A stretch of 19,757 nt of DNA. It comes from Synergistaceae bacterium. Its GTDB lineage: Bacteria; Synergistota; Synergistia; Synergistales; Aminobacteriaceae. A program made the position numbers and the translations under genes. The stretch spans positions 1-19,757 of the forward strand of contig JAISMH010000015.1 in the NCBI GenBank assembly GCA_031276855.1, written 5' to 3'. The notes beneath the pieces were generated by a model. The model did not search any database. It was not told the origin of the DNA and worked only from the letters and a program-made list of their open reading frames with translations. The first letter of the stretch is position 1; every line of letters begins with the position of its first letter. Positions 1 to 19,757 of this stretch are shown here, piece by piece.

Positions 1-1
1 T

Positions 2-1108
2 ATCGAGGGCGCGGACGAGAGGGCGCGCGAGGACTGGACCACGATCGTCGGATGGCTCGGCGTCTCGGACGTCGATTTCTCGCGGCTGCCGTCTTCCGCG
101 GAAATAAACGCGCTGAGACAAAAGGAAACTTTGACCGCCGAGGAGCAGGCGAAAGTGGACCTCTGGAAACGCTGGAGGAACGCGCAGGAGAAATGGGCGG
201 CGGCTTTCGAGAAGTACCTCACGGAGGGCAGGGCGCCGACGGCCGCGCTGGCCCGCGCGTTCAAAAACTTCAAGAAGTGGCTCATCGACATTTATCGGGC
301 CGTCTCGAACATCGTCTATACCGACGCCGACGGGAACCGGCAGGCGTTCGAGATGTCGGACGAAATCCGGGGCGTCATGGACAGGCTGCTGGCCAGCGAG
401 GAGGAAATAGAGGCCTCGCGCGCCGTCCGGGAGTCGCGGGAACTGGCGGACGAGATGAAAAAACAGGGCATCCCCGACGACGCGACCGGGAGATACCGGG
501 AGCTTATCGAGCAAAGCGCGGAGAAGGCGAAGGCGAAACTGTTCCGCACGCTCATGGGCGAACTGAAGGACGAAAAACGCGCGGAGCTGGCCGAGCGCCG
601 GAAAGAAGCAAAAAAGCGGGCGGCGGGCGAGGTCTGGGGAATGCCGGAGTACAAGGCGCTGAAGCTGTTCCGCACGCCGAGAGACAGGGGCGGGCTGAGG
701 ATTTCCGTGCTCGACCTGACGGACATCTACGGCGACGAGGGCACGAAAAAGCTCCTGAACGAGCTGCCGTTCGGCGTCGCGGCCAACGACGGGATCGGAC
801 TGGAGGAGGCGGCGGAATTGGCCGGGTATCCGGCGGGAGAGGCCCTGCTGGAAGACCTGAAGAAGACGAAGGCGCTGGAGACGGCAATGACGGGAGTGGC
901 GCCGGAAAGAGTCGAGACGGTTCCGATTCGCACTAAAAGCGGGCGCGTTCTGCGCGGCGGGTATTACCCCGTAAGGTTCGACATCAGCAAAAGCTGGAAG
1001 GCCGAGACGCAGCTGAAAAGGGGGCGGCAGTGGTTCGCGGACCATCTGGAACAGCTTTTCATGAGCCTCAGCGAAAATCTGGTGACGGTTCCCGTGTGGA
1101 ACGCGTAG
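2..1108 (+). CDS. Hypothetical protein, 5'-truncated. The reading frame is open from the window edge (frame of position 2) and the first ATG is at 131. The visible part is Lys/Glu-rich and helical (…WKRWRNAQEKWAAAFEKYL…IYGDEGTKKLLNELPFG…). It is not FlgD or FliK.
   Basis: No stop codon between position 2 and TAG at 1106-1108. Codon usage matches the rest of the window. No recognisable flagellar motif. The composition resembles large polyvalent/phage-associated proteins, but that is only an impression. Confidence 0.55.
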   Translation: MEGADERAREDWTTIVGWLGVSDVDFSRLPSSAEINALRQKETLTAEEQAKVDLWKRWRNAQEKWAAAFEKYLTEGRAPTAALARAFKNFKKWLIDIYRAVSNIVYTDADGNRQAFEMSDEIRGVMDRLLASEEEIEASRAVRESRELADEMKKQGIPDDATGRYRELIEQSAEKAKAKLFRTLMGELKDEKRAELAERRKEAKKRAAGEVWGMPEYKALKLFRTPRDRGGLRISVLDLTDIYGDEGTKKLLNELPFGVAANDGIGLEEAAELAGYPAGEALLEDLKKTKALETAMTGVAPERVETVPIRTKSGRVLRGGYYPVRFDISKSWKAETQLKRGRQWFADHLEQLFMSLSENLVTVPVWNA

Positions 1109-1461
1109 CCAATCGGGAATAGCGTCGCGCACCCCCTCCATTCAGGCTACACGCCGCCCTTCTCGAACATTTCCCAGTCGAAAGACGAAGGAAACGAATA
1201 GGCGTCGTTTCCTATTGCTTCGGCCAGAGCTCTGAAATCGATATCGCTTCCCTGGTTTGGAGAATGCGGCATTCGGACATGACAGCGCTGCGCGTCAGTC
1301 AAGGGTTCACCGGTTCCCCGCGAGCTGTTGGACATCACATGCACGCCTTTCACAGAAATATAATCCGGCACAAATATCTTTCAGCAATCCGCCGGCCGCC
1401 TTTAAGCAACTCCTGAAGTCACGATCAATCGCTTTGGATTATTATAGACTACCGCGGAGTA

Positions 1462-1488
1462 CAAAAAAACGACGTATTTTTTCGATAT
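1462..1488 (+). promoter_or_regulatory. Weak sigma-28/sigma-D-like promoter candidate: CAAA-N15-TTCGATAT.
   Basis: CGATAT core at 1483-1488 with an A-rich -35 15 nt upstream. This is 7 of 12 matches to TAAA-N15-GCCGATAT. Confidence 0.2.
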
Positions 1489-1619
1489 TGCGGGGTTGGC
1501 GGGATATTTTCCGGGCCGGGCGCTTTAGTTTGGCGCGCGGGTGACCGACAAAGAGGATAGCAGCGGTGAAAGCCGCTCGGGAAACGGCCTCAAGGAATGG
1601 GGTTTGCAATTTTCGCGGA

Positions 1620-1637
1620 GCGATAAAAACTTATCGC
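1620..1637 (+). promoter_or_regulatory. Inverted repeat GCGATAA-N4-TTATCGC abutting the flgE SD (GGGAGGG). The half-site resembles a sigma-28 -10 element (GCCGATAA).
   Basis: The 7-bp arms are exact reverse complements. The repeat ends 3 nt before the SD. Confidence 0.4.
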
Positions 1638-1655
1638 GGGAGGGATTCATATAAA

Positions 1656-3764
1656 ATGTTGAGATCGCTTATGACGGCGGTGACGGGCGTTCGGTCGCAT
1701 CAGACGATGCTGGACGTGACGGGAAACAACATCGCGAACGTCAACACCACGGGGTTCAAAAAAGACGCCACGATCTTTCAGGATCTTCTGTATCAGACGT
1801 CTCAGGGCGCCACGGGGCCGGGAGACGCGAGGGGCGGCGTCAACCCCGCCCAGGTCGGGTTGGGCGTGAAGGTCGGGGCCATCGAGACCATCCACTCGCA
1901 GGGCGGCGCCCAGTACACGGGCAACAAGTCGGACATGATGATCGAAGGGGAGGGCTATTTCGTCTTCCGCAACGGAATCAGCCGAATCTACAGCCGCGCG
2001 GGCAACTTCACGCTGGACGCCGACAAGAAGCTGGTGCACTCCGGGACCGGTTACGTGGTGCAGGGCTACGAGATGGTGCAGAACCCCGCGAAGGCCACGG
2101 AGTACATCAAGGCGGGCGACATCAGCGACATCGTCATCCCGATAGGCAAGGAAATGGAGGCCCGCGCGACAAGCGTCGTGGGGGTCAAGAACAACTTGGA
2201 CGCCACGAAAGACCCCTATCTGCCGATAGGCTACGCGGATATTGAGTATAGCGACGAAACCGGGCCCGCCAAGGTCAAGATCGGCGGTATTGAGTACGAC
2301 GTGAGTTTCAAGACGAATACTGCAGGCACAACCGCCGGCACAGGGTATCTGACTGTCAACTTGGCCACAGGCGGGACGCCAGTATCCATCCAGCTTAATA
2401 TGACGGGGATCAAAGATGGGAAACCTGTTTTGGGAATAGAGGGTGCTATGGGAACTCCACCCGTTGCTACTGTGACTTTGAGCGGTGGAACAACGGCCAC
2501 GGTAGCCTATAACAACGATACCGGTATTTTGAAACTGACAGATTCGACTACTGGCTCACGGACATTAGGAGCGACGCTTTGGGAAATCAACCTGAAGGAG
2601 AACATGAACTACAATGCGTCCAGCATTTCAGGTGTTGTTCCAGCCGCTCTCAACCCAGGAGGTGGGCAGACTTACAATTACAGCTTTATTACGGAGTTTA
2701 GTGAAAATGCTCTCAGCGGGTCTCCGGCGCAGCTTACAATCTGGTACTATGGAAGTTCTCCGGCAGACGCTACCAACAAAGATTTTGGAAAGCTCACAGC
2801 CCAAGTTTCGTTTAAGTCGGACGGTACATTCGATTCGGTGACACCCCTGACAGCGACTGCCGGCACAGGAACGTGGCCTACGTGGCTCACTGTTGACAGC
2901 ACCGATCCCACTAAACCAAACATGCTTCAGGTAGTCGTTTCGGAAAGCAATTCTTCCGTACTGGAGATGAAGGTCGCTAAAGATGCGACCGCTACTTCTT
3001 TCGATACGGTCAACCAGATCACGCAGGGCGGATTCGAGCAGACGAAATTGACGGTCTACGACTGCCAAGGGAACCCCTACACGATGGAAATCACGTTCAA
3101 GAAGCTGACGAAAGACCGCTGGCGGTGGGAGGCCTTCTTCCCGGAGAATCCCGAGCTTTTCAACGTGCCCCCGTCGGGGGAACTGAAGTTCGGCCCTTGC
3201 GGCAAACTCAAGTTTCCGAAGGACGGGGCGGACATCTACGTCCCCTTCTCCCTGCTCGGGACGAAGAACGAGACCATTCACCTGGACTTCAGCAACAAGT
3301 ATTTCAAGGGCGACGATTACGTCTGGGACACCGACGCCCTGGAGGGCCTGACGCAGTACGCCTCGGCCAGCACGGCGAAGGCCTACTATCAGGACGGCTA
3401 CCAGATGGGCGTCCTGAACAACTACACCGTGGGCAACGACGGAACGATCACGGGCATCTACACCAACAGCCAGACCCAGCCCATATACCGCGTGGCCCTG
3501 GCGCAGTTCGCCAACCCGATGGGCCTCGACAAGGTGGGCAGCACCATGTTCCGCGAATCGATCAACTCCGGCATGGCGCAGATCGACGCGGCGTCGGACA
3601 ACGGGTCGGGAACCATCGCCGGCGGCACGCTCGAAATGTCGAACGTGGATCTGACGGAGGAGTTCACGCGCCTCATCATCGCGCAGCGCGGCTTTCAGGC
3701 GAACACCCGGGTCGTGACGACCAGCGACCAGATTCTGGAAGAAGTCGTCAACCTGAAACGGTAA
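1656..3764 (+). CDS. flgE: Flagellar hook protein FlgE, long form (about 702 aa) with a large central insertion domain.
   Basis: N-terminus MLRSLMTAVTGVRSHQTMLDVTGNNIANVNTTGFK and C-terminus GTLEMSNVDLTEEFTRLIIAQRGFQANTRVVTTSDQILEEVVNLKR are the canonical flagellar rod/hook terminal segments. RBS GGGAGGG lies 8 nt upstream of ATG 1656. The track ORF starts at 1566, but the ATG at 1656 with an SD is preferred. Confidence 0.93.
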   Translation: MLRSLMTAVTGVRSHQTMLDVTGNNIANVNTTGFKKDATIFQDLLYQTSQGATGPGDARGGVNPAQVGLGVKVGAIETIHSQGGAQYTGNKSDMMIEGEGYFVFRNGISRIYSRAGNFTLDADKKLVHSGTGYVVQGYEMVQNPAKATEYIKAGDISDIVIPIGKEMEARATSVVGVKNNLDATKDPYLPIGYADIEYSDETGPAKVKIGGIEYDVSFKTNTAGTTAGTGYLTVNLATGGTPVSIQLNMTGIKDGKPVLGIEGAMGTPPVATVTLSGGTTATVAYNNDTGILKLTDSTTGSRTLGATLWEINLKENMNYNASSISGVVPAALNPGGGQTYNYSFITEFSENALSGSPAQLTIWYYGSSPADATNKDFGKLTAQVSFKSDGTFDSVTPLTATAGTGTWPTWLTVDSTDPTKPNMLQVVVSESNSSVLEMKVAKDATATSFDTVNQITQGGFEQTKLTVYDCQGNPYTMEITFKKLTKDRWRWEAFFPENPELFNVPPSGELKFGPCGKLKFPKDGADIYVPFSLLGTKNETIHLDFSNKYFKGDDYVWDTDALEGLTQYASASTAKAYYQDGYQMGVLNNYTVGNDGTITGIYTNSQTQPIYRVALAQFANPMGLDKVGSTMFRESINSGMAQIDAASDNGSGTIAGGTLEMSNVDLTEEFTRLIIAQRGFQANTRVVTTSDQILEEVVNLKR

Positions 3765-3802
3765 CGGACGGCCGGACGGCCGATAAATCGGGTAGGGCGG
3801 TA

Positions 3803-4036
3803 ATGATTGAACTTCACCGTTTGAATGGGGAGCTTTTTTGGCTGAATTCTGATATGATTGAGACCATCGACATCACGCCGGATACCGTGGTGCGTCTGGT
3901 CAACGGGCATCGTTACGTCGTGAGGGAAAACTGTCGAGATGTGAGGAACGCCATCGTGAACTTCCGGCGGGAGGCGGGGTATTCCTGCGTCCCGTTCGGG
4001 ATTCCTTTGGAAGCGGAGGACGGTCAGACGCGTTAG
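3803..4036 (+). CDS. flbD: Flagellar protein FlbD, 77 aa.
   Basis: MIELHRLNGELFWLNSDMIETIDITPDTVVRLVNGHRYVVRE matches the conserved FlbD N-terminus (MIxLTRLNGxxFxLNxxxIExIExTPDTVIxLxNGxKYVVxE). Its position directly after flgE is conserved. Confidence 0.85.
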   Translation: MIELHRLNGELFWLNSDMIETIDITPDTVVRLVNGHRYVVRENCRDVRNAIVNFRREAGYSCVPFGIPLEAEDGQTR

Positions 4037-4046
4037 TCGCTTTGTA

Positions 4047-4066
4047 TTAAATTAAATTTAATTTAA
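4047..4066. repeat. Perfect 20-bp all-A/T palindrome TTAAATTAAATTTAATTTAA in the flbD-motA spacer.
   Basis: The reverse complement equals the sequence. It sits in a window that is otherwise above 60% GC. Confidence 0.95.
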
Positions 4067-4081
4067 GCGAATTCAGCGGTT

Positions 4082-4918
4082 TTGGCGGGCTCGAAAATTT
4101 TGTTCGGCCAGGGGGGGACGCAGGACTTGGATTTAACCACTGTCGTCGGATTTCTTATCTGTTGGATTCTCGTTATCGGCGGAATGGCCGCCGGGGGAAA
4201 CATTGCCGCCTATTACGACTTTCCTTCCATATTGATCACCGTGGGCGGATCGATAGGGGCCGTCGTCATCTCGCACCCGAGCGACATCCTGAAAACGGTG
4301 GGGGGCGCCATCAAGAACGCCTTTTTTTCCTCGGACCCCAACCTTCTCGGCATGGTGCAGACGATCGTGAGCTTCGCCGAAAAAGCCCGCAGAGAAGGGC
4401 TTCTCGCGCTCGAGGGCGATGTCGCGGAGCTGGACGACGAGTTTTTGCGCAAATCCATCCAGCTGGTGGTGGACGGCACGGATCCCGAACTGGTGAAGGC
4501 CATTCTGGACACGGAAATAGGCATTCTGGAAGACCGGCATTCCGCGAACAAATCCGTTTTCGACGCGACCGCCGAGCTCGCCCCTGCCTACGGGATGATC
4601 GGAACCCTGATCGGCCTCATCGCCATGCTGGGGAACCTTCAGGACGTCAGCGCCCTGGGGCCCGGCATGGCCGTCGCCCTGATCACGACGATGTACGGCT
4701 CCATGATGGCCAACATGCTCTGCATCCCGGTGGCCAAGAAGCTGGCCGCCCGCTCCTCCAAGGAAATCCTCTCCATGGAGCTGATGGTGGAGGGCATTCT
4801 GGCGATCCAGGCCGGCGAAAACCCCCGCATCGTCGAGGAAAAGCTGAAGGTGTTCCTGCCTCCGAAACTGAGGCACAACCTGGAGGACGCCCAGAAAGCG
4901 GAAAGAGGAGAAAAATAG
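4082..4918 (+). CDS. motA: Flagellar motor stator protein MotA (proton channel, 4 TM).
   Basis: TM segments VVGFLICWILVIGGMAAGG and the C-terminal plug/TM3-4 region YGMIGTLIGLIAMLGNL…ALITTMYGSMMANMLCIPVAKKL are typical of MotA/PomA/ExbB. The track start TTG 4082 has a weak SD. An alternative in-frame TTG at 4127 (LDLTTVV) is preceded by a G-run at 4111-4117, so the true start is uncertain. Confidence 0.88.
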   Translation: MAGSKILFGQGGTQDLDLTTVVGFLICWILVIGGMAAGGNIAAYYDFPSILITVGGSIGAVVISHPSDILKTVGGAIKNAFFSSDPNLLGMVQTIVSFAEKARREGLLALEGDVAELDDEFLRKSIQLVVDGTDPELVKAILDTEIGILEDRHSANKSVFDATAELAPAYGMIGTLIGLIAMLGNLQDVSALGPGMAVALITTMYGSMMANMLCIPVAKKLAARSSKEILSMELMVEGILAIQAGENPRIVEEKLKVFLPPKLRHNLEDAQKAERGEK

Positions 4919-4921
4919 AAC

Positions 4922-5647
4922 ATGGCGCGCAAGAAAAAAGCTCCTCCGCCGGGGCCCAGCGCCCCTCTTTACATGGCGACCTACGGGGACATGGTGACGC
5001 TCGTCCTGTGCTTCTTCGTCCTGCTGTTCGCGATGTCCTCGGTCGACGCCCAGAAGTTCCAGAAGGCCATTCTCTCCCTGCGCGGCTCTCTCGGCATCCT
5101 GAGGGGCGGTTCAACCGTGGAGGAGACCGTGGATCCGAACACCAGCGGCGAAGACGGAAGGGCCGCGGGCGCGGCGCCCCGCCATGTGATGAACACGCAG
5201 CACGTGGCCTACACGATCAACAGCTACCTGCGCAGCGAAGGGCTGGACAAAGCCATACAGGTGACCATCAACCAGAGGGGGGTCGCCGTCTCCATATCGG
5301 ATCAGTTCCTTTTCGACAGCGGCAGCGCCGTGCTGAAAACCGAAGGCAAGCGGGTCTTGTACAAAATAGCGACGCTGGTACGCGAGGAAGTCCCGGCCGT
5401 TTCCGTCGAGGGACACACGGACGCCGTTCCCCTGCGGGGGGGCATTTACCGGGACAACTGGGGACTCTCCTCGGCGAGGGCCGCCGTGGTGGCCTCCTAT
5501 CTGGCGGAGGAGGGAGGCGTGACGCCCCAGAAGCTCCAGGCGGTGGGATACTCGTCCTACCAACCGACGGTGCCCAACGACACGCCGGAGCATCGGGCTC
5601 TGAACCGCCGGGTGGACCTCGTTTTTCTGTCGCAGTATCCGAAATGA
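4922..5647 (+). CDS. motB: Flagellar motor protein MotB (OmpA-like peptidoglycan-binding C-terminal domain).
   Basis: N-terminal TM helix (MATYGDMVTLVLCFFVLLFAMS) with the conserved Asp in DMVTLL. OmpA-like C-terminal motif EGHTDAVP…NWGLSSARAAVVASYL…NRRVDLVF. GAGGAG SD 11 nt upstream. Confidence 0.9.
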   Translation: MARKKKAPPPGPSAPLYMATYGDMVTLVLCFFVLLFAMSSVDAQKFQKAILSLRGSLGILRGGSTVEETVDPNTSGEDGRAAGAAPRHVMNTQHVAYTINSYLRSEGLDKAIQVTINQRGVAVSISDQFLFDSGSAVLKTEGKRVLYKIATLVREEVPAVSVEGHTDAVPLRGGIYRDNWGLSSARAAVVASYLAEEGGVTPQKLQAVGYSSYQPTVPNDTPEHRALNRRVDLVFLSQYPK

Positions 5648-5678
5648 CGATTCGTGGGAAAGGGCGGACCGGAATACT

Positions 5679-6125
5679 ATGAAAAGAATTTTGATTTTTG
5701 CCGTCGTGGGTTTGGTCATGTTCGCCGTCGGCTTCGGAGGAGGGCTCTTCATGGGCCGTGCGATGGCGCCCGACAGCTCCTCGTCGGGCCGGACGAAGAG
5801 CGTGGAGGCGCCGGGGCCGCTCGTCGCGGTGGGGGAGTTTACCAGCAATCTGGCCGGGTCGGGCAAGCACGTCATCAGCTTCACCGTTTCGCTGGAGACC
5901 CTGAACCCGAAGGCCGCGGACATCGTGGGCAACGTCTGGCTTCCGAGGATAAAAAACGAGATCCTGCTGATCGTGAAGGACAAAGTTTACGAAGATTTGA
6001 CGAGCGCCGAGGGAACGCTGCAGTTTGCCGAGGAGATCAAGCGGGCCGTCAACTCGCAGCTCCCGGAAGTCAACGGCGAGGCCCCCGTGGTGCGCGTCCT
6101 CTTCGAGGCGTTTGTGCTGCAGTGA
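5679..6125 (+). CDS. fliL: Flagellar basal-body-associated protein FliL.
   Basis: Single N-terminal TM helix followed by …LVAVGEFTSNL…HVISFTVSLETLNPKAADIV…IKNEILLIV…, which matches the FliL family pattern (…xLxxFxVNL…RYLxxxIxLE…). Its position between motB and fliM is conserved. Confidence 0.8.
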   Translation: MKRILIFAVVGLVMFAVGFGGGLFMGRAMAPDSSSSGRTKSVEAPGPLVAVGEFTSNLAGSGKHVISFTVSLETLNPKAADIVGNVWLPRIKNEILLIVKDKVYEDLTSAEGTLQFAEEIKRAVNSQLPEVNGEAPVVRVLFEAFVLQ

Positions 6126-6146
6126 GTTTACGCCGACAATAAAAAA

Positions 6147-6178
6147 ATTGATAATAAAAGATTGATAATAAAAAGATT
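6147..6178. repeat. AT-rich tandem direct repeat ATTGATAATAAAAG, two copies then a partial one, in the fliL-fliM spacer. The minus strand reads TATCAATCTTTTA (IHF-like WATCAANNNNTTR).
   Basis: Read directly from 6147-6160 and 6161-6175. Confidence 0.85.
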
Positions 6179-6225
6179 CAGCGTGCGGCGGCGCCGCGCG
6201 GCAATTTTAAGGCAGGTGAGTGTTC

Positions 6226-7230
6226 TTGGCCCCCGATGTGTTGTCCCAGAGCGAAATAGATTCTTTGTTGAGCGCGCTGACGAGCGGGTCGATGGATCTC
6301 GACTCGATGACCCAGCAAAGCGAGTACGAGGTCAAGCTCTACGACTTCAAGCGCCCCGACAAATTCAGCAAGGACCAGCTGAGAGCCATTCAAATGATCC
6401 ACGAGGCCTTCGGGCGCCAGCTCTCGACCGTGATGTCCTCTCTCATCCGGTCCATGGTCGCGGCCGAGGTCGCCTCCGTGGACCAGCTGGCCTACGAGGA
6501 GTTCGTGAACTCCCTGGTTCAGCCCACGGTCATCGGAACGCTGGAAATGCATCCCTTCAACGGCAACGCCCTGATCGAGATCAATCCGAACCTGGTTTTC
6601 GCGATGATAGACCGGCTTCTGGGAGGCAAGGGGGAGTTTACCGGCAAGGCGCGGGAGCTGACGGACATCGAAAAGACGGTCATCGAGCGCGTACTGATGC
6701 GGATGCTCGAACTTCTGGAAGACAGCTGGAGTACGGTCGTGGACGTGAGGTTCCGCTTCGAGAGCATGGAGAGCAACCCCTTCTTCGTGCAGGTCTGTCC
6801 CCCGCGGGATATGGTGCTGCTGGTCATCATGAAGCTGCAGGTCGGAGAGGTGGAGGGGATGATCAGCCTCTGCATTCCCTACTTCCTGATGGAACCTATC
6901 GTGGACAAGCTCTCCTCTCAGCAGTGGTTCGTCTCGACGGGCCGCAAGGGCGACGACGGCGTCCGCGAAAATCTGCTCCATTCGCTCGACCGGGTGAAGG
7001 TTCCCATGTCCCTCGAACTGGGGCACACGGTTCTCAGCCTGGCGGACGTCTACGACCTCGAAGAGGGCGACGTGATCAAATTGGACGAGGAAATCGGCAG
7101 CGAGGTCGAGGTGCGGGTCGGAAACTATGTCCGCTTCAAGGCCAGGCCGGGAACCTTGGACGGCCGTCTGGCGGCCGAGGTGACGCGGGTCGTCAGCGGC
7201 ACGGACGAGCCTGAAGGAGGGGGAAACTGA
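6226..7230 (+). CDS. fliM: Flagellar motor switch protein FliM.
   Basis: N-terminal CheY-P-binding peptide (M)APDVLSQSEIDSLLSAL. Central CheC-like FliM domain. C-terminal SpoA/FliN-like domain (VPMSLELGHTVLSLADVYDLEEGDVIKLD). Start TTG 6226 lies 5 nt after AGGTGAG (6214-6220). The track lists GTG 6220, which sits inside that SD. Confidence 0.9.
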   Translation: MAPDVLSQSEIDSLLSALTSGSMDLDSMTQQSEYEVKLYDFKRPDKFSKDQLRAIQMIHEAFGRQLSTVMSSLIRSMVAAEVASVDQLAYEEFVNSLVQPTVIGTLEMHPFNGNALIEINPNLVFAMIDRLLGGKGEFTGKARELTDIEKTVIERVLMRMLELLEDSWSTVVDVRFRFESMESNPFFVQVCPPRDMVLLVIMKLQVGEVEGMISLCIPYFLMEPIVDKLSSQQWFVSTGRKGDDGVRENLLHSLDRVKVPMSLELGHTVLSLADVYDLEEGDVIKLDEEIGSEVEVRVGNYVRFKARPGTLDGRLAAEVTRVVSGTDEPEGGGN

Positions 7231-8342
7231 TGGATAATCTGTTGAGCCAGGATGAAATAAACTCTCTTCTCGGCGGAGGCGACGCCCCTTCAGGCTCCGC
7301 GGGGCTTTCTATGGAAGACACGCAGATTCTGAACGAGGTCGCGAGCATTTTCTCGAACGCGGAGAACAACGTGTTCAGCATGCTGGCGGGCAAGGAGGTC
7401 AACTCCAAAGGCGGGGAGACCGAGGTTCTTTCTCAGGCGGAGTTCAAGGCGAAACTTGGCGCCGAGACGCCTTTCGTTTTCAGGGCGACCTTCGACGGCT
7501 TCGACGACGTGCCTTTGATTTTTGCCGTCGGGCGCCGCGGCGCGCTGGCGCTGGCCGATTTGATGATGGGCGGAGAGGGGAAGGACGTCCCCGAGGAGGC
7601 CAGCGAGCTTTACCTGAACGCGGCTCAGGAGGGATTGAGCCAGGTCGTGGGCTCCGCCTTCACCAGCCTGAGCGGCCTGATGGGCGGCCGCCGCCTGATG
7701 CCCGAAAACACGAAGTCCGCTTTGGAAGAGGAAGACGACTGGGCGGTATTTCCCGCCTTGGACGCCGAGGCCAGGGTGTGGGCCAGCTTCTCCGAGGTGG
7801 AAATAGAGGGGCTGGAGCCCTTCGCGATATGGGCCGCCATTCCTTTGGATTCCGTGAAAACCATGGCGGAGCTGATTCGTCAAAATATGGGAGGAGGGGA
7901 AAAGCAGCCGGAGTCCCCTTCTTTATCTTCTTCTCCGTCTCCCCAGGCGCCCCGCGCGGCTCAGGCGGCGGGCGCTTCGCCCGCTTCCGCTCCTTCGACG
8001 AGAGGCGGCCAGCGTCCCGGGCCCGTGACCGACGTGCGCCCCGCGGAGTTCACTCCCCTCTCGGCCAAGGGCCCGGCGGGGAGCGGCAGCAAGATCGACC
8101 TGATCGCGGATATTCCGGTGCGTGTCACCGTGGAACTGGGGAAGACGAGAAAAAATATCTCCGAGATCCTGGGCATGACGACGGGTTCCGTCATCGAACT
8201 GGACAAAATGGCGGGGGAGCCCGTGGACGTGCTCGTCAACGGAAAGCTGATCGCCAAGGGCGAGGTCGTCGTGATCGACGAAAACTTCGGAGTGCGCGTC
8301 ACCGAGGTCTTGGGCGCGGCTCCGAAGGCCTACGCGGTGTGA
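7230..8342 (+). CDS. fliY: Flagellar motor switch protein FliY/FliN, long form. FliM-like N-terminal peptide, middle domain, and C-terminal FliN/SpoA domain.
   Basis: N-terminus MDNLLSQDEINSLLGG (LSQxEIxxLL CheY-binding motif). C-terminus IPVRVTVELGKTRKNISEILGMTTGSVIELDKMAGEPVDVLVNGKLIAKGEVVVIDENFGVRVTEV is a canonical FliN. ATG overlaps the fliM stop (TGATG). Confidence 0.85.
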   Translation: MDNLLSQDEINSLLGGGDAPSGSAGLSMEDTQILNEVASIFSNAENNVFSMLAGKEVNSKGGETEVLSQAEFKAKLGAETPFVFRATFDGFDDVPLIFAVGRRGALALADLMMGGEGKDVPEEASELYLNAAQEGLSQVVGSAFTSLSGLMGGRRLMPENTKSALEEEDDWAVFPALDAEARVWASFSEVEIEGLEPFAIWAAIPLDSVKTMAELIRQNMGGGEKQPESPSLSSSPSPQAPRAAQAAGASPASAPSTRGGQRPGPVTDVRPAEFTPLSAKGPAGSGSKIDLIADIPVRVTVELGKTRKNISEILGMTTGSVIELDKMAGEPVDVLVNGKLIAKGEVVVIDENFGVRVTEVLGAAPKAYAV

Positions 8343-8449
8343 GTTTGCCGCTTCGATTCAAAGGAGCTGCGATTCGAAAAGGGCTGCCGCGCTTCTTTGC
8401 ATACGGTAATTGTCCGCAGAAAAAGTCTTCGTCCGCCGGGAGATGCGTA

Positions 8450-8458
8450 TGATATAAT
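8450..8458 (+). promoter_or_regulatory. Extended -10 promoter candidate (TGATATAAT) inside the 315-nt fliY-cheY spacer. The -35 is poor.
   Basis: TGnTATAAT consensus match at 8450-8458, about 200 nt upstream of cheY. Confidence 0.3.
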
Positions 8459-8657
8459 CACTTCGGCGTTGCTTTGGGGTTCCGCGCCGAAACGTGAACG
8501 TGAAGAGTTTTTTCGGCGGCGCCGGCAAGAAGAACGGGAGCAGTACGAAAAACACGGAAGCGGCCGGAAACGCAGGGAAAATTTCCGGCAGAAGCCGAAA
8601 AAGGCTGAAAGTTTTGTTTGAATTTCAGAGAATCTTAGGTAAGCGAGGGGTTGCAGC

Positions 8658-9020
8658 ATGGGCAAAAAGGTTCTGATAGTGGATGACGCTGCCTTTATGC
8701 GTATGATGTTGAAGGATATTCTCCAGAAACACAGTTTCGAGATTGTGGGAGAAGCAGAAAACGGAAAGCTCGGGGTTGCGGCCTATCAGAAATACAAGCC
8801 CGACATCGTGACGATGGATATAACGATGCCGGAAATGAACGGCATCGACGCCGTAAAGGCCATCAAGACGCTGGATCCTGCCGCGAAGATCGTGATGGTC
8901 TCCGCGATGGGACAGCAGCCGATGGTCATCGAGGCCATTCAGGCGGGCGCCAACGACTTCATCGTCAAGCCCTTCCAACCGGAGCGCGTGATCGAGGCCA
9001 TTTCCAAAGTCTTGGGTTAA
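8658..9020 (+). CDS. cheY: Chemotaxis response regulator CheY (single REC domain, 120 aa).
   Basis: KVLIVDDAAFMRMML…DIVTMDITMPEMNGIDAVKAIK…KIVMVSAMGQQ…AGANDFIVKPF. All REC catalytic residues are present (DD, D-phosphoacceptor in TMDI, T/S, K). SD GCGAGGGG 7 nt upstream. Confidence 0.92.
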   Translation: MGKKVLIVDDAAFMRMMLKDILQKHSFEIVGEAENGKLGVAAYQKYKPDIVTMDITMPEMNGIDAVKAIKTLDPAAKIVMVSAMGQQPMVIEAIQAGANDFIVKPFQPERVIEAISKVLG

Positions 9021-9151
9021 AAACGGGAATTTTGGGTTAAAGCCGAAAGTTTTGGGTTGAAACCGAGGGTTCCGGGTAAAATCCAATAGTTCCGGATCGA
9101 GCCCAAAGTTTCGGGCTGAATTCGAGATTCCGGGTTGGACTGCCGAAGGGG
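9012..9151. repeat. Degenerate tandem array with a 20-bp period and 7 units (consensus about YYGGGTTRAARCCGARRGTT). It starts inside the last codons of cheY and fills the cheY-fliO spacer.
   Basis: Units at 9012, 9032, 9052, 9072, 9092, 9112 and 9132. The first three begin TTGGGTTAA, TTGGGTTAA and TTGGGTTGA, and identity decays towards fliO. Confidence 0.8.
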
Positions 9152-9197
9152 TGGCTGAGCTACGGGGGAAGTCGGTTTTACCGCTTATATTACGCGT

Positions 9198-9461
9198 ATG
9201 GCTCTGGCTCTTGCGGTGATGGCTGTCATTGCGGTCGCCGCTGTTCGTTTTGTCAAAAGCGGAGCCCGCGGAGGGCGGAGCGGGGCGCGTGTCGAAGTTA
9301 TGGCATCCTTGCCTTTGGGTAAGGATGTTTTTTTCGTTCTGCGGTGCGGTCCCGAGGTTTTTGCCCTGACATCCGGGCACGCGGGGACTCATCTGATAGG
9401 CAGGTGGAAATATGAAGAATGGCTTCGATGGGAAGAAAAGGAGAAGGCTTGCGAAAGCTGA
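9198..9461 (+). CDS. fliO: Flagellar biosynthesis protein FliO (FliZ of Bacillus), short form.
   Basis: One TM helix (LALAVMAVIAVAAV) followed by RVEVMASLPLGKDVFFVLRCGPEVFALTSGHAGTHLIG. This matches the FliO core (…ERVPLGPRESLVLVEVGGRVLVLGVT…). Its position between cheY and fliP is conserved. An in-frame stop at 9156 bounds the start, and the SD is weak. Confidence 0.55.
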   Translation: MALALAVMAVIAVAAVRFVKSGARGGRSGARVEVMASLPLGKDVFFVLRCGPEVFALTSGHAGTHLIGRWKYEEWLRWEEKEKACES

Positions 9462-10245
9462 GTCATTTTTCTTCTTCTGCTTTTTGACCGGTCTCGTCCT
9501 CGCGGTCTTTTTTGCCGCTTCGCCCGCCGAAGCCGCTTTTGTCGAGGAAGCGCCGAGAATACCCATTCCGCTTCTGCAGTTGGGCGTCGTCCCGGCGGAC
9601 TCCCCGCAGGATGTCGCCGTTTCCTTGCAGATACTGGCTCTTTTGACGGTGCTGACCCTGGCCCCGGCCATTTTGCTGATGCTGACGAGCTTCACGCGGA
9701 TCGTCGTGGTGCTGGGGTTCATTCAGCGCGCGATCGGTCTCCAGCAGTCGCCGCCCCAGCAGACCATCGTCAGCCTCGCCCTCTTCCTCGCCCTCTTCAC
9801 GATGTATCCGACGTGGAACCGCATCTACGAGAACGCCCTCGCCCCCTATCTGGCGAAGGAGATCGACTCCCCGCGGGCGTGGACGGAGACGATCACGCCC
9901 CTGAGGGAGTTCATGTTCCGTTACACCCGTCAGGAGGAGCTGTCCCTGATGGTCTCCATGGCGAACCTCGAACGCCCGGAGAACCGGGAGGAGGTTCCGA
10001 CGCGGGTTCTGATCCCCGCTTTCATGCTGAGCGAGCTCAAGACCGCTTTTCAGATGGGCGTGGTGATCTACATTCCCTTCATCATCGTGGACATGATCGT
10101 GTCGAGCGTCCTTTTGGCGATGGGCATGATGATGCTGCCCCCCATGATGATTTCTCTGCCGTTCAAGATCCTGCTCTTCGTGATGGCCGACGGCTGGAAC
10201 CTCGTCGTCGTGAGCCTTCTCAAGAGCTTCACGAACGTGCCGTAA
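9412..10245 (+). CDS. fliP: Flagellar type III export apparatus protein FliP.
   Basis: Signal peptide, then the conserved LTLAPAILLMLTSFTRIVVVLGFIQRAIGLQQSPP and C-terminal YIPFIIVDMIVSSVLLAMGMMMLPP motifs. AGGTGGA SD. Overlaps the 3' end of fliO by 50 nt. Confidence 0.92.
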   Translation: MKNGFDGKKRRRLAKAESFFFFCFLTGLVLAVFFAASPAEAAFVEEAPRIPIPLLQLGVVPADSPQDVAVSLQILALLTVLTLAPAILLMLTSFTRIVVVLGFIQRAIGLQQSPPQQTIVSLALFLALFTMYPTWNRIYENALAPYLAKEIDSPRAWTETITPLREFMFRYTRQEELSLMVSMANLERPENREEVPTRVLIPAFMLSELKTAFQMGVVIYIPFIIVDMIVSSVLLAMGMMMLPPMMISLPFKILLFVMADGWNLVVVSLLKSFTNVP

Positions 10246-10257
10246 GGGGGCGGGCTC

Positions 10258-10533
10258 ATGGACATCGTTCCGATCAACATGTTCGACATCTTAAACGAGG
10301 CGGTCTGGACGATGCTCCTCGTCACCATGCCCATTCTTCTGGTGGCGATGGGCGTGGGGCTCATTATCGGCATCGTGCAGACGGCGACGTCCATTCAGGA
10401 GCAGACGCTGATCTTCATCCCGAAGATTTTGGCCGTGTTTTTGTTCATCATCCTCGTCGGGCCCTGGATGGCCGACAAGATTCTGGGCATCACTCGGGAA
10501 ATTCTGGGGCACCTCGAGAGGTTCATTCAATGA
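10258..10533 (+). CDS. fliQ: Flagellar export apparatus protein FliQ.
   Basis: 91 aa with two TM segments. LLVTMPILLVAMGVGLIIGIVQTATSIQEQTLIFIPKILAVFL is the FliQ signature. Confidence 0.9.
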   Translation: MDIVPINMFDILNEAVWTMLLVTMPILLVAMGVGLIIGIVQTATSIQEQTLIFIPKILAVFLFIILVGPWMADKILGITREILGHLERFIQ

Positions 10534-10570
10534 ATCCAGTAAATCCAATGAATCCAGTAAATCCGATGAG
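10528..10570. repeat. 18-bp tandem repeat CAATGAATCCAGTAAATC, 2.4 copies, at the fliQ stop and in the fliQ-fliR spacer.
   Basis: Copies at 10528-10545 and 10546-10563 are perfect. A partial third copy is CGATGAG. Confidence 0.9.
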
Positions 10571-10590
10571 CCCGGTTTGGAGGCCGAACC

Positions 10591-11388
10591 TTGCAGGGGC
10601 TTGAGATTCCCGCGCAGCTTCTGGTGGTGTACTGTCTGGTGCATCTTCGGTTCGTGGGCATGATGTTCACGTTTCCCCTGTTTTTCACGACGGCGAGCCC
10701 CGTTCCCTTCCGGTTTCTTTGCGCCGTTTTCCTGACCGTGACCGCGGCGGGCACTCTGGCGGAGAGCGGGGAGGATTTCGCCGTCTCCATGGTTCTCCTC
10801 GAAAGCTGGGTGCCGCTTCTGCTGATGGCCCTGCGCGAGCTCTTCATCGGCGCGGCCCTCGGTCTCCTCGCGGCCCTGCCTCTGGTGGCGCTCCAGGTCT
10901 CGGGGGAGCAGGTGAGCATGGCGATGGGGCTCTCCATGGCCAGCGTGATGGACCCCCTGATGGACCGCCAGACCTCCATCATCGGGCAGCTTCAGTTTCT
11001 GATCGGGCTGTGGTTCTATTTCCGCTGGAACGGCCACCTTCTGCTGATTCAGGCGGTCGTGGAAAGCCTGCGCCTTCTCCCGCCGGGGAGGCTCTCCTGG
11101 ATTCCCGCGGGGGACCTGTCGTTCGGGGATTGGCTCTCGGCGGTTTTCGACCTGGCGGCGAAGATCGTCGTTCCTTTTTACTGCGCCCTCCTGCTGGCGG
11201 ATGTCGGGCTGGGGTTTCTGGCGCGGACCGTTCCCCAGATGAACATTTTCATTTTGGGCCTGCCCGTGAAAATCGCGCTGGGGTTCTTCGTCCTGGCGAT
11301 CGTTCTGCCCCTGGCCGTGGAGATCGTCTACGCGCATCTGGAGCGGTGGGTCGAGTTCGCCCTGCAAAGCTCGATGGTCTGGCGCTGA
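10591..11388 (+). CDS. fliR: Flagellar export apparatus protein FliR.
   Basis: Polytopic membrane protein. ALRELFIGAALGLLAALPLVALQVSGEQVSMAMGLSMASVMDP is typical of FliR. TTG start with GGAGG SD at 10579-10583 (7-nt spacing). Confidence 0.88.
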   Translation: MQGLEIPAQLLVVYCLVHLRFVGMMFTFPLFFTTASPVPFRFLCAVFLTVTAAGTLAESGEDFAVSMVLLESWVPLLLMALRELFIGAALGLLAALPLVALQVSGEQVSMAMGLSMASVMDPLMDRQTSIIGQLQFLIGLWFYFRWNGHLLLIQAVVESLRLLPPGRLSWIPAGDLSFGDWLSAVFDLAAKIVVPFYCALLLADVGLGFLARTVPQMNIFILGLPVKIALGFFVLAIVLPLAVEIVYAHLERWVEFALQSSMVWR

Positions 11389-11436
11389 ACGGGCCCGGCC
11401 CCCGTCAAGCGAATCCGGCAATATCGGCGTCGGCGG

Positions 11437-11500
11437 TATAAATTCGGTGGATATAAATTCGATGGCTATAAATTCGATGAATATAAATCCCGTGACTGAA
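11437..11500. repeat. 15-bp tandem repeat TATAAATTCGATGRN, 4 copies plus degenerate extras, in the fliR-flhB spacer.
   Basis: Units at 11437, 11452, 11467 and 11482. Each carries a TATAAAT box and an in-frame ATG or GTG. Confidence 0.9.
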
Positions 11501-11530
11501 TCGAGCGATATGAATTCTCGGCGGCCGTCG

Positions 11531-12631
11531 ATGAAAACAATCCCCCGTTTCGTTTTCGACATTCAATTCTTCGCCCAGGAGCGCACGGAGGCGGCGACGC
11601 CCAAGAAGCGCCAGAAGGTGCGCTCCGAGGGGAAGGTCTGCAAAAGCCGCGACCTGACCGCCGCCGTCGAAATTCTGACGGGCCTCGTGGGGCTCGTGAT
11701 GTTCGGGCCCTCGATCTTCGGCGGGCTCATCGACTATTTCCGCGAGATGATCGGGGTTCTGGGGGAGGAATCGCTTCTGCGGGCTGGCTGGTTTTACCGC
11801 CTGGAGTTCACGGCGCTCCGGGCCTACTTCGGCGCCTGGCTCCTGCCGGGGCTCCTCATCGCGGCCTTCACCACGGCCGTGACGGTCTATCAAATCGGCT
11901 GGGTCATCAGCTTCGAGCCTTTCAAATTCGACTTGAACCGCCTGAACCCCGTCTCCGGCATGAAAAAGATCATCTCCCTGCGCTCTCTCGTGGAGCTGCT
12001 GAAGGGGCTTCTGAAGGCCTCCCTCTTCGTCCTCGTCATCTATATCGCCATGCGGGACAAACTGCCCGCCGCCGTGTACGCGATGCAGCTTTCGATGGCG
12101 GCAGGGGCCCTGCTCTTCTGGAACCTGCTGTGGGACCTCTCGATGCGGCTGGCCGCGATGCTTTTGGTCATGGCGCTCGTGGACTACCTGTACCAAAAGT
12201 GGGATTATGAAAAGTCCATACGGATGAGCAAGCAGGAGGTCAAGGAAGAGTTCAAGCAGATGGAGGGCGACCCTCAGATCAAAAGCAAGATCCGCCAGAA
12301 ACAGCGGGAGCTCGCGAAGAAGAGAATGATGTCCTCCGTGCCCAAGGCGGACGTGGTCATCACGAACCCCACCACCCTGGCGATCGCTTTGGTGTACGAC
12401 CGCAAAATCATGGCCGCGCCTCAAATCACGGCGAAGGGCAAGGGCTTCGTCGCCCGGAAGATCCGCGAGCTGGCCGCGGCGCACGGGGTCCCCGTCATCG
12501 AAAACAAACCCCTAGCCTGGGCGCTTTACGAGTCCGCCGATGTGGGGGACGAGGTGCCGGAGAACCTCTACCGCGGCGTCGCCGAAATTCTGGCGATGGT
12601 CTACAAACTCGCCGGAAAACAGCCGTCTTAG
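11531..12631 (+). CDS. flhB: Flagellar export switch protein FlhB.
   Basis: N-terminus MKTIPRFVFDIQFFAQERTEAATPKKRQKVRSEGKVCKSRDL parallels Bacillus FlhB (MKLRVDLQFFAGEKTEKATPKKR…). The C-terminal autocleavage region contains NPTTLAIALVY, which carries the NPTH-like motif. The track ORF extends in-frame upstream to GTG 11447 through the 15-bp repeats. ATG 11531 is preferred by homology. Confidence 0.9.
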   Translation: MKTIPRFVFDIQFFAQERTEAATPKKRQKVRSEGKVCKSRDLTAAVEILTGLVGLVMFGPSIFGGLIDYFREMIGVLGEESLLRAGWFYRLEFTALRAYFGAWLLPGLLIAAFTTAVTVYQIGWVISFEPFKFDLNRLNPVSGMKKIISLRSLVELLKGLLKASLFVLVIYIAMRDKLPAAVYAMQLSMAAGALLFWNLLWDLSMRLAAMLLVMALVDYLYQKWDYEKSIRMSKQEVKEEFKQMEGDPQIKSKIRQKQRELAKKRMMSSVPKADVVITNPTTLAIALVYDRKIMAAPQITAKGKGFVARKIRELAAAHGVPVIENKPLAWALYESADVGDEVPENLYRGVAEILAMVYKLAGKQPS

Positions 12632-12752
12632 GGCCGTTTTCAGCCGCGGCGGATCTGCTTGGACGAGCCCTCTAATCGTTCACAAAGTTCTTGCGCGGAA
12701 GTCCCGCCGTATTGTAAGATAAAAATACATTATACACGGGGAGAGGGTCGTC

Positions 12753-14015
12753 ATGCGGAGAGCGGGAAGAAAAACGGATTCATGGGAGTTCCTGAAATTA
12801 AGGAAGCTCTTGAATTTCCTGAGGTTCATTAAATTTGCGGCGTGTTTTCTCTTCCTGTTTTCCCATCCCGCTCTCCCCGCTTTTTGCGCCGAGGCCGACA
12901 CGTCCCTTTGGACGTGGGACGTGCTGGTCATTCCCCCCGACGAGGGCTGGCAGAGCGAGAAAGGTCTTTCCGTTCAAAATGCGCTCCAATGGCACGCGGC
13001 CGAAATCTCGGAGAGCGGAGCCGGCATTCGGGGTCATGACCTCCGATTCGTCTTTCTCCCGCCCCTGACGGAGGACTCCGCGCGGAGTTTCGCCCTTCCC
13101 AACGACCCCCGCGCCGTCGCCGTCATGAGCTTCGCGTCGAACCCCGTGGACAGGGCGCTGGCGGATAGAGAACTGGCCGGCCGCTCCGCGGGAAGCGGGC
13201 TTCCCCTCTTCCTGGCCGGCGGAGAAAACGTTTCCCTCTTCGAGGGGAGCCGTCCTGTCCCGCGGCTTTTCGCCCTCGACCTTTTTCGGGACTACCGCTG
13301 TCAGGCTTTCGCGGATTACGCGTCGAAAATCGCGGCAAAAGACGCCCGGGTGGGCGTCATGGGCGCGCGGTTCACGCTCAACGAGGAACGCGAGGCCAAA
13401 ATTTGCTTCGACCTCTTCTCGGAAGCGGGTTTCATGCCCATGCCCTACTGGGTGGACGCCTCCGTGAGGGACTCCTTCTCCATGGTCGAACAGGAGATCG
13501 TCGACTACAGCAACGGCATTCTCATCAGCTACATCGGGAGCATGGGCACGAAGGAAATCTGGCGCGGCATCATGGGACACCAGTCCCCTTACCGGATCTG
13601 GTACGGCGGGGTTCCCGACAAATCCTTCCTTTCTTATAGAGGCATGATCTTCGCCGATCAGAACATGTATCTGGACGCGCTGGGGGGCTTTGAGCGGCTG
13701 AAGCGCGACCTGTGGTCGTCGCGCGCCCTGTCCGCCCCGGACAAGGTCGCGGCGGGGCGGGCCAACGCCCTCGCGTTCTGGCTGATTCAGGCCCTGAAGG
13801 CCCTTCCGGGCGATTTGGACAGCATCGACAGGAACGCGCTGCTTTCCCTTCTGGCCGAAGCGCGGGACATTCCCTTCGGCTCCCAGACGCTGAATATCGA
13901 CCGGGACACCCACCGCCCCGGAACGCGGCGGGTCTTCATCATGGAAATGCGCAACAGGAGCTTTTTTGTCCTGGACACCCTCGGCGTGCGGGGACTGAAA
14001 CACCGCGGCGATTGA
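12753..14015 (+). CDS. Secreted periplasmic-binding-protein-like protein (type I PBP fold, LivJ-like), Sec signal peptide. No adjacent ABC permease or ATPase.
   Basis: N-terminal hydrophobic signal sequence (FLRFIKFAACFLFLFSHPALPAFCAEA). Alternating beta-alpha pattern: VLVIPPDEGWQ…, VGVMGARFTLNEE…, ILISYIGSMG…. GGGGAGAGGG SD 6 nt upstream. The family assignment is by pattern only. Confidence 0.55.
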   Translation: MRRAGRKTDSWEFLKLRKLLNFLRFIKFAACFLFLFSHPALPAFCAEADTSLWTWDVLVIPPDEGWQSEKGLSVQNALQWHAAEISESGAGIRGHDLRFVFLPPLTEDSARSFALPNDPRAVAVMSFASNPVDRALADRELAGRSAGSGLPLFLAGGENVSLFEGSRPVPRLFALDLFRDYRCQAFADYASKIAAKDARVGVMGARFTLNEEREAKICFDLFSEAGFMPMPYWVDASVRDSFSMVEQEIVDYSNGILISYIGSMGTKEIWRGIMGHQSPYRIWYGGVPDKSFLSYRGMIFADQNMYLDALGGFERLKRDLWSSRALSAPDKVAAGRANALAFWLIQALKALPGDLDSIDRNALLSLLAEARDIPFGSQTLNIDRDTHRPGTRRVFIMEMRNRSFFVLDTLGVRGLKHRGD

Positions 14016-14164
14016 GTTTTAAGCTCAGGGGGGCGGAGCCAACAAAGAAAGTAAGCGATTCGCACAGCTCCTTCGTCGCTGGCTCTCTGCTTATCGTTCG
14101 CCCAAAAGCGGGCTCACTGGCCCCCCCGAACCCCCCTGTTTATTTAATTCGGAGGTCTTTTTTC

Positions 14165-14929
14165 ATGGAAGCAGGCGATATGACTACAGGCGTTGCGGAA
14201 CGGCTGGCGGAGTGCCTGAAAAAGAAGAAAACCGACTGCGTGACGCTGGGGAGCCTGCCCGTTTCGCTGAAAAGGCTGCTGACGGGGAAACCCAGGCCCG
14301 CCGCCGCCGAGCTCGAAAAATGCGCCACCCCGCACCTCGGGGAAAACCTGATGCTGAAACGGAGCGGGCGGTACGTTTACCTCGCGCTCCGGCAGCCCGA
14401 CGAGTCGCTGCTGCTCGGCATCCTTCGGAAGAGGGCCGGGAAGAGCCCCAGCGCGAACAACACCCCCTTCAGGAAAGAAGAATTCATCGCCGTCCTGAAC
14501 CGCCTGATCGAGCAGGGAAAAATCCTTGTCAGGCTCAACAAAGACTGCAAACCCCTCCTTTTCCCGATTCCGGCCCGGAGCCCGGAGGCCCCGGCCGGAG
14601 CGGAAAAAGCGGGCCTGAACGCAAATCTGAATATAAATCAGAATGCAAATCAGGAAGCGGGGCGGGAGAGCGTTTCCGCGGAGCGGTTCGAGAGCGCGTA
14701 CCGGGAGCTGGAAGGGGGGAAGTTCTTTGTCCGCGTCTGCGACCTCCGCCGCCGTCTGGGCTGGGGGCGGAAGGAGTTCGACGGGACGGCGGCCGCGCTT
14801 CGGGACGCGGGGAAAATCCAGCTGCAGTCCGGGGACACCGCCTACTTCAGCGAGCGGGACATCGCGGACAGCTTCATCGACGAGAACGGCTTTCGGATGC
14901 TCACCCTGATGTGGCTCGGGCGGACGTAG
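14165..14929 (+). CDS. Hypothetical protein (254 aa) with two globular halves separated by an Ala/Asn-rich linker. Each half resembles a winged helix.
   Basis: GGAGG SD 9 nt upstream of ATG 14165. GC3-rich codon usage typical of this genome. No recognisable catalytic motif. Linker …PARSPEAPAGAEKAGLNANLNINQNANQEAG…. Confidence 0.55.
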   Translation: MEAGDMTTGVAERLAECLKKKKTDCVTLGSLPVSLKRLLTGKPRPAAAELEKCATPHLGENLMLKRSGRYVYLALRQPDESLLLGILRKRAGKSPSANNTPFRKEEFIAVLNRLIEQGKILVRLNKDCKPLLFPIPARSPEAPAGAEKAGLNANLNINQNANQEAGRESVSAERFESAYRELEGGKFFVRVCDLRRRLGWGRKEFDGTAAALRDAGKIQLQSGDTAYFSERDIADSFIDENGFRMLTLMWLGRT

Positions 14930-14937
14930 CCCGGAGG

Positions 14938-14979
14938 AACGGGGCGCGTTCCACGCCGCCCCGTTAATTTGAAATTTTG
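14938..14979 (+). terminator. Candidate intrinsic terminator or attenuator between the 254-aa gene and the NTPase gene.
   Basis: 9-bp GC-rich stem AACGGGGCG/CGCCCCGTT (14938-14946 pairs with 14957-14965) with a 10-nt loop, followed by AATTTGAAATTTTG. The T-tract is interrupted. Confidence 0.35.
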
Positions 14980-15006
14980 AACCTGAGTGTTTTTCTGGAG
15001 ATGAAA

Positions 15007-16995
15007 ATGAGCGCTTTCGGGATTCGGGAACAGATTTTTCAGAACAACCCCTTTTTTTCCGGCATCGCCTCCGACCCTTGGGACAACACGGACCCCGACG
15101 TCCCCTCCCTGAACGAGGAAGCCTGCCGGCACCTCTGCGGGCTGGTTCTCGCCAAGAGCCGGAACCCCTGCGCGGCCTCGGCCGGGCTGATTCTGGGCGA
15201 GGCGGGGATGGGCAAGACGCACCTCCTGAAGCGCCTTCTGCGCTACGTTCGGAAGGAAGGCATCGCGGCGCTCTTCGCGTCCATCACTCCCCTGCCGGAC
15301 CCCGGCAGTCCCATGCGGCACCTCCTGCGGGAGATCGCCCTCGACCTGTCGGGCAGAGGGATCTACGAAGACAGGCGGACGAAGCCCCTGACGCGGCGGA
15401 GCGTCACCCAGTTCGACTATTTGCTCGACAAGGCCGCGGCGGCCTGCCGGAAGGACGAGGAGGACTCGAAACCGCGGACGGGCATTCTCCGCTTCCTGAG
15501 CGACCGCTTCCTGAGCGACCGCTTTCCAGGCGCCCGCCTTCCGGGCGCCCGCTTGCGGAGCGGCGCCGCGCTTCTTCGGGAGCGGTGCCGGGGTATTCAC
15601 CCCCGCCTGCTCGGGGCCGTGTTCGGCCGCTCCGACCCCCGCCAGCGGGAGGCCGTTCTGGAGTGGCTCGAAAACGGCGCCCGGGCGGAAGGGGAAGAGG
15701 AGGCGCGGAGGGTTCTCGTGTCCCTGGGAATGCTTCTGGAATACTGCGGAATGTCGCTGATCGTCTGCTTCGACCAGCTGGACGGGATGAGGGACGACGC
15801 CCTGATCACGGCGTTCGGGGACACCGTCCATTTTCTGGTGAACGACGTGAAGGGGATGCTGCCTCTGGCGTTCGTTCGGATGAACACGTGGAGCGACCGT
15901 TTTTCACGGCTCGATCCGGCCGTGACGCAGCGGCTTTCCGGGAACGAGATGTTCCTCTACGCCTGCACGCTGGAGCAGGCGCGGGAGCTCATCCGGGTCC
16001 GGCTCGAATCCCGCTTCAAGGGCGATACCGAGGAAAAGTTTCAATGGCTGATGGAGCGGCTGGAGGGGAAGCTGAAAGCGGGGTATTCTCCGCGCGCCGT
16101 GATCGAACTGGCCAACCGCGAAATCGTGCGCGAAAGAGAACCCGAAAAGGAGCCCCTTGAAAAAGACCCAATCGAAAGGGAACTCGCCGAATTGGCATCC
16201 CTCGGCGGAGAACCGCGCGGCGGCGAGCCGCGCAGCGAAGAACCCGCCGGAGAACCCTTTAATGTCTCGAATTCCTTCGATGTCTCGAATGCCTTTAATA
16301 TCCCGAATGCCTTCGATACCCTCGATTTAGTCGAGCCTTCCGATACCTCTTCGGCCGGCCCTTCTTTGACTGGCTCTTCTTTAACTGAAGACGGGCCGGG
16401 GGCGATTCTGGAAGTCTTCGCGGACGAATACCGCAAAGCGCGCAAAAAGGCGGACGCCGGCGTCAGGCGTTCCCCCGATCCCGAAAGCCTTGTCCGCGCC
16501 CTCGAAACCTGCCTGCTCTCCCGCGCGGACTTCACAGACGTCCGCCGCACGGAGGACGGCTACATCGCCCTGACGGCGCGGCGCGAGGGAGGCGGGGCCT
16601 GCGCCTTCATCGTCAGCACGCAAGAAAACCACCGCGCGGTCCAGACGGCGCTGGCGCGCGGGGTCTCCTTCCTGTGGGATCACCCCGACGGGGAATGCTT
16701 CTGCGTCGCCGCCGGGCGCCAGGATTTCAGACTCCGCAAAAATTGGCCGAGCGTGCAGAAAGAGCTGCAAAAATTTCTGGAGGCAAAGGGCACCGTCTTC
16801 TATTTGAACCGCAGACAGGCCGCGGCCTGGTACGCTCTGGCGGCCCTCCGCCTCGAGGTGGACAGGGGAAACATCCGGCTGCCCGCTCCCGACGGAAAAC
16901 AGCGCGCGGCCCAAATAGAGGACCTCGCGCTGTTCCTGAGACAGAGTTCTGAAAAAGACCTGCCGGAGTGGTGGGATGCGAAAAATGGATTGTGA
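15007..16995 (+). CDS. Large P-loop NTPase (AAA_16/STAND-like) with an uncharacterised C-terminal domain of about 250 aa and internal in-frame tandem repeats.
   Basis: Walker A LILGEAGMGKTHLLKRLL and Walker B-like LIVCFDQLDGMRDD. GGAG SD 6 nt upstream of ATG 15007. The track start is TTG 14977. Confidence 0.7.
   Translation: MSAFGIREQIFQNNPFFSGIASDPWDNTDPDVPSLNEEACRHLCGLVLAKSRNPCAASAGLILGEAGMGKTHLLKRLLRYVRKEGIAALFASITPLPDPGSPMRHLLREIALDLSGRGIYEDRRTKPLTRRSVTQFDYLLDKAAAACRKDEEDSKPRTGILRFLSDRFLSDRFPGARLPGARLRSGAALLRERCRGIHPRLLGAVFGRSDPRQREAVLEWLENGARAEGEEEARRVLVSLGMLLEYCGMSLIVCFDQLDGMRDDALITAFGDTVHFLVNDVKGMLPLAFVRMNTWSDRFSRLDPAVTQRLSGNEMFLYACTLEQARELIRVRLESRFKGDTEEKFQWLMERLEGKLKAGYSPRAVIELANREIVREREPEKEPLEKDPIERELAELASLGGEPRGGEPRSEEPAGEPFNVSNSFDVSNAFNIPNAFDTLDLVEPSDTSSAGPSLTGSSLTEDGPGAILEVFADEYRKARKKADAGVRRSPDPESLVRALETCLLSRADFTDVRRTEDGYIALTARREGGGACAFIVSTQENHRAVQTALARGVSFLWDHPDGECFCVAAGRQDFRLRKNWPSVQKELQKFLEAKGTVFYLNRRQAAAWYALAALRLEVDRGNIRLPAPDGKQRAAQIEDLALFLRQSSEKDLPEWWDAKNGL
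15490..15555 (+). repeat. In-frame 15-bp tandem duplications inside the NTPase gene (CGCTTCCTGAGCGAC x2 perfect, then CCRGGCGCCCGCYTK x2), encoding FLSDR-FLSDR-FPGARL-PGARL.
   Basis: Read directly. Confidence 0.9.
16201..16320 (+). repeat. In-frame block of 15-bp periodic repeats in the NTPase gene, encoding GEPRG-GEPRS-EEPAG and FNVSN-SFDVSN-AFNIPN-AFD.
   Basis: Read directly. Low-complexity linker between the NTPase domain and the C-terminal domain. Confidence 0.8.
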
Positions 16996-17018
16996 TTTAT
17001 AATTTATTATTTTATAAT

Positions 17019-17804
17019 CTACGGTTTGCGGAGCGCGTTTTCGACGAAGGGCTTCAGGAGGTCGATGGGGATGGGGAAGAAGGTGGTGGAGTTCCGCTCC
17101 CCCGCGATTTCGCGTATGGTCTGCAGGTAGCGCAGCTGCAGCGTCACGGGCGAGATCTCCATCTGCTGCGCGGCCTCGGACAGCTTGGCCGCGGCCTGCA
17201 GTTCGCCCTCGGCGGCGATGATCTTGGCGCGGCGCTCGCGCTCGGCCTCCGCCTGACGCGCCATGGCGCGCTTCATGCCCTCGGGGAGCTCCAGTTCTTT
17301 CACCTCGACGGCGCTGACCTTGATTCCCCACGGGTCGGTGCGTTCGTCGATGATCTTCTGCAGTTCGTGGTTGATTTTTTCGCGGGAGGACAGAACCTCG
17401 TCCAGCTCGACGGAGCCGACGACGGAGCGCAGGGTCGTCTGGGCCAGCTGGCTCGTGGCCTGAACGTAGTTCTCGACCTCCACGACGGAGTGCGACGGGT
17501 CCAGCACCCGGAAGTACACGACGGCGTTGACCTTGATGGGCACGTTGTCCTTCGTGATGACCTCCTGGACGGGGACGTCCATCGTCAAAATGCGGAGGTC
17601 GACGGTGACCACGCGGTCGATGACGGGAATGACGAACACGATGCCCGGCCCGCGGCTCCCGGCCAGGCGCCCCAGGCGGAAGATGACGACCCGCCTGTAC
17701 TCCGGTACGATTTTGACGGCGGAAGAAAACAGCAGCACCGCGATGAGCAAAACCCCAAACCAACTGCCGATGTTCGACAGTATCCCAAAGACGTCGACGA
17801 CCAT
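17019..17804 (-). CDS. SPFH/band-7 protein, stomatin-like (261 aa) with an N-terminal TM anchor.
   Basis: Minus-strand translation …[72 protein letters not shown]…[35 protein letters not shown] is canonical prokaryotic stomatin. ATG at 17802-17804 (complement) with a GGAGAG SD. The track merges it into a 638-aa ORF because of an open GC-rich frame upstream. Confidence 0.88.
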
Positions 17805-17816
17805 ATCCGAATCTCT

Positions 17817-17854
17817 CCTCTCATAATGACGGGCGCCTCTCATAATGACGGGGG
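17817..17854. repeat. 19-bp tandem duplication CCTCTCATAATGACGGGSG x2, immediately upstream (minus-strand sense) of the SPFH start codon. Each minus-strand copy contains CATTATGAGAGG.
   Basis: Copies at 17817-17835 and 17836-17854 with one mismatch. Confidence 0.9.
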
Positions 17855-17917
17855 CTTCCCGTACCCATGCGATTATACCCCATTCCCGCACCCTGTTCCC
17901 GACACCGCGCCCGCCGG

Positions 17918-19084
17918 TCACTGCGTCGGGCCGATGCGGTTGACGGCGAAGCTGGCGTAGCCGAGGTCCTCGCTTTTCGTGGATTTTCCGTCCGCGACGC
18001 GCAGCATTTCGGCGAAGAGCTCCCCGCCGAGCTCGGCGATCGTCTTCGTTCCCGTGACGATCGGGCCGGCGTCGATGTCCATGTTGTCGCGCATCCGCTC
18101 GAACGTCGGGGTGTTGGAGCAGATTTTGATCACCGGGGCGATGGGGCAGCCGGTGCAGGTTCCGCGCCCGGTGGTGAAGAAGATCACCTGAGCGCCGCCC
18201 GCCGCCATGCCCGTGATGGACTCGATGTCGTGCCCCGGCGTGTCCATGACGACCAGTCCGCGCCGGGTGGGGCGTTCCGCGTAGTCGAGGACCTCCACCA
18301 GGGGGGCGTCCTGTCCGGCCTTGCTGATGCAGCCCAGAGACTTTTCCTCCAGCGTCGAGATTCCGCCCTGCCGGTTGCCCGGCGTGGGGTTGGCCAGCCG
18401 GATGTCCACGCCGCCGGAAAGCGCGCCCTCCTCCGCCCTCCGAACAATGAAAAACAGGCGCTCCGCTATATCGGGACGCTCCGCCCGCTCGGCCAGAAGG
18501 TGCTCCGCGCCGATCATCTCCTGCGTTTCCGACAGAATGGACGTGCCGCCTTCCCGGATCAGGCGGTCGGAGGCGCCGCCCGCGGCGGGGTTCGCCGAGA
18601 TGCCGGACCACGCGTCGGATCCCCCGCACTCGAGCCCCAGAGTCAGAGCGGAAAGAGGGTGTTCGCCGCGGCGCATGACGGACATCTCCGCCAGCATCCC
18701 GCGCCCGATTCGGACGCCTCTGGTGATGGTGTCGAGGGTCCCGTTCCCGTCCTGAATGGTCAGGCAGGCGACGGGCTTGCCGGGCGACATCGCCTCGATA
18801 TCGCGGGCGACATCCCGCGCCTGGACCGTCTCGCACCCCAGCCCCACCACGATACAGGCCGCCACGTTCGGGTTCGCCCCGAACCCCGCCAGGGTCCGCC
18901 TCGTCTGGGCGGCGTCGGCGGGAAGCTGCGCGCACCCGTGCTGGTGCGTGACGCAGACGGCCCCGTTCAGCTGCAAAGCGATGCGCATGGCCGTGTCGTT
19001 GGCGCAGACCACGGACGGCAGGACCAGAAGATGATTCCGAACCCCGACGCTGCCGTCCGGCCTCGCGTATCCCATGAAGTTCAT
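17918..19084 (-). CDS. UxaA-family dehydratase large subunit (altronate/D-galactarate dehydratase-like C-terminal domains), 388 aa.
   Basis: [29 protein letters not shown]…[20 protein letters not shown]…[47 protein letters not shown] is a hallmark of UxaA/GarD-family hydrolyases. The start overlaps the upstream gene's stop (ATGA). Confidence 0.85.
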
Positions 19085-19407
19085 TGCCGGTCCCCCCTGC
19101 CTCTCAGGCCCTCGAGATTGTGAATATGGACGTGCGCGCCTTTCGGGATGTACTCCGACGCGGCGCCGATCACCGAACCGTATTTCAGGACGTTCTCCCC
19201 CCTGCGAAAATCGCGCAGCGCGATCTTGTGCCCCGCGGGAACGGCCGTGACGGCCGTCAGCTCCAGCGGAGGCCCGTTTTCTCTCCGCGCCGCGATCCGC
19301 TCCCCCGCCGCCACATCGCGAATCACGACGGCAACGTCGTCCTTCGCCGCGACGCAATGCGCGTCCGCCTTCTCCATTTTTTTCATTCGCTCCATTTGCT
19401 CCATCAC
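19081..19407 (-). CDS. SAF-domain protein, the small subunit of the split UxaA-family dehydratase.
   Basis: …[21 protein letters not shown]…[45 protein letters not shown] matches the SAF/UxaA N-terminal domain. Several in-frame ATGs (M1, M2, M5, M8, M11) make the start uncertain. Confidence 0.75.
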
Positions 19408-19442
19408 CTTTGCGTTGTGATAGCCGTGCGTTGTCTGCGTTT

Positions 19443-19451
19443 ATTATAGCA
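19443..19451 (-). promoter_or_regulatory. Extended -10 promoter candidate (minus strand TGCTATAAT) upstream of the SAF/UxaA operon.
   Basis: Plus strand ATTATAGCA, which is TGCTATAAT on the minus strand, lies about 36 nt upstream of the first ATG at 19407. Confidence 0.3.
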
Positions 19452-19757
19452 ACACTCCGACCGTAATGAGACAATGTATCCGTTTAAGCCCCTCCTTGCT
19501 GAAAAAGCGTCGAACAGGAGATCAGGATAGAGGCGGAGCAGGAACCCCTTCCCCCGGACATTATCACAGACGAGCGACACAATTCCTCCCCAAAGGCTTG
19601 CGCAAATCCGCTTGAATGATGTACAATTCAAACTAGAAAAAGATTTTACAGGGGGGGTGTGCAGAGAAGTATACCCTCCTGCATATCCTTTTTTTACGCA
19701 TCACCCTTTCGCAGAATCCAGTCATTGCAAGGCTCCTTTCGAACGTCCGACGCTGTG

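Follow-up and report, generated by a model that had tools for sequence, protein, structure and literature searches.

Hypervariable middle regions are well known in the subunits of flagella, and a dip in GC content within such a region is usually taken as a mark of horizontal transfer. In flagellin (FliC), the termini form the core of the structure, and the exposed middle is fast-evolving and mosaic in its history, as set out in the literature of Selander, Reeves, and Whittam. Conserved ends and a variable centre are likewise described for the flagellins of Salmonella and E. coli in a further account (PMC514894). In FlgE, from which the hook of Campylobacter jejuni is built, the variable parts lie on the exposed surfaces of domains D3 and D4, and contacts of D3/D4 strengthen the hook (PMC5097172); flgE of this species is also named as a recombination hot region in a passage of PMC4866539 that cites Luneberg et al. 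(1998). At the scale of whole genes, recombining bacterial genes are richer in GC at third codon positions (GC3), independently of selection on codon usage (Lassalle et al., 2015; PMC4450053).

The window analyzed here is a stretch of 19,757 nucleotides from a Synergistaceae bacterium (contig JAISMH010000015.1), and its flgE gene invites comparison with both systems. As in C. jejuni FlgE, the product is a long hook protein in which conserved D0–D2 domains are joined by extra outer domains, with a variable centre between conserved ends. It is like FliC of Salmonella and E. coli in being the subunit of a helical polymer with core-building ends and a fast-evolving middle; unlike enterobacterial FliC, it belongs to the hook and not the filament, the evidence for recombination is weaker, and the window holds no flagellin gene. 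An original prediction, made from the sequence before any database search, had described an AT-richer island in the centre of flgE and ascribed it to horizontal replacement of that domain or to diversifying selection on it; this interpretation as a whole is partly supported by the results below.

The flgE Gene and Its Operon

The gene at 1656–3764 (forward strand) opens a flagellar operon and encodes a protein of 702 aa that is the flagellar hook protein FlgE by its Pfam domains, core fold, and operon context. Its Pfam matches all lie above the curated cut-offs: PF00460 (aa 7–35), PF22692 (aa 95–158), PF07559 (FlgE_D2; aa 448–582), and PF06429 (Flg_bbr_C; aa 656–700). The predicted core fold agrees with solved hook proteins, the best full-length Foldseek match being C. 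jejuni FlgE (5JXL, E 2.7e-21). Downstream of flgE lie flbD (3803–4036; GC3 0.68), motA, motB, fliL, fliM, fliY, cheY, fliO, fliP, fliQ, fliR, and flhB, and the order flgE-flbD-motAB-fliLMY-cheY-fliOPQR-flhB is identical in seven relatives. On the 5′ side of the start codon, conservation with relatives is limited to the last ~70 nt; a remnant of the short flgE paralogue was looked for upstream of flgE and none was found.

Three parts of the gene can be told apart, all on the forward strand. The N-terminal conserved part (1656–2207; codons 1–184) spans D0 and Dc as well as D1's N-terminal half, has a GC3 of ~0.78–0.97, and is 85–88% identical to the closest relatives. The compositional island (2208–3005; codons 185–450; GC3 0.54) encodes an all-beta outer insert that appears to be specific to Synergistota, and the C-terminal conserved part (3006–3764; codons 451–702; GC3 0.87–0.95) covers D2, D0, and the C-terminal half of D1. 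Hereafter, the FlgE of this window is referred to as WIN, the island segment as the centre, and the rest of flgE as the flanks; locus L091 is the locus of P0003.

A Compositional Island Within flgE

Along flgE, GC3 in 40-codon windows falls from 0.85–0.97 to 0.42–0.57 between codons ~220 and ~440 and then returns to 0.88–0.95. A two-changepoint likelihood fit placed the island at codons 185–450 (nt 2208–3005), with a GC3 of 0.538 inside versus 0.892 elsewhere in the gene (Fisher p = 8.6e-26) and an LLR of 55.9, compared with a maximum of 14.4 among 200 codon shuffles. The interval first proposed, 2290–3000 (GC3 0.521 vs. 0.879 outside; total GC 0.506 vs. 0.607), sits within the fitted island, the lowest-GC3 core of which spans ~nt 2380–3000. 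Fourfold-degenerate sites are independent of amino-acid content, and at these sites GC drops from ~0.93 to 0.38–0.50 in the island; since this drop is equally large, amino-acid composition is ruled out as the cause of the dip. The prediction of an island within flgE is thereby confirmed. In the other genes of the window, 80-codon windows have a mean GC3 of 0.82 (sd 0.09), and the island lies 3–4 sd below them. On the right its boundary is sharp: it lies at codon ~449, the start of the conserved motif FDTVNQITQGG, and coincides with D2's first conserved residues. On the left it is gradual, with codons 185–241 at a GC3 of ~0.7.

Codon counts agree for the most part with what had been predicted: ACA (12 inside the island vs. 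1 outside), ACT (12 vs. 0), and GGT (6 vs. 2) are frequent in the island, as is GCT (7 vs. 0), but GCA (2) and TTA (1), which had been named as frequent as well, are not. The two central peptides quoted in that prediction are both present in the FlgE translation. At fourfold-degenerate sites, base composition in the island (A.22, C.24, G.26, T.28) is near uniform, like that of the window's intergenic DNA (A.26, C.25, G.27, T.23; GC 0.507) and unlike the native codon usage of any sampled relative. Avoidance in the backbone genes of the window is stronger for codons ending in A than for those ending in T (.03 vs..10).

Homology and Structure of the Inserted Domain

The insert comprises ~265 residues, predicted to be all-beta. 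The short FlgE paralogue aligns to WIN at aa 6–186 and 462–702 and is without aa 187–461, so that the insertion point can be placed at the D1/D2 junction; the description of the segment as an inserted central domain is supported, the segment aligning with precisely the part that the paralogue is without. The insert would be exposed on the surface of the hook, to judge from its placement between D1 and D2 and from the Campylobacter analogy.

No Pfam family matched the insert at E ≤ 1, and no structural neighbor was found in the PDB, Campylobacter D3/D4 included; the insert does not resemble in structure the D3/D4 domains of FlgE from either C. jejuni or H. pylori, and sequence homology to epsilonproteobacterial D3/D4 was not found by phmmer against 1.84 billion representatives or in Pfam. 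With the centre as query, the exhaustive phmmer search of these representatives returned nine matches (identity ≤56%), of which three bear identifiers from the flgE search, two of them named FlgE in their source. A word-indexed search of 5.8 billion proteins with the centre alone returned three matches (identity ≤53%). Going by the matches shared with the flgE search (3/9 in the phmmer search), the insert is apparently confined to Synergistota-type FlgE. Within the 19.7-kb contig there is no second copy of the centre, that is, no direct or inverted repeat of 2208–3005 beyond chance-level 24-nt matches, and diversification by a DGR or from silent-copy cassettes was rejected for lack of such a repeat in the contig.

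Relatives, Trees and Evolutionary Rate

The host clade is a small group of related Synergistaceae, probably from the gut; its members are present in JGI samples 3300042612–3300042652. Neighbor-joining trees with bootstrap place WIN inside {P0002–P0005} for the flanks (100% bootstrap) and for the centre (57%), with a similar topology elsewhere in the two trees. Congruent phylogenies of centre and flanks had been named in the original prediction as an outcome that would speak against replacement, and at the clade level the two are essentially congruent. The nearest relatives of the centre alone, which the original prediction had proposed to compare with those of the flanks, are the same: the best centre identities go to the same Synergistaceae FlgEs. 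Searches for a donor of the centre, among 5.8 billion and 1.84 billion proteins, turned up nothing closer than 53–56% identity, and the whole FlgE protein, run against JGI metagenome contigs, gave one locus, at 52% identity.

At the protein level, the centre evolves at about five times the rate of the hook core. To the closest relatives, the centre is 45–55% identical and the ends 84–88%; within the clade the figures are 50–71% and 84–89%, respectively; and the terminal branch of WIN measures 0.384 for the centre versus 0.069 for the flanks. The predicted hypervariability of the centre is thus upheld. Region-wide dN/dS (Nei-Gojobori) is 0.17–0.36 in the centre and 0.07–0.28 in the flanks, with a centre dS of 1.2–2.0, which is near saturation; diversifying selection on the centre is compatible with the data.

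Codon Usage Across the Clade

The unbiased centre is common to all five clade members, which come from independent samples, whatever their own GC3: centre GC3 is 0.54 in WIN, 0.63 in P0002, 0.53 in P0003, 0.58 in P0004, and 0.56 in P0005, and the flanks of the same five proteins are at 0.72–0.89. A-ending codons make up.17–.22 of fourfold codons in these centres, and in the backbones of all sampled relatives, including those with the lowest GC3 (L082 and L087), A occupies ≤.11 of fourfold sites; no sampled backbone therefore matches the centre as a donor in composition. Correlations of relative synonymous codon usage (RSCU) were uninformative, all falling at 0.31–0.38 (0.38 with low-GC3 backbones, 0.37 with the window's own backbone). 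Excess codon identity among the five centres is 0.12–0.33, and this scarcity of shared synonymous signal implies that there has been ample time for amelioration, yet none occurred. With trees congruent at the clade level, no donor in the protein sets searched, a dip in 5/5 clade members, and intergenic-like codons, the proposal that the domain was replaced horizontally from a different source is not supported.

More widely, flank-minus-centre GC3 is zero or positive in 22 of 23 long-FlgE loci, with marked differences between flank and centre in L085 (0.81/0.56), L091 (0.85/0.53), L086 (0.79/0.63), and L006 (0.78/0.46). The centres of L083, L087, L015, L005, L010, and P0031/P0033 are just as variable relative to their flanks and have the same GC3 as these; hypervariability alone is therefore insufficient to produce a dip, and a factor specific to the clade is needed. 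The repetition of high flanks and low centre in independent assemblies of other samples and studies (L085, L091, L086, and L006) also bears on an artifact of assembly, in which flgE ends of a high-GC population would have been joined to a centre taken from a lower-GC relative that occurred with it. The window makes up an entire metagenome contig, and the flgE ends are 85–94% identical in nucleotide sequence to the closest relative, so that short shared k-mers could exist; but the pattern recurs in those other assemblies, the left edge is a gradient over ~55 codons with no junction, and reading frame and predicted fold are intact, all of which makes a chimera highly improbable.

Signs of Mosaic Ancestry

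Measured above expectation, synonymous codon identity in the centre falls far short of that in the flanks for WIN-P0003 (0.20 vs. 0.56), WIN-P0002 (0.12 vs. 0.40), and P0003-P0005 (0.21 vs. 0.48), and it is reduced for P0031-P0033 (0.37 vs. 0.61) as well. Overall, the centre is significantly more diverged at synonymous sites than the flanks in five of eight pairs, the four just named among them, and equal in three, the excess being absent for WIN-P0004, P0002-P0004, and P0002-P0005. Part of the excess synonymous divergence in the centre could stem from missing synonymous constraint. Between WIN and L085, the flgE flanks (0.46) fall among five backbone genes (0.40–0.47) and the centre is at 0.28, a gap of a factor of ~1.6 in −ln that is roughly as expected from release of synonymous constraint, for which a bound of a factor of two follows from our own calculation. 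In P0031-P0033, centre and flanks are equally GC3-rich, and codon constraint therefore cannot explain the lower synonymous identity of the centre in that pair. The heterogeneity of centre-versus-flank divergence among pairs hints at mosaic ancestry.

Recombination between homologues, which the original prediction had proposed to look for by a breakpoint test, was addressed with a home-made maximum-likelihood segment scan. One of six scans was significant (permutation p = 0.01) and five were not; in the significant one, the informative sites outside aa 128–530 group WIN with P0003 over P0004 in 75% of cases, and those inside in only 45%. Short patches of high synonymous identity occur inside the centre at aa 289–345 with P0005 and at aa 402–445 with P0002. 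For L082, the backbone stands at 0.18 versus 0.27–0.33 for flgE, and flank identity is 87% despite the most distant backbone, which indicates exchange of the whole flgE gene between lineages.

These mosaic signals make exchange of cassettes within the clade a live rival, and a possible one, though it does not carry our preference. It would have the flgE ends track, or be homogenized with, the host lineage and the centre come from a pool of old divergent alleles, swapped or retained independently as in Campylobacter flgE and enterobacterial flagellin; the centre of WIN would then derive from a member of the clade that lies outside the sampling and has a lower GC3. The low synonymous identity of the centre in the four pairs above, the significant scan for WIN with P0003 and P0004, the patches shared with different partners (P0005 and P0002), the whole-gene exchange indicated for L082, and the recombination hot region documented for C. 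jejuni flgE in the passage cited above (PMC4866539) all speak for it. Against these stand the congruence of flank and centre trees at the clade level, the non-significant scans (5/6), and the lack of any donor-like sequence in the very large protein sets searched. Composition is a further difficulty, as flat centres in 5/5 members would need repeated imports from donors without codon bias, whereas all sampled backbones avoid A-ending codons (A ≤.11 vs..17–.22 in the centres), and shuttling among these hosts should give their average bias, not zero bias.

Regional and Site-Level Effects

The flanks are GC3-rich, as had been predicted, but the rest of the window, to which they had been likened, is not uniform: GC3 also dips in fliO (0.55), in the FliY linker (0.63 vs. 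0.82), and over ~100 codons at the start of the last gene (0.41–0.5). In every lineage fliO has a GC3 of 0.49–0.56, and its protein is 61–72% conserved; low GC3 in this operon is therefore not always tied to fast protein evolution. Variable 30-codon windows of the operon (identity <30%) have a mean GC3 of 0.58. At the level of single sites, poorly conserved codons (≤20% identity to seven relatives) still have a GC3 of 0.77–0.83 in the flanks of flgE and in the remaining genes of the operon, and sites that are >80% conserved inside the island reach only 0.56. The dip is a region effect rather than a site effect, and site-level relaxation (of accuracy selection) was rejected as its main cause, the site-level effect elsewhere in the operon being only ~0.05. 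Within the island, GC3 is weakly correlated with local conservation (rho 0.39).

Codons might alternatively be chosen, or left unselected, for reasons of function: slowed translation, mRNA structure, or the absence of accuracy selection in a tolerant surface domain. The retention of a low centre GC3 in five clade members fits such a view, as do the higher fourfold GC at conserved than at variable sites of the island (0.63 vs. 0.41) and the low GC3 of fliO in all lineages, by which gene-specific codon regimes exist in the operon. It is nevertheless improbable. Accuracy selection predicts a site-level effect, which elsewhere in the operon is small; sister clades with the same domain show no dip, so the domain does not need unbiased codons; and an intergenic-like composition is the signature of no selection, not of selected codons. 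The type III apparatus exports FlgE in an unfolded state, and pacing of translation for co-translational folding would therefore be without obvious benefit.

Interpretation and Significance

The contrast looks like an old, maintained, lineage-wide local equilibrium and not like the unameliorated scar of a recent import. The reading we prefer, although its chances are only about even, takes the island for the outer domain added to a long hook protein of Synergistota type, inherited with flgE and escaping a force that raises GC3. On the data, the insert was inherited together with the rest of flgE inside a small Synergistaceae clade, and its synonymous sites behave as if neutral, with the base composition of non-coding DNA (~50% GC, the four bases near equal); the hook core and neighboring genes are kept at 82–89% GC3, A-ending codons being strongly avoided. 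As to the cause, the weak GC3-raising force of the genome, which may consist of codon-usage selection, of GC-biased gene conversion accompanying homologous recombination, or of the two together, would be ineffective inside a domain with highly divergent alleles and fast turnover. Two routes to this failure can be proposed. Recurrent selection on linked amino-acid changes may interfere with weak selection (Hill-Robertson interference); a negative link between amino-acid substitution rate and codon bias through interference is familiar from the Drosophila literature. Alternatively, homologous exchange, and hence biased conversion, may stop at the edges of the divergent segment. As all flgE codons share one expression level, the contrast cannot be due to expression. 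Besides the centres that vary without a dip and the low GC3 of fliO in all lineages, two further observations sit uneasily with escape from such a force: uniform release from constraint does not predict the pair-to-pair heterogeneity in synonymous divergence, and the centre has a dN/dS that stays well under 1.

GC3-rich conserved, presumably recombination-competent parts next to a divergent segment at the non-coding level resemble the pattern known for GC-biased gene conversion in bacteria; unlike the whole-gene scale of Lassalle et al. (2015), the contrast here lies inside one reading frame and has an edge a few codons wide. The stronger avoidance of A-ending than of T-ending codons in the backbone argues for codon selection besides or instead of biased conversion. 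Like a classical horizontal-transfer island, the segment has atypical GC and codon usage at high significance; unlike one, it matches the flanks in phylogeny and nearest relatives, the anomaly is clade-wide, and no sampled type of donor fits. A stronger version of the preferred reading, in which neutral composition outlasts synonymous turnover through blocked exchange and the outer-hook fold is new, acquired independently of epsilonproteobacterial D3/D4, is rather unlikely to hold in full.

For composition-based island finding, the case counsels caution, in that intragenic dips can be long-lived equilibria. If the proposed mechanism holds, it would allow an estimate of the share of genome GC3 maintained by a force that needs conservation or recombination; if divergence blocks exchange, flgE would offer a natural experiment within one gene that sets recombination-dependent GC pressure against expression-level codon selection, and a direct read-out of mutational equilibrium in uncultured bacteria. 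As a domain that is apparently Synergistota-specific and lacks a relative of solved structure, the insert is a candidate for reinforcing the hook or for interactions at the surface in gut-associated Synergistaceae. Conserved patches in the insert include GATLWEINLKENM and FIxEFxE.

A Low-GC3 Island Encodes the Central Domain of FlgE

Third-position GC (GC3) of the window's flgE (1656–3764, + strand) is 0.85–0.97 at both ends and 0.42–0.57 in the middle, and a two-changepoint fit delimits an island at codons 185–450 (nt 2208–3005), with GC3 of 0.54 within it and 0.89 in the rest of the gene, the flanks (LLR 55.9 vs. ≤14.4 in shuffles; Fisher p = 8.6e-26). The low-GC centre originally predicted at 2290–3000 is real and strong, with a re-measured GC3 of 0.52 vs. 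0.88 for that interval; the other genes of the window average 0.82 (sd 0.09; 80-codon windows). At fourfold-degenerate sites GC falls just as far, from ~0.93 to ~0.43 in the centre, which rules out amino-acid content as the cause. The right edge is sharp and lies at codon ~449, the first residues of the conserved D2 motif FDTVNQITQGG; the left edge is a gradient across codons 185–241. Such a gradient, together with the intact flgE reading frame and predicted fold and the recurrence of the high-flank, low-centre pattern in independent assemblies, makes chimeric assembly an unlikely source of the dip. Within the island, GC3 tracks local conservation weakly (rho 0.39): it is high in GATLWEINLKENM, the most conserved patch, but not in KLTAQVSFKSDGTFD, another conserved one.

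The island was correctly assigned to an inserted central domain, matching the stretch missing in a short FlgE paralogue, whose gene directly precedes the long flgE in two relatives; because this paralogue aligns only to aa 6–186 and 462–702, the island is an insert at the D1/D2 junction. Pfam recognizes four FlgE core modules, none between aa 158 and 448, and the insert alone matches no Pfam family even at E ≤ 1; solved FlgE structures match the core only (≤333 aligned residues). The insert forms a confident all-beta unit in an AlphaFold2 model (112 homologues; pLDDT ~90 in context, 79 with pTM 0.76 when modelled alone). It is a real, conserved domain: G290, E347, F348, W363, G390, F392, and other insert residues are invariant or near-invariant across 112 long FlgEs. 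Searched exhaustively, 1.84 billion representative proteins yielded only nine relatives of the insert, three of which carry identifiers from the whole-FlgE search (two of these named FlgE at source). The closest analogues are C. jejuni FlgE, with a hypervariable, recombining central region whose variable parts lie on exposed D3/D4, and the enterobacterial flagellins, with their central antigenic domain; the window's flgE shares their architecture and fast-evolving centre, but its insert is a different domain, without sequence or fold similarity.

The short flgE (relatives' loci L083, 8446–9735, and L084, 19–444; 429 aa, P0064) retains all core domains and lacks the central insert; with this second gene, the L083 and L084 genomes could build hooks either carrying or lacking the outer domain. 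Neither a copy nor a remnant of the short gene is present in the window.

Tests of Foreign Replacement and Recombination

Horizontal replacement of the centre from a different lineage, one of the two origins originally proposed, is unsupported as stated, since centre and flanks share their nearest relatives and their trees are congruent. The same proteins, P0002–P0005, are nearest for both regions, at 45–55% identity in the centre and 84–88% in the flanks; searches with the centre alone found no relative above 53–56% identity, and among more distant relatives identity declines in parallel in the two regions. Bootstrapped neighbor-joining trees group the window with P0002, P0003, P0004, and P0005 both times (flanks 100%, centre 57%), with the remaining topology similar and a terminal branch for the window that is 0.384 long in the centre tree, as against 0.069 in the flank tree. 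Diversifying selection, the other proposed origin, is possible yet unproven: region-wide dN/dS is 0.17–0.36 in the centre and dS is near saturation, values that neither demonstrate nor exclude it.

Synonymous divergence in the centre is significantly above that of the flanks for the window paired with P0003, P0002, or P0005 and for P0003–P0005 and P0031–P0033, and is not above it for window–P0004, P0002–P0004, and P0002–P0005. Part of the excess, by our estimate up to a twofold rate difference, is expected if the centre is neutral and the flanks constrained. The heterogeneity among pairs, together with P0031–P0033, in which both regions are equally GC3-rich, suggests some mosaic history. Of six partner comparisons in a maximum-likelihood segment scan, one reached significance (aa 128–530, p = 0.01), and within the centre short stretches differ in the partner to which their synonymous identity is high.

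Between the window and the related locus L085, excess codon identity (synonymous codon identity above codon-usage expectation) is 0.46 in the flanks, 0.40–0.47 in five backbone genes (other genes of the flgE operon), and 0.28 in the centre; as flanks equal backbone, this pattern fits vertical descent. No backbone among the six relatives is more distant than that of L082 (0.18 across ten operon genes), but L082's flgE is among the closest (flanks 0.33, centre 0.27; flank amino-acid identity 87%) and its flbD sides with flgE (0.28; L082 10001–12255 vs. window 1656–4036), which indicates that the flgE(-flbD) segment was exchanged horizontally as a whole between lineages. A local template- or cassette-driven mechanism is disfavoured by the lack of a second copy of the centre within the contig.

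A Probably Old, Segment-Level Lack of Codon Bias

The centre is unbiased in all five members of the clade formed by the window's FlgE and P0002–P0005, each from a different sample (GC3 0.53–0.63; A-ending fourfold codons.17–.22), and flank GC3 lies between 0.72 and 0.89 in the five, following the GC3 of their own operons; in P0008, P0009, P0013, P0031, and P0033, from other clades, centre bias equals flank bias. Excess codon identity among the five centres is only 0.12–0.33, so their synonymous sites have largely been replaced since the common ancestor; under flank-like pressure the centre would have ameliorated, and these comparisons are evidence that the dip is likely old and maintained. The window's centre carries no donor signature, since its fourfold sites are nearly flat (A.22, C.24, G.26, T.28) and resemble intergenic DNA of the window (A.26, C.25, G.27, T.23; GC 0.507): the signature is the absence of bias. 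None of the sampled relatives' native genes is as flat, the lowest-GC3 backbones still having A.11. The distinctive feature here is clade-wide, neutral-like codon usage, not a demonstrable transfer.

Site-by-site relaxation is ruled out as the main cause, as poorly conserved codons in other genes and the flanks have GC3 of 0.77–0.83, ~0.05 under conserved codons, and island sites with >80% conservation still have 0.56. The dip is a segment-level effect, and weaker forms are common: flank-minus-centre GC3 is at least 0 in 22 of 23 long-FlgE loci and typically ~0.1, the window's 0.35 being the largest. Poorly conserved contiguous 30-codon windows in other operon genes have a mean GC3 of 0.58, a statistic slightly inflated by the longest ORFs of motA (4082–4918), flhB (11447–12631), and fliP (9412–10245), which run 20–40 codons beyond the relatives' N-termini; these unconserved extensions (GC3 0.43–0.63) are probably over-extended starts or a fliP–fliO overlap. 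The Pro/Ser/Ala-rich, indel-rich linker of FliY (aa 195–265, ~7812–8024) has GC3 of 0.63 vs. 0.82 in the remainder, and dips in the same direction in relatives (difference 0.05–0.11).

Translational-efficiency selection cannot explain a contrast inside a single mRNA. A-ending codons are avoided more than T-ending ones in the backbone (.03 vs..10), implying that codon selection acts there to some extent alongside plain GC pressure; both preferences are gone in the centre. We infer that weak forces fail to shape synonymous sites in the insert domain. Recurrent selection on linked amino-acid changes could interfere with these forces; alternatively, highly divergent alleles could block homologous exchange and hence GC-biased conversion, which accompanies such exchange (Lassalle et al., 2015; PMC4450053). 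Both routes are possible.

Operon Context and Other Compositional Patches

The window is a complete JGI metagenome contig of 19,757 bases, and the relatives identified for flgE and the operon are MAGs of Synergistaceae/Synergistales; several have names that suggest an animal- or insect-gut origin. On the forward strand, flgE is followed by flbD (3803–4036), motA, motB, fliL, fliM, fliY, cheY, fliO (~9159–9461), fliP, fliQ, fliR, and flhB, an order that matches, with flhB last, in the DNA of each of seven relatives; flhA is missing after flhB in the window and all relatives compared, the operon stopping at flhB. GC3 of fliO is 0.55 in the window and 0.49–0.56 in every relative compared (L082, L083, L084, and L088), with neighbours at 0.6–0.85; hypervariability does not explain this conserved low-GC3 regime, which is specific to the gene (protein 61–72% conserved).

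Upstream, an ORF at 2–1108 (+) is cut off by the left contig edge, its stop codon 548 nt from flgE; within PHROG 9880, a giant protein of phages or mobile elements with unknown function, it matches only the middle (profile positions 990–1259 of 2231). The spacer at 1109–1585 (GC 0.52) is conserved with none of the relatives compared, and conservation upstream of the flgE start is limited to the last ~70 nt. This ORF and the unconserved, low-GC spacer suggest a rearrangement or insertion directly upstream of the operon. Synteny is also broken directly 3′ of flhB (12632–17960), where a conserved ~265-aa gene with no Pfam family, found in L082, L083, L084, and L088, is absent from the window; the window has, in its place, a 420-aa ORF (12753–14015; no family) and a 672-aa ATPase ORF (14977–16995; AAA_16/AAA_22).

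The minus-strand altronate/galactarate dehydratase-like gene (17918–19474) has GC3 of 0.41–0.5 in its first ~100 codons, which have no Pfam match, and ~0.8–0.9 in the remainder; with the adjoining contig end (~19175–19757, GC 0.50), this could be a further compositional patch, a misplaced start codon, or a junction. Tandem direct repeats lie at 16256–16309 (3 × 18 nt), 17817–17854 (2 × 19 nt, 95% identity), and 10525–10560 (2 × 18 nt, 94% identity), the last spanning the fliQ stop and the fliQ–fliR spacer.

Follow-up and report, generated by a model that had tools for sequence, protein, structure and literature searches.

MIRUs, the intercistronic VNTRs of mycobacteria, are about 40-100 bp long and occur at tens of loci. 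The arrangement of their small ORFs relative to the flanking genes is proposed to maintain translational coupling (Supply et al., 1997, as summarized in PMC12548453). REP/BIME palindromes of enterobacteria likewise occupy intercistronic operon spacers. Internal promoters occur within long flagellar operons, for example fla/che of Bacillus subtilis. Here, we analyzed the spacers of a flagellar operon of a Synergistaceae (Fretibacterium-like) bacterium on a whole metagenome contig of 19,757 nt (the window), where the gene order is flgE-flbD-motAB-fliLMY-cheY-fliOPQR-flhB and gene identities were checked with Pfam (Table 1). Unit searches covered related loci totaling 2.1 Mb, and the clade under comparison comprised the window and nine sibling contigs with 75-98% protein identity. 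An earlier note had listed repeats or AT-rich elements at five junctions, and all five were confirmed by TRF and sequence inspection. We consider these elements likely to be young, lineage-private local tandem duplications rather than a coordinated regulatory system.

Table 1. Genes and junction features of the flagellar block (window coordinates).
Feature	Position	Strand	Remarks
flbD	3803-4036		Pfam
motA	4127-4918		Pfam
fliL	5679-6125		Pfam
fliM	6220/6226-7230		Pfam
fliY	7230-8342		Pfam
cheY	8658-9020		Pfam
fliO	(ATG 9198)-9461		Pfam
fliP	9412-10245		Pfam
fliQ	10258-10533		Pfam
fliR	10591-11388		Pfam
flhB	11531-12631		Pfam
8 bp x2.2 repeat	3765-3782		flgE-flbD; absent from the earlier note's list
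Perfect 20-bp AT-only palindrome TTAAATTAAATTTAATTTAA, (TTAAA)2(TTTAA)2	4047-4066	.	flbD-motA spacer (4037-4126)
AT-rich 14/15-bp tandem repeat GATAATAAAAAGATT, x2.8-3	6135-6178	+	fliL-fliM spacer
8-bp GC hairpin	6182-6200	+	MFE and centroid fold; between AT-rich repeat and fliM SD
16-bp x2.3 tandem repeat	8350-8387	+	Directly past fliY stop; absent from the earlier note's list
Perfect extended -10 TGATATAAT	8450-8458	+	Upstream of cheY; candidate internal cheY promoter
Conserved cheY leader end with SD GAGAATCTTAGGTAAGCGAGGGGTTGCAGC	8628-8657	+
20-bp direct-repeat array, 6 clear copies and 1 marginal	9006-9142	+	cheY-fliO
Conserved SD-like GAAGGGG (9145-9151) and invariant in-frame ACG (9162-9164)	9145-9164	+	Upstream of annotated fliO ATG 9198
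Terminator-like hairpin, 12-bp stem, 4-nt loop, then T7	9302-9336	+	Inside fliO coding sequence
9/18-bp tandem repeat (RTRAATCCR units), 18 bp x2.3 = 9 bp x3.6	10528-10569	+	Begins on fliQ stop codon
Bridging mini-ORF, 24 codons, MNPVNPMNPVNPMSPVWRPNLAGA	10530-10604	+	ATG overlaps fliQ TGA; stop 14 nt into fliR
fliR SD GGAGG (10579-10583) and TTG start (10591)	10579-10593	+	Read from sequence
15-bp tandem repeat TATAAATTCGATGGA, x3.5-4	11437-11496	+	Each copy repeats flhB start region
flhB start region TCGATGAAAACAATCCCC	11528-11545	+	Member of 15-bp repeat family, 78% identity

Like MIRUs, the window elements are tandem repeats between co-directional operon genes, and at fliQ-fliR the likeness extends to a small ORF that holds the repeat, its start overlapping the upstream stop (ATGA) and its end meeting the downstream start. 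However, MIRUs form one dispersed family, whereas each junction here has its own 9-20 bp unit, taken from a neighboring gene end and not dispersed, and the ORF layout is found at only one of the five junctions. The siblings L082, L162, and L164 carry GC-rich hairpin elements in their intercistronic spacers, as enterobacteria do with REP/BIME sequences, but the window elements are AT-rich direct repeats that are neither dispersed nor stably folded. With ordinary bacterial VNTRs and slippage duplications they share units of 9-20 bp in 2-7 imperfect copies, graded decay, strong enrichment in non-coding or fast-evolving sequence, content that differs in close relatives and, in the non-flagellar ORF 14977-16995, periods that are multiples of 3. 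They differ from these in their unusual density (five arrays in 965 nt) and in being seeded systematically at stop and start codons.

Tandem repeats in the window exceed shuffle expectation about 60-fold. Ten TRF arrays scored at least 48 vs. 0.175 expected, and five scored at least 70 vs. none, in 200 dinucleotide shuffles; a chance origin of the arrays is excluded. Five of the six arrays of the flagellar block lie in its 965 nt of spacers, vs. 10.1 kb of coding sequence, which is about 10 times the average at the junctions of related loci. Every junction of at least 38 nt in this block carries a repeat and the five short or overlapping ones (motA-motB, motB-fliL, fliM-fliY, fliO-fliP, and fliP-fliQ) carry none. 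In tandem-repeat density the contig ranks second among 123 related loci, at about 10 times the median (0.51 vs. 0.048 arrays per kb), and in 78 other loci arrays number 0.51 per kb at junctions vs. 0.08 in coding sequence. The repeat propensity, with its genome-wide load judged from this one 19.8-kb contig, extends beyond flagellar genes: ORF 14977-16995 holds four in-frame arrays, and an ATTTATA x3.3 repeat occurs at one non-flagellar junction.

The repeats are local in origin. Copy 1 of the cheY-fliO array consists of the cheY 3′ end and its TAA stop, and the units at fliQ-fliR open with CAATGA, the final fliQ codon plus stop, while the last of them is the ancestral ATGAGCCCG, still present in L084. 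The flhB start region is the probable progenitor of the 15-bp repeat, judging from their resemblance; the copies carry an in-frame GTG or ATG at 11447, 11462, 11477, and 11492, the flhB frame stays open across the entire repeat, whose translation may thus extend FlhB at its N-terminus, and L083 and L084 share the conserved FlhB start MKTIPRFVFD. Most details of the original list stand, including the 18-bp (x2.3) and 15-bp (x3.5-4) repeats, the two occurrences, and no more, of ATTGATAATAAAA at fliL-fliM and the perfect palindrome, which is the longest in the window (runner-up, 14 bp). Of the seven 20-bp copies proposed at cheY-fliO, six rise above background and the seventh is marginal; TRF reports three strong copies (9006-9066), and, in register, 18, 16, 19, 13, 11, 15, and 10 of 20 positions agree with the consensus in the copies at 9006, 9026, 9046, 9066, 9086, 9105, and 9123, respectively. 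The RNA fold of this array is somewhat more stable than those of shuffles (z = -2.0).

None of the five elements is conserved in the nine close relatives (dS about 0.35-0.8), in which just the final 25-50 nt of each spacer are retained, and among the 2.1 Mb of related loci the tested unit sequences are confined to the window. At these junctions the relatives either have no element or show GC-rich palindromes or tandem repeats of unrelated sequence. The flbD-motA palindrome is private to the contig, with only an 11-mer sub-motif recurring in the 2.1 Mb; the corresponding spacers of relatives lack it and retain the final ~35 nt (AATTTTnnTCGGCCAGGGGGGAC, which includes the motA SD). Their fliL-fliM junctions consist of 22-199 nt of unrelated sequence with different, unrelated hairpins, and the SD AAGGCAGGTGA alone is held in common. 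The 20-bp array was not found in L081, L082, L083, L163, or L164 (cheY-fliO spacers of 51-83 nt), and a sequence related to copy 6 survives once in L163 (GCCCGGAGTTTCGGG, read by eye). At fliQ-fliR, L084 has just the ancestral 21 nt (ACCCGGTTCGGAGGCCAGATC) that correspond to the final 21 nt of the window spacer, L085 and L163 have a different array (24-bp x4), and sibling spacers of 21, 24, 48, 90, 108, 119, and 128 nt are mutually unrelated. Sibling fliR-flhB spacers (50-78 nt) contain other mini-repeats, and the fliY-cheY spacer of L163 has another repeat (14-bp x3.5) that takes in the fliY stop codon. The earlier note's premise of compact junctions in relatives is borne out at fliQ-fliR and fliR-flhB outside the clade. 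Purifying selection acts on the genes at either side (dN/dS 0.02-0.29 and dS 0.35-0.77, window vs. L163), and since dS is this low, the missing spacer similarity points to indel turnover rather than substitution saturation.

We infer that slippage produced the repeats and that they are nearly neutral. Replication slippage or template switching would duplicate sequence at a gene boundary (the cheY 3′ end and stop, the fliQ stop or the flhB start), seeding each array, and arrays would persist because the interval from a stop codon to the next RBS tolerates insertions. Duplications of 128 bp straddling the fliM start in L003 and of 98 bp straddling the fliP end in L020 appear to catch this proposed process at an earlier stage. 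Across the clade, the flagellar spacers are unusually expandable and would take up whatever kind of sequence a lineage happens to produce, which in the window means AT-rich tandem repeats and in siblings palindromic GC-rich elements or tandem repeats of other kinds. Selection would act only on a few short or sequence-independent features, namely the SD-proximal 25-50 nt, the extended -10 before cheY and the reading frame bridging fliQ and fliR. Of the two interpretations originally offered, a lineage-specific slipped-strand propensity at initiation regions is thus favored, in that units copy gene boundaries, siblings differ and the contig ranks so high in density, whereas a shared regulatory logic is not, there being no common motif, no conservation and negative promoter, IHF, and CodY consensus tests.

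It is improbable that the repeats are functional cis-regulatory DNA, whether internal promoters or NAP/TF arrays (IHF, CodY-like, or other), setting differential transcription of the operon. With 0-40% GC against 60% for the contig, the units are AT-rich and include TATAAA or GATAAT strings, and a sigma-70-like match (TTTACG-17-GATAAT) lies at 6127-6155, but the sigma-70 scan returned 4 sites vs. 4.1 expected and no repeat comes within 1 mismatch of TGnTATAAT, the promoter type of the clade. The IHF-like minus-strand site proposed at fliL-fliM corresponds to one consensus match (6155-6167) that is at chance level (1 vs. 0.22 expected, equaled in 41 of 200 shuffles). A Synergistetes CodY-like regulator binds AT-rich palindromes (PMC9318921) and the 20-bp perfect palindrome is operator-like, yet neither a CodY box within 3 mismatches nor AAAATT-N8-24-AATTTT was found. 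Moreover, the five units have no common motif and occur in none of the nine close relatives, although a lineage-specific function would be compatible with such non-conservation. An Rfam test was negative. Still less credible is an origin from a dispersed mobile or REP-like family that targets intergenic junctions, with the repeats as its copies or remnants. Dispersed-looking elements do exist in siblings: GC-rich palindromes occur in L162 and L164, a 23-mer (GCGGGGTTTGGGGCGGAGCCCCA) is common to L082 fliQ-fliR and L002 flbD-motA, and a 16-mer (AATAAAAGGCCTGAAG) to L085 fliQ-fliR and L113 fliL-fliM, but each window unit is found at its own junction alone in the 2.1 Mb and the rest of the window, lacks stable hairpins and is explained by adjacent gene-end sequence.

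Assembly artefacts are the least plausible source. The contig was assembled from short-read metagenome data and no other assembly on record has the same proteins; however, the arrays span 40-140 bp, assumed to be under read length, their imperfect copies diverge in a graded manner that mis-assembly does not yield, SDs and reading frames around them are intact, and sibling contigs from other samples have comparable junction repeats. Somewhat better placed than these alternatives, though still unlikely, is the idea that the expansions are adaptive translational tuners, in which a longer spacer would break coupling, an AU-rich insert would act as an S1-type enhancer and copy number would set FliQ:FliR, FliR:FlhB, and CheY:FliO ratios. 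Coupling efficiency drops steeply past about 20-38 nt (PMC10666635), fliQ and fliR ancestrally formed an ATGA overlap, shuffles fold at least as well as the fliQ-fliR and fliR-flhB spacers (z = +0.45 and +1.2), clade flhB genes lack an obvious SD (upstream sequences read by eye) and siblings expanded the same junctions independently. Nevertheless, at the same junctions the inserts of siblings are rich in GC (66-72%) and in hairpins, so AU-richness is no common feature, and with the SDs of fliR, fliM, motA, and fliO retained, initiation does not have to rely on the insert. Within the reading of young local duplications, the repeats in all spacers of at least 38 nt and the independent expansion in siblings might stem not from mutation pressure alone but from selection favoring longer spacers, whether for decoupling or to tune stoichiometry.

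The fliQ-fliR spacer is demonstrably under some constraint, as an equivalent bridging ORF is kept in 8/8 clade members across spacers of 21-128 nt, whatever their length or sequence, vs. 5 of 41 instances at other junctions. As in systems with termination-reinitiation coupling at ATGA overlaps (PMC6728339, PMC10666635), distant Synergistales retain the fliQ TGA/fliR ATG overlap, and in the window clade that ATG or GTG persists as the codon on which the bridging ORF begins; the clade departs from such systems in that fliQ and fliR are now 21-128 nt apart. The start would be a relic of the ancestral overlap, with the reading frame ending at the fliR start, where all relatives conserve the N-terminal FliR sequence xQGLEIPAQ. 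At such distances, direct reinitiation reportedly fails (PMC6728339, PMC10666635), which would call for a relay ORF, and the bridging ORF presumably serves in translational coupling.

Candidates for genuine internal regulation lie in the fliY-cheY spacer and inside fliO, both outside the original list. The former contains a perfect TGnTATAAT, one of just two in the whole window. Among the 26 distinct loci listed whose CheY is at least 88% identical, 25 have this motif in the same spacer, 54-266 nt from the cheY ATG. In the exception, L100, TATAAT opens a 52-nt fliY-cheY spacer, and the motif was not found in a clade where this spacer is 47 nt. Its conservation suggests a predicted second transcription entry inside the operon, comparable to the internal promoters of long flagellar operons such as that of B. 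subtilis but placed here in the fliY-cheY spacer and not in any of the five listed elements. The end of the cheY leader (8628-8657) is near-identical in L081, L082, L163, L164, L001, and L002, and the remainder of their 150-470 nt spacers is unalignable. Upstream of fliO, ACGG is invariant across 6 aligned loci, and the position of the annotated ATG reads ATA (L083), GTA (L001), or GTT (L002) in relatives. With 12 pairs, the stem of the hairpin within fliO is the longest among the window's 20 terminator-like sites, and the hairpin is conserved across 31 distinct loci of Synergistales, where 93% of cells are paired vs. 35-54% in slid controls and both sides have changed in 4 of the 12 pairs.

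All of the junction elements lie between Pfam-confirmed, co-directional flagellar genes of the + strand, which run in the order flgE (1566-3764), flbD, motA, motB, fliL, fliM, fliY, cheY, fliO, fliP, fliQ, fliR and flhB (ending at 12631) in a window of about 60% G+C that spans a whole JGI metagenome contig. Tandem-repeat and repeat-family searches of the window, TRF among them, recovered every junction element that the earlier note had listed, namely a palindrome at flbD-motA and repeats at fliL-fliM, cheY-fliO, fliQ-fliR and fliR-flhB, and found two junction repeats beyond that list. Repeat units were 9-20 bp long; in the 20-bp array, three copies were strong, three were moderate and a seventh was marginal. 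Arrays scoring at least 48 numbered 10 in the window against 0.175 expected from 200 dinucleotide shuffles. Within the flagellar block, five of six arrays fell in the 965 nt of spacers, and a repeat was present at every flagellar junction of at least 38 nt. Repeat periods showed no significant preference for multiples of three (about 7 of 15 junction arrays by our own tally).

Among species-level genomes, Synergistales bacterium PG1894_187 (locus L001; protein identity 65-93%) is the closest, followed by Fretibacterium and by rumen and other Synergistaceae. The comparison set comprised 165 related loci and, as close siblings, nine contigs (L081-L085 and L162-L165) that were retrieved via FliR and FliL homologues and whose proteins are 69-98% identical to those of the window. 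These siblings belong to the same JGI sample series, their samples being 3300042596, 3300042612, 3300042616 and 3300042648. A metagenome scan with MotB returned relatives at 82% identity or less, and an exact-protein look-up had on record no other assembly with an identical FliQ, CheY or FliR. Between the window and L163, a sibling that carries the whole operon, dS was 0.35-0.77 and dN/dS 0.02-0.29, indicating that the flagellar genes are functional; at this dS, neutral DNA is expected to be still roughly two-thirds identical. The spacers of the window and its siblings could be aligned only over their last 25-50 nt, where the Shine-Dalgarno (SD) sequences sit. Each repeat unit of the window occurred at its own junction only, with no copy elsewhere in the window or in 2.1 Mb of related loci. 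The 21-nt fliQ-fliR spacer of the sibling L084 is the counterpart of the last 21 nt of the window's spacer, while that of L082 holds GC-rich hairpins. The flbD-motA spacer measures 21-54 nt in most of the remaining relatives, and in more distant Synergistales the fliQ/fliR and fliR/flhB pairs overlap or nearly abut. The elements are best read as tandem duplications of the sequence at gene boundaries, private to one lineage of a clade with hypervariable operon spacers.

Features of the flagellar junctions in the window and their state in related loci
Feature	Position or junction	Window	Relatives
Palindrome TTAAATTAAATTTAATTTAA	4047-4066	perfect; longest in the window	
Further junction repeats	8350-8387 and 3765-3782		
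Spacer	flbD-motA	90 nt	three siblings 97-208 nt, with other hairpins or a GTTTT repeat
Spacer	fliL-fliM	100 nt	siblings 22-199 nt
Spacer	cheY-fliO	177 nt	siblings 51-83 nt, without the array
Spacer	fliQ-fliR	57 nt	siblings 21, 24, 48, 90, 108, 119 and 128 nt, mutually unrelated
Spacer	fliR-flhB	142 nt	siblings 50-78 nt, with other mini-repeats; L001 13 nt
Extended -10 element TGATATAAT	8450-8458, fliY-cheY spacer	outside the listed elements	position conserved
Terminator-like hairpin	9302-9336, fliO coding sequence	12-bp stem, 4-nt loop, T7	

Each array is composed of adjoining sequence. In the 20-bp array, copy 1 consists of the 3' end of cheY with its TAA (AAAGTCTTGGGTTAA), and a single-copy relative of copy 6 is, in our own reading of the sequences, kept in L163. 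The fliQ-fliR units (RTRAATCCR) begin with the last fliQ codon and stop (CAATGA), and the last of them is the ancestral ATGAGCCCG. The flhB start region TCGATGAAAACAATCCCC (11528-11545) was grouped with the 15-bp units in one repeat family, which makes these units copies of the site at which flhB translation starts; every one of them contains a GTG or ATG in frame. Such repeats would be accounted for by slipped-strand or tandem duplication acting locally at the ends of genes. Among the related loci, L163 carries a 14-bp repeat (x3.5) that includes the fliY stop, L003 a 128-bp tandem duplication (x1.9; 6771-7018) over the fliM SD and 5' end, and L020 a 98-bp one (x1.9; 10632-10815) over the fliP 3' end. 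These duplications show the process proposed for the window at a coarser scale.

The repeat excess is not specific to flagellar genes. The non-flagellar ORF at 14977-16995 contains four strong arrays (periods 15, 15, 18 and 15) that encode peptide repeats, and an ATTTATA repeat (x3.3; 16990-17018) occupies the non-flagellar junction between this ORF and a convergent SPFH gene. In array density, the window (0.51 per kb) ranked second of 123 loci of at least 5 kb, for which the median was 0.048, and L001 ranked fourth; in the other 78 related loci, there were 0.51 arrays per kb at junctions against 0.08 in coding sequence. The pattern is consistent with a general duplication process that is filtered by purifying selection and whose rate or tolerance is raised in the lineage of the window.

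The earlier note had left the choice between slipped-strand duplication and a regulatory logic shared by the five elements. Its interpretation was half right: duplication stands, sharpened to gene boundaries, and shared regulation is rejected by negative promoter, IHF, CodY and Rfam tests. The fliL-fliM match it had described as IHF-like is at chance level, with one match to the IHF consensus WATCAANNNNTTR against 0.22 expected and at least one in 41 of 200 shuffles. Sites resembling sigma-70 -35/-10 pairs were not enriched (4 against 4.1 expected), and a single weak match (9/12) touched a listed repeat. No repeat came within one mismatch of the clade's extended -10, TGnTATAAT (TGNTATAAT), and the repeats are missing from relatives, which is not the positional conservation expected of a promoter. 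CodY-like box and AT-arm palindrome motifs have been described for Synergistetes (PMC9318921); the CodY box AATTTTCWGAAAATT had no match at up to three mismatches, nor did AAAATT-N8-24-AATTTT have any. A search of the whole window against Rfam at E <= 1 found no known RNA family, its only match (flavi_FSE, 3977-4029) being attributable to chance. A terminator scan showed no enrichment, the RNA folds of the fliQ-fliR and fliR-flhB spacers were no more stable than those of shuffles, and folding of every spacer revealed weak structure at the cheY-fliO array only (z = -2.0). The top sigma-70-like site of the window, TTGTGA-17-TATAAT (10/12), coincides with the ATTTATA repeat.

The junction elements are intergenic variable-number tandem repeats (VNTRs), a class already known. 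They resemble the MIRU type of intercistronic VNTR in their position between co-directional genes of one operon, but differ in forming no dispersed family in the window and the 2.1 Mb of related loci. MIRU units are reportedly about 40-100 bp long, as against 9-20 bp here. A MIRU-like ORF layout was found at fliQ-fliR in all eight clade members, and is absent in the window at flbD-motA, fliL-fliM, cheY-fliO and fliR-flhB. Unit size and dispersal thus place the elements outside the MIRUs, which they resemble in layout at a single junction. A dispersed palindromic element of the REP/MITE type was rejected, with fold z values of -2.0 to +1.2 and no further copies in the window or the 2.1 Mb of related loci; unlike the window, sibling contigs do contain REP/MITE-like elements. 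An identical 23-mer, GCGGGGTTTGGGGCGGAGCCCCA, occurs at fliQ-fliR in L082 (2294-2316) and at flbD-motA in the related locus L002 (4871-4893), that is, in different genomes and at different junctions, and similar GC-rich palindromes, CCAGGGGC-NNN-GCCCCTGG, fill spacers in the siblings L162 and L164. Together these sequences may represent a dispersed REP/MITE-like family in Synergistaceae. The siblings L085 (171-261) and L163 (14676-14794) have in common a 24-bp x4 array (GAATTYAATAAAAGGCCTRAAG) in fliQ-fliR that differs from that of the window, and its 16-nt core, AATAAAAGGCCTGAAG, is also found once in the fliL-fliM spacer of the distant locus L113 (about 11256). A replicon iteron array, consisting of 17-22-bp repeats by a rep gene with DnaA boxes or an unwinding element, was likewise dismissed for the 20-bp array, which lies between cheY and fliO with flagellar genes as its only neighbours.

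Another feature of the operon is an ORF that bridges fliQ and fliR. The ATG or GTG of fliR overlaps the TGA of fliQ in more distant relatives, and this old start codon survives in the clade of the window because the last codon of fliQ before the stop encodes Gln (CAA/CAG TGA). The ORF opened on the fliQ stop spans the entire spacer in eight of eight clade members. Six of the spacers (21, 24, 48, 57, 90 and 108 nt) have lengths divisible by three, and there the ORF ends at a TGA of fliR codons 4-5, 14 nt inside fliR; in the other two (119 and 128 nt), it is in frame with fliR and stops 3 nt before the fliR ATG. A length of 1 mod 3 occurs in none of the eight, and neither does an internal stop. 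Using shuffled spacers and random +/-1 length changes, we estimated the chance of all spacers keeping the ORF at about 4e-7, or about 1e-5 for a conservative set of six, both values assuming independent insertions. Comparable ORFs were seen in 5 of 41 instances at other junctions. The 9/18-bp repeat of the window sits within the bridging ORF with the frame kept. A programmed frameshift joining the mini-ORF to fliR was discarded, since in alignment the xQGLE at the N-terminus of FliR coincides with the canonical start in relatives.

Beyond about 20-38 nt, termination-reinitiation reportedly fails (PMC10666635), and for MIRU ORFs a relay of ribosomes of this kind has been proposed (PMC12548453). 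From this distance limit and this precedent, we infer that a relay function of the bridging ORF is plausible. A wider proposal, which we consider rather doubtful, is that the spacer is an obligatorily translated relay. Insertions would have split the ancestral ATGA overlap while the start codon on the fliQ stop was retained, and any insert of 21-128 nt, whether tandem repeat, palindromic or random, would be tolerated only if a stop-free ORF delivered ribosomes to the fliR start. On this proposal, repeats would serve as evolvable length modules of a sequence-independent coupling that sets FliQ:FliR output, and the relay would form, with a cheY promoter and a fliO hairpin, a hidden internal expression architecture independent of the repeat sequences. 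If confirmed, the bridging ORF would be a natural non-mycobacterial relay ORF that maintains coupled translation over a long, sequence-free spacer.

The extended -10 element of the fliY-cheY spacer is a likely internal promoter for cheY. Of 26 distinct loci listed as having a CheY at least 88% identical, 25 show a perfect TGnTATAAT in this spacer, at a variable distance of 54-266 nt from the cheY ATG, and the element is missing from a clade with a 47-nt spacer; the window has only two perfect matches in all. The leader between the element and cheY is 150-470 nt long, hypervariable and repeat-rich except in its last 30 nt, and its repeats differ by lineage (purine-rich in L082, GGCAAAAA x4 in L164 and about 18 nt in L081). 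The fliO hairpin has the longest stem among the terminator-like sites of the window and the form of an intrinsic terminator, in that its stem contains GC and a U-tract comes after it. Across 31 distinct Synergistales loci, 93% of its cells were paired as compared to 35-54% at slid control positions, and changes on both sides were seen in 4 of 12 pairs. Pair 13-29 was UA in 17, CG in 8 and UG in 6, and one compensation combined a synonymous Leu change (TTG to CTG) with Lys (AAG) to Arg (AGG). Since both arms are coding, part of this conservation is protein-driven. As a hypothesis, the candidate promoter and the hairpin would bracket cheY, suggesting a separately boosted transcript with attenuated read-through into fliPQR-flhB. 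Such a pairing would explain a high-copy signalling protein amid the low-copy export-gate genes of the operon.

As stated, the finding of repeats at these junctions is mostly ordinary and of modest interest. It illustrates that intercistronic DNA turns over quickly by local duplication even within an essential, strongly constrained operon, and it cautions against reading AT-rich repeats as regulation without comparative data. The nine sibling contigs amount to a natural insertion experiment on which junction properties selection protects, and they point to the ribosome-binding sites, one promoter, one fliQ-fliR bridging frame and one intragenic hairpin in fliO. These by-products, especially the last three, are worth following.

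Several start codons and gene ends deserve mention. The annotated fliO ATG (9198) has no SD, and the aligned codon is ATA in L083, GTA in L001 and GTT in L002. Six loci share, without change, an in-frame ACG (9162-9164) that precedes this ATG and stands 10 nt behind an SD-like AAGGRG, itself conserved; in the window, an in-frame TGA is found just upstream. Translation of fliO may start at this non-canonical ACG. The flhB frame is free of stops from a point within fliR across the full spacer and offers starts at 11447, 11462, 11477, 11492 and 11510, and FlhB may have a repeat-encoded N-terminal extension (INSM/INPV); FlhB of L085 has a clearly different one, containing PKRPKR. The open frame through the 15-bp repeat was set aside as coding evidence, since by hand translation two of the three unit frames are stop-free by composition, which is not significant, and an in-frame stop in the L083 fliR-flhB spacer also speaks against it. 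In L162, motB is apparently disrupted (1298-2327; called as 183 aa and 54 aa), and the motB-fliL 'spacer' is 301 nt long with GC-rich palindromes. The flagellar operon appears to end with flhB in the clade of the window. Downstream of flhB, the window has not flhA but ORFs 12753-14015 and 14977-16995, neither with homologues among the related loci; the latter has a weak AAA_16 match, and its four tandem repeats are in frame. In L163, flhB is followed by a minus-strand gene (16768-17217). The minus strand of the window at 17019-19474 carries an SPFH/Band-7 gene and a D-galactarate/altronate dehydratase gene, near the start of which lies the second perfect TGnTATAAT match, TGCTATAAT (19443-19451, minus strand).

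Follow-up and report, generated by a model that had tools for sequence, protein, structure and literature searches.

A flagellar operon of an uncultured Synergistaceae bacterium carries, at the end of cheY, a stretch in which a motif of about 20 bp returns seven times before fliO begins. This raises the question of how such a repeat arose between two operon genes, and whether it acts as a set of protein-binding sites, as a structured RNA or only as a spacer. We analyzed the surrounding 19,757-nt stretch of a metagenome-assembled genome (hereafter the window) and compared it with about 100 related loci, of which 80 were retrieved by scanning species-representative genomes for FliP, 11 by scanning metagenomes for FliO and nine by looking up the closest FliP proteins.

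Gene content of the window

The window holds part of the flagellar operon, in which gene order was assigned by Pfam and BLAST. It includes flgE (1566-3764), flbD (within the ORF 3125-4036), motA (4082-4918), motB (4922-5647), fliL (ending at about 6125), fliM (6220-7230), fliY (7230-8342), cheY (8658-9020, plus strand), fliO (9198-9461, plus strand), fliP (9412-10245), fliQ (10258-10533), fliR (10591-11388) and flhB (ending at 12631). The cheY label can be considered sound, judging from a single 120-aa receiver domain (Pfam Response_reg, E 5.9e-33) and a best NCBIfam match to a CheY model. The fliO ORF, taken from its first canonical start codon, was named for its position between cheY and fliP and for a match to the TIGR03500 FliO model (E 0.0048, under the curated cut-off). 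Since that match is weak and FliO has no Pfam match even at E<=5, the label rests mainly on gene order.

The cheY gene ends with GTC TTG GGT TAA (9009-9020, the TAA stop at 9018-9020). From there to the first canonical fliO start, ATG 9198, the gap is indeed 177 nt, as the initial annotation stated, but the array does not occupy all of it: beyond the cheY stop it fills only positions 9021-9149, as untranslated spacer.

Structure and periodicity of the array

Seven head-to-tail units of 19-22 bp occupy positions 9010-9149 of the plus strand: U1 (9010-9029, TCTTGGGTTAAAAACGGGAA), U2 (9030-9049, TTTTGGGTTAAAGCCGAAAG), U3 (9050-9069, TTTTGGGTTGAAACCGAGGG), U4 (9070-9089, TTCCGGGTAAAATCCAATAG), U5 (9090-9108, TTCCGGATCGAGCCCAAAG), U6 (9109-9127, TTTCGGGCTGAATTCGAGA) and U7 (9128-9149, TTCCGGGTTGGACTGCCGAAGG), with lengths of 20, 20, 20, 20, 19, 19 and 22 bp, respectively. 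Each unit consists of a TTYYGGG head and a purine-rich tail resembling C-C-G-A-R-R-G. The array starts inside cheY, as initially proposed, and the head of U1 is made of the cheY codons GTC TTG GGT and the TAA stop. The proposed 20-bp period holds as an approximation but not strictly, given the range of unit lengths.

The copies have decayed, but the progressive loss of identity that had been described along the array is not monotonic; instead, two head types are present, TTTTGGG in U1-U3 and TTCCGGG or TTTCGGG in U4-U7. The first three units (9010-9069, plus strand), with TTTTGGGTT-type heads, are mutually 70-80% identical, and the last four (9070-9149, plus strand; 20, 19, 19 and 22 bp) are 53-70% identical to each other. 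Over all pairs of units identity ranges from 40% to 80%, against about 50% for random gapped 20-mers of like composition, a level that U4-U7 exceed slightly.

Periodicity was assessed by same-base autocorrelation across 9006-9151, with 2000 dinucleotide-preserving shuffles as the null. The autocorrelation peaks at lags of 19-20 (0.50-0.58) with echoes at 39-40 and 59, and its value at lag 20 (0.579, compared to 0.349 +/- 0.023 in shuffles) was reached by none of the 2000 shuffles. Among all 146-nt stretches of the window, this one ranks first in periodicity. Under its default penalties, Tandem Repeats Finder (TRF) picks up no more than 9006-9066 (period 20, 3.0 copies, score 73); no shuffle out of 1000 attained this score, the shuffle maximum being 53, so that the comparison by which the array was to stand or fall leaves it standing. 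With softer penalties the reported range extends to 9008-9136 (period 20, 6.6 copies, 63% matches, score 103). Units 4-7 alone (9070-9151), which had been called weak by eye, give 0.508 at lag 19, a value reached by 15 of 2000 shuffles. The seven-copy tandem repeat after cheY is thus real but decayed, and the periodicity of its last four units is weak yet real.

The motif appears to be confined to this place. With up to three mismatches it was found only at 9030 and 9050 in the 19.8-kb window and in none of 94 related loci. Several other kinds of signal were sought around it. An inverted-repeat search of 8900-9300 found no exact-seeded inverted pairs, and no promoter-like sites were found in 8300-9700. 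No intrinsic terminator (a GC-rich hairpin followed by a T-run) lies inside 9010-9150, the nearest being at 9302-9339, inside fliO. An Rfam scan of the whole window at gathering scores gave no match, and a permissive scan of 8900-9300 returned only chance-level matches (E 4.9 and 5.7).

A number of known sequence elements were considered and rejected. The units abut without spacers, which excludes a CRISPR array. GGA triplets, as would be expected of CsrA sites, number only three (in U1, U5 and U7) and do not occur once per unit. Loops of 6-17 nt lie between the GGG runs, which do not form a canonical G-quadruplex. By eye, GAAAGTTT resembles the sigma-28 -35 element TAAAGTTT and GCCGAAAG the -10 element GCCGATAA; this reading was rejected because both elements overlap within a unit, and the spacer to the next unit is 9 nt, not 11.

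One part of the array may have a history of its own. The sequence GATCGAGCCCA at 9095-9105 resembles GATCGAGGCCA at 8990-9000 within cheY, so that U5-U6 may have been copied separately from a longer piece, the last ten codons of cheY, although the fit of U5 to the degenerate unit consensus is about as good.

The single-copy state in relatives

The array is absent from all relatives examined, including about 50 Synergistaceae loci, eight of them with FliP 81-91% identical to that of the window. No genome of the same species was found, the nearest relatives being about 90% identical in FliP, and exact look-up of the window CheY and FliP returned no record of an independent assembly or of strain variants. 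The three closest relatives (loci L092, L093 and L094) have FliP 84-90% identical by tblastn, CheY 96-97.5% identical and cheY DNA about 91% identical to the window.

Two of these three, L092 and L094, have exactly one unit between flanks that align well on both sides (alignment A1). The L092 junction reads AAAGTTTTGGGTTAG, CCGGGGGAG and TGTCGGAGCTACGGGG in succession; where the window has seven units, this relative has TTTTGGGTTAG-CCGGGGGAG followed directly by TGTCGGAGCTACGGGG. At the same position L094 has CTTGGGCTAA-AGGAG and then CGGCCGGGCCACGGGAG. The window carries about 125 extra bases, or roughly six extra units, exactly at this single-unit site. In both relatives the single unit takes in the end of the cheY coding sequence, its stop and the purine-rich Shine-Dalgarno sequence of fliO. 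The units of the array show the same composition: their heads match the cheY end, and the tails GCCGAAAG, ACCGAGGG and GCCGAAGG match the Shine-Dalgarno region that precedes fliO in relatives (CCGGGGGAG, AAGGAG).

Because L092 and L094 are single-copy between conserved flanks, one unit of about 20 bp is the ancestral state, and the array is specific to the lineage of the window. The initial annotation had read the array as the 3' end of cheY, serially duplicated and later diverged. Duplication and divergence are supported, since the closest relatives carry one unit and the window has about 125 bases more; the duplicated segment, however, is not the gene end alone but the whole junction, including the Shine-Dalgarno sequence of fliO.

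The remaining relatives show various other arrangements. Loci L093, L095, L098, L099 and L100 have short unrelated spacers between cheY and fliO. About 40 more distant Synergistales loci have cheY-fliO gaps of 38-197 nt without the array, and some of these gaps encode an N-terminal extension of FliO.

Between the window and relatives without the array, identity at the third-codon positions of cheY is 74-77%. The inner units, at 53-70% identity, fall below this level and therefore appear somewhat older than the split. The array may have predated the split and collapsed in the relatives, its bases may have changed faster than synonymous sites, or the copying itself may have been inexact.

Tandem repeats at other junctions of the operon

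Of the five junction repeats in the operon, the cheY-fliO array is the largest. Within 6100-12650, all five gaps of at least 57 nt hold a tandem repeat. Apart from the main array these are, all on the plus strand, a repeat in the fliL-fliM gap (6138-6178, 14-bp unit, 2.8 copies), one just past the fliY stop (8350-8387, 16-bp unit, 2.3 copies), one between fliQ and fliR (10528-10569, 18-bp unit, 2.3 copies), with the fliQ stop as its seed (CAATGAATCCAGTAAATC), and one between fliR and flhB (11437-11488, 15-bp unit, 3.5 copies). The fliQ-fliR unit is single-copy in L092, a relative whose fliR-flhB gap measures about 10 nt against about 144 nt in the window.

Counted at a TRF score of at least 50 and a period of at least 7, the window has eight arrays in 19.8 kb, compared to 19 in 275 kb for 42 loci of relatives. 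These densities (0.40 and 0.07 per kb) differ about six-fold (Poisson P ~1e-4). Junction repeats are also present in the related loci L095-L097, and independent duplications have occurred at the cheY-fliO junction itself. In L001, the cheY end TTGGCTTAAATTA is repeated about 48 nt downstream, and in L096 about 60 nt of the fliO 5' end are duplicated. Since the density of tandem repeats is some six times that of relatives, the simplest reading points to a lineage-wide tendency to slippage, or short tandem duplication, on weakly constrained junctions.

Probable origin of the array as a decayed minisatellite

The array is an ordinary degenerate intergenic minisatellite. It shows properties of a tandem repeat, namely a periodicity above chance, a locally derived unit and a single copy in relatives. 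As it is not conserved in these relatives, it most likely lacks any sequence-specific function, and we assign a probability of roughly 0.7 to the reading that it is a functionless fossil that acts only as untranslated spacer.

For its formation we infer a slippage mechanism. In the lineage of this metagenome-assembled genome, six further head-to-tail copies would have been made of a junction segment of about 20 bp that holds the final three codons of cheY, its stop and the purine-rich fliO ribosome-binding stretch. Slipped-strand mispairing or unequal recombination is the likely route, possibly begun at short AAAG or GGAG-type direct repeats that flank the unit, and the copies would later have diverged through point changes and indels of 1-2 bp. 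The array is presumably transcribed inside the flagellar operon as an untranslated spacer, which puts the fliO ribosome-binding site about 125 nt past the cheY stop in place of ~0-60 nt. Two passive effects are plausible: termination at cheY would be set apart from initiation at fliO, and an imperfect long hairpin would be added to the mRNA.

Possible RNA structure

The predicted hairpin also underlies an alternative reading, which we regard as unlikely, that the array is a cis-acting RNA element forming a long imperfect hairpin directly 3' of the cheY stop. The unit heads (UUUUGGG) are complementary to the tails (CCCAAAG or CCGAAAG), so that the transcript is predicted to fold in this way, and the tail of U5, GAGCCCAAAG, is perfectly complementary to the UUUGGGUU head. 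The sense RNA of 9005-9200 has a minimum free energy of -65.1 kcal/mol (z = -1.9), whereas the antisense strand reaches only -42.9 kcal/mol (z = -1.25); the sense value is borderline, as 8 of 200 shuffles fold as well. We also simulated 1000 arrays from the unit consensus with the observed number of changes per unit and uniform substitutions. The observed array (9006-9151) folds at -51.3 kcal/mol, compared to -40.2 +/- 5.7 kcal/mol in the simulation, and 3.4% of the simulated arrays are equally stable, which leaves room for selection on structure, as far as uniform substitutions describe the divergence. Also in favor of this reading is a terminator-like hairpin, conserved and covarying, that lies within fliO, 150 nt downstream.

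On the other hand, any tandem array of a partly self-complementary unit would fold in such a manner. Structured cis-regulatory RNAs are recognized by family matches and covariation; the array has no Rfam match and, being present in no relative, offers no homologous array in which covariation could support the fold. The structural signal is, as modelled, suggestive but not convincing. If it were functional, the hairpin could shield the fliM-fliY-cheY message from 3' exonucleases, in the manner of REP hairpins, or it could mask the ribosome-binding site of fliO and reduce translation of this gene. Less translation of fliO could in turn strengthen the terminator-like hairpin within this gene and lead to a step-down in the expression of the export-gate genes.

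The fliO start region and internal hairpin

Downstream of the array, positions 9145-9197 comprise the old fliO ribosome-binding site and conserved N-terminal codons of fliO. The Shine-Dalgarno-like run GAAGGGG (9145-9151, plus strand) aligns with AAGGAG or GAGGAG of relatives in alignment A1; it overlaps the tail of U7 and is the pattern on which the purine-rich tails of the remaining units are modeled. A TGA in frame with fliO (9156-9158, plus strand) occupies the position of the relatives' fliO start codon. It is followed by thirteen codons, ATGEVGFTAYITR (9159-9197, plus strand), that match the conserved FliO N-terminus of relatives and have no ATG, GTG or TTG ahead of them in the window.

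The canonical fliO start codon has thus been lost in the window, with TGA at 9156. Among relatives, L095 and L098 read GAGGAG-TCGC-TTG-ACT-ACG-GGG-GAA at the fliO start, and L096 and L100 use GTG. The same position is TGA in L093 as in the window, GGA in L092 and CGG in L094, and L099 is likewise without a canonical start. The Shine-Dalgarno run is conserved without indels, as are the 13 codons that follow the start position (TGE..F/L..YI.R), and the first canonical start of the window, ATG 9198, has no Shine-Dalgarno sequence.

A terminator-like hairpin is located inside fliO, with a stem at 9302-9329 followed by a T-run (9302-9339 overall). Its DNA is almost invariant in relatives whose FliO is only 45-66% identical. 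One pair shows compensatory changes (24 U-A, 14 C-G and 4 U-G) that couple a synonymous Leu TTG/CTG change to a change between Lys AAG and Arg AGG. In the alignment 84% of the cells are paired, compared to 37-50% in slid controls, and the covariation score was reached by no shuffle.

Together, the lost start codon and the hairpin suggest regulated low expression across the cheY-fliP boundary. They also give rise to a broader and rather doubtful proposal, less probable than a cis-acting RNA element in the array, that the clade repeatedly amplifies junctions of stop and ribosome-binding site, that the resulting spacers are kept to tune expression, and that a translation-controlled attenuator inside the operon sets flagellar stoichiometry. 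The 125-nt hairpin-forming spacer would uncouple fliO translation from cheY, and fliO itself would lack a canonical start (TGA at 9156, where relatives have TTG or GTG). Given this uncoupling and the loss of the start, ribosome traffic over the hairpin at 9302-9339 would be low, and transcription of fliP, fliQ, fliR and flhB would be attenuated relative to the C-ring genes.

Alternative readings: protein binding, assembly artefact and coding

The initial annotation had seen in the 20-bp period an arrangement of repeated motifs on one DNA face, compatible with cooperative protein binding. According to this reading the units would be phased DNA sites for a regulator or nucleoid protein, similar to iterons or operators. 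The regular spacing of about 20 bp, the recurrent TTYYGGG head and the weakly palindromic character of the units (head versus tail) fit such an arrangement. The helical geometry does not. Standard B-DNA has 10.5 bp per turn, so that each 20-bp step rotates the site by about -34 degrees, which adds up to about 200 degrees over six steps; the units are therefore not on one helical face, and the period drifts between 19 and 22 bp. The motif also decays along the array and occurs nowhere else in the window or the 94 loci, and the array is found in none of the relatives examined. It lies inside the operon with no promoter-like site nearby, and the adjacent CheY is a bare 120-aa receiver without a DNA-binding domain. 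Cooperative binding is thus very unlikely.

Still less credible are readings of the array as a product of misassembly or as coding sequence, belonging to fliO, to small ORFs or to a 365-aa minus-strand ORF (8625-9722): the contig does come from a metagenome assembly and the long ORF does span the region, but units that differ by 20-60% make k-mers unique, so that collapse or expansion is unlikely, both flanks are colinear with relatives, and coding is excluded by a period that is not a multiple of 3, by stops in all three plus-strand frames and by the lack of any Pfam match for the minus-strand ORF, which runs antisense to cheY and fliO.

Comparison with known repeat systems

The closest likeness is to degenerate minisatellites, or VNTRs, which share head-to-tail units of 10-100 bp, a non-coding and locally derived sequence, restriction to one lineage and decay by point mutation. 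In contrast to typical cases, the unit described here straddles the end of one gene and the ribosome-binding site of the next, and its copies, except perhaps U1-U3, are too diverged for ongoing slippage.

Among intergenic repeats of bacterial operons, the MIRUs (mycobacterial interspersed repetitive units) are reportedly found, for example, in the senX3-regX3 intergenic region, and are said to have been described by Supply and co-workers in 1997 and 2000. MIRUs are a family dispersed over about 40 loci, with units of 40-100 bp whose small ORFs maintain translational coupling. They resemble the present array in being tandem units between operon genes that carry the upstream stop and signals of the downstream gene. 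However, each junction of this operon has its own unit (20, 18, 15, 14 and 16 bp), no second copy of the motif exists in the 19.8-kb window or the 94 loci, and units of 19-22 bp with stops in all frames keep no reading frame.

REP and BIME elements are dispersed palindromic families whose intergenic hairpins stabilize the upstream mRNA in operons. If the RNA reading were right, the array would be similar to them as a strong hairpin directly past a stop in a polycistronic transcript; unlike REP, its hairpin is unique and a by-product of a local tandem array. With iterons and operator arrays it shares direct repeats of about 20 bp, but it has no origin or promoter context and no cognate protein, and its motif is decaying and unconserved.

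To two further systems the likeness is limited to being one of many lineage-specific intergenic repeats. [quoted passage not shown] This description resembles the many independent, lineage-specific repeat regions of the present operon, but the repeats of Borgs are presented there as recently formed (PMC9879509), whereas the units analyzed here are old and decayed. Moreover, Borgs are giant extrachromosomal elements and the host of this array is a bacterial chromosome-like contig. For marine Beggiatoaceae, intergenic TAACTGA direct repeats are described at 169 places genome-wide, with a proposed post-transcriptional action (PMC4679880). Stop-containing direct repeats between genes are common to both cases; in contrast to the single reused heptamer of that description, the units of this operon differ by junction and are locally derived.

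Significance

The array itself matters little, and the observations on fliO may be worth more. It does provide a clear, datable case of the birth of a spacer in a packed operon through amplification of a junction of stop and ribosome-binding site, and it shows that one lineage can amplify several junctions of a single operon. Such arrays matter for annotation, because the calling of start codons, here those of fliO and flhB, can be misled by them, and this array is instructive as to how genes that overlap or are coupled come apart. If the cis-acting RNA or the attenuator reading were true, the array would be part of an expression step-down from high-copy to low-copy flagellar components, which would interest researchers of flagellar assembly and operon polarity.

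Tandem repeats and duplications at gene junctions

The flagellar operon of the window contains, besides the cheY-fliO array, four more short tandem repeats, all of them at gene junctions, with periods of 14 bp (6138-6178), 16 bp (8350-8387), 18 bp (10528-10569) and 15 bp (11437-11488). The 18-bp repeat, at the fliQ-fliR junction, has the fliQ stop as its seed, and the 15-bp repeat occupies the fliR-flhB junction, where the gap measures ~144 nt compared to ~10 nt in L092, one of the closest relatives. The GTG at 11447 that was assigned as the flhB start by ORF-finder falls within this 15-bp array; alignments with relatives suggest that the true start would be near the ATG at 11533. The fliY-cheY gap (8343-8657) is also longer than in relatives, at 315 nt versus 150-270 nt, and it includes a 74-aa ORF (8397-8621) that matches no family and, by tblastn, nothing in the relatives.

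Within the cheY-fliO array, GATCGAGCCCA of unit 5 (9095-9105) is similar to GATCGAGGCCA, the cheY codons for IEA (8990-9000). Allowing a 6-nt gap, units 5 and 6 can be read as a decayed duplicate of the last ten codons of cheY (IEP--KVSG* versus IEAISKVLG*). This likeness to the cheY end may be a trace of a second, longer duplication; unit 5 matches the 20-bp unit consensus about as well as it does the cheY-codon reading.

Three of the related flagellar loci, L096, L001 and L097, have junction duplications of their own. In L096, the fliO 5' end is duplicated over ~60 nt (3517-3700), the first copy closing with TAA, and the fliP-fliQ junction carries 1.9 copies of a 70-bp unit (4768-4900). A second copy of the cheY end (TTGGCTTAAATTA / TTGCTTAAATTA) is found in L001 (3476-3580), ~48 nt downstream and immediately before fliO, and the fliY-cheY junction of L097 contains 2.9 copies of a 25-bp unit (3133-3204).

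Gene content downstream of flhB

None of flhA, flhF and flhG was found after flhB (12632-19757). Neither of the next two ORFs (12753-14015 and 13712-14929) matches a Pfam family; at the equivalent position beyond flhB, L092 has a gene with a HipA_C domain. The ORF at 14977-16995 shows weak matches to the AAA_16 and AAA_22 ATPase families and contains three tandem repeats, two with a period of 15 bp (15489-15562 and 16203-16256) and one of 18 bp (16262-16317), which are probably coding repeats. An SPFH/Band 7 protein is encoded on the minus strand at 17019-18935.

Start codon loss and a conserved hairpin in fliO

The canonical start codon of fliO is gone in a subclade that includes the window (9145-9198), its closest relatives L092-L094, and the related loci L099 and L001. 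In L095, L096, L098 and L100, fliO starts with TTG or GTG located 4 bases 3' of a Shine-Dalgarno run. The same position is occupied by an in-frame TGA in the window (9156-9158) and L093, by GGA in L092, by CGG in L094, and by ATT preceded by an in-frame TAA in L001, while L099 has no canonical start codon there. The Shine-Dalgarno run and the next 13 codons are still conserved. Candidate initiation sites are the conserved ACG at 9162 and the downstream ATG at 9198, which lacks a Shine-Dalgarno sequence.

The fliO codons ASLPLGKDVFFV harbour a terminator-like hairpin on the plus strand (9302-9339), GGCATCCTTGCC-TTTG-GGTAAGGATGTT, with a T-run after it. Its DNA, synonymous sites included, is almost unchanged in ~25 relatives whose FliO proteins are just 45-66% identical. 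In a 43-sequence alignment, 84% of cells are paired, compared with 37-50% in slid controls, and both-sided changes occur in seven of the twelve pairs. One pair (UA:24, CG:14, UG:4) couples synonymous Leu codons TTG/CTG with Lys/Arg codons AAG/AGG. The covariation score was matched by 0 of 500 shuffles, and there may be few independent events behind the covarying changes. The hairpin may serve as an internal attenuator between cheY and fliO on one side and fliP, fliQ and fliR on the other.

Follow-up and report, generated by a model that had tools for sequence, protein, structure and literature searches.

Why does a short tandem repeat with a start codon in each of its units sit directly upstream of flhB, and does it do anything there? 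We analyzed a whole contig of 19,757 bp (hereafter, the window), on which the original prediction had placed 15-bp repeats, each with a TATAAAT box and an in-frame start codon, in the spacer between fliR and flhB, and had suggested that they could either generate N-terminally extended FlhB isoforms or act as an array of -10-like elements. The nearest genomes are termite-gut-type Synergistaceae MAGs, and next to these Fretibacterium. For comparison, we used 72 loci encoding FlhB relatives, and, in addition, the contigs that encode the four closest proteins (L073 to L076; FlhB identity of 84–88%).

The window carries a Firmicutes-style fla/che operon on the + strand, with flgE (1566–3764), motA (4082–4918), motB (4922–5647), fliL (5679–6125), fliM (about 6226–7230), fliY (7230–8342), cheY (8658–9020), a probable fliO (9198–9461), fliP (9412–10245), fliQ (10258–10533), fliR (10591–11388; Pfam Bac_export_1, TTG start at 10591), and flhB (11531–12631). 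The 366-aa product of flhB is the flagellar export-gate switch protein, with a Pfam Bac_export_2 match (E 5.7e-119) and matches to FlhB in the PDB. The upstream neighbor fliR ends at 11388, which leaves a spacer of 142 nt before the flhB start at 11531. A terminator scan found no terminator-like site between the fliR stop and flhB, and read-through transcription is thus the default for flhB. The strongest terminator-like hairpin of the window (a 12-bp stem then a T-run, 9302–9329) is inside the probable fliO ORF and is kept in L073, L075, and L002; it could reflect a coding constraint or an intra-operon attenuator. On the other side of flhB, flhA is not the next gene on the contig. Directly 3' of flhB is a 420-aa ORF (12753–14015) with a strong Shine-Dalgarno sequence and no Pfam match in the window, and its 411-aa counterpart in L073 is recorded with HipA_C.

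The core tandem array (11437–11496, + strand) consists of four 15-bp units with the consensus TATAAATTCGATGGA: TATAAATTCGGTGGA (11437–11451), TATAAATTCGATGGC (11452–11466), TATAAATTCGATGAA (11467–11481), and TATAAATCCCGTGAC (11482–11496). Its GC content is 33%, on a contig of roughly 60%. TRF reported 11437–11488 with a period of 15, 3.5 copies, 89% matches, and a score of 83, and a second repeat search gave the same register with spacings of 15, 15, and 15 (family D1). The 15-bp tandem array is far above chance: 30 dinucleotide-preserving shuffles of the window yielded a mean of 0.1 arrays per window with a score of at least 50. Downstream, a decayed tail (11497–11527, + strand) holds a 67%-identical copy at 11501–11518 as well as an ATG at 11510. 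The predicted repeats are therefore present, with their units at the positions given above, and they are tied to in-frame start codons, as had been noted. Ahead of ATG 11531, five such codons lie in the flhB frame on the + strand between 11447 and 11512 (GTG 11447, ATG 11462, ATG 11477, GTG 11492, and ATG 11510), and the distances between successive starts from 11447 to 11531 are 15, 15, 15, 18, and 21 nt. The prediction that an open frame extends through the array is correct in that the frame is open from GTG 11447 (the closest in-frame stop 5' of the array is at 11267). This openness is unremarkable, since the unit is stop-free in two of its three frames and GC-rich DNA has long open frames. 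Read in the fliR frame, the array leads through YKFDGYKFDEYKSRD to a stop and has no start codon, so that translation in this frame would require read-through of the fliR stop.

The sequence of the units resembles that of the flhB start itself. The translation-initiation region of flhB (TCGATGAAAACAATCCCC, 11528–11545, + strand) shares 78% identity with the reference copy at 11474–11491 (TCGATGAATATAAATCCC), equal to that of the other units (family D2), and would be the final copy in the series, the one still in use. In local alignment of the start region with the array, the observed score was reached by 9 of 5000 composition-preserving shuffles, for a similarity that spans 18 nt and came from seven comparisons tried. 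The start region of L076 (ATGAAAAAAATTCCC) aligns with the array too, more weakly. There is also a match of the unit to the L074 spacer, which shares AATTCGAT with it; judging by this match, whose score was reached by 946 of 5000 shuffles, an origin of the unit from ancestral spacer sequence is possible. Going by these sequence similarities, the most plausible reading is that the flhB initiation region was amplified in tandem by a slippage-type process. Each unit would then have an ATG or GTG because the array is built of copies of the start-codon region.

At the orthologous site, no array is present in any fetched Synergistaceae locus, including L073 to L076. In most Synergistaceae, fliR and flhB adjoin or overlap. 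In L073 to L076, about 10 to 110 nt separate the fliR stop from the conserved IPRF coding region, and the spacer sequences are unrelated to that of the window. The absence from relatives suggests that the array is young and lineage-specific, and it argues against a conserved regulatory role. Exact-protein look-ups with FliQ, the 394-aa FlhB ORF, and the 366-aa FlhB found no strain variants of the contig. Altogether, we consider it probable that the array is a young, locus-specific minisatellite that arose by tandem duplication of the flhB start segment.

If the upstream codons are copies of a start, it matters which start is used. Two annotations (NCBI and JGI) call the 366-aa protein from ATG 11531 and FlhB structures agree, which bears out the earlier choice of this codon as the homology-supported start. 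Alignments to solved FlhB structures begin at residue 43 of the 394-aa ORF, equivalent to residue 15 of the 366-aa protein, and no homologue or solved FlhB aligns 5' of residue 39 of that ORF. The accompanying statement that FlhB N-terminal length is normally tightly conserved proved partly true at best. The stretch preceding the QFFA motif is most often 8 residues long in the 112 annotated homologues and varies from 1 to 32, with a few longer outliers; a start at 11447 would place 38 residues there.

It is highly unlikely that the array exists to produce FlhB isoforms with extended N-termini through initiation at several of its in-frame ATG/GTG codons. The idea draws on the frame that is open from 11447 with all five upstream starts in the flhB frame, on the retention of this frame through the decayed tail (steps of 18 and 21 nt), on the annotated FlhB N-terminus of L073, which is 19 aa longer and has AGGAG before it, and on the differences in annotated N-terminal length between homologues. 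Of the features of a coding extension, an open frame with an in-frame start is indeed present; a ribosome-binding site, typical codons, and conservation are missing. The Shine-Dalgarno energies at the five upstream starts are -1.6 to -6.4 kcal/mol vs. -9 to -14 kcal/mol for most operon genes. GC3 of the extension is 0.50 compared to 0.80 in genes, and rare ATA/AAT codons (each about 0.5–0.6% of gene codons) make up about a third of the extension (9 of 28 codons). Compared with real 28-codon windows, the codon score of the extension ranks at the 4th percentile, and it is not above that of an out-of-frame reading. All of the differences between units are non-synonymous, and the extension peptide has a counterpart in no homologue. 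The suggestion of extended isoforms thus finds no support in Shine-Dalgarno sequence, codon usage, or homology. Retention of the frame through the decayed tail might be a sign that the upstream starts are under some selection, although it is expected by chance in 1 of 9 cases. The presumed working start itself has a weak Shine-Dalgarno sequence (anti-SD duplex energy of -7.5 kcal/mol at ATG 11531), so minor initiation at the relic codons is possible and may occasionally yield a minor extended FlhB. N-terminally tagged FlhB works in Salmonella, so such minor products would probably be harmless.

Some of the long annotated N-termini in relatives may have a similar background. In L073 (2659–2740), the annotated FlhB is 385 aa, and 12 bp are duplicated in frame within the part that encodes the N-terminus (IPPV-IPRF); in L074 (4436–4500), the annotated FlhB is 379 aa and there is a 12-bp stutter with an ATG. 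From these sequences, it appears that the long N-termini of L073 and L074 may be partly over-called, and FlhB entries of 379–390 aa in several relatives may be over-extended for the same reason, i.e., repeat debris.

The second suggested function was in transcription. Here the array would let flhB be transcribed from a start of its own inside the operon, with promoter elements that are either TATAAAT sigma-70 -10 boxes or sigma-28 elements (TAAA-N15-ttCGATga), and we judge this to be very improbable. TATAAAT is similar to TATAAT, but it has no TG extension, no -35 above 3/6, and is missing the register with the terminal T. Scans of 11000–12000 and of the whole window for sigma-70 promoters, defined as -35 and -10 hexamers spaced 16–18 nt apart or an extended -10 (TGnTATAAT), found no site in the array, and the 11000–12000 region yielded no promoter-like site at all. 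For sigma-28 (FliA/SigD), we used the consensus TAAA-N15-GCCGATAA. The period of 15 puts TAAA and CGAT at sigma-28 spacing in two registers (2 matches vs. 0.34 expected); however, these two TAAA-N17-CGAT matches are a single repeated sequence counted twice. The best match to the full consensus has 3 mismatches, and the window has 10 such matches vs. 8.9 by chance. In addition, the candidate promoter element is missing in all relatives. The proposal of an array of -10-like elements is therefore not borne out, and nothing points to a promoter role any more than to a genuine FlhB N-terminal extension. By contrast, the 315-nt fliY-cheY spacer has an extended -10-like TGATATAAT box (8450–8458) that is kept in L074 and L075 and is probably an internal promoter serving the export-gate genes and cheY. 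For lack of a -35, this box escapes the consensus scan.

At the RNA level, the array region had no Rfam family at gathering score and none at E <= 1, and the predicted fold of the fliR-flhB spacer is slightly less stable than that of shuffles (z = +1.17). We rejected a structured RNA or riboswitch on these two grounds. In one predicted pairing, 11428–11437 pairs with 11524–11533, including the AUG, in a fold that is no better than those of shuffles. The same weak folding would suit another role, in which the AU-rich array is kept to aid flhB translation after loss of coupling to fliR, either as an unstructured standby/S1-binding platform or through a start-codon ladder, which would catch ribosomes released at the fliR stop. 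Such an aid would make sense in that flhB in this clade has no good Shine-Dalgarno sequence, the junction arrays are AT-rich throughout, and an ORF in the fliQ-fliR array (below) resembles MIRU-type coupling as described in PMC12548453. Still, we regard either variant as highly improbable. The array has no conservation, and the first in-frame start sits 59 nt after the fliR stop. With the array in place, opening of the ATG 11531 region is predicted to cost 11.35 kcal/mol, and with four or three units deleted in silico it costs 10.70 or 8.88 kcal/mol, respectively. Because deletion does not make opening more costly, we rejected an AU-rich leader that opens the start site. A bolder version has the start- and stop-codon stutters at the gene junctions of this termite-gut Synergistaceae lineage as a selected, copy-number-tunable setting of cistron translation, in which the flhB ladder would capture fliR ribosomes, give graded FlhB isoforms, and retune export-gate stoichiometry through array length; we think that this has little chance of being correct.

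The case for a minisatellite does not stand on the flhB junction alone, as each operon spacer of at least 57 nt carries its own array, with a unit that differs by spacer. Intergenic DNA makes up 8.5% of the operon and holds four of its five arrays (P = 2.4e-4). All of the sibling arrays are on the + strand. The fliL-fliM spacer array (6135–6178) has 2.8 copies of a 14/15-bp unit, AATAAAAAGATTGAT, in a spacer that is only about 25 nt in L075. The fliY-cheY spacer array (8350–8387) has 2.3 copies of a 16-bp unit just 3' of the fliY stop. In the cheY-fliO spacer (9006–9127), there are about seven progressively decayed 20-bp copies beginning with AAAGTYTTGGGTTAA, which corresponds to the end of cheY, its final four codons together with TAA (K V L G stop). 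L073 and L074 each have this cheY-end sequence once, and L075 has about two copies. The fliQ-fliR spacer array (10525–10569) has 2.3 copies of an 18-bp unit, CAATGAATCCAGTAAATC, and includes the fliQ stop (TGA 10531–10533). It repeats a sequence beginning with CAATGAATCC, whose homologue is single-copy in L073; in L075, the fliQ-end sequence has been amplified independently, to four copies of a 24-bp unit. In the cheY and fliQ arrays, the duplicated sequence is thus the 3' end of the preceding gene together with its stop codon. We also observed that a small GTTTT/AAAAC hairpin is possible in each unit of the cheY array, and that the fliQ-fliR array contains a 24-codon ORF (MNPVNPMNPVNPMSPVWRPNLAGA followed by the stop), which starts at ATG 10530, where an ATGA overlaps the fliQ stop, and terminates at TGA 10602–10604, just beyond the fliR TTG at 10591, as a MIRU-like bridge of the two cistrons.

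Arrays with an ATG per unit at the 5' end of a gene recur elsewhere in the clade. These include flhB of L074 (AAAAATATGGGC/AAAAATATGAAG), L001 at 4144–4174 (AAAAAAATGGAAGACG), L002 at 4206–4257 (four copies of AGCATGAGACCG), and the fliP N-terminus of L001. The FliP N-termini themselves include in-frame tandem repeats in L002 (822–872; LNQN LNQH LNPN LTQN) and in-frame GMDEE repeats in L001 (917–987); FliP of the window is without N-terminal repeats of this type. Counting arrays with a score of at least 50 and a period of at least 9, the window has 4.05 arrays per 10 kb, compared to 1.8 for the termite-type clade, 0.8 for Fretibacterium/rumen relatives, and 0.9 for outgroups.

The window also has arrays in coding sequence, at 14617–14653, 15489–15562, and 16203–16317, as in-frame repeats of 12, 15, 15, and 18 bp. 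They sit in two ORFs with no or weak Pfam matches (14212–14967 and the AAA-ATPase-like 14977–16995), and the first of them (14617–14653) encodes LNANLNINQNANQ. An exact 12-mer, TGAATATAAATC, is common to the flhB array (11478–11489) and this coding array (14628–14639). The TGAAT-NN-AAATC motif, to which the fliQ-fliR unit is similar as well, is confined to those arrays within the window, and its occurrence in other loci is sporadic. Array periods are 12, 15, and 18 in coding sequence, and in intergenic DNA also 14, 16, and 20, a difference that fits a general mutation process filtered by selection. Taken as a whole, the sequences point to a raised rate of short tandem duplication in this lineage, with selection leaving survivors at junctions and in tolerant linkers.

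Returning to flhB, a young minisatellite would have formed as follows. Slipped-strand or unequal tandem duplication would have acted on a segment with the flhB start and first codons, with an ancestral sequence of roughly TCG ATG AAA AMA ATY CCC. The downstream copy, with ATG 11531, would remain the working start, and the upstream copies would now be decaying intercistronic RNA between fliR and flhB, with their ATG/GTG codons as start-codon relics. Each duplicated length (15, 15, 15, 18, and 21 nt) is a multiple of three, which keeps these relics in frame; presumably, only in-frame duplications of the start avoid an out-of-frame upstream ORF that overlaps the real one. The region would be transcribed by operon read-through, and FlhB would be made mainly from ATG 11531. 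The array would have no dedicated function and would instead be a symptom of a lineage-wide tendency toward tandem duplication of 11–24 bp, with survivors mostly in the places where selection leaves them, namely tolerant coding linkers and the junctions between genes. We infer slippage as the mechanism, neutrality, and use of 11531 from the repeat anatomy, the similarity to the start region, the absence in relatives, the single-copy precursors of sibling arrays, and the lack of functional signals; the array is most likely neutral.

For annotation, this means that the flhB start should be set at 11531, and that open, ATG-studded sequence 5' of genes in this clade calls for caution as repeat debris rather than coding sequence. 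The clade-wide junction stutters are a minor curiosity. Even so, a single flagellar operon with at least five independent junction arrays, together with precursors and parallel amplifications in sister species, makes the clade a natural series for following the origin of tandem duplications, their selective filtering, and the tolerance of an operon for lost tight translational coupling. The arrays would be useful as strain-typing markers if copy number varies.

How does the array compare to known repeat systems? By analogy, its closest named counterpart is the MIRU (Supply et al. 1997), and the passages on MIRUs in PMC3184786 and PMC12548453 describe tandem, intercistronic, co-transcribed elements at start codons, with ORFs in phase with the flanking genes. 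According to the same passages, in-phase insertion of a MIRU hardly disturbs expression and preserves coupling, and the elements form a dispersed, apparently mobile family of 40–100 bp with about 40–50 copies per genome. The likeness is in tandem repeats that sit in operon spacers at start codons and in phase with the gene. With respect to the MIRU stop-to-start ORF, the flhB array is in frame and has its first start 59 nt past the fliR stop, and the fliQ-fliR array bridges its two cistrons. The difference is that the arrays of the window are built from local sequence, vary per junction, and show no dispersed copies in the sequences scanned.

This comparison bears on whether the AT-rich block is itself a small mobile MIRU-/MITE-like insertion at the flhB start, which we find extremely unlikely. 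Read from the sequence, a 7-nt direct repeat, TCGGCGG (11430–11436 and 11518–11524, + strand), flanks the block on both sides of 11437–11517, and MIRUs do insert at operon start codons with in-phase ORFs in the accounts given in PMC12548453 and PMC3184786. However, CGG-rich 7-mers are frequent in this DNA, the block has no terminal inverted repeats and no further copies within the window, and the units resemble the local start region, which argues against a mobile insertion. A metagenome scan with two adjacent units (TATAAATTCGRTGNNTATAAAT) returned 13 matches, all single chance matches on unrelated contigs of 20–46% GC. We thus rejected the array as a member of a dispersed family, with chance matches only in the metagenome scan and none elsewhere in the window.

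Phase-variable contingency loci offer a second comparison, as a repeat tract at a flagellar export-apparatus gene of a host-associated bacterium. Phase-variable homopolymer tracts are known from Campylobacter flhA and Helicobacter fliP, where units of 1 nt in coding sequence switch genes on and off by frameshift. The flhB array differs in its unit of 15 nt and its position 5' of the start, and because a 15-nt unit upstream of coding sequence cannot switch frame, it is not a contingency locus. We rejected this class on the grounds that the unit is a multiple of three, that it is upstream of the coding sequence, and that no promoter was found.

The array most resembles VNTRs or minisatellites of the type used in MLVA, for which copy-number polymorphism is the defining practical property. 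Like these, it has head-to-tail units of 10–25 bp with a locus-specific sequence, neighboring units that are highly identical with decay toward one end, an intergenic position, and no counterpart in related species. Both its constant period, which is beyond chance, and its local derivation together with its absence in relatives are as in this class. It differs in that the repeated segment includes a start codon, and in that it is one of several arrays in a single operon.

Follow-up and report, generated by a model that had tools for sequence, protein, structure and literature searches.

The window, by which we mean the whole stretch of 19,757 nucleotides analysed here, covers one contig of 19.8 kb in full (GCA_031276855.1, JAISMH010000015.1). 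The contig comes from a gut MAG of the Fretibacterium type within Synergistales, and its flagellar genes were assigned as follows:

1566-3764, + strand: flgE, hook protein (Pfam Flg_bb_rod, LlgE_F_G_D1, FlgE_D2, Flg_bbr_C); these are ORF coordinates and the real start is probably slightly downstream
3824-4036, + strand: flbD (Pfam FlbD, E = 2e-19)
4082-4918, + strand: motA, stator (Pfam MotA_ExbB, MotA_N)
4922-5647, + strand: motB, stator (Pfam MotB_plug, OmpA)
5679-6125, + strand: fliL (Pfam FliL, E = 8e-17)
6220-7230, + strand: fliM (TIGR01397 fliM_switch, 335.6 bits)
7230-8342, + strand: fliY/fliN-type switch protein (FliMN_C, E = 6e-25)
8658-9020, + strand: cheY-type single-domain response regulator (Pfam Response_reg, E = 6e-33)
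9198-9461, + strand: probable fliO, weakly supported (TIGR03500, E = 0.0035, below cut-off)
9412-10245, + strand: fliP, export gate (Pfam FliP)
10258-10533, + strand: fliQ, export gate (Pfam Bac_export_3)
10591-11388, + strand: fliR, export gate (Pfam Bac_export_1)
11447-12631, + strand: flhB, last flagellar gene (Pfam Bac_export_2, E = 5.7e-119)

Profile searches bore out the predicted gene order flgE-flbD-motA-motB-fliL-fliM-fliY-cheY-(fliO)-fliP-fliQ-fliR-flhB, in which flgE is the first flagellar gene of the contig. These 12–13 genes are all intact ORFs with strong profile scores, fliO being the weak one: a Pfam search gave no match for this candidate, and its placement between cheY and fliP agrees with fliO. 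The export-gate proteins FliP, FliQ, FliR and FlhB are all encoded, in that order. Copies of the cheY-type gene at the same position in related genomes are 88–93% identical. An unexpected phage-like gene adjoins at the left end of the contig.

The segment from position 12,632 to 17,018 extends exactly from the flhB stop codon to the stop codon of a convergent SPFH gene. The features from flhB to the right end of the window are:

12632-12690, no strand: synteny breakpoint interval (blastn and alignment)
12753-14015, + strand: g1, secreted divergent type I periplasmic binding protein, LivJ/Peripla_BP_6-like (family profile)
14165-14929, + strand: g2, predicted tandem winged-helix protein of 254 aa, conserved partner of g3 (AF2 and Foldseek)
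15001-16995, + strand: g3, ORC/Cdc6-type AAA+ (AAA_16) ATPase of 664 aa with a C-terminal α/β domain (Pfam, Foldseek)
17019-17804, - strand: SPFH/Band 7 protein, convergent with g3 (Pfam Band_7, E = 8e-42)
17918-19084, - strand: altronate/galactarate dehydratase large subunit (Pfam GD_AH_second, GD_AH_C)
19081-19407, - strand: altronate/galactarate dehydratase SAF-domain small subunit (Pfam SAF)

The three genes next to flhB are non-flagellar and are followed by convergent minus-strand genes, both as originally predicted. The three are LivJ-type, winged-helix and ORC/Cdc6-like AAA+; the minus-strand genes encode an SPFH protein and an altronate/galactarate dehydratase split over two ORFs. The window was also predicted to lack flhA and flhF, and it does. 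With two queries each for FlhA and FlhF, tblastn gave no match in the window at E ≤ 1e-3; Synergistales FlhA queries at E ≤ 10, which brought the FlhA queries to four, returned chance-level matches only (best E = 0.3), and tblastn revealed no FlhA remnant. A Pfam search of the ORFs downstream of flhB found no FHIPEP domain.

In the fla/che super-operon of the Bacillus subtilis type, the genes follow the order flgB ... flgE-flbD(swrD)-motA/B or fliL-fliM-fliY-cheY-fliO-fliP-fliQ-fliR-flhB-flhA-flhF-flhG-cheB-cheA-...-sigD. This layout also occurs in the Schwartzia, Clostridia and Deferribacter loci compared here, and 40 of the 44 loci from other phyla retain the adjacency of flhB and flhA. Between flgE and flhB the window carries the same genes in the same order, and the second half of the relatives' genes, flhA-flhF-(flhG)-cheB-cheA-cheC-cheD-fliA, agrees in content; the two halves, however, are separate units in the Fretibacterium-type clade. 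Here flhB is not followed by flhA in 34 of 35 informative species-level Synergistales genomes. The only flhA-linked Synergistales locus, the Aminivibrio-like L027, retains fliK-flgD-flgE...flhB-flhA-flhF. In an NJ tree built on FlhB alone and lacking support values, this locus branches as sister to the unlinked clade as a whole. A single old event would be the simplest reading of this tree. The unlinked state is unlikely to be an artefact of fragmented MAGs, because in 24 related loci the sequence runs on for 10 kb past flhB and one 83-kb contig holds both genes apart. The split between flhB and flhA is old, ordinary inherited gene order, and the lineage-typical arrangement that the original prediction had kept in view as a counter-case is, in substance, what these genomes contain. 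Further breaks occur upstream within the clade, where one locus (L006) begins at flbD.

The synteny comparison with the closest relatives also located flhA. In the closest relative with a long contig (BOCC01000001.1) flhA lies at 41602-43737 on the + strand and heads its own operon, flhA-flhF-PilZ-cheB-cheA-cheC-cheD-sigma28 (fliA). The flhB gene of this contig is found about 30 kb away on the opposite strand (~74116-75207, -). The arrangement of the flhA operon is identical in Fretibacterium sp. OH1220, and an flhA operon is present elsewhere in every relative examined. An FlhA protein that is 89% identical to that of the closest relative (MDR2175442.1, P0044) is encoded on a contig of 27,850 bp. 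Its accession number is 979 away from that of the g2 protein of the window (MDR2174463.1), and from this proximity we infer that it is probably the FlhA of the same MAG, located on another contig.

At the right-hand end of the flagellar block the homology changes abruptly. At both the DNA and the protein level, homology to the flhB loci of Synergistales stops at ~12609-12631. The sequence to the left of the breakpoint interval is homologous to the flhB loci L001-L003, and from position 12,691 onwards blastn and alignment detect homology to a g1-g2-g3-SPFH block in another locus, L083. The amino acid identities to this block are 80% (g1), 72% (g2), 60–75% (g3) and 95% (SPFH protein, L083:7708-8493), and the dN/dS values of g1 to g3 against L083 range from 0.27 to 0.34. 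In L083 the block has different neighbours, with a histidine kinase to its left. All 36 related flhB loci lack g1, g2 and g3. The DNA that follows flhB is variable within the clade; in the nearest relatives it carries pfk, a hypothetical gene, pfk, a GLUCM-like gene and rho. The three-gene block thus appears to have replaced the pfk-rho neighbourhood in this lineage, not flhA. No canonical terminator was found between flhB and g1, and an imperfect hairpin across the flhB stop codon is not significant (z = -1.8). Given that neither a promoter nor a terminator was called between the two genes, g1 could conceivably be co-transcribed with the flagellar operon.

The g1 product had been described as a secreted PBP-like protein, a description that holds at the level of its family and not for the window protein by itself. 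The family is small (51 clusters at 50% identity). Its profile matches LivJ-type structures (3td9_A, E = 5.6e-6; 4gnr, E = 4e-5), and 11 of 24 homologues match Peripla_BP_6 (PF13458; best E = 1e-11), whereas the window protein alone stays under the Pfam threshold (E = 0.15). A hydrophobic, signal-like segment at the N-terminus, read from the sequence, is shared with LivJ-type proteins; a difference from them is that no ABC permease or ATPase genes occur near g1, either in the window or in L083. The protein (80% identical to L083:3712-4935, dN/dS 0.27) is an orphan binding protein.

The g2 protein is identical to MDR2174463.1 (LBO82_00820). Its AF2 model (pLDDT 85.5) comprises two folded modules with a disordered linker between them (residues 141–164) and has the helix-strand patterns typical of winged helices. 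The best Foldseek matches are all multi-winged-helix proteins (probability 0.87–1.0, E = 8e-4 to 1e-2, TM 0.2–0.3), including the winged-helix arrays of ESCRT-II, RPC34, TFIIIC and UFL1; at the sequence level no family match was found. The predicted model supports the tandem wHTH fold that had been suggested as possible. Homologues of g2 are located directly upstream of every g3 homologue examined.

The g3 protein scores 33.1 bits with Pfam AAA_16 (cut-off 32.6 bits). Its Walker A and Walker B motifs are intact, and GEAGMGKTH (GxxGxGKT) and VCFDQLD (CFDQLD) are invariant in the family alignment. Residues ~1–400 are predicted to adopt the fold of the ORC/Cdc6 clade (Foldseek probability 1.0, E = 6e-5 to 1e-3), the best structural matches being ORC1/Cdc6, BrxC, TnsC and HslU. 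In comparison with this clade, which includes BrxC of BREX and the transposon protein TnsC, g3 has only 10–14% sequence identity and a C-terminal domain of its own, a compact α/β domain without repeats, and BREX or Tn7 partner genes are lacking. It does not have the terminal winged-helix-like tail (~70 aa) of most family members. The dN/dS against L083 is 0.33. With the STAND NTPases (NB-ARC, NACHT, MalT, Avs) g3 shares the P-loop and the Walker motifs; an assignment to this class was rejected, however, since neither NB-ARC nor NACHT scores above threshold, a repeat sensor (TPR, WD40, LRR) is missing and the fold is ORC/Cdc6-like. NACHT (E = 0.006) and nSTAND3 (E = 0.21) are both below their cut-offs, and a match to Avs2 (E = 3.5e-4) covers the P-loop only. 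Of the predicted "AAA_16/STAND-like" NTPase the AAA_16 part was retained, and the predicted fold resembles ORC/Cdc6, BrxC and TnsC instead of STAND.

The genes g2 and g3 form a conserved pair, which in the loci L084-L091 (Synergistales and Planctomycetes) is followed by a PDDEXK_1+FtsK gene. This third gene of the distant relatives encodes a Cas4-like nuclease of the PD-(D/E)xK type in fusion with an FtsK/HerA-type translocase and is absent from the window. Judging from these neighbours in other genomes, the g2-g3 module probably serves in conflict or defence directed at DNA; PADLOC gave no system-level match for g2 or g3. DndFGH and SspFGH are the restriction modules of phosphorothioate systems (PMC8092258). 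Like these modules (PMC8092258), the distant relatives combine an ATPase that has a Walker A motif with a smaller protein and a large one whose C-terminus is FtsK-like, and the C-terminus of their third gene product matches the PADLOC SspH profile (E = 2e-60). Nevertheless, the third protein has ~670 aa and a Cas4-like nuclease, compared with ~1,700 aa (PMC8092258), dnd or ssp modification genes are not found nearby, and the window has no third gene at all. Since neither g2 nor g3 gives a match to the SspF/G or DndF/G profiles at E ≤ 1 and the H-like C-terminus occurs in distant relatives only, a Dnd/Ssp FGH-type module was rejected. We tentatively entertain the possibility, doubtful as it is, that g2-g3 is part of a three-gene DNA-conflict system, so far undescribed and spanning phyla, of which the window and L083 would carry a natural effector-less two-gene derivative that is under purifying selection and perhaps re-purposed, for example as a regulator.

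Three other explanations for the missing flhA were weighed. The original prediction saw a three-gene insert in place of flhA. A recent insertion of such a cassette, as a mobile element or defence island that displaced flhA or separated it from flhB, would account for the sharp homology breakpoint at 12632-12690, for the absence of g1-g3 after flhB in all relatives and for the nuclease/translocase gene, typical of defence islands, next to members of the g2-g3 family elsewhere. We consider it very unlikely nonetheless, because 34 of the 35 relatives share the break and none of them has g1-g3; as these cassette-free genomes also lack flhA after flhB, the split predates the arrival of the cassette. 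Compared with the nearest relatives, it is pfk-rho and not flhA that the window lacks after flhB, and no trace of FlhA occurs in it. The block itself reaches into the 95%-conserved SPFH gene and is a chromosomal unit in L083. It also has none of the hallmarks of a mobile element or genomic island: the window contains no tRNA and no integrase, transposase or recombinase domain (Pfam), flanking repeats do not go beyond chance-level matches of 14–25 nt, and the composition of the block (GC 0.62–0.64, GC3 0.78–0.82) does not shift from that of the flagellar genes (0.53–0.64 and 0.70–0.84). Of the proposed "rearrangement or insertion" the unlinking of flhA by rearrangement stands, while the insertion does not.

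An assembly chimera, in which the end of the flagellar operon was joined to an unrelated Synergistales fragment at ~12632-12690, is an unlikely explanation, although the contig comes from a MAG, its left end likewise adjoins the phage-like gene and we found no independent contig across the flhB-g1 junction. The junction falls within unique sequence between genes rather than within a repeat, GC and GC3 are equal on both flanks, and the best matches of either flank come from Synergistales. Moreover, the relatives' operon ends at the same point (34 of 35), so that the absence of flhA is accounted for without a false join; even a real chimera would leave the conclusion on flhA unchanged. A loss of flhA and of motility, with the operon as a decaying remnant, would fit the absence of flhA and flhF from 19.8 kb. 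It is extremely unlikely in view of the intact flagellar genes and their profile scores, the flhA operons elsewhere in the relatives and the existence of an FlhA (MDR2175442.1) with an accession number close to those of this MAG.

We therefore regard as highly probable an ancestral split, with flhA in a second operon elsewhere, and a later local rearrangement that put g1-g2-g3-SPFH beside flhB. In the ancestor of the clade a rearrangement would have cut the fla/che super-operon between flhB and flhA. From then on flhA would have headed a separate unit, flhA-flhF-(flhG)-PilZ/YcgR-like-cheB-cheA-cheC-cheD-fliA; it would have been neither lost nor replaced and would merely be located off this contig. 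In the next step a local rearrangement with its breakpoint at 12632-12690 would have brought the pre-existing chromosomal g1-g2-g3-SPFH block beside flhB. The copy of g2-g3 in the window has neither the effector gene nor the C-terminal tail of the ATPase, yet is still under purifying selection.

Flagellar genes are scattered in Helicobacter and Campylobacter, where flhA is unlinked from flhB. As the flagella of these bacteria are functional with flhA non-adjacent to flhB, linkage within the export-gate operon is not obligatory. The Fretibacterium-type clade differs from them in lineage and breakpoints, and in that large blocks have stayed intact with few junctions broken.

For the flagellum the rearrangement matters little: the linkage of flhB and flhA appears to have been broken once in Fretibacterium-type Synergistales and to have been inherited since. 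For the annotation of gut and oral MAGs and the prediction of motility, a missing flhA after flhB should therefore not be taken as gene loss or mis-assembly in this group. The side result on g2-g3 may be the more useful one. The winged-helix protein and the ORC/Cdc6-like ATPase, joined in some genomes by a nuclease-translocase, constitute a conserved, unannotated module and a candidate defence system.

The plus strand of the window carries 13 flagellar genes in the order flgE to flhB. All were identified in profile searches, with weak support only for fliO.

Flagellar genes of the window (profile searches)
1566-3764, plus strand, flgE
3824-4036, plus strand, flbD
4082-4918, plus strand, motA
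4922-5647, plus strand, motB
5679-6125, plus strand, fliL
6220-7230, plus strand, fliM
7230-8342, plus strand, fliY
8658-9020, plus strand, cheY
9198-9461, plus strand, fliO candidate (weak profile support)
9412-10245, plus strand, fliP
10258-10533, plus strand, fliQ
10591-11388, plus strand, fliR
11447-12631, plus strand, flhB

FlhA and FlhF queries were taken from loci with both genes after flhB (Schwartzia, L045, and Oceanirhabdus, L046) and gave no tblastn match in the window at E ≤ 1e-3. Two Synergistales FlhA queries yielded chance-level matches only at E ≤ 10. This confirms the observation in the original prediction that the order from flgE to flhB is present without flhA and flhF. The interval described there (12632-17018) extends exactly from the flhB stop codon to the stop codon of a convergent Band 7 (SPFH) gene. 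Scanning for promoters and terminators revealed no terminator 3' of flhB, and a hairpin that spans its stop codon lacks significance (z -1.8).

At the opposite end of the flagellar genes, flgE is immediately preceded not by flgD or fliK but by a phage-type gene, with a gap (1109-1565) between the two. This gene (2-1108, plus strand, open at its 5' end) encodes the C-terminal 368 residues of a giant phage-type protein. The fragment matches phrog_9880 with an E-value of 1.8e-50 (positions 990-1259 of the 2231-position profile) and shares about 26% identity with large proteins from podophages of Pseudomonas, Xanthomonas and Vibrio. It marks a further break in synteny, or else the edge of a prophage.

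The window is an entire contig, with no sequence beyond it on that contig. Its FlhB is 74-75% identical to the proteins of "Synergistales bacterium PG1894_187" (L001) and "Synergistaceae bacterium Pq454_bin48" (L002) and 56-68% identical to those of some 30 more Fretibacterium-type genomes. We collected flhB loci from one genome per species. The collection contained 36 Synergistales loci, with at least 1 kb 3' of flhB in 35 and the full 10 kb in 24. In 34 of these 35 loci neither flhA nor flhF is within reach of flhB; in other phyla (Selenomonadales, Clostridia, Deferribacteres, Zixibacteria and others) flhA follows flhB immediately in 40 of 44 loci. The sole Synergistales exception is an Aminivibrio-like locus (L027; FlhA 97% identical to an Aminivibrio sp. 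protein), which has retained the canonical arrangement fliK-flgD-flgE...flhB-flhA-flhF. In an FlhB neighbour-joining tree, built from a single gene and without support values, this locus is sister to the whole unlinked clade and the window clusters with L001, L002 and a third near relative (L003). The simplest reading of these sequence comparisons is that flhB and flhA were separated once, long ago, and that this state was inherited clade-wide. We found nothing specific on the arrangement of flhA and flhB in Synergistetes in the literature.

The four loci outside the Synergistales in which flhA is absent after flhB (L049, L057, L061 and L065) belong to Deferribacteraceae, Deferribacterales, Calditerrivibrio and one unclassified thermophilic MAG. 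Two Deferribacter loci (L050 and L064) still have flhA after flhB. Apparently the junction was broken independently outside the Synergistales too.

In the closest relative, flhA and flhB share one contig of 83,010 bp. There flhA (41602-43737, plus strand; protein P0047) is the first gene of the series flhA-flhF-PilZ(YcgR-like)-cheB-cheA-cheC-cheD-sigma28-FapA, and flhB is on the minus strand (about 74116-75207). The two units are thus convergent, with approximately 30 kb between them. The same flhA operon, with flhG in addition, occurs in Fretibacterium sp. OH1220_COT-178. A 217-residue gene without a Pfam match (L081, 9312-9965) lies on the same strand 36 bp 5' of flhA in the closest relative and may be the first gene of this operon.

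Accession numbers point to a candidate FlhA for the MAG of the window itself. The second gene after flhB (g2) is 100% identical to MDR2174463.1 (LBO82_00820, from a Synergistaceae MAG), and the third (g3) is also 100% identical to a database protein; the contig recorded for both has 19,757 bp, which identifies the window as a whole contig. Look-ups by exact sequence returned no record for g1, g2, g3 and FliP of the window or for the candidate FlhA. MDR2175442.1 (P0044), encoded on a 27,850-bp contig, lies 979 accession numbers above g2, within the span of one MAG's consecutive numbering. It is 89% identical to P0047, a value comparable to those of the other flagellar proteins. Among the matches listed in a metagenome scan with P0044, the best was an 86%-identical 3-kb fragment; the 27,850-bp contig was not among these matches, which followed generic FlhA patterns.

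The genes downstream of flhB are as follows.

Genes of the window 3' of flhB
12753-14015, plus strand, g1, binding-protein-like
14165-14929, plus strand, g2, winged-helix-like
15001-16995, plus strand, g3, P-loop NTPase
17019-17804, minus strand, SPFH (Band 7) gene
17918-19084, minus strand, altronate/galactarate dehydratase large subunit, part of a two-gene form
19081-19407, minus strand, SAF-domain small subunit of the same enzyme (4-nt overlap with the large subunit)

A longer dehydratase reading frame (17918-19474) was rejected as an over-extension.

The product of g1 has 420 residues and a signal-like N-terminus. Its family is small (51 clusters at 50% identity among 1.84 billion representatives). 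The expected resemblance to periplasmic binding proteins was borne out by a match of the family profile to LivJ-type proteins (3td9, E 5.6e-6) and by Peripla_BP_6 matches in 11 of 24 members; no transporter partner genes were found near g1. For g2 (254 residues), a confident AlphaFold2 model (pLDDT 85.5) consists of two folded parts and a disordered linker. Its top structural matches are all winged-helix arrays (ESCRT-II, RPC34, TFIIIC, UFL1/DDRGK1), in agreement with the possible tandem winged-helix protein proposed earlier; a PDB sequence-profile search gave no match. Searches of NCBIfam, PADLOC and PHROGs assigned neither g1 nor g2 to a family, and the matches of g3 there were at the P-loop level only. 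The g3 protein (664 residues), described earlier as a large AAA_16/STAND-like NTPase, scores slightly above the AAA_16 threshold, but its model (pLDDT 77) resembles ORC1/Cdc6, BREX BrxC and TnsC and not STAND proteins. Both Walker motifs (A and B) are invariant across its family, and no match was found on plasmids.

Two in-frame tandem repeats in g3, 2 x 15 nt (RFLSD-RFLSD, 15489-15518) and 3 x 18 nt (FNVSNS/FDVSNA/FNIPNA, 16256-16309), are window-specific low-complexity insertions in loops predicted to be disordered (model pLDDT below 50). In the 71-bp spacer between g2 and g3 (14930-15000), a GC-rich hairpin of 9 bp, AACGGGGCG...CGCCCCGTT, precedes a T-rich stretch. The distant homologues of these genes overlap each other by 4-13 nt, and the pair may have become uncoupled in the window.

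All readable contexts of g3 homologues have a homologue of g2 immediately 5', and the two often overlap. In more distant members (other Synergistaceae and one Planctomycetes MAG) the next gene encodes a protein of about 670 residues that combines a Cas4-like PD-(D/E)xK (PDDEXK_1) nuclease domain with an FtsK/HerA-type ATPase and whose C-terminus matches SspH (E 2e-60) and mad8 (E 3e-23) in PADLOC.

Loci with g2-like, g3-like and nuclease-translocase genes
L084, 9258-15926, with an extra 508-residue gene in between
L085, 5273-10162
L089, 5336-10061
L090/L091, 5300-9986

No PADLOC system matches the whole triad, and we found nothing specific on a Cdc6/FtsK/Cas4 triad in the literature. Its architecture is similar to DndFGH/SspFGH (PMC8092258), but neither g2 nor g3 has a match among the F and G profiles. 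The third gene is absent from the window and from a related metagenomic contig (L083). The g3 proteins of both, and P0123, are devoid of a C-terminal tail of about 70 residues found in most members. We infer that the full triad would be a DNA-directed conflict system and the window copy an effector-less derivative.

The nearest relatives of the window (L001, L002, L003, L006 and L079) share a conserved housekeeping run after flhB, with genes for a hypothetical protein, 6-phosphofructokinase, a D-glutamate-cyclase-like protein, another hypothetical protein and Rho; other subclades have different neighbours. L001, the closest relative, carries two phosphofructokinase paralogues (411 and 318 residues) after flhB, on either side of a conserved 260-residue protein without a Pfam match (8935-12038). 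A relationship of g1 to the 260-residue hypothetical protein after flhB, or to the gene upstream of flhA, was rejected, as blastp gave no match. None of the 36 Synergistales flhB loci contains g1, g2 or g3. In L083 the convergent SPFH gene comes after g1-g2-g3, with amino acid identities to the window of 80% (g1), 72% (g2), 60% (g3; 75% if only aligned columns are counted) and 95% (SPFH). Left of g1, L083 has a histidine kinase, not flhB. The dN/dS values between the two contigs are 0.27-0.34 for g1-g3, which are therefore maintained by selection, and 0.09 for the SPFH gene.

At the DNA level the window is homologous to flhB loci up to about 12609-12631 and to L083 from 12691 onward, so the breakpoint lies within about 60 bp (12632-12690). 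A chimeric contig joined at this position is an unlikely explanation and, if true, would leave the conclusion on flhA unaffected. Neither a tRNA nor an integrase was found at the three-gene block, nor did a repeat search reveal flanking repeats; the flagellar genes and g1-g3 have indistinguishable GC and GC3. The three genes form part of a chromosomal block, which came to lie 3' of flhB through a second, lineage-specific rearrangement, and what this block displaced is the phosphofructokinase-rho run, not flhA.

Flagellar clusters are commonly fragmented in this clade, at several junctions. In L006 the operon begins at flbD, with LPG-synthase-like and PEMT-like genes (1-3100) preceding flbD-motA, and in most RGIG, rumen-type genomes tblastn did not find flgE upstream of motA.

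The proposal that a three-gene insert replaced flhA is thus not supported, with flhA unlinked in 34 of 35 loci and g1-g3 in none of 36. A rearrangement is correct only if it is taken to mean that the operon was split clade-wide long ago and that the downstream neighbour later changed, in an unrelated event. Comparison with the closest relatives identifies flhB without adjacent flhA as the clade-typical arrangement. These Fretibacterium-type Synergistales normally have and inherit this gene order, and the finding is therefore an ordinary one.

Follow-up and report, generated by a model that had tools for sequence, protein, structure and literature searches.

The closest described relatives of the gene pair studied here are the 'capture' neighbourhoods of Krishnan, Burroughs, Iyer & Aravind (NAR 2024, PMC10853773), which combine an Orc/CDC6-iREase-wHTH protein, a multi-wHTH protein and a REase/HerA-FtsK protein, and which are a computational prediction only. 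In that description the inactive REase follows the AAA+ module and precedes a C-terminal wHTH, with FtsK-alpha occurring in one subset (PMC10853773). The literature found on the family is in-silico description, with no experiment found for any member.

The pair was identified in a stretch of 19,757 nucleotides of Synergistaceae DNA, called the window below at its full length, and consists of two genes:

14165-14929, + strand: partner gene, 254 aa, tandem winged-helix protein
15007..16995, + strand: ATPase gene, ORF of 662 aa from ATG 15007 or 664 aa from ATG 15001

The architecture had been taken as unrecognised, a view that has to be given up, as it corresponds in its domains and in their order to section 22 of PMC10853773, the part of that paper with which it was compared. 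As in the neighbourhoods outlined there, the ATPase is of the ORC/Cdc6 clade with an alpha/beta domain after the AAA+ lid that is devoid of catalytic residues and is probably the counterpart of the inactive REase, the partner is a separate, fast-evolving multi-winged-helix protein, and homologous loci carry a Cas4-like REase fused to FtsK-alpha and FtsK alongside a tailed ATPase. The match to the published family is one of domain description. Unlike the published neighbourhoods, as far as they are detailed there, the window copy lacks an active REase, a HerA/FtsK pump and the ATPase tail; it is a reduced two-gene form, without the nuclease/FtsK gene and without the C-terminal tail of the ATPase. 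A recurrent, selected two-gene tail-less form, and a co-variation of tail and effector, are not described in the available parts of PMC10853773.

Other known systems resemble the pair less closely. There are two resemblances to DndFGH and SspFGH: in homologous loci the third gene encodes an FtsK-like domain that matches the SspH C-terminus, and the multi-wHTH partner is conceptually akin to DndG. However, Dnd/Ssp modification genes are absent, the ATPase resembles ORC rather than DndF/DndH, and the window has no FtsK domain. The partner matched nothing in PADLOC at E <= 0.1, so no DndG/DptG-type model either, if one is included in that library. BrxC of BREX, an ORC-Cdc6-type ATPase like DUF499, is a protein of about 1200 aa whose partners are PglZ, PglX, BrxA and BrxB. 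Fold similarity of the ATPase module is the only link to BREX BrxC; BrxC models gave no sequence-level match, and neither the window nor the related loci inspected encode PglZ, PglX/BrxX, BrxA or BrxB. Archaeal and eukaryotic Orc1/Cdc6 initiators and Tn7-family TnsC share only 9-18% identity with the window ATPase, which differs from them in its C-terminal domain, in an extra helical insert of ~110 aa and in the absence of an origin or transposon context from the window pair. A MalT/LuxR-type STAND regulator was also considered and rejected; the ATPase has no C-terminal LuxR-type HTH and a regulon context is not conserved.

Gene structure and surroundings

The partner gene has a GGAGG 8 nt 5' of its ATG. 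The full ATPase ORF spans 14977-16995 on the + strand and is annotated in the source from TTG 14977, yet its start is likely ATG 15007 or 15001, as suggested by homology to the closest relative, L004 ('MSVFGIREQ'), and by a GGAG at 14996-14999. Residues are numbered below with ATG 15001 as aa 1; the length of 663 aa given in the original prediction is one codon off either alternative (662 or 664 aa), which is immaterial. Both ORFs are genuine, intact genes and not chance ORFs, because 74 database homologues were found for the ATPase and 29 for the partner, and dN/dS against the closest relative is 0.33-0.34.

The pair is located after flhB, the last flagellar gene, and therefore outside the flagellar cluster, at its end; the next gene 3' of the ATPase, 24 nt distant, is Band_7, which is convergent. 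In L004, a block comprising a 407-aa gene, the pair and Band_7 is conserved beside a histidine-kinase gene, and the 9-kb contig of L004 carries no flagellar genes. The pair is thus not dropped into a conserved operon, as had been proposed. A flagellar role was rejected, since the flagellar context is not kept even in the closest relative, and annotation of this genome should not include the pair in the flagellar regulon. The upstream 420-aa gene and Band_7 were likewise rejected as members of the module; they are neighbours of the pair in the window and L004 only.

The intergenic gap of 71-77 nt contains one structural element:

14938..14965, + strand: GC-rich hairpin with a 12-bp stem, from RNA folding

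The hairpin (centroid -20.1 kcal/mol; z-score of the whole region -1.98) is followed by UUAAUUUGAAAUUUUG, and it is possibly an attenuator or a terminator. A consensus terminator scan did not call it. The hairpin itself, as first noticed, is real, but it is unconserved; separate transcription of the two genes, which it had been thought to indicate, is unlikely as a rule because it is missing in L004, where the gap is 33 nt, and because the two genes abut or overlap by 4 bp in most homologous loci.

The ORC/Cdc6-like ATPase

The AlphaFold2 (AF2) model of the whole ATPase has a pLDDT of 81.4 and a pTM of 0.76. The following features were delineated:

15040..15114, + strand: conserved N-terminal motif ahead of the AAA+ core, N16 P17 F18 ... 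P26 W27 ... P32 D33 ... N38
15115..16128, + strand: ORC/Cdc6-clade AAA+ module, core and helical lid, aa ~39-376
15489..15562, + strand: 15-nt tandem repeat (FLSDRFLSDRFPGARLPGARL), in frame, located by TRF in a loop on the surface of the helical insert
16204..16392, + strand: disordered interdomain linker, aa about 402-464, with three in-frame tandem repeats
16462..16950, + strand: family-specific C-terminal alpha/beta domain, aa ~488-650, ~165 aa, pLDDT 88-98

Columns of the N-terminal motif are invariant or nearly so in 52 sequences, with a pLDDT of 78-93. The predicted Walker A and Walker B motifs are both present, Walker A being GEAGMGKT (G66-T73, nt 15196-15219) and the Walker B strand LIVCFDQLD (hhhhDQLD; aa 253-261, nt 15757-15783), and their core residues G66, G69, G71, K72, T73, C256, F257 and D258 are invariant across 52 homologues; R311, R334 and R365 of the module are invariant or nearly so. 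The long distance between the two motifs (~185 aa) and the repeat inside it were correctly noticed, but the length is due to a helical insert of ~110 aa (H137-H248) found family-wide, to which the repeat is a small lineage-specific addition (pLDDT <50 at aa 170-183).

Family searches in Pfam, NCBIfam and PADLOC returned only P-loop-level matches for the ATPase, and in PADLOC neither window protein matched beyond the P-loop; a PDB sequence-profile search with the ATPase family gave nothing meaningful. Fold comparison was more informative, ranking ORC/Cdc6 first, then TnsC and BrxC, with NLR structures lower. By analogy with these folds, the ATPase may oligomerise on DNA in an ATP-dependent manner.

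What had been described as a C-terminal domain of about 250 aa is really a disordered, repeat-rich linker followed by a folded alpha/beta domain of ~165 aa. The linker, expanded by its repeats (TRF: 16203-16256, 16262-16317 and 16357-16387), has a pLDDT of 28-47, and that of homologues is far shorter. The domain had been said to match nothing recognisable, and indeed no Pfam or PDB sequence family matched it; Pfam searches with five sequences, and later with 20 members at E <= 10, gave no recurrent family. In the AF2 model its elements follow the order alpha-beta-beta-beta-alpha-beta-alpha-beta-alpha, as in the PD-(D/E)xK (restriction-endonuclease) core, and the conservation pattern of the homologues shows no conserved D...(D/E)xK. 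Based on this order of secondary structure and the published description, as far as it goes (PMC10853773), the domain is probably the 'inactive REase' of that architecture. When its profile was aligned by hhalign with the active Cas4-like domain of the third genes, the probability was 0.4%, a relationship undetectable by this means. The domain profile retrieved only 156 clusters (50% identity) among 1.84 billion representatives, all with the same architecture.

The winged-helix partner

In its AF2 model the partner is folded into two halves (aa 10-134 and aa 163-250) with a disordered low-complexity linker, aa 141-164, between them:

aa 10-75: wHTH
aa 79-134: degenerate wH
aa 163-250: wHTH
14617..14653, + strand: in-frame 12-nt tandem repeat (NANLNINQNANQ) in the disordered linker, found with TRF

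Fold searches with this model returned winged-helix and tandem-wH proteins, and the expected two-halved winged-helix protein is thus recovered as two wHTH and one degenerate wH. Against the PDB, the tandem-wH matches were weak and did not include DndG, SspB or FokI. No match was found in Pfam, NCBIfam or PADLOC family searches, and a PDB sequence-profile search with the partner family gave nothing meaningful. The linker repeat is lineage-specific, present in the window sequence alone in the alignment, with a pLDDT of 41-43. From the modelled fold, the partner may recognise DNA.

Pairing, the third gene and the C-terminal tail

The comparison covered 97 related loci, which represent four phyla or more. 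They come from MAGs of Synergistota, Desulfobacterota, Planctomycetota and Tectimicrobiota, and distant relatives occur in Myxococcota. The proposed pairing was confirmed by the neighbourhoods; of 76 assessable loci, 70 have the partner directly upstream of the ATPase and in the same orientation. Genes around the pair differ from lineage to lineage and are mostly metabolic, with no obvious defence islands among the loci inspected. Since no homologue of the ATPase was found on 72,556 plasmids, 50,697 phages or IMG/VR contigs, it is the patchy phylogeny that points to mobility.

A third gene is found in 22 of 46 assessable loci and encodes a Cas4-like nuclease, usually fused to FtsK-alpha/FtsK. 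The nuclease matches PDDEXK_1/Cas4 (E 5e-10 to 1e-5) and has the motifs GRYD...EFK...QxxxY and four Cys; FtsK_alpha and FtsK_SpoIIIE were detected in 16/46 homologous loci (E 1e-31 to 5e-38), and in L007, P0043 and P0044 the ATPase itself carries the FtsK part as a fusion. In PADLOC, the third gene matched, through its FtsK-like domain, the SspH C-terminus (E 2e-60) and also mad8 (E up to 3e-30). The window contains no active REase-family nuclease, no HerA/FtsK translocase and no other recognisable effector, and L004 is effector-less as well.

The presence of this effector varies with the C-terminal end of the ATPase. The window protein stops ~54 aa past an invariant WY and lacks the ~75-aa tail of most homologues, which is present in 28/50 of those scored; Pfam searches with 10 tails gave sub-threshold hints of wH type (OST-HTH, E 0.023; WH_Egal, E 0.12). 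The effector is present in 25 of 28 tailed loci versus none of 22 tail-less loci (Fisher test, with loci counted as independent). In an NJ tree without support values, the reduced state, tail-less and effector-less, falls into five or more separate clades, several of which hold many diverged members. Loss of the effector appears in progress elsewhere; in L016 the nuclease precedes an FtsK remnant of 64 aa, and in L017 and L084 nothing but an FtsK remnant is left.

Proposed function and alternative explanations

The pair is probably the conserved core of a conflict (anti-invader) system that is rare and scattered horizontally and belongs to the capture type, which combines an Orc/CDC6 ATPase, an inactive REase, winged-helix domains and HerA/FtsK. 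The idea of a defence or conflict system finds agreement in the wider family, with its Cas4-like nuclease-FtsK gene, patchy spread across phyla, variable context and fast evolution; because the window has no recognisable effector, such a function at this locus would be an extrapolation. A mechanism is proposed for the full three-gene form, in which the tandem winged-helix protein would recognise DNA and the ATPase would be loaded onto it and oligomerise in an ATP-dependent manner, by analogy with ORC/Cdc6, TnsC and BrxC. The C-terminal tail of the ATPase would then recruit or license the Cas4-like Fe-S nuclease fused to the FtsK-type DNA pump, which would reel in the invading DNA and cut it. 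The window copy would be a two-gene derivative that lost the nuclease-pump gene and the docking tail together. Since it is under selection and has kept all ATPase motifs, it most likely continues to serve in the ATP-dependent recognition of DNA, and alone it may occupy or silence target DNA, or sense it for a factor encoded elsewhere.

A bolder proposal, possible but on the whole doubtful, is that the two genes without the tail suffice by themselves as a system that needs no effector, and that this form arose from three-gene ancestors more than once. Here the winged-helix reader would load the ATPase on particular (foreign or modified) DNA, and assembly alone would block its replication, transcription or segregation, or signal to an unlinked effector; the co-lost tail would be the docking site of the nuclease-pump.

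The effector gene and tail are gone from the window copy, decay intermediates exist in L016, L017 and L084, in-frame tandem repeats have expanded in loops of both proteins, and the pair evolves at a dN/dS of 0.33 against 0.09 for Band_7, all as would be expected if the pair were a useless remnant heading to pseudogenisation after effector loss. Such decay is nevertheless improbable. Both ORFs are intact, every invariant ATPase residue is retained and the repeats are confined to disordered loops. Compared with L004, the partner has dN 0.15, dS 0.44 and dN/dS 0.34 and the ATPase dN 0.17, dS 0.51 and dN/dS 0.33, whereas the flanking Band_7 gene has dN 0.023, dS 0.24 and dN/dS 0.09; the pair is under purifying selection, yet evolving faster than its neighbour, and a dN/dS of 0.33 at a dS of about 0.45-0.5 means that selection has been sustained since the split from L004. 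Furthermore, the form without effector and tail recurs in at least five clades, and since tail-less ATPases all stop at one domain boundary, which lies 41-88 aa beyond the WY motif, the architecture looks clean and stable and not like a product of random decay.

A mobile-element function was also considered, the pair acting with its DNA-binding partner as a TnsC/MuB/TniB-like AAA+ regulator of target selection or DNA transfer and FtsK serving conjugative transfer in the long form. This is distinctly unlikely, as no transposase, integrase or relaxase lies beside the pair in the window or the 8 inspected loci (L001, L003-L005, L007, L015 and L016 among them), the plasmids, phages and IMG/VR contigs searched gave no homologue, and a Cas4-like nuclease fused to a pump suits destruction of DNA over its transfer.

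Very unlikely, too, is a classic sensor of the STAND/NLR-like (Avs-type) class, to which the original prediction had leaned and which would form oligomers on a phage protein. The Walker B is NACHT-like (hhhhDQLD) and the P-loop region weakly matches PADLOC Avs2 (E 3.5e-4 over 73 residues) and Pfam NACHT, but the latter is below threshold (E 0.006, 16.9 bits against a cut-off of 26.7) and covers residues 62-86 only, ORC/Cdc6 outranks the NLR structures, and family searches and the AF2 model reveal no sensor repeats and no effector domain, N-terminal or other, in the ATPase.

A housekeeping or regulatory system of the neighbouring genes (MalT-like, a flagellar regulator or an ORC-like replication/segregation factor) is the least credible, with flagellar adjacency lost even in L004, neighbours that vary by lineage, an ATPase without HTH, fast evolution relative to Band_7, and a sparseness (156 clusters) so extreme that it is incompatible with a core function.

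Significance

ORC/Cdc6-like ATPases are emerging as hubs of bacterial immunity, as in BREX BrxC, DUF499 and the 'capture' systems, and to our knowledge no member of the FtsK-capture type has yet been put to the test. The window locus and its 97 relatives constitute a natural experiment, in which the nuclease-pump gene and the ~75-aa tail come and go jointly in several lineages while the core persists under selection; this pattern points to a specific docking interface. The question thereby posed is what role an ORC-like 'sensor core' has without its effector, which matters for understanding how modular defence systems are put together and taken apart.

The partner and ATPase genes

Both open reading frames of the pair were confirmed on the window. 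The partner, a tandem winged-helix protein of 254 aa, has a GGAGG 8 nt 5' of its gene, and the ORC/Cdc6-like ATPase may start at ATG 15001 (664 aa, the numbering used here) or at ATG 15007 (662 aa); the latter is favoured by homology to L004, the closest related locus (MSVFGIREQ), and by a GGAG at 14996-14999. The surrounding features are as follows.

1566-3764, + strand, flgE (Pfam scans and ORF list)
8658-9020, + strand, cheY-like receiver of the flagellar cluster
11447-12631, + strand, flhB, last gene of the flagellar cluster
12753-14015, between flhB and the pair, secreted protein of 420 aa, without a family match
14165-14929, + strand, partner
15001/15007-16995, + strand, ATPase
17022-17801, - strand, Band_7/SPFH gene, convergent with the ATPase gene
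On the convergent side with Band_7, - strand, altronate dehydratase gene

A search of a 5.8-billion-protein collection returned 74 homologues of the ATPase and 29 of the partner. Compared with L004, the partner has a dN/dS of 0.34 and the ATPase one of 0.33, with dS of 0.44-0.51 and dN of 0.15-0.17, while the Band_7 gene (7711-8490 in L004) is 95% identical, with dN 0.023, about sevenfold below that of the pair, dS 0.24 and dN/dS 0.09. The partner and the ATPase are real genes, and their dN/dS set against that of Band_7 indicates that the pair is constrained yet fast-evolving; its higher dS might reflect recombination or different codon constraints.

Furthermore, 97 related loci were gathered and their neighbours scored by tblastn. 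The two genes co-occur across genomes, as expected of the module originally predicted: in 70 of the 76 assessable loci the partner immediately precedes the ATPase in the same orientation, often with a 4-bp overlap, and the six loci that have no adjacent upstream partner hold the most divergent ATPase relatives. The pair was found in metagenome-assembled genomes of Synergistota, Desulfobacterota, Planctomycetota and Tectimicrobiota, and a Corallococcus genome contains distant relatives; the flanking genes of the pair vary from lineage to lineage.

Genomic setting

The flagellar cluster on the + strand contains flgE, flbD, motA, motB, fliL, fliM, fliY/N, the cheY-like gene, fliP, fliQ, fliR and flhB. 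The gene that usually follows flhB is flhA; here it is absent, and an unrelated secreted-protein gene stands in its place (11447-12753), so that the 3' side of flhB looks like a synteny break point and the pair sits at the 3' boundary of the cluster, outside it. The proposed insertion into a conserved operon was contradicted by L004, in which the same block (a 407-aa gene, the pair and Band_7) lies beside a histidine-kinase gene. The 420-aa protein has a signal-peptide-like N-terminus, found no match in Pfam, NCBIfam or PADLOC, and is conserved with synteny in L004 only (80% identity); its gene is outside the conserved module. Upstream of flgE, two + strand frames with no Pfam match (131-1108, 325 aa; 1257-1544, 95 aa) could by position encode hook-length-control or hook-capping proteins, and a 20-nt x 3 tandem repeat at 9006-9066 falls within the lower-GC stretch between the cheY-like gene and fliP.

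The intergenic hairpin was confirmed (14938-14965, centroid -20.1 kcal/mol), but it gives no evidence that the two genes are independent transcription units. It is not conserved, the L004 gap being 33 nt and hairpin-less, and since overlapping or abutting genes are the norm of the family, the pair would be expected to be co-transcribed; the hairpin of the window may act in attenuation. Short in-frame tandem repeats (periods of 9-18 nt) are unusually frequent in the coding DNA of the contig, and those within the two modelled proteins all fall in regions predicted to be disordered.

10528-10569, fliQ/fliR junction
11437-11488, flhB start (MDINSMAINSMNINP)
14617-14653, partner linker
15489-15562, + strand, 15-nt repeat, ATPase loop with pLDDT <50
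16203-16387, ATPase loop, three further repeats that enlarge the linker at aa 406-462

Architecture of the ATPase

Walker A (G66-T73) and Walker B (aa 253-261, hhhhDQLD) were both verified, with key residues invariant in 52 homologues. The long spacing between them does contain the tandem repeat as proposed, but is mainly due to a helical insert of ~110 aa found family-wide. Ahead of the AAA+ core, a motif that is modelled at high confidence and invariant in 52 of 52 aligned homologues could be a partner interface.

15040-15114, + strand, N-terminal motif NPF-x7-PW-x4-PD-x4-N, aa 14-38

The C-terminal domain, first put at ~250 aa, proved to consist of two parts, the disordered linker and a confidently folded alpha/beta domain at aa ~488-650. 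In keeping with the first impression that this region matches nothing recognised, Pfam and PDB sequence searches with the folded domain gave no match. Its predicted order of secondary structure elements, alpha-beta-beta-beta-alpha-beta-alpha-beta-alpha, is that of the PD-(D/E)xK core; the homologue conservation pattern contains no conserved acidic/lysine triad, and no profile similarity to the active nuclease of the family was detected. A search of 1.84 billion representatives with the domain profile yielded only 156 clusters, in whose complete proteins it lies at residues ~400-600 of 600-730 aa or in fusions of ~1000 aa. It occurs in this architecture alone, and the ATPase family is rare.

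Absence of the third gene and the ATPase tail

A third gene follows the pair downstream in 22 of 46 assessable loci. The N-terminal part of its product is a nuclease of the Cas4/PDDEXK_1 type, which has GRYD, EFK and QxxxY motifs and four cysteines. In 16 loci, FtsK-alpha and FtsK/SpoIIIE domains are joined to this nuclease (Pfam E 1e-31 to 5e-38), and the FtsK domains match the SspH C-terminus (E 2e-60) and mad8 (PADLOC); in locus L007 and the homologous proteins P0043/P0044, the FtsK part is joined directly to the ATPase.

This gene is absent from the window, where Band_7 begins, convergently, 24 nt past the ATPase stop. The ATPase itself ends ~54 residues past an invariant WY motif, so that the ~75-aa C-terminal tail of most homologues is missing. 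The scoring covered all loci in which the 3' end of the ATPase gene is complete and is followed by 1 kb or more of sequence. Of the 28 tailed loci, 25 have a nuclease or FtsK gene, and an effector is found in none of the 22 tail-less loci (Fisher 5e-11, uncorrected for phylogeny). In two of the three exceptions, L017 (8167-8370) and L084 (3472-3675), the tailed ATPase is followed by a ~65-aa FtsK remnant alone. In L016 (8127-9991) a nuclease-only gene precedes a 64-aa FtsK remnant. The third gene of these loci seems to be at an intermediate stage of decay. A neighbour-joining tree of the ATPase core shows the tail-less, effector-less state in five or more distinct clades, which are nested among lineages with three genes. 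Every tail-less ATPase stops at one common boundary, 41-88 aa past WY, and retains all invariant residues. The reduced state of the window lineage is older than its split from L004 and has been kept under purifying selection.

Interpretation

Krishnan et al. (2024, PMC10853773) describe, in their section 22, mobile gene neighbourhoods with an Orc/CDC6 ATPase, an active REase and HerA/FtsK, the last fused to FtsK-alpha in one set of capture neighbourhoods, and these systems are mentioned again in a 2026 paper of the same group. The present family fits that section's description point by point, a match at the level of description. A literature search found no experimental study of these systems; the architecture is already known computationally, and its kind is experimentally untouched.

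On the best-supported reading, the pair forms the sensor and assembly core of a conflict system in which the Cas4-like nuclease-FtsK pump is the effector. The copy in the window would be a reduced variant of a recurrent kind, in which the effector was shed together with a presumed docking tail. Judging from the folds and from the known action of ORC/Cdc6, TnsC and BrxC, the winged-helix partner would recognise DNA and the ATPase would assemble on it ATP-dependently, while the tail, from co-variation alone, would dock the effector. A decaying remnant is less likely, as sustained selection on the pair speaks against a mere relic. Less likely too are a transposon or conjugation function, a housekeeping or flagellar regulator, and a classic STAND sensor. 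The reduced pair may instead occupy or silence target DNA alone, or work with an unlinked effector.

In conclusion, the observation behind the original prediction was confirmed and its interpretation supported in part. The recurrent effector-less variant is new, and the function given here for the window copy is an inferred one; the co-variation of tail and effector and the persistence of the winged-helix/ATPase core are both new and testable.
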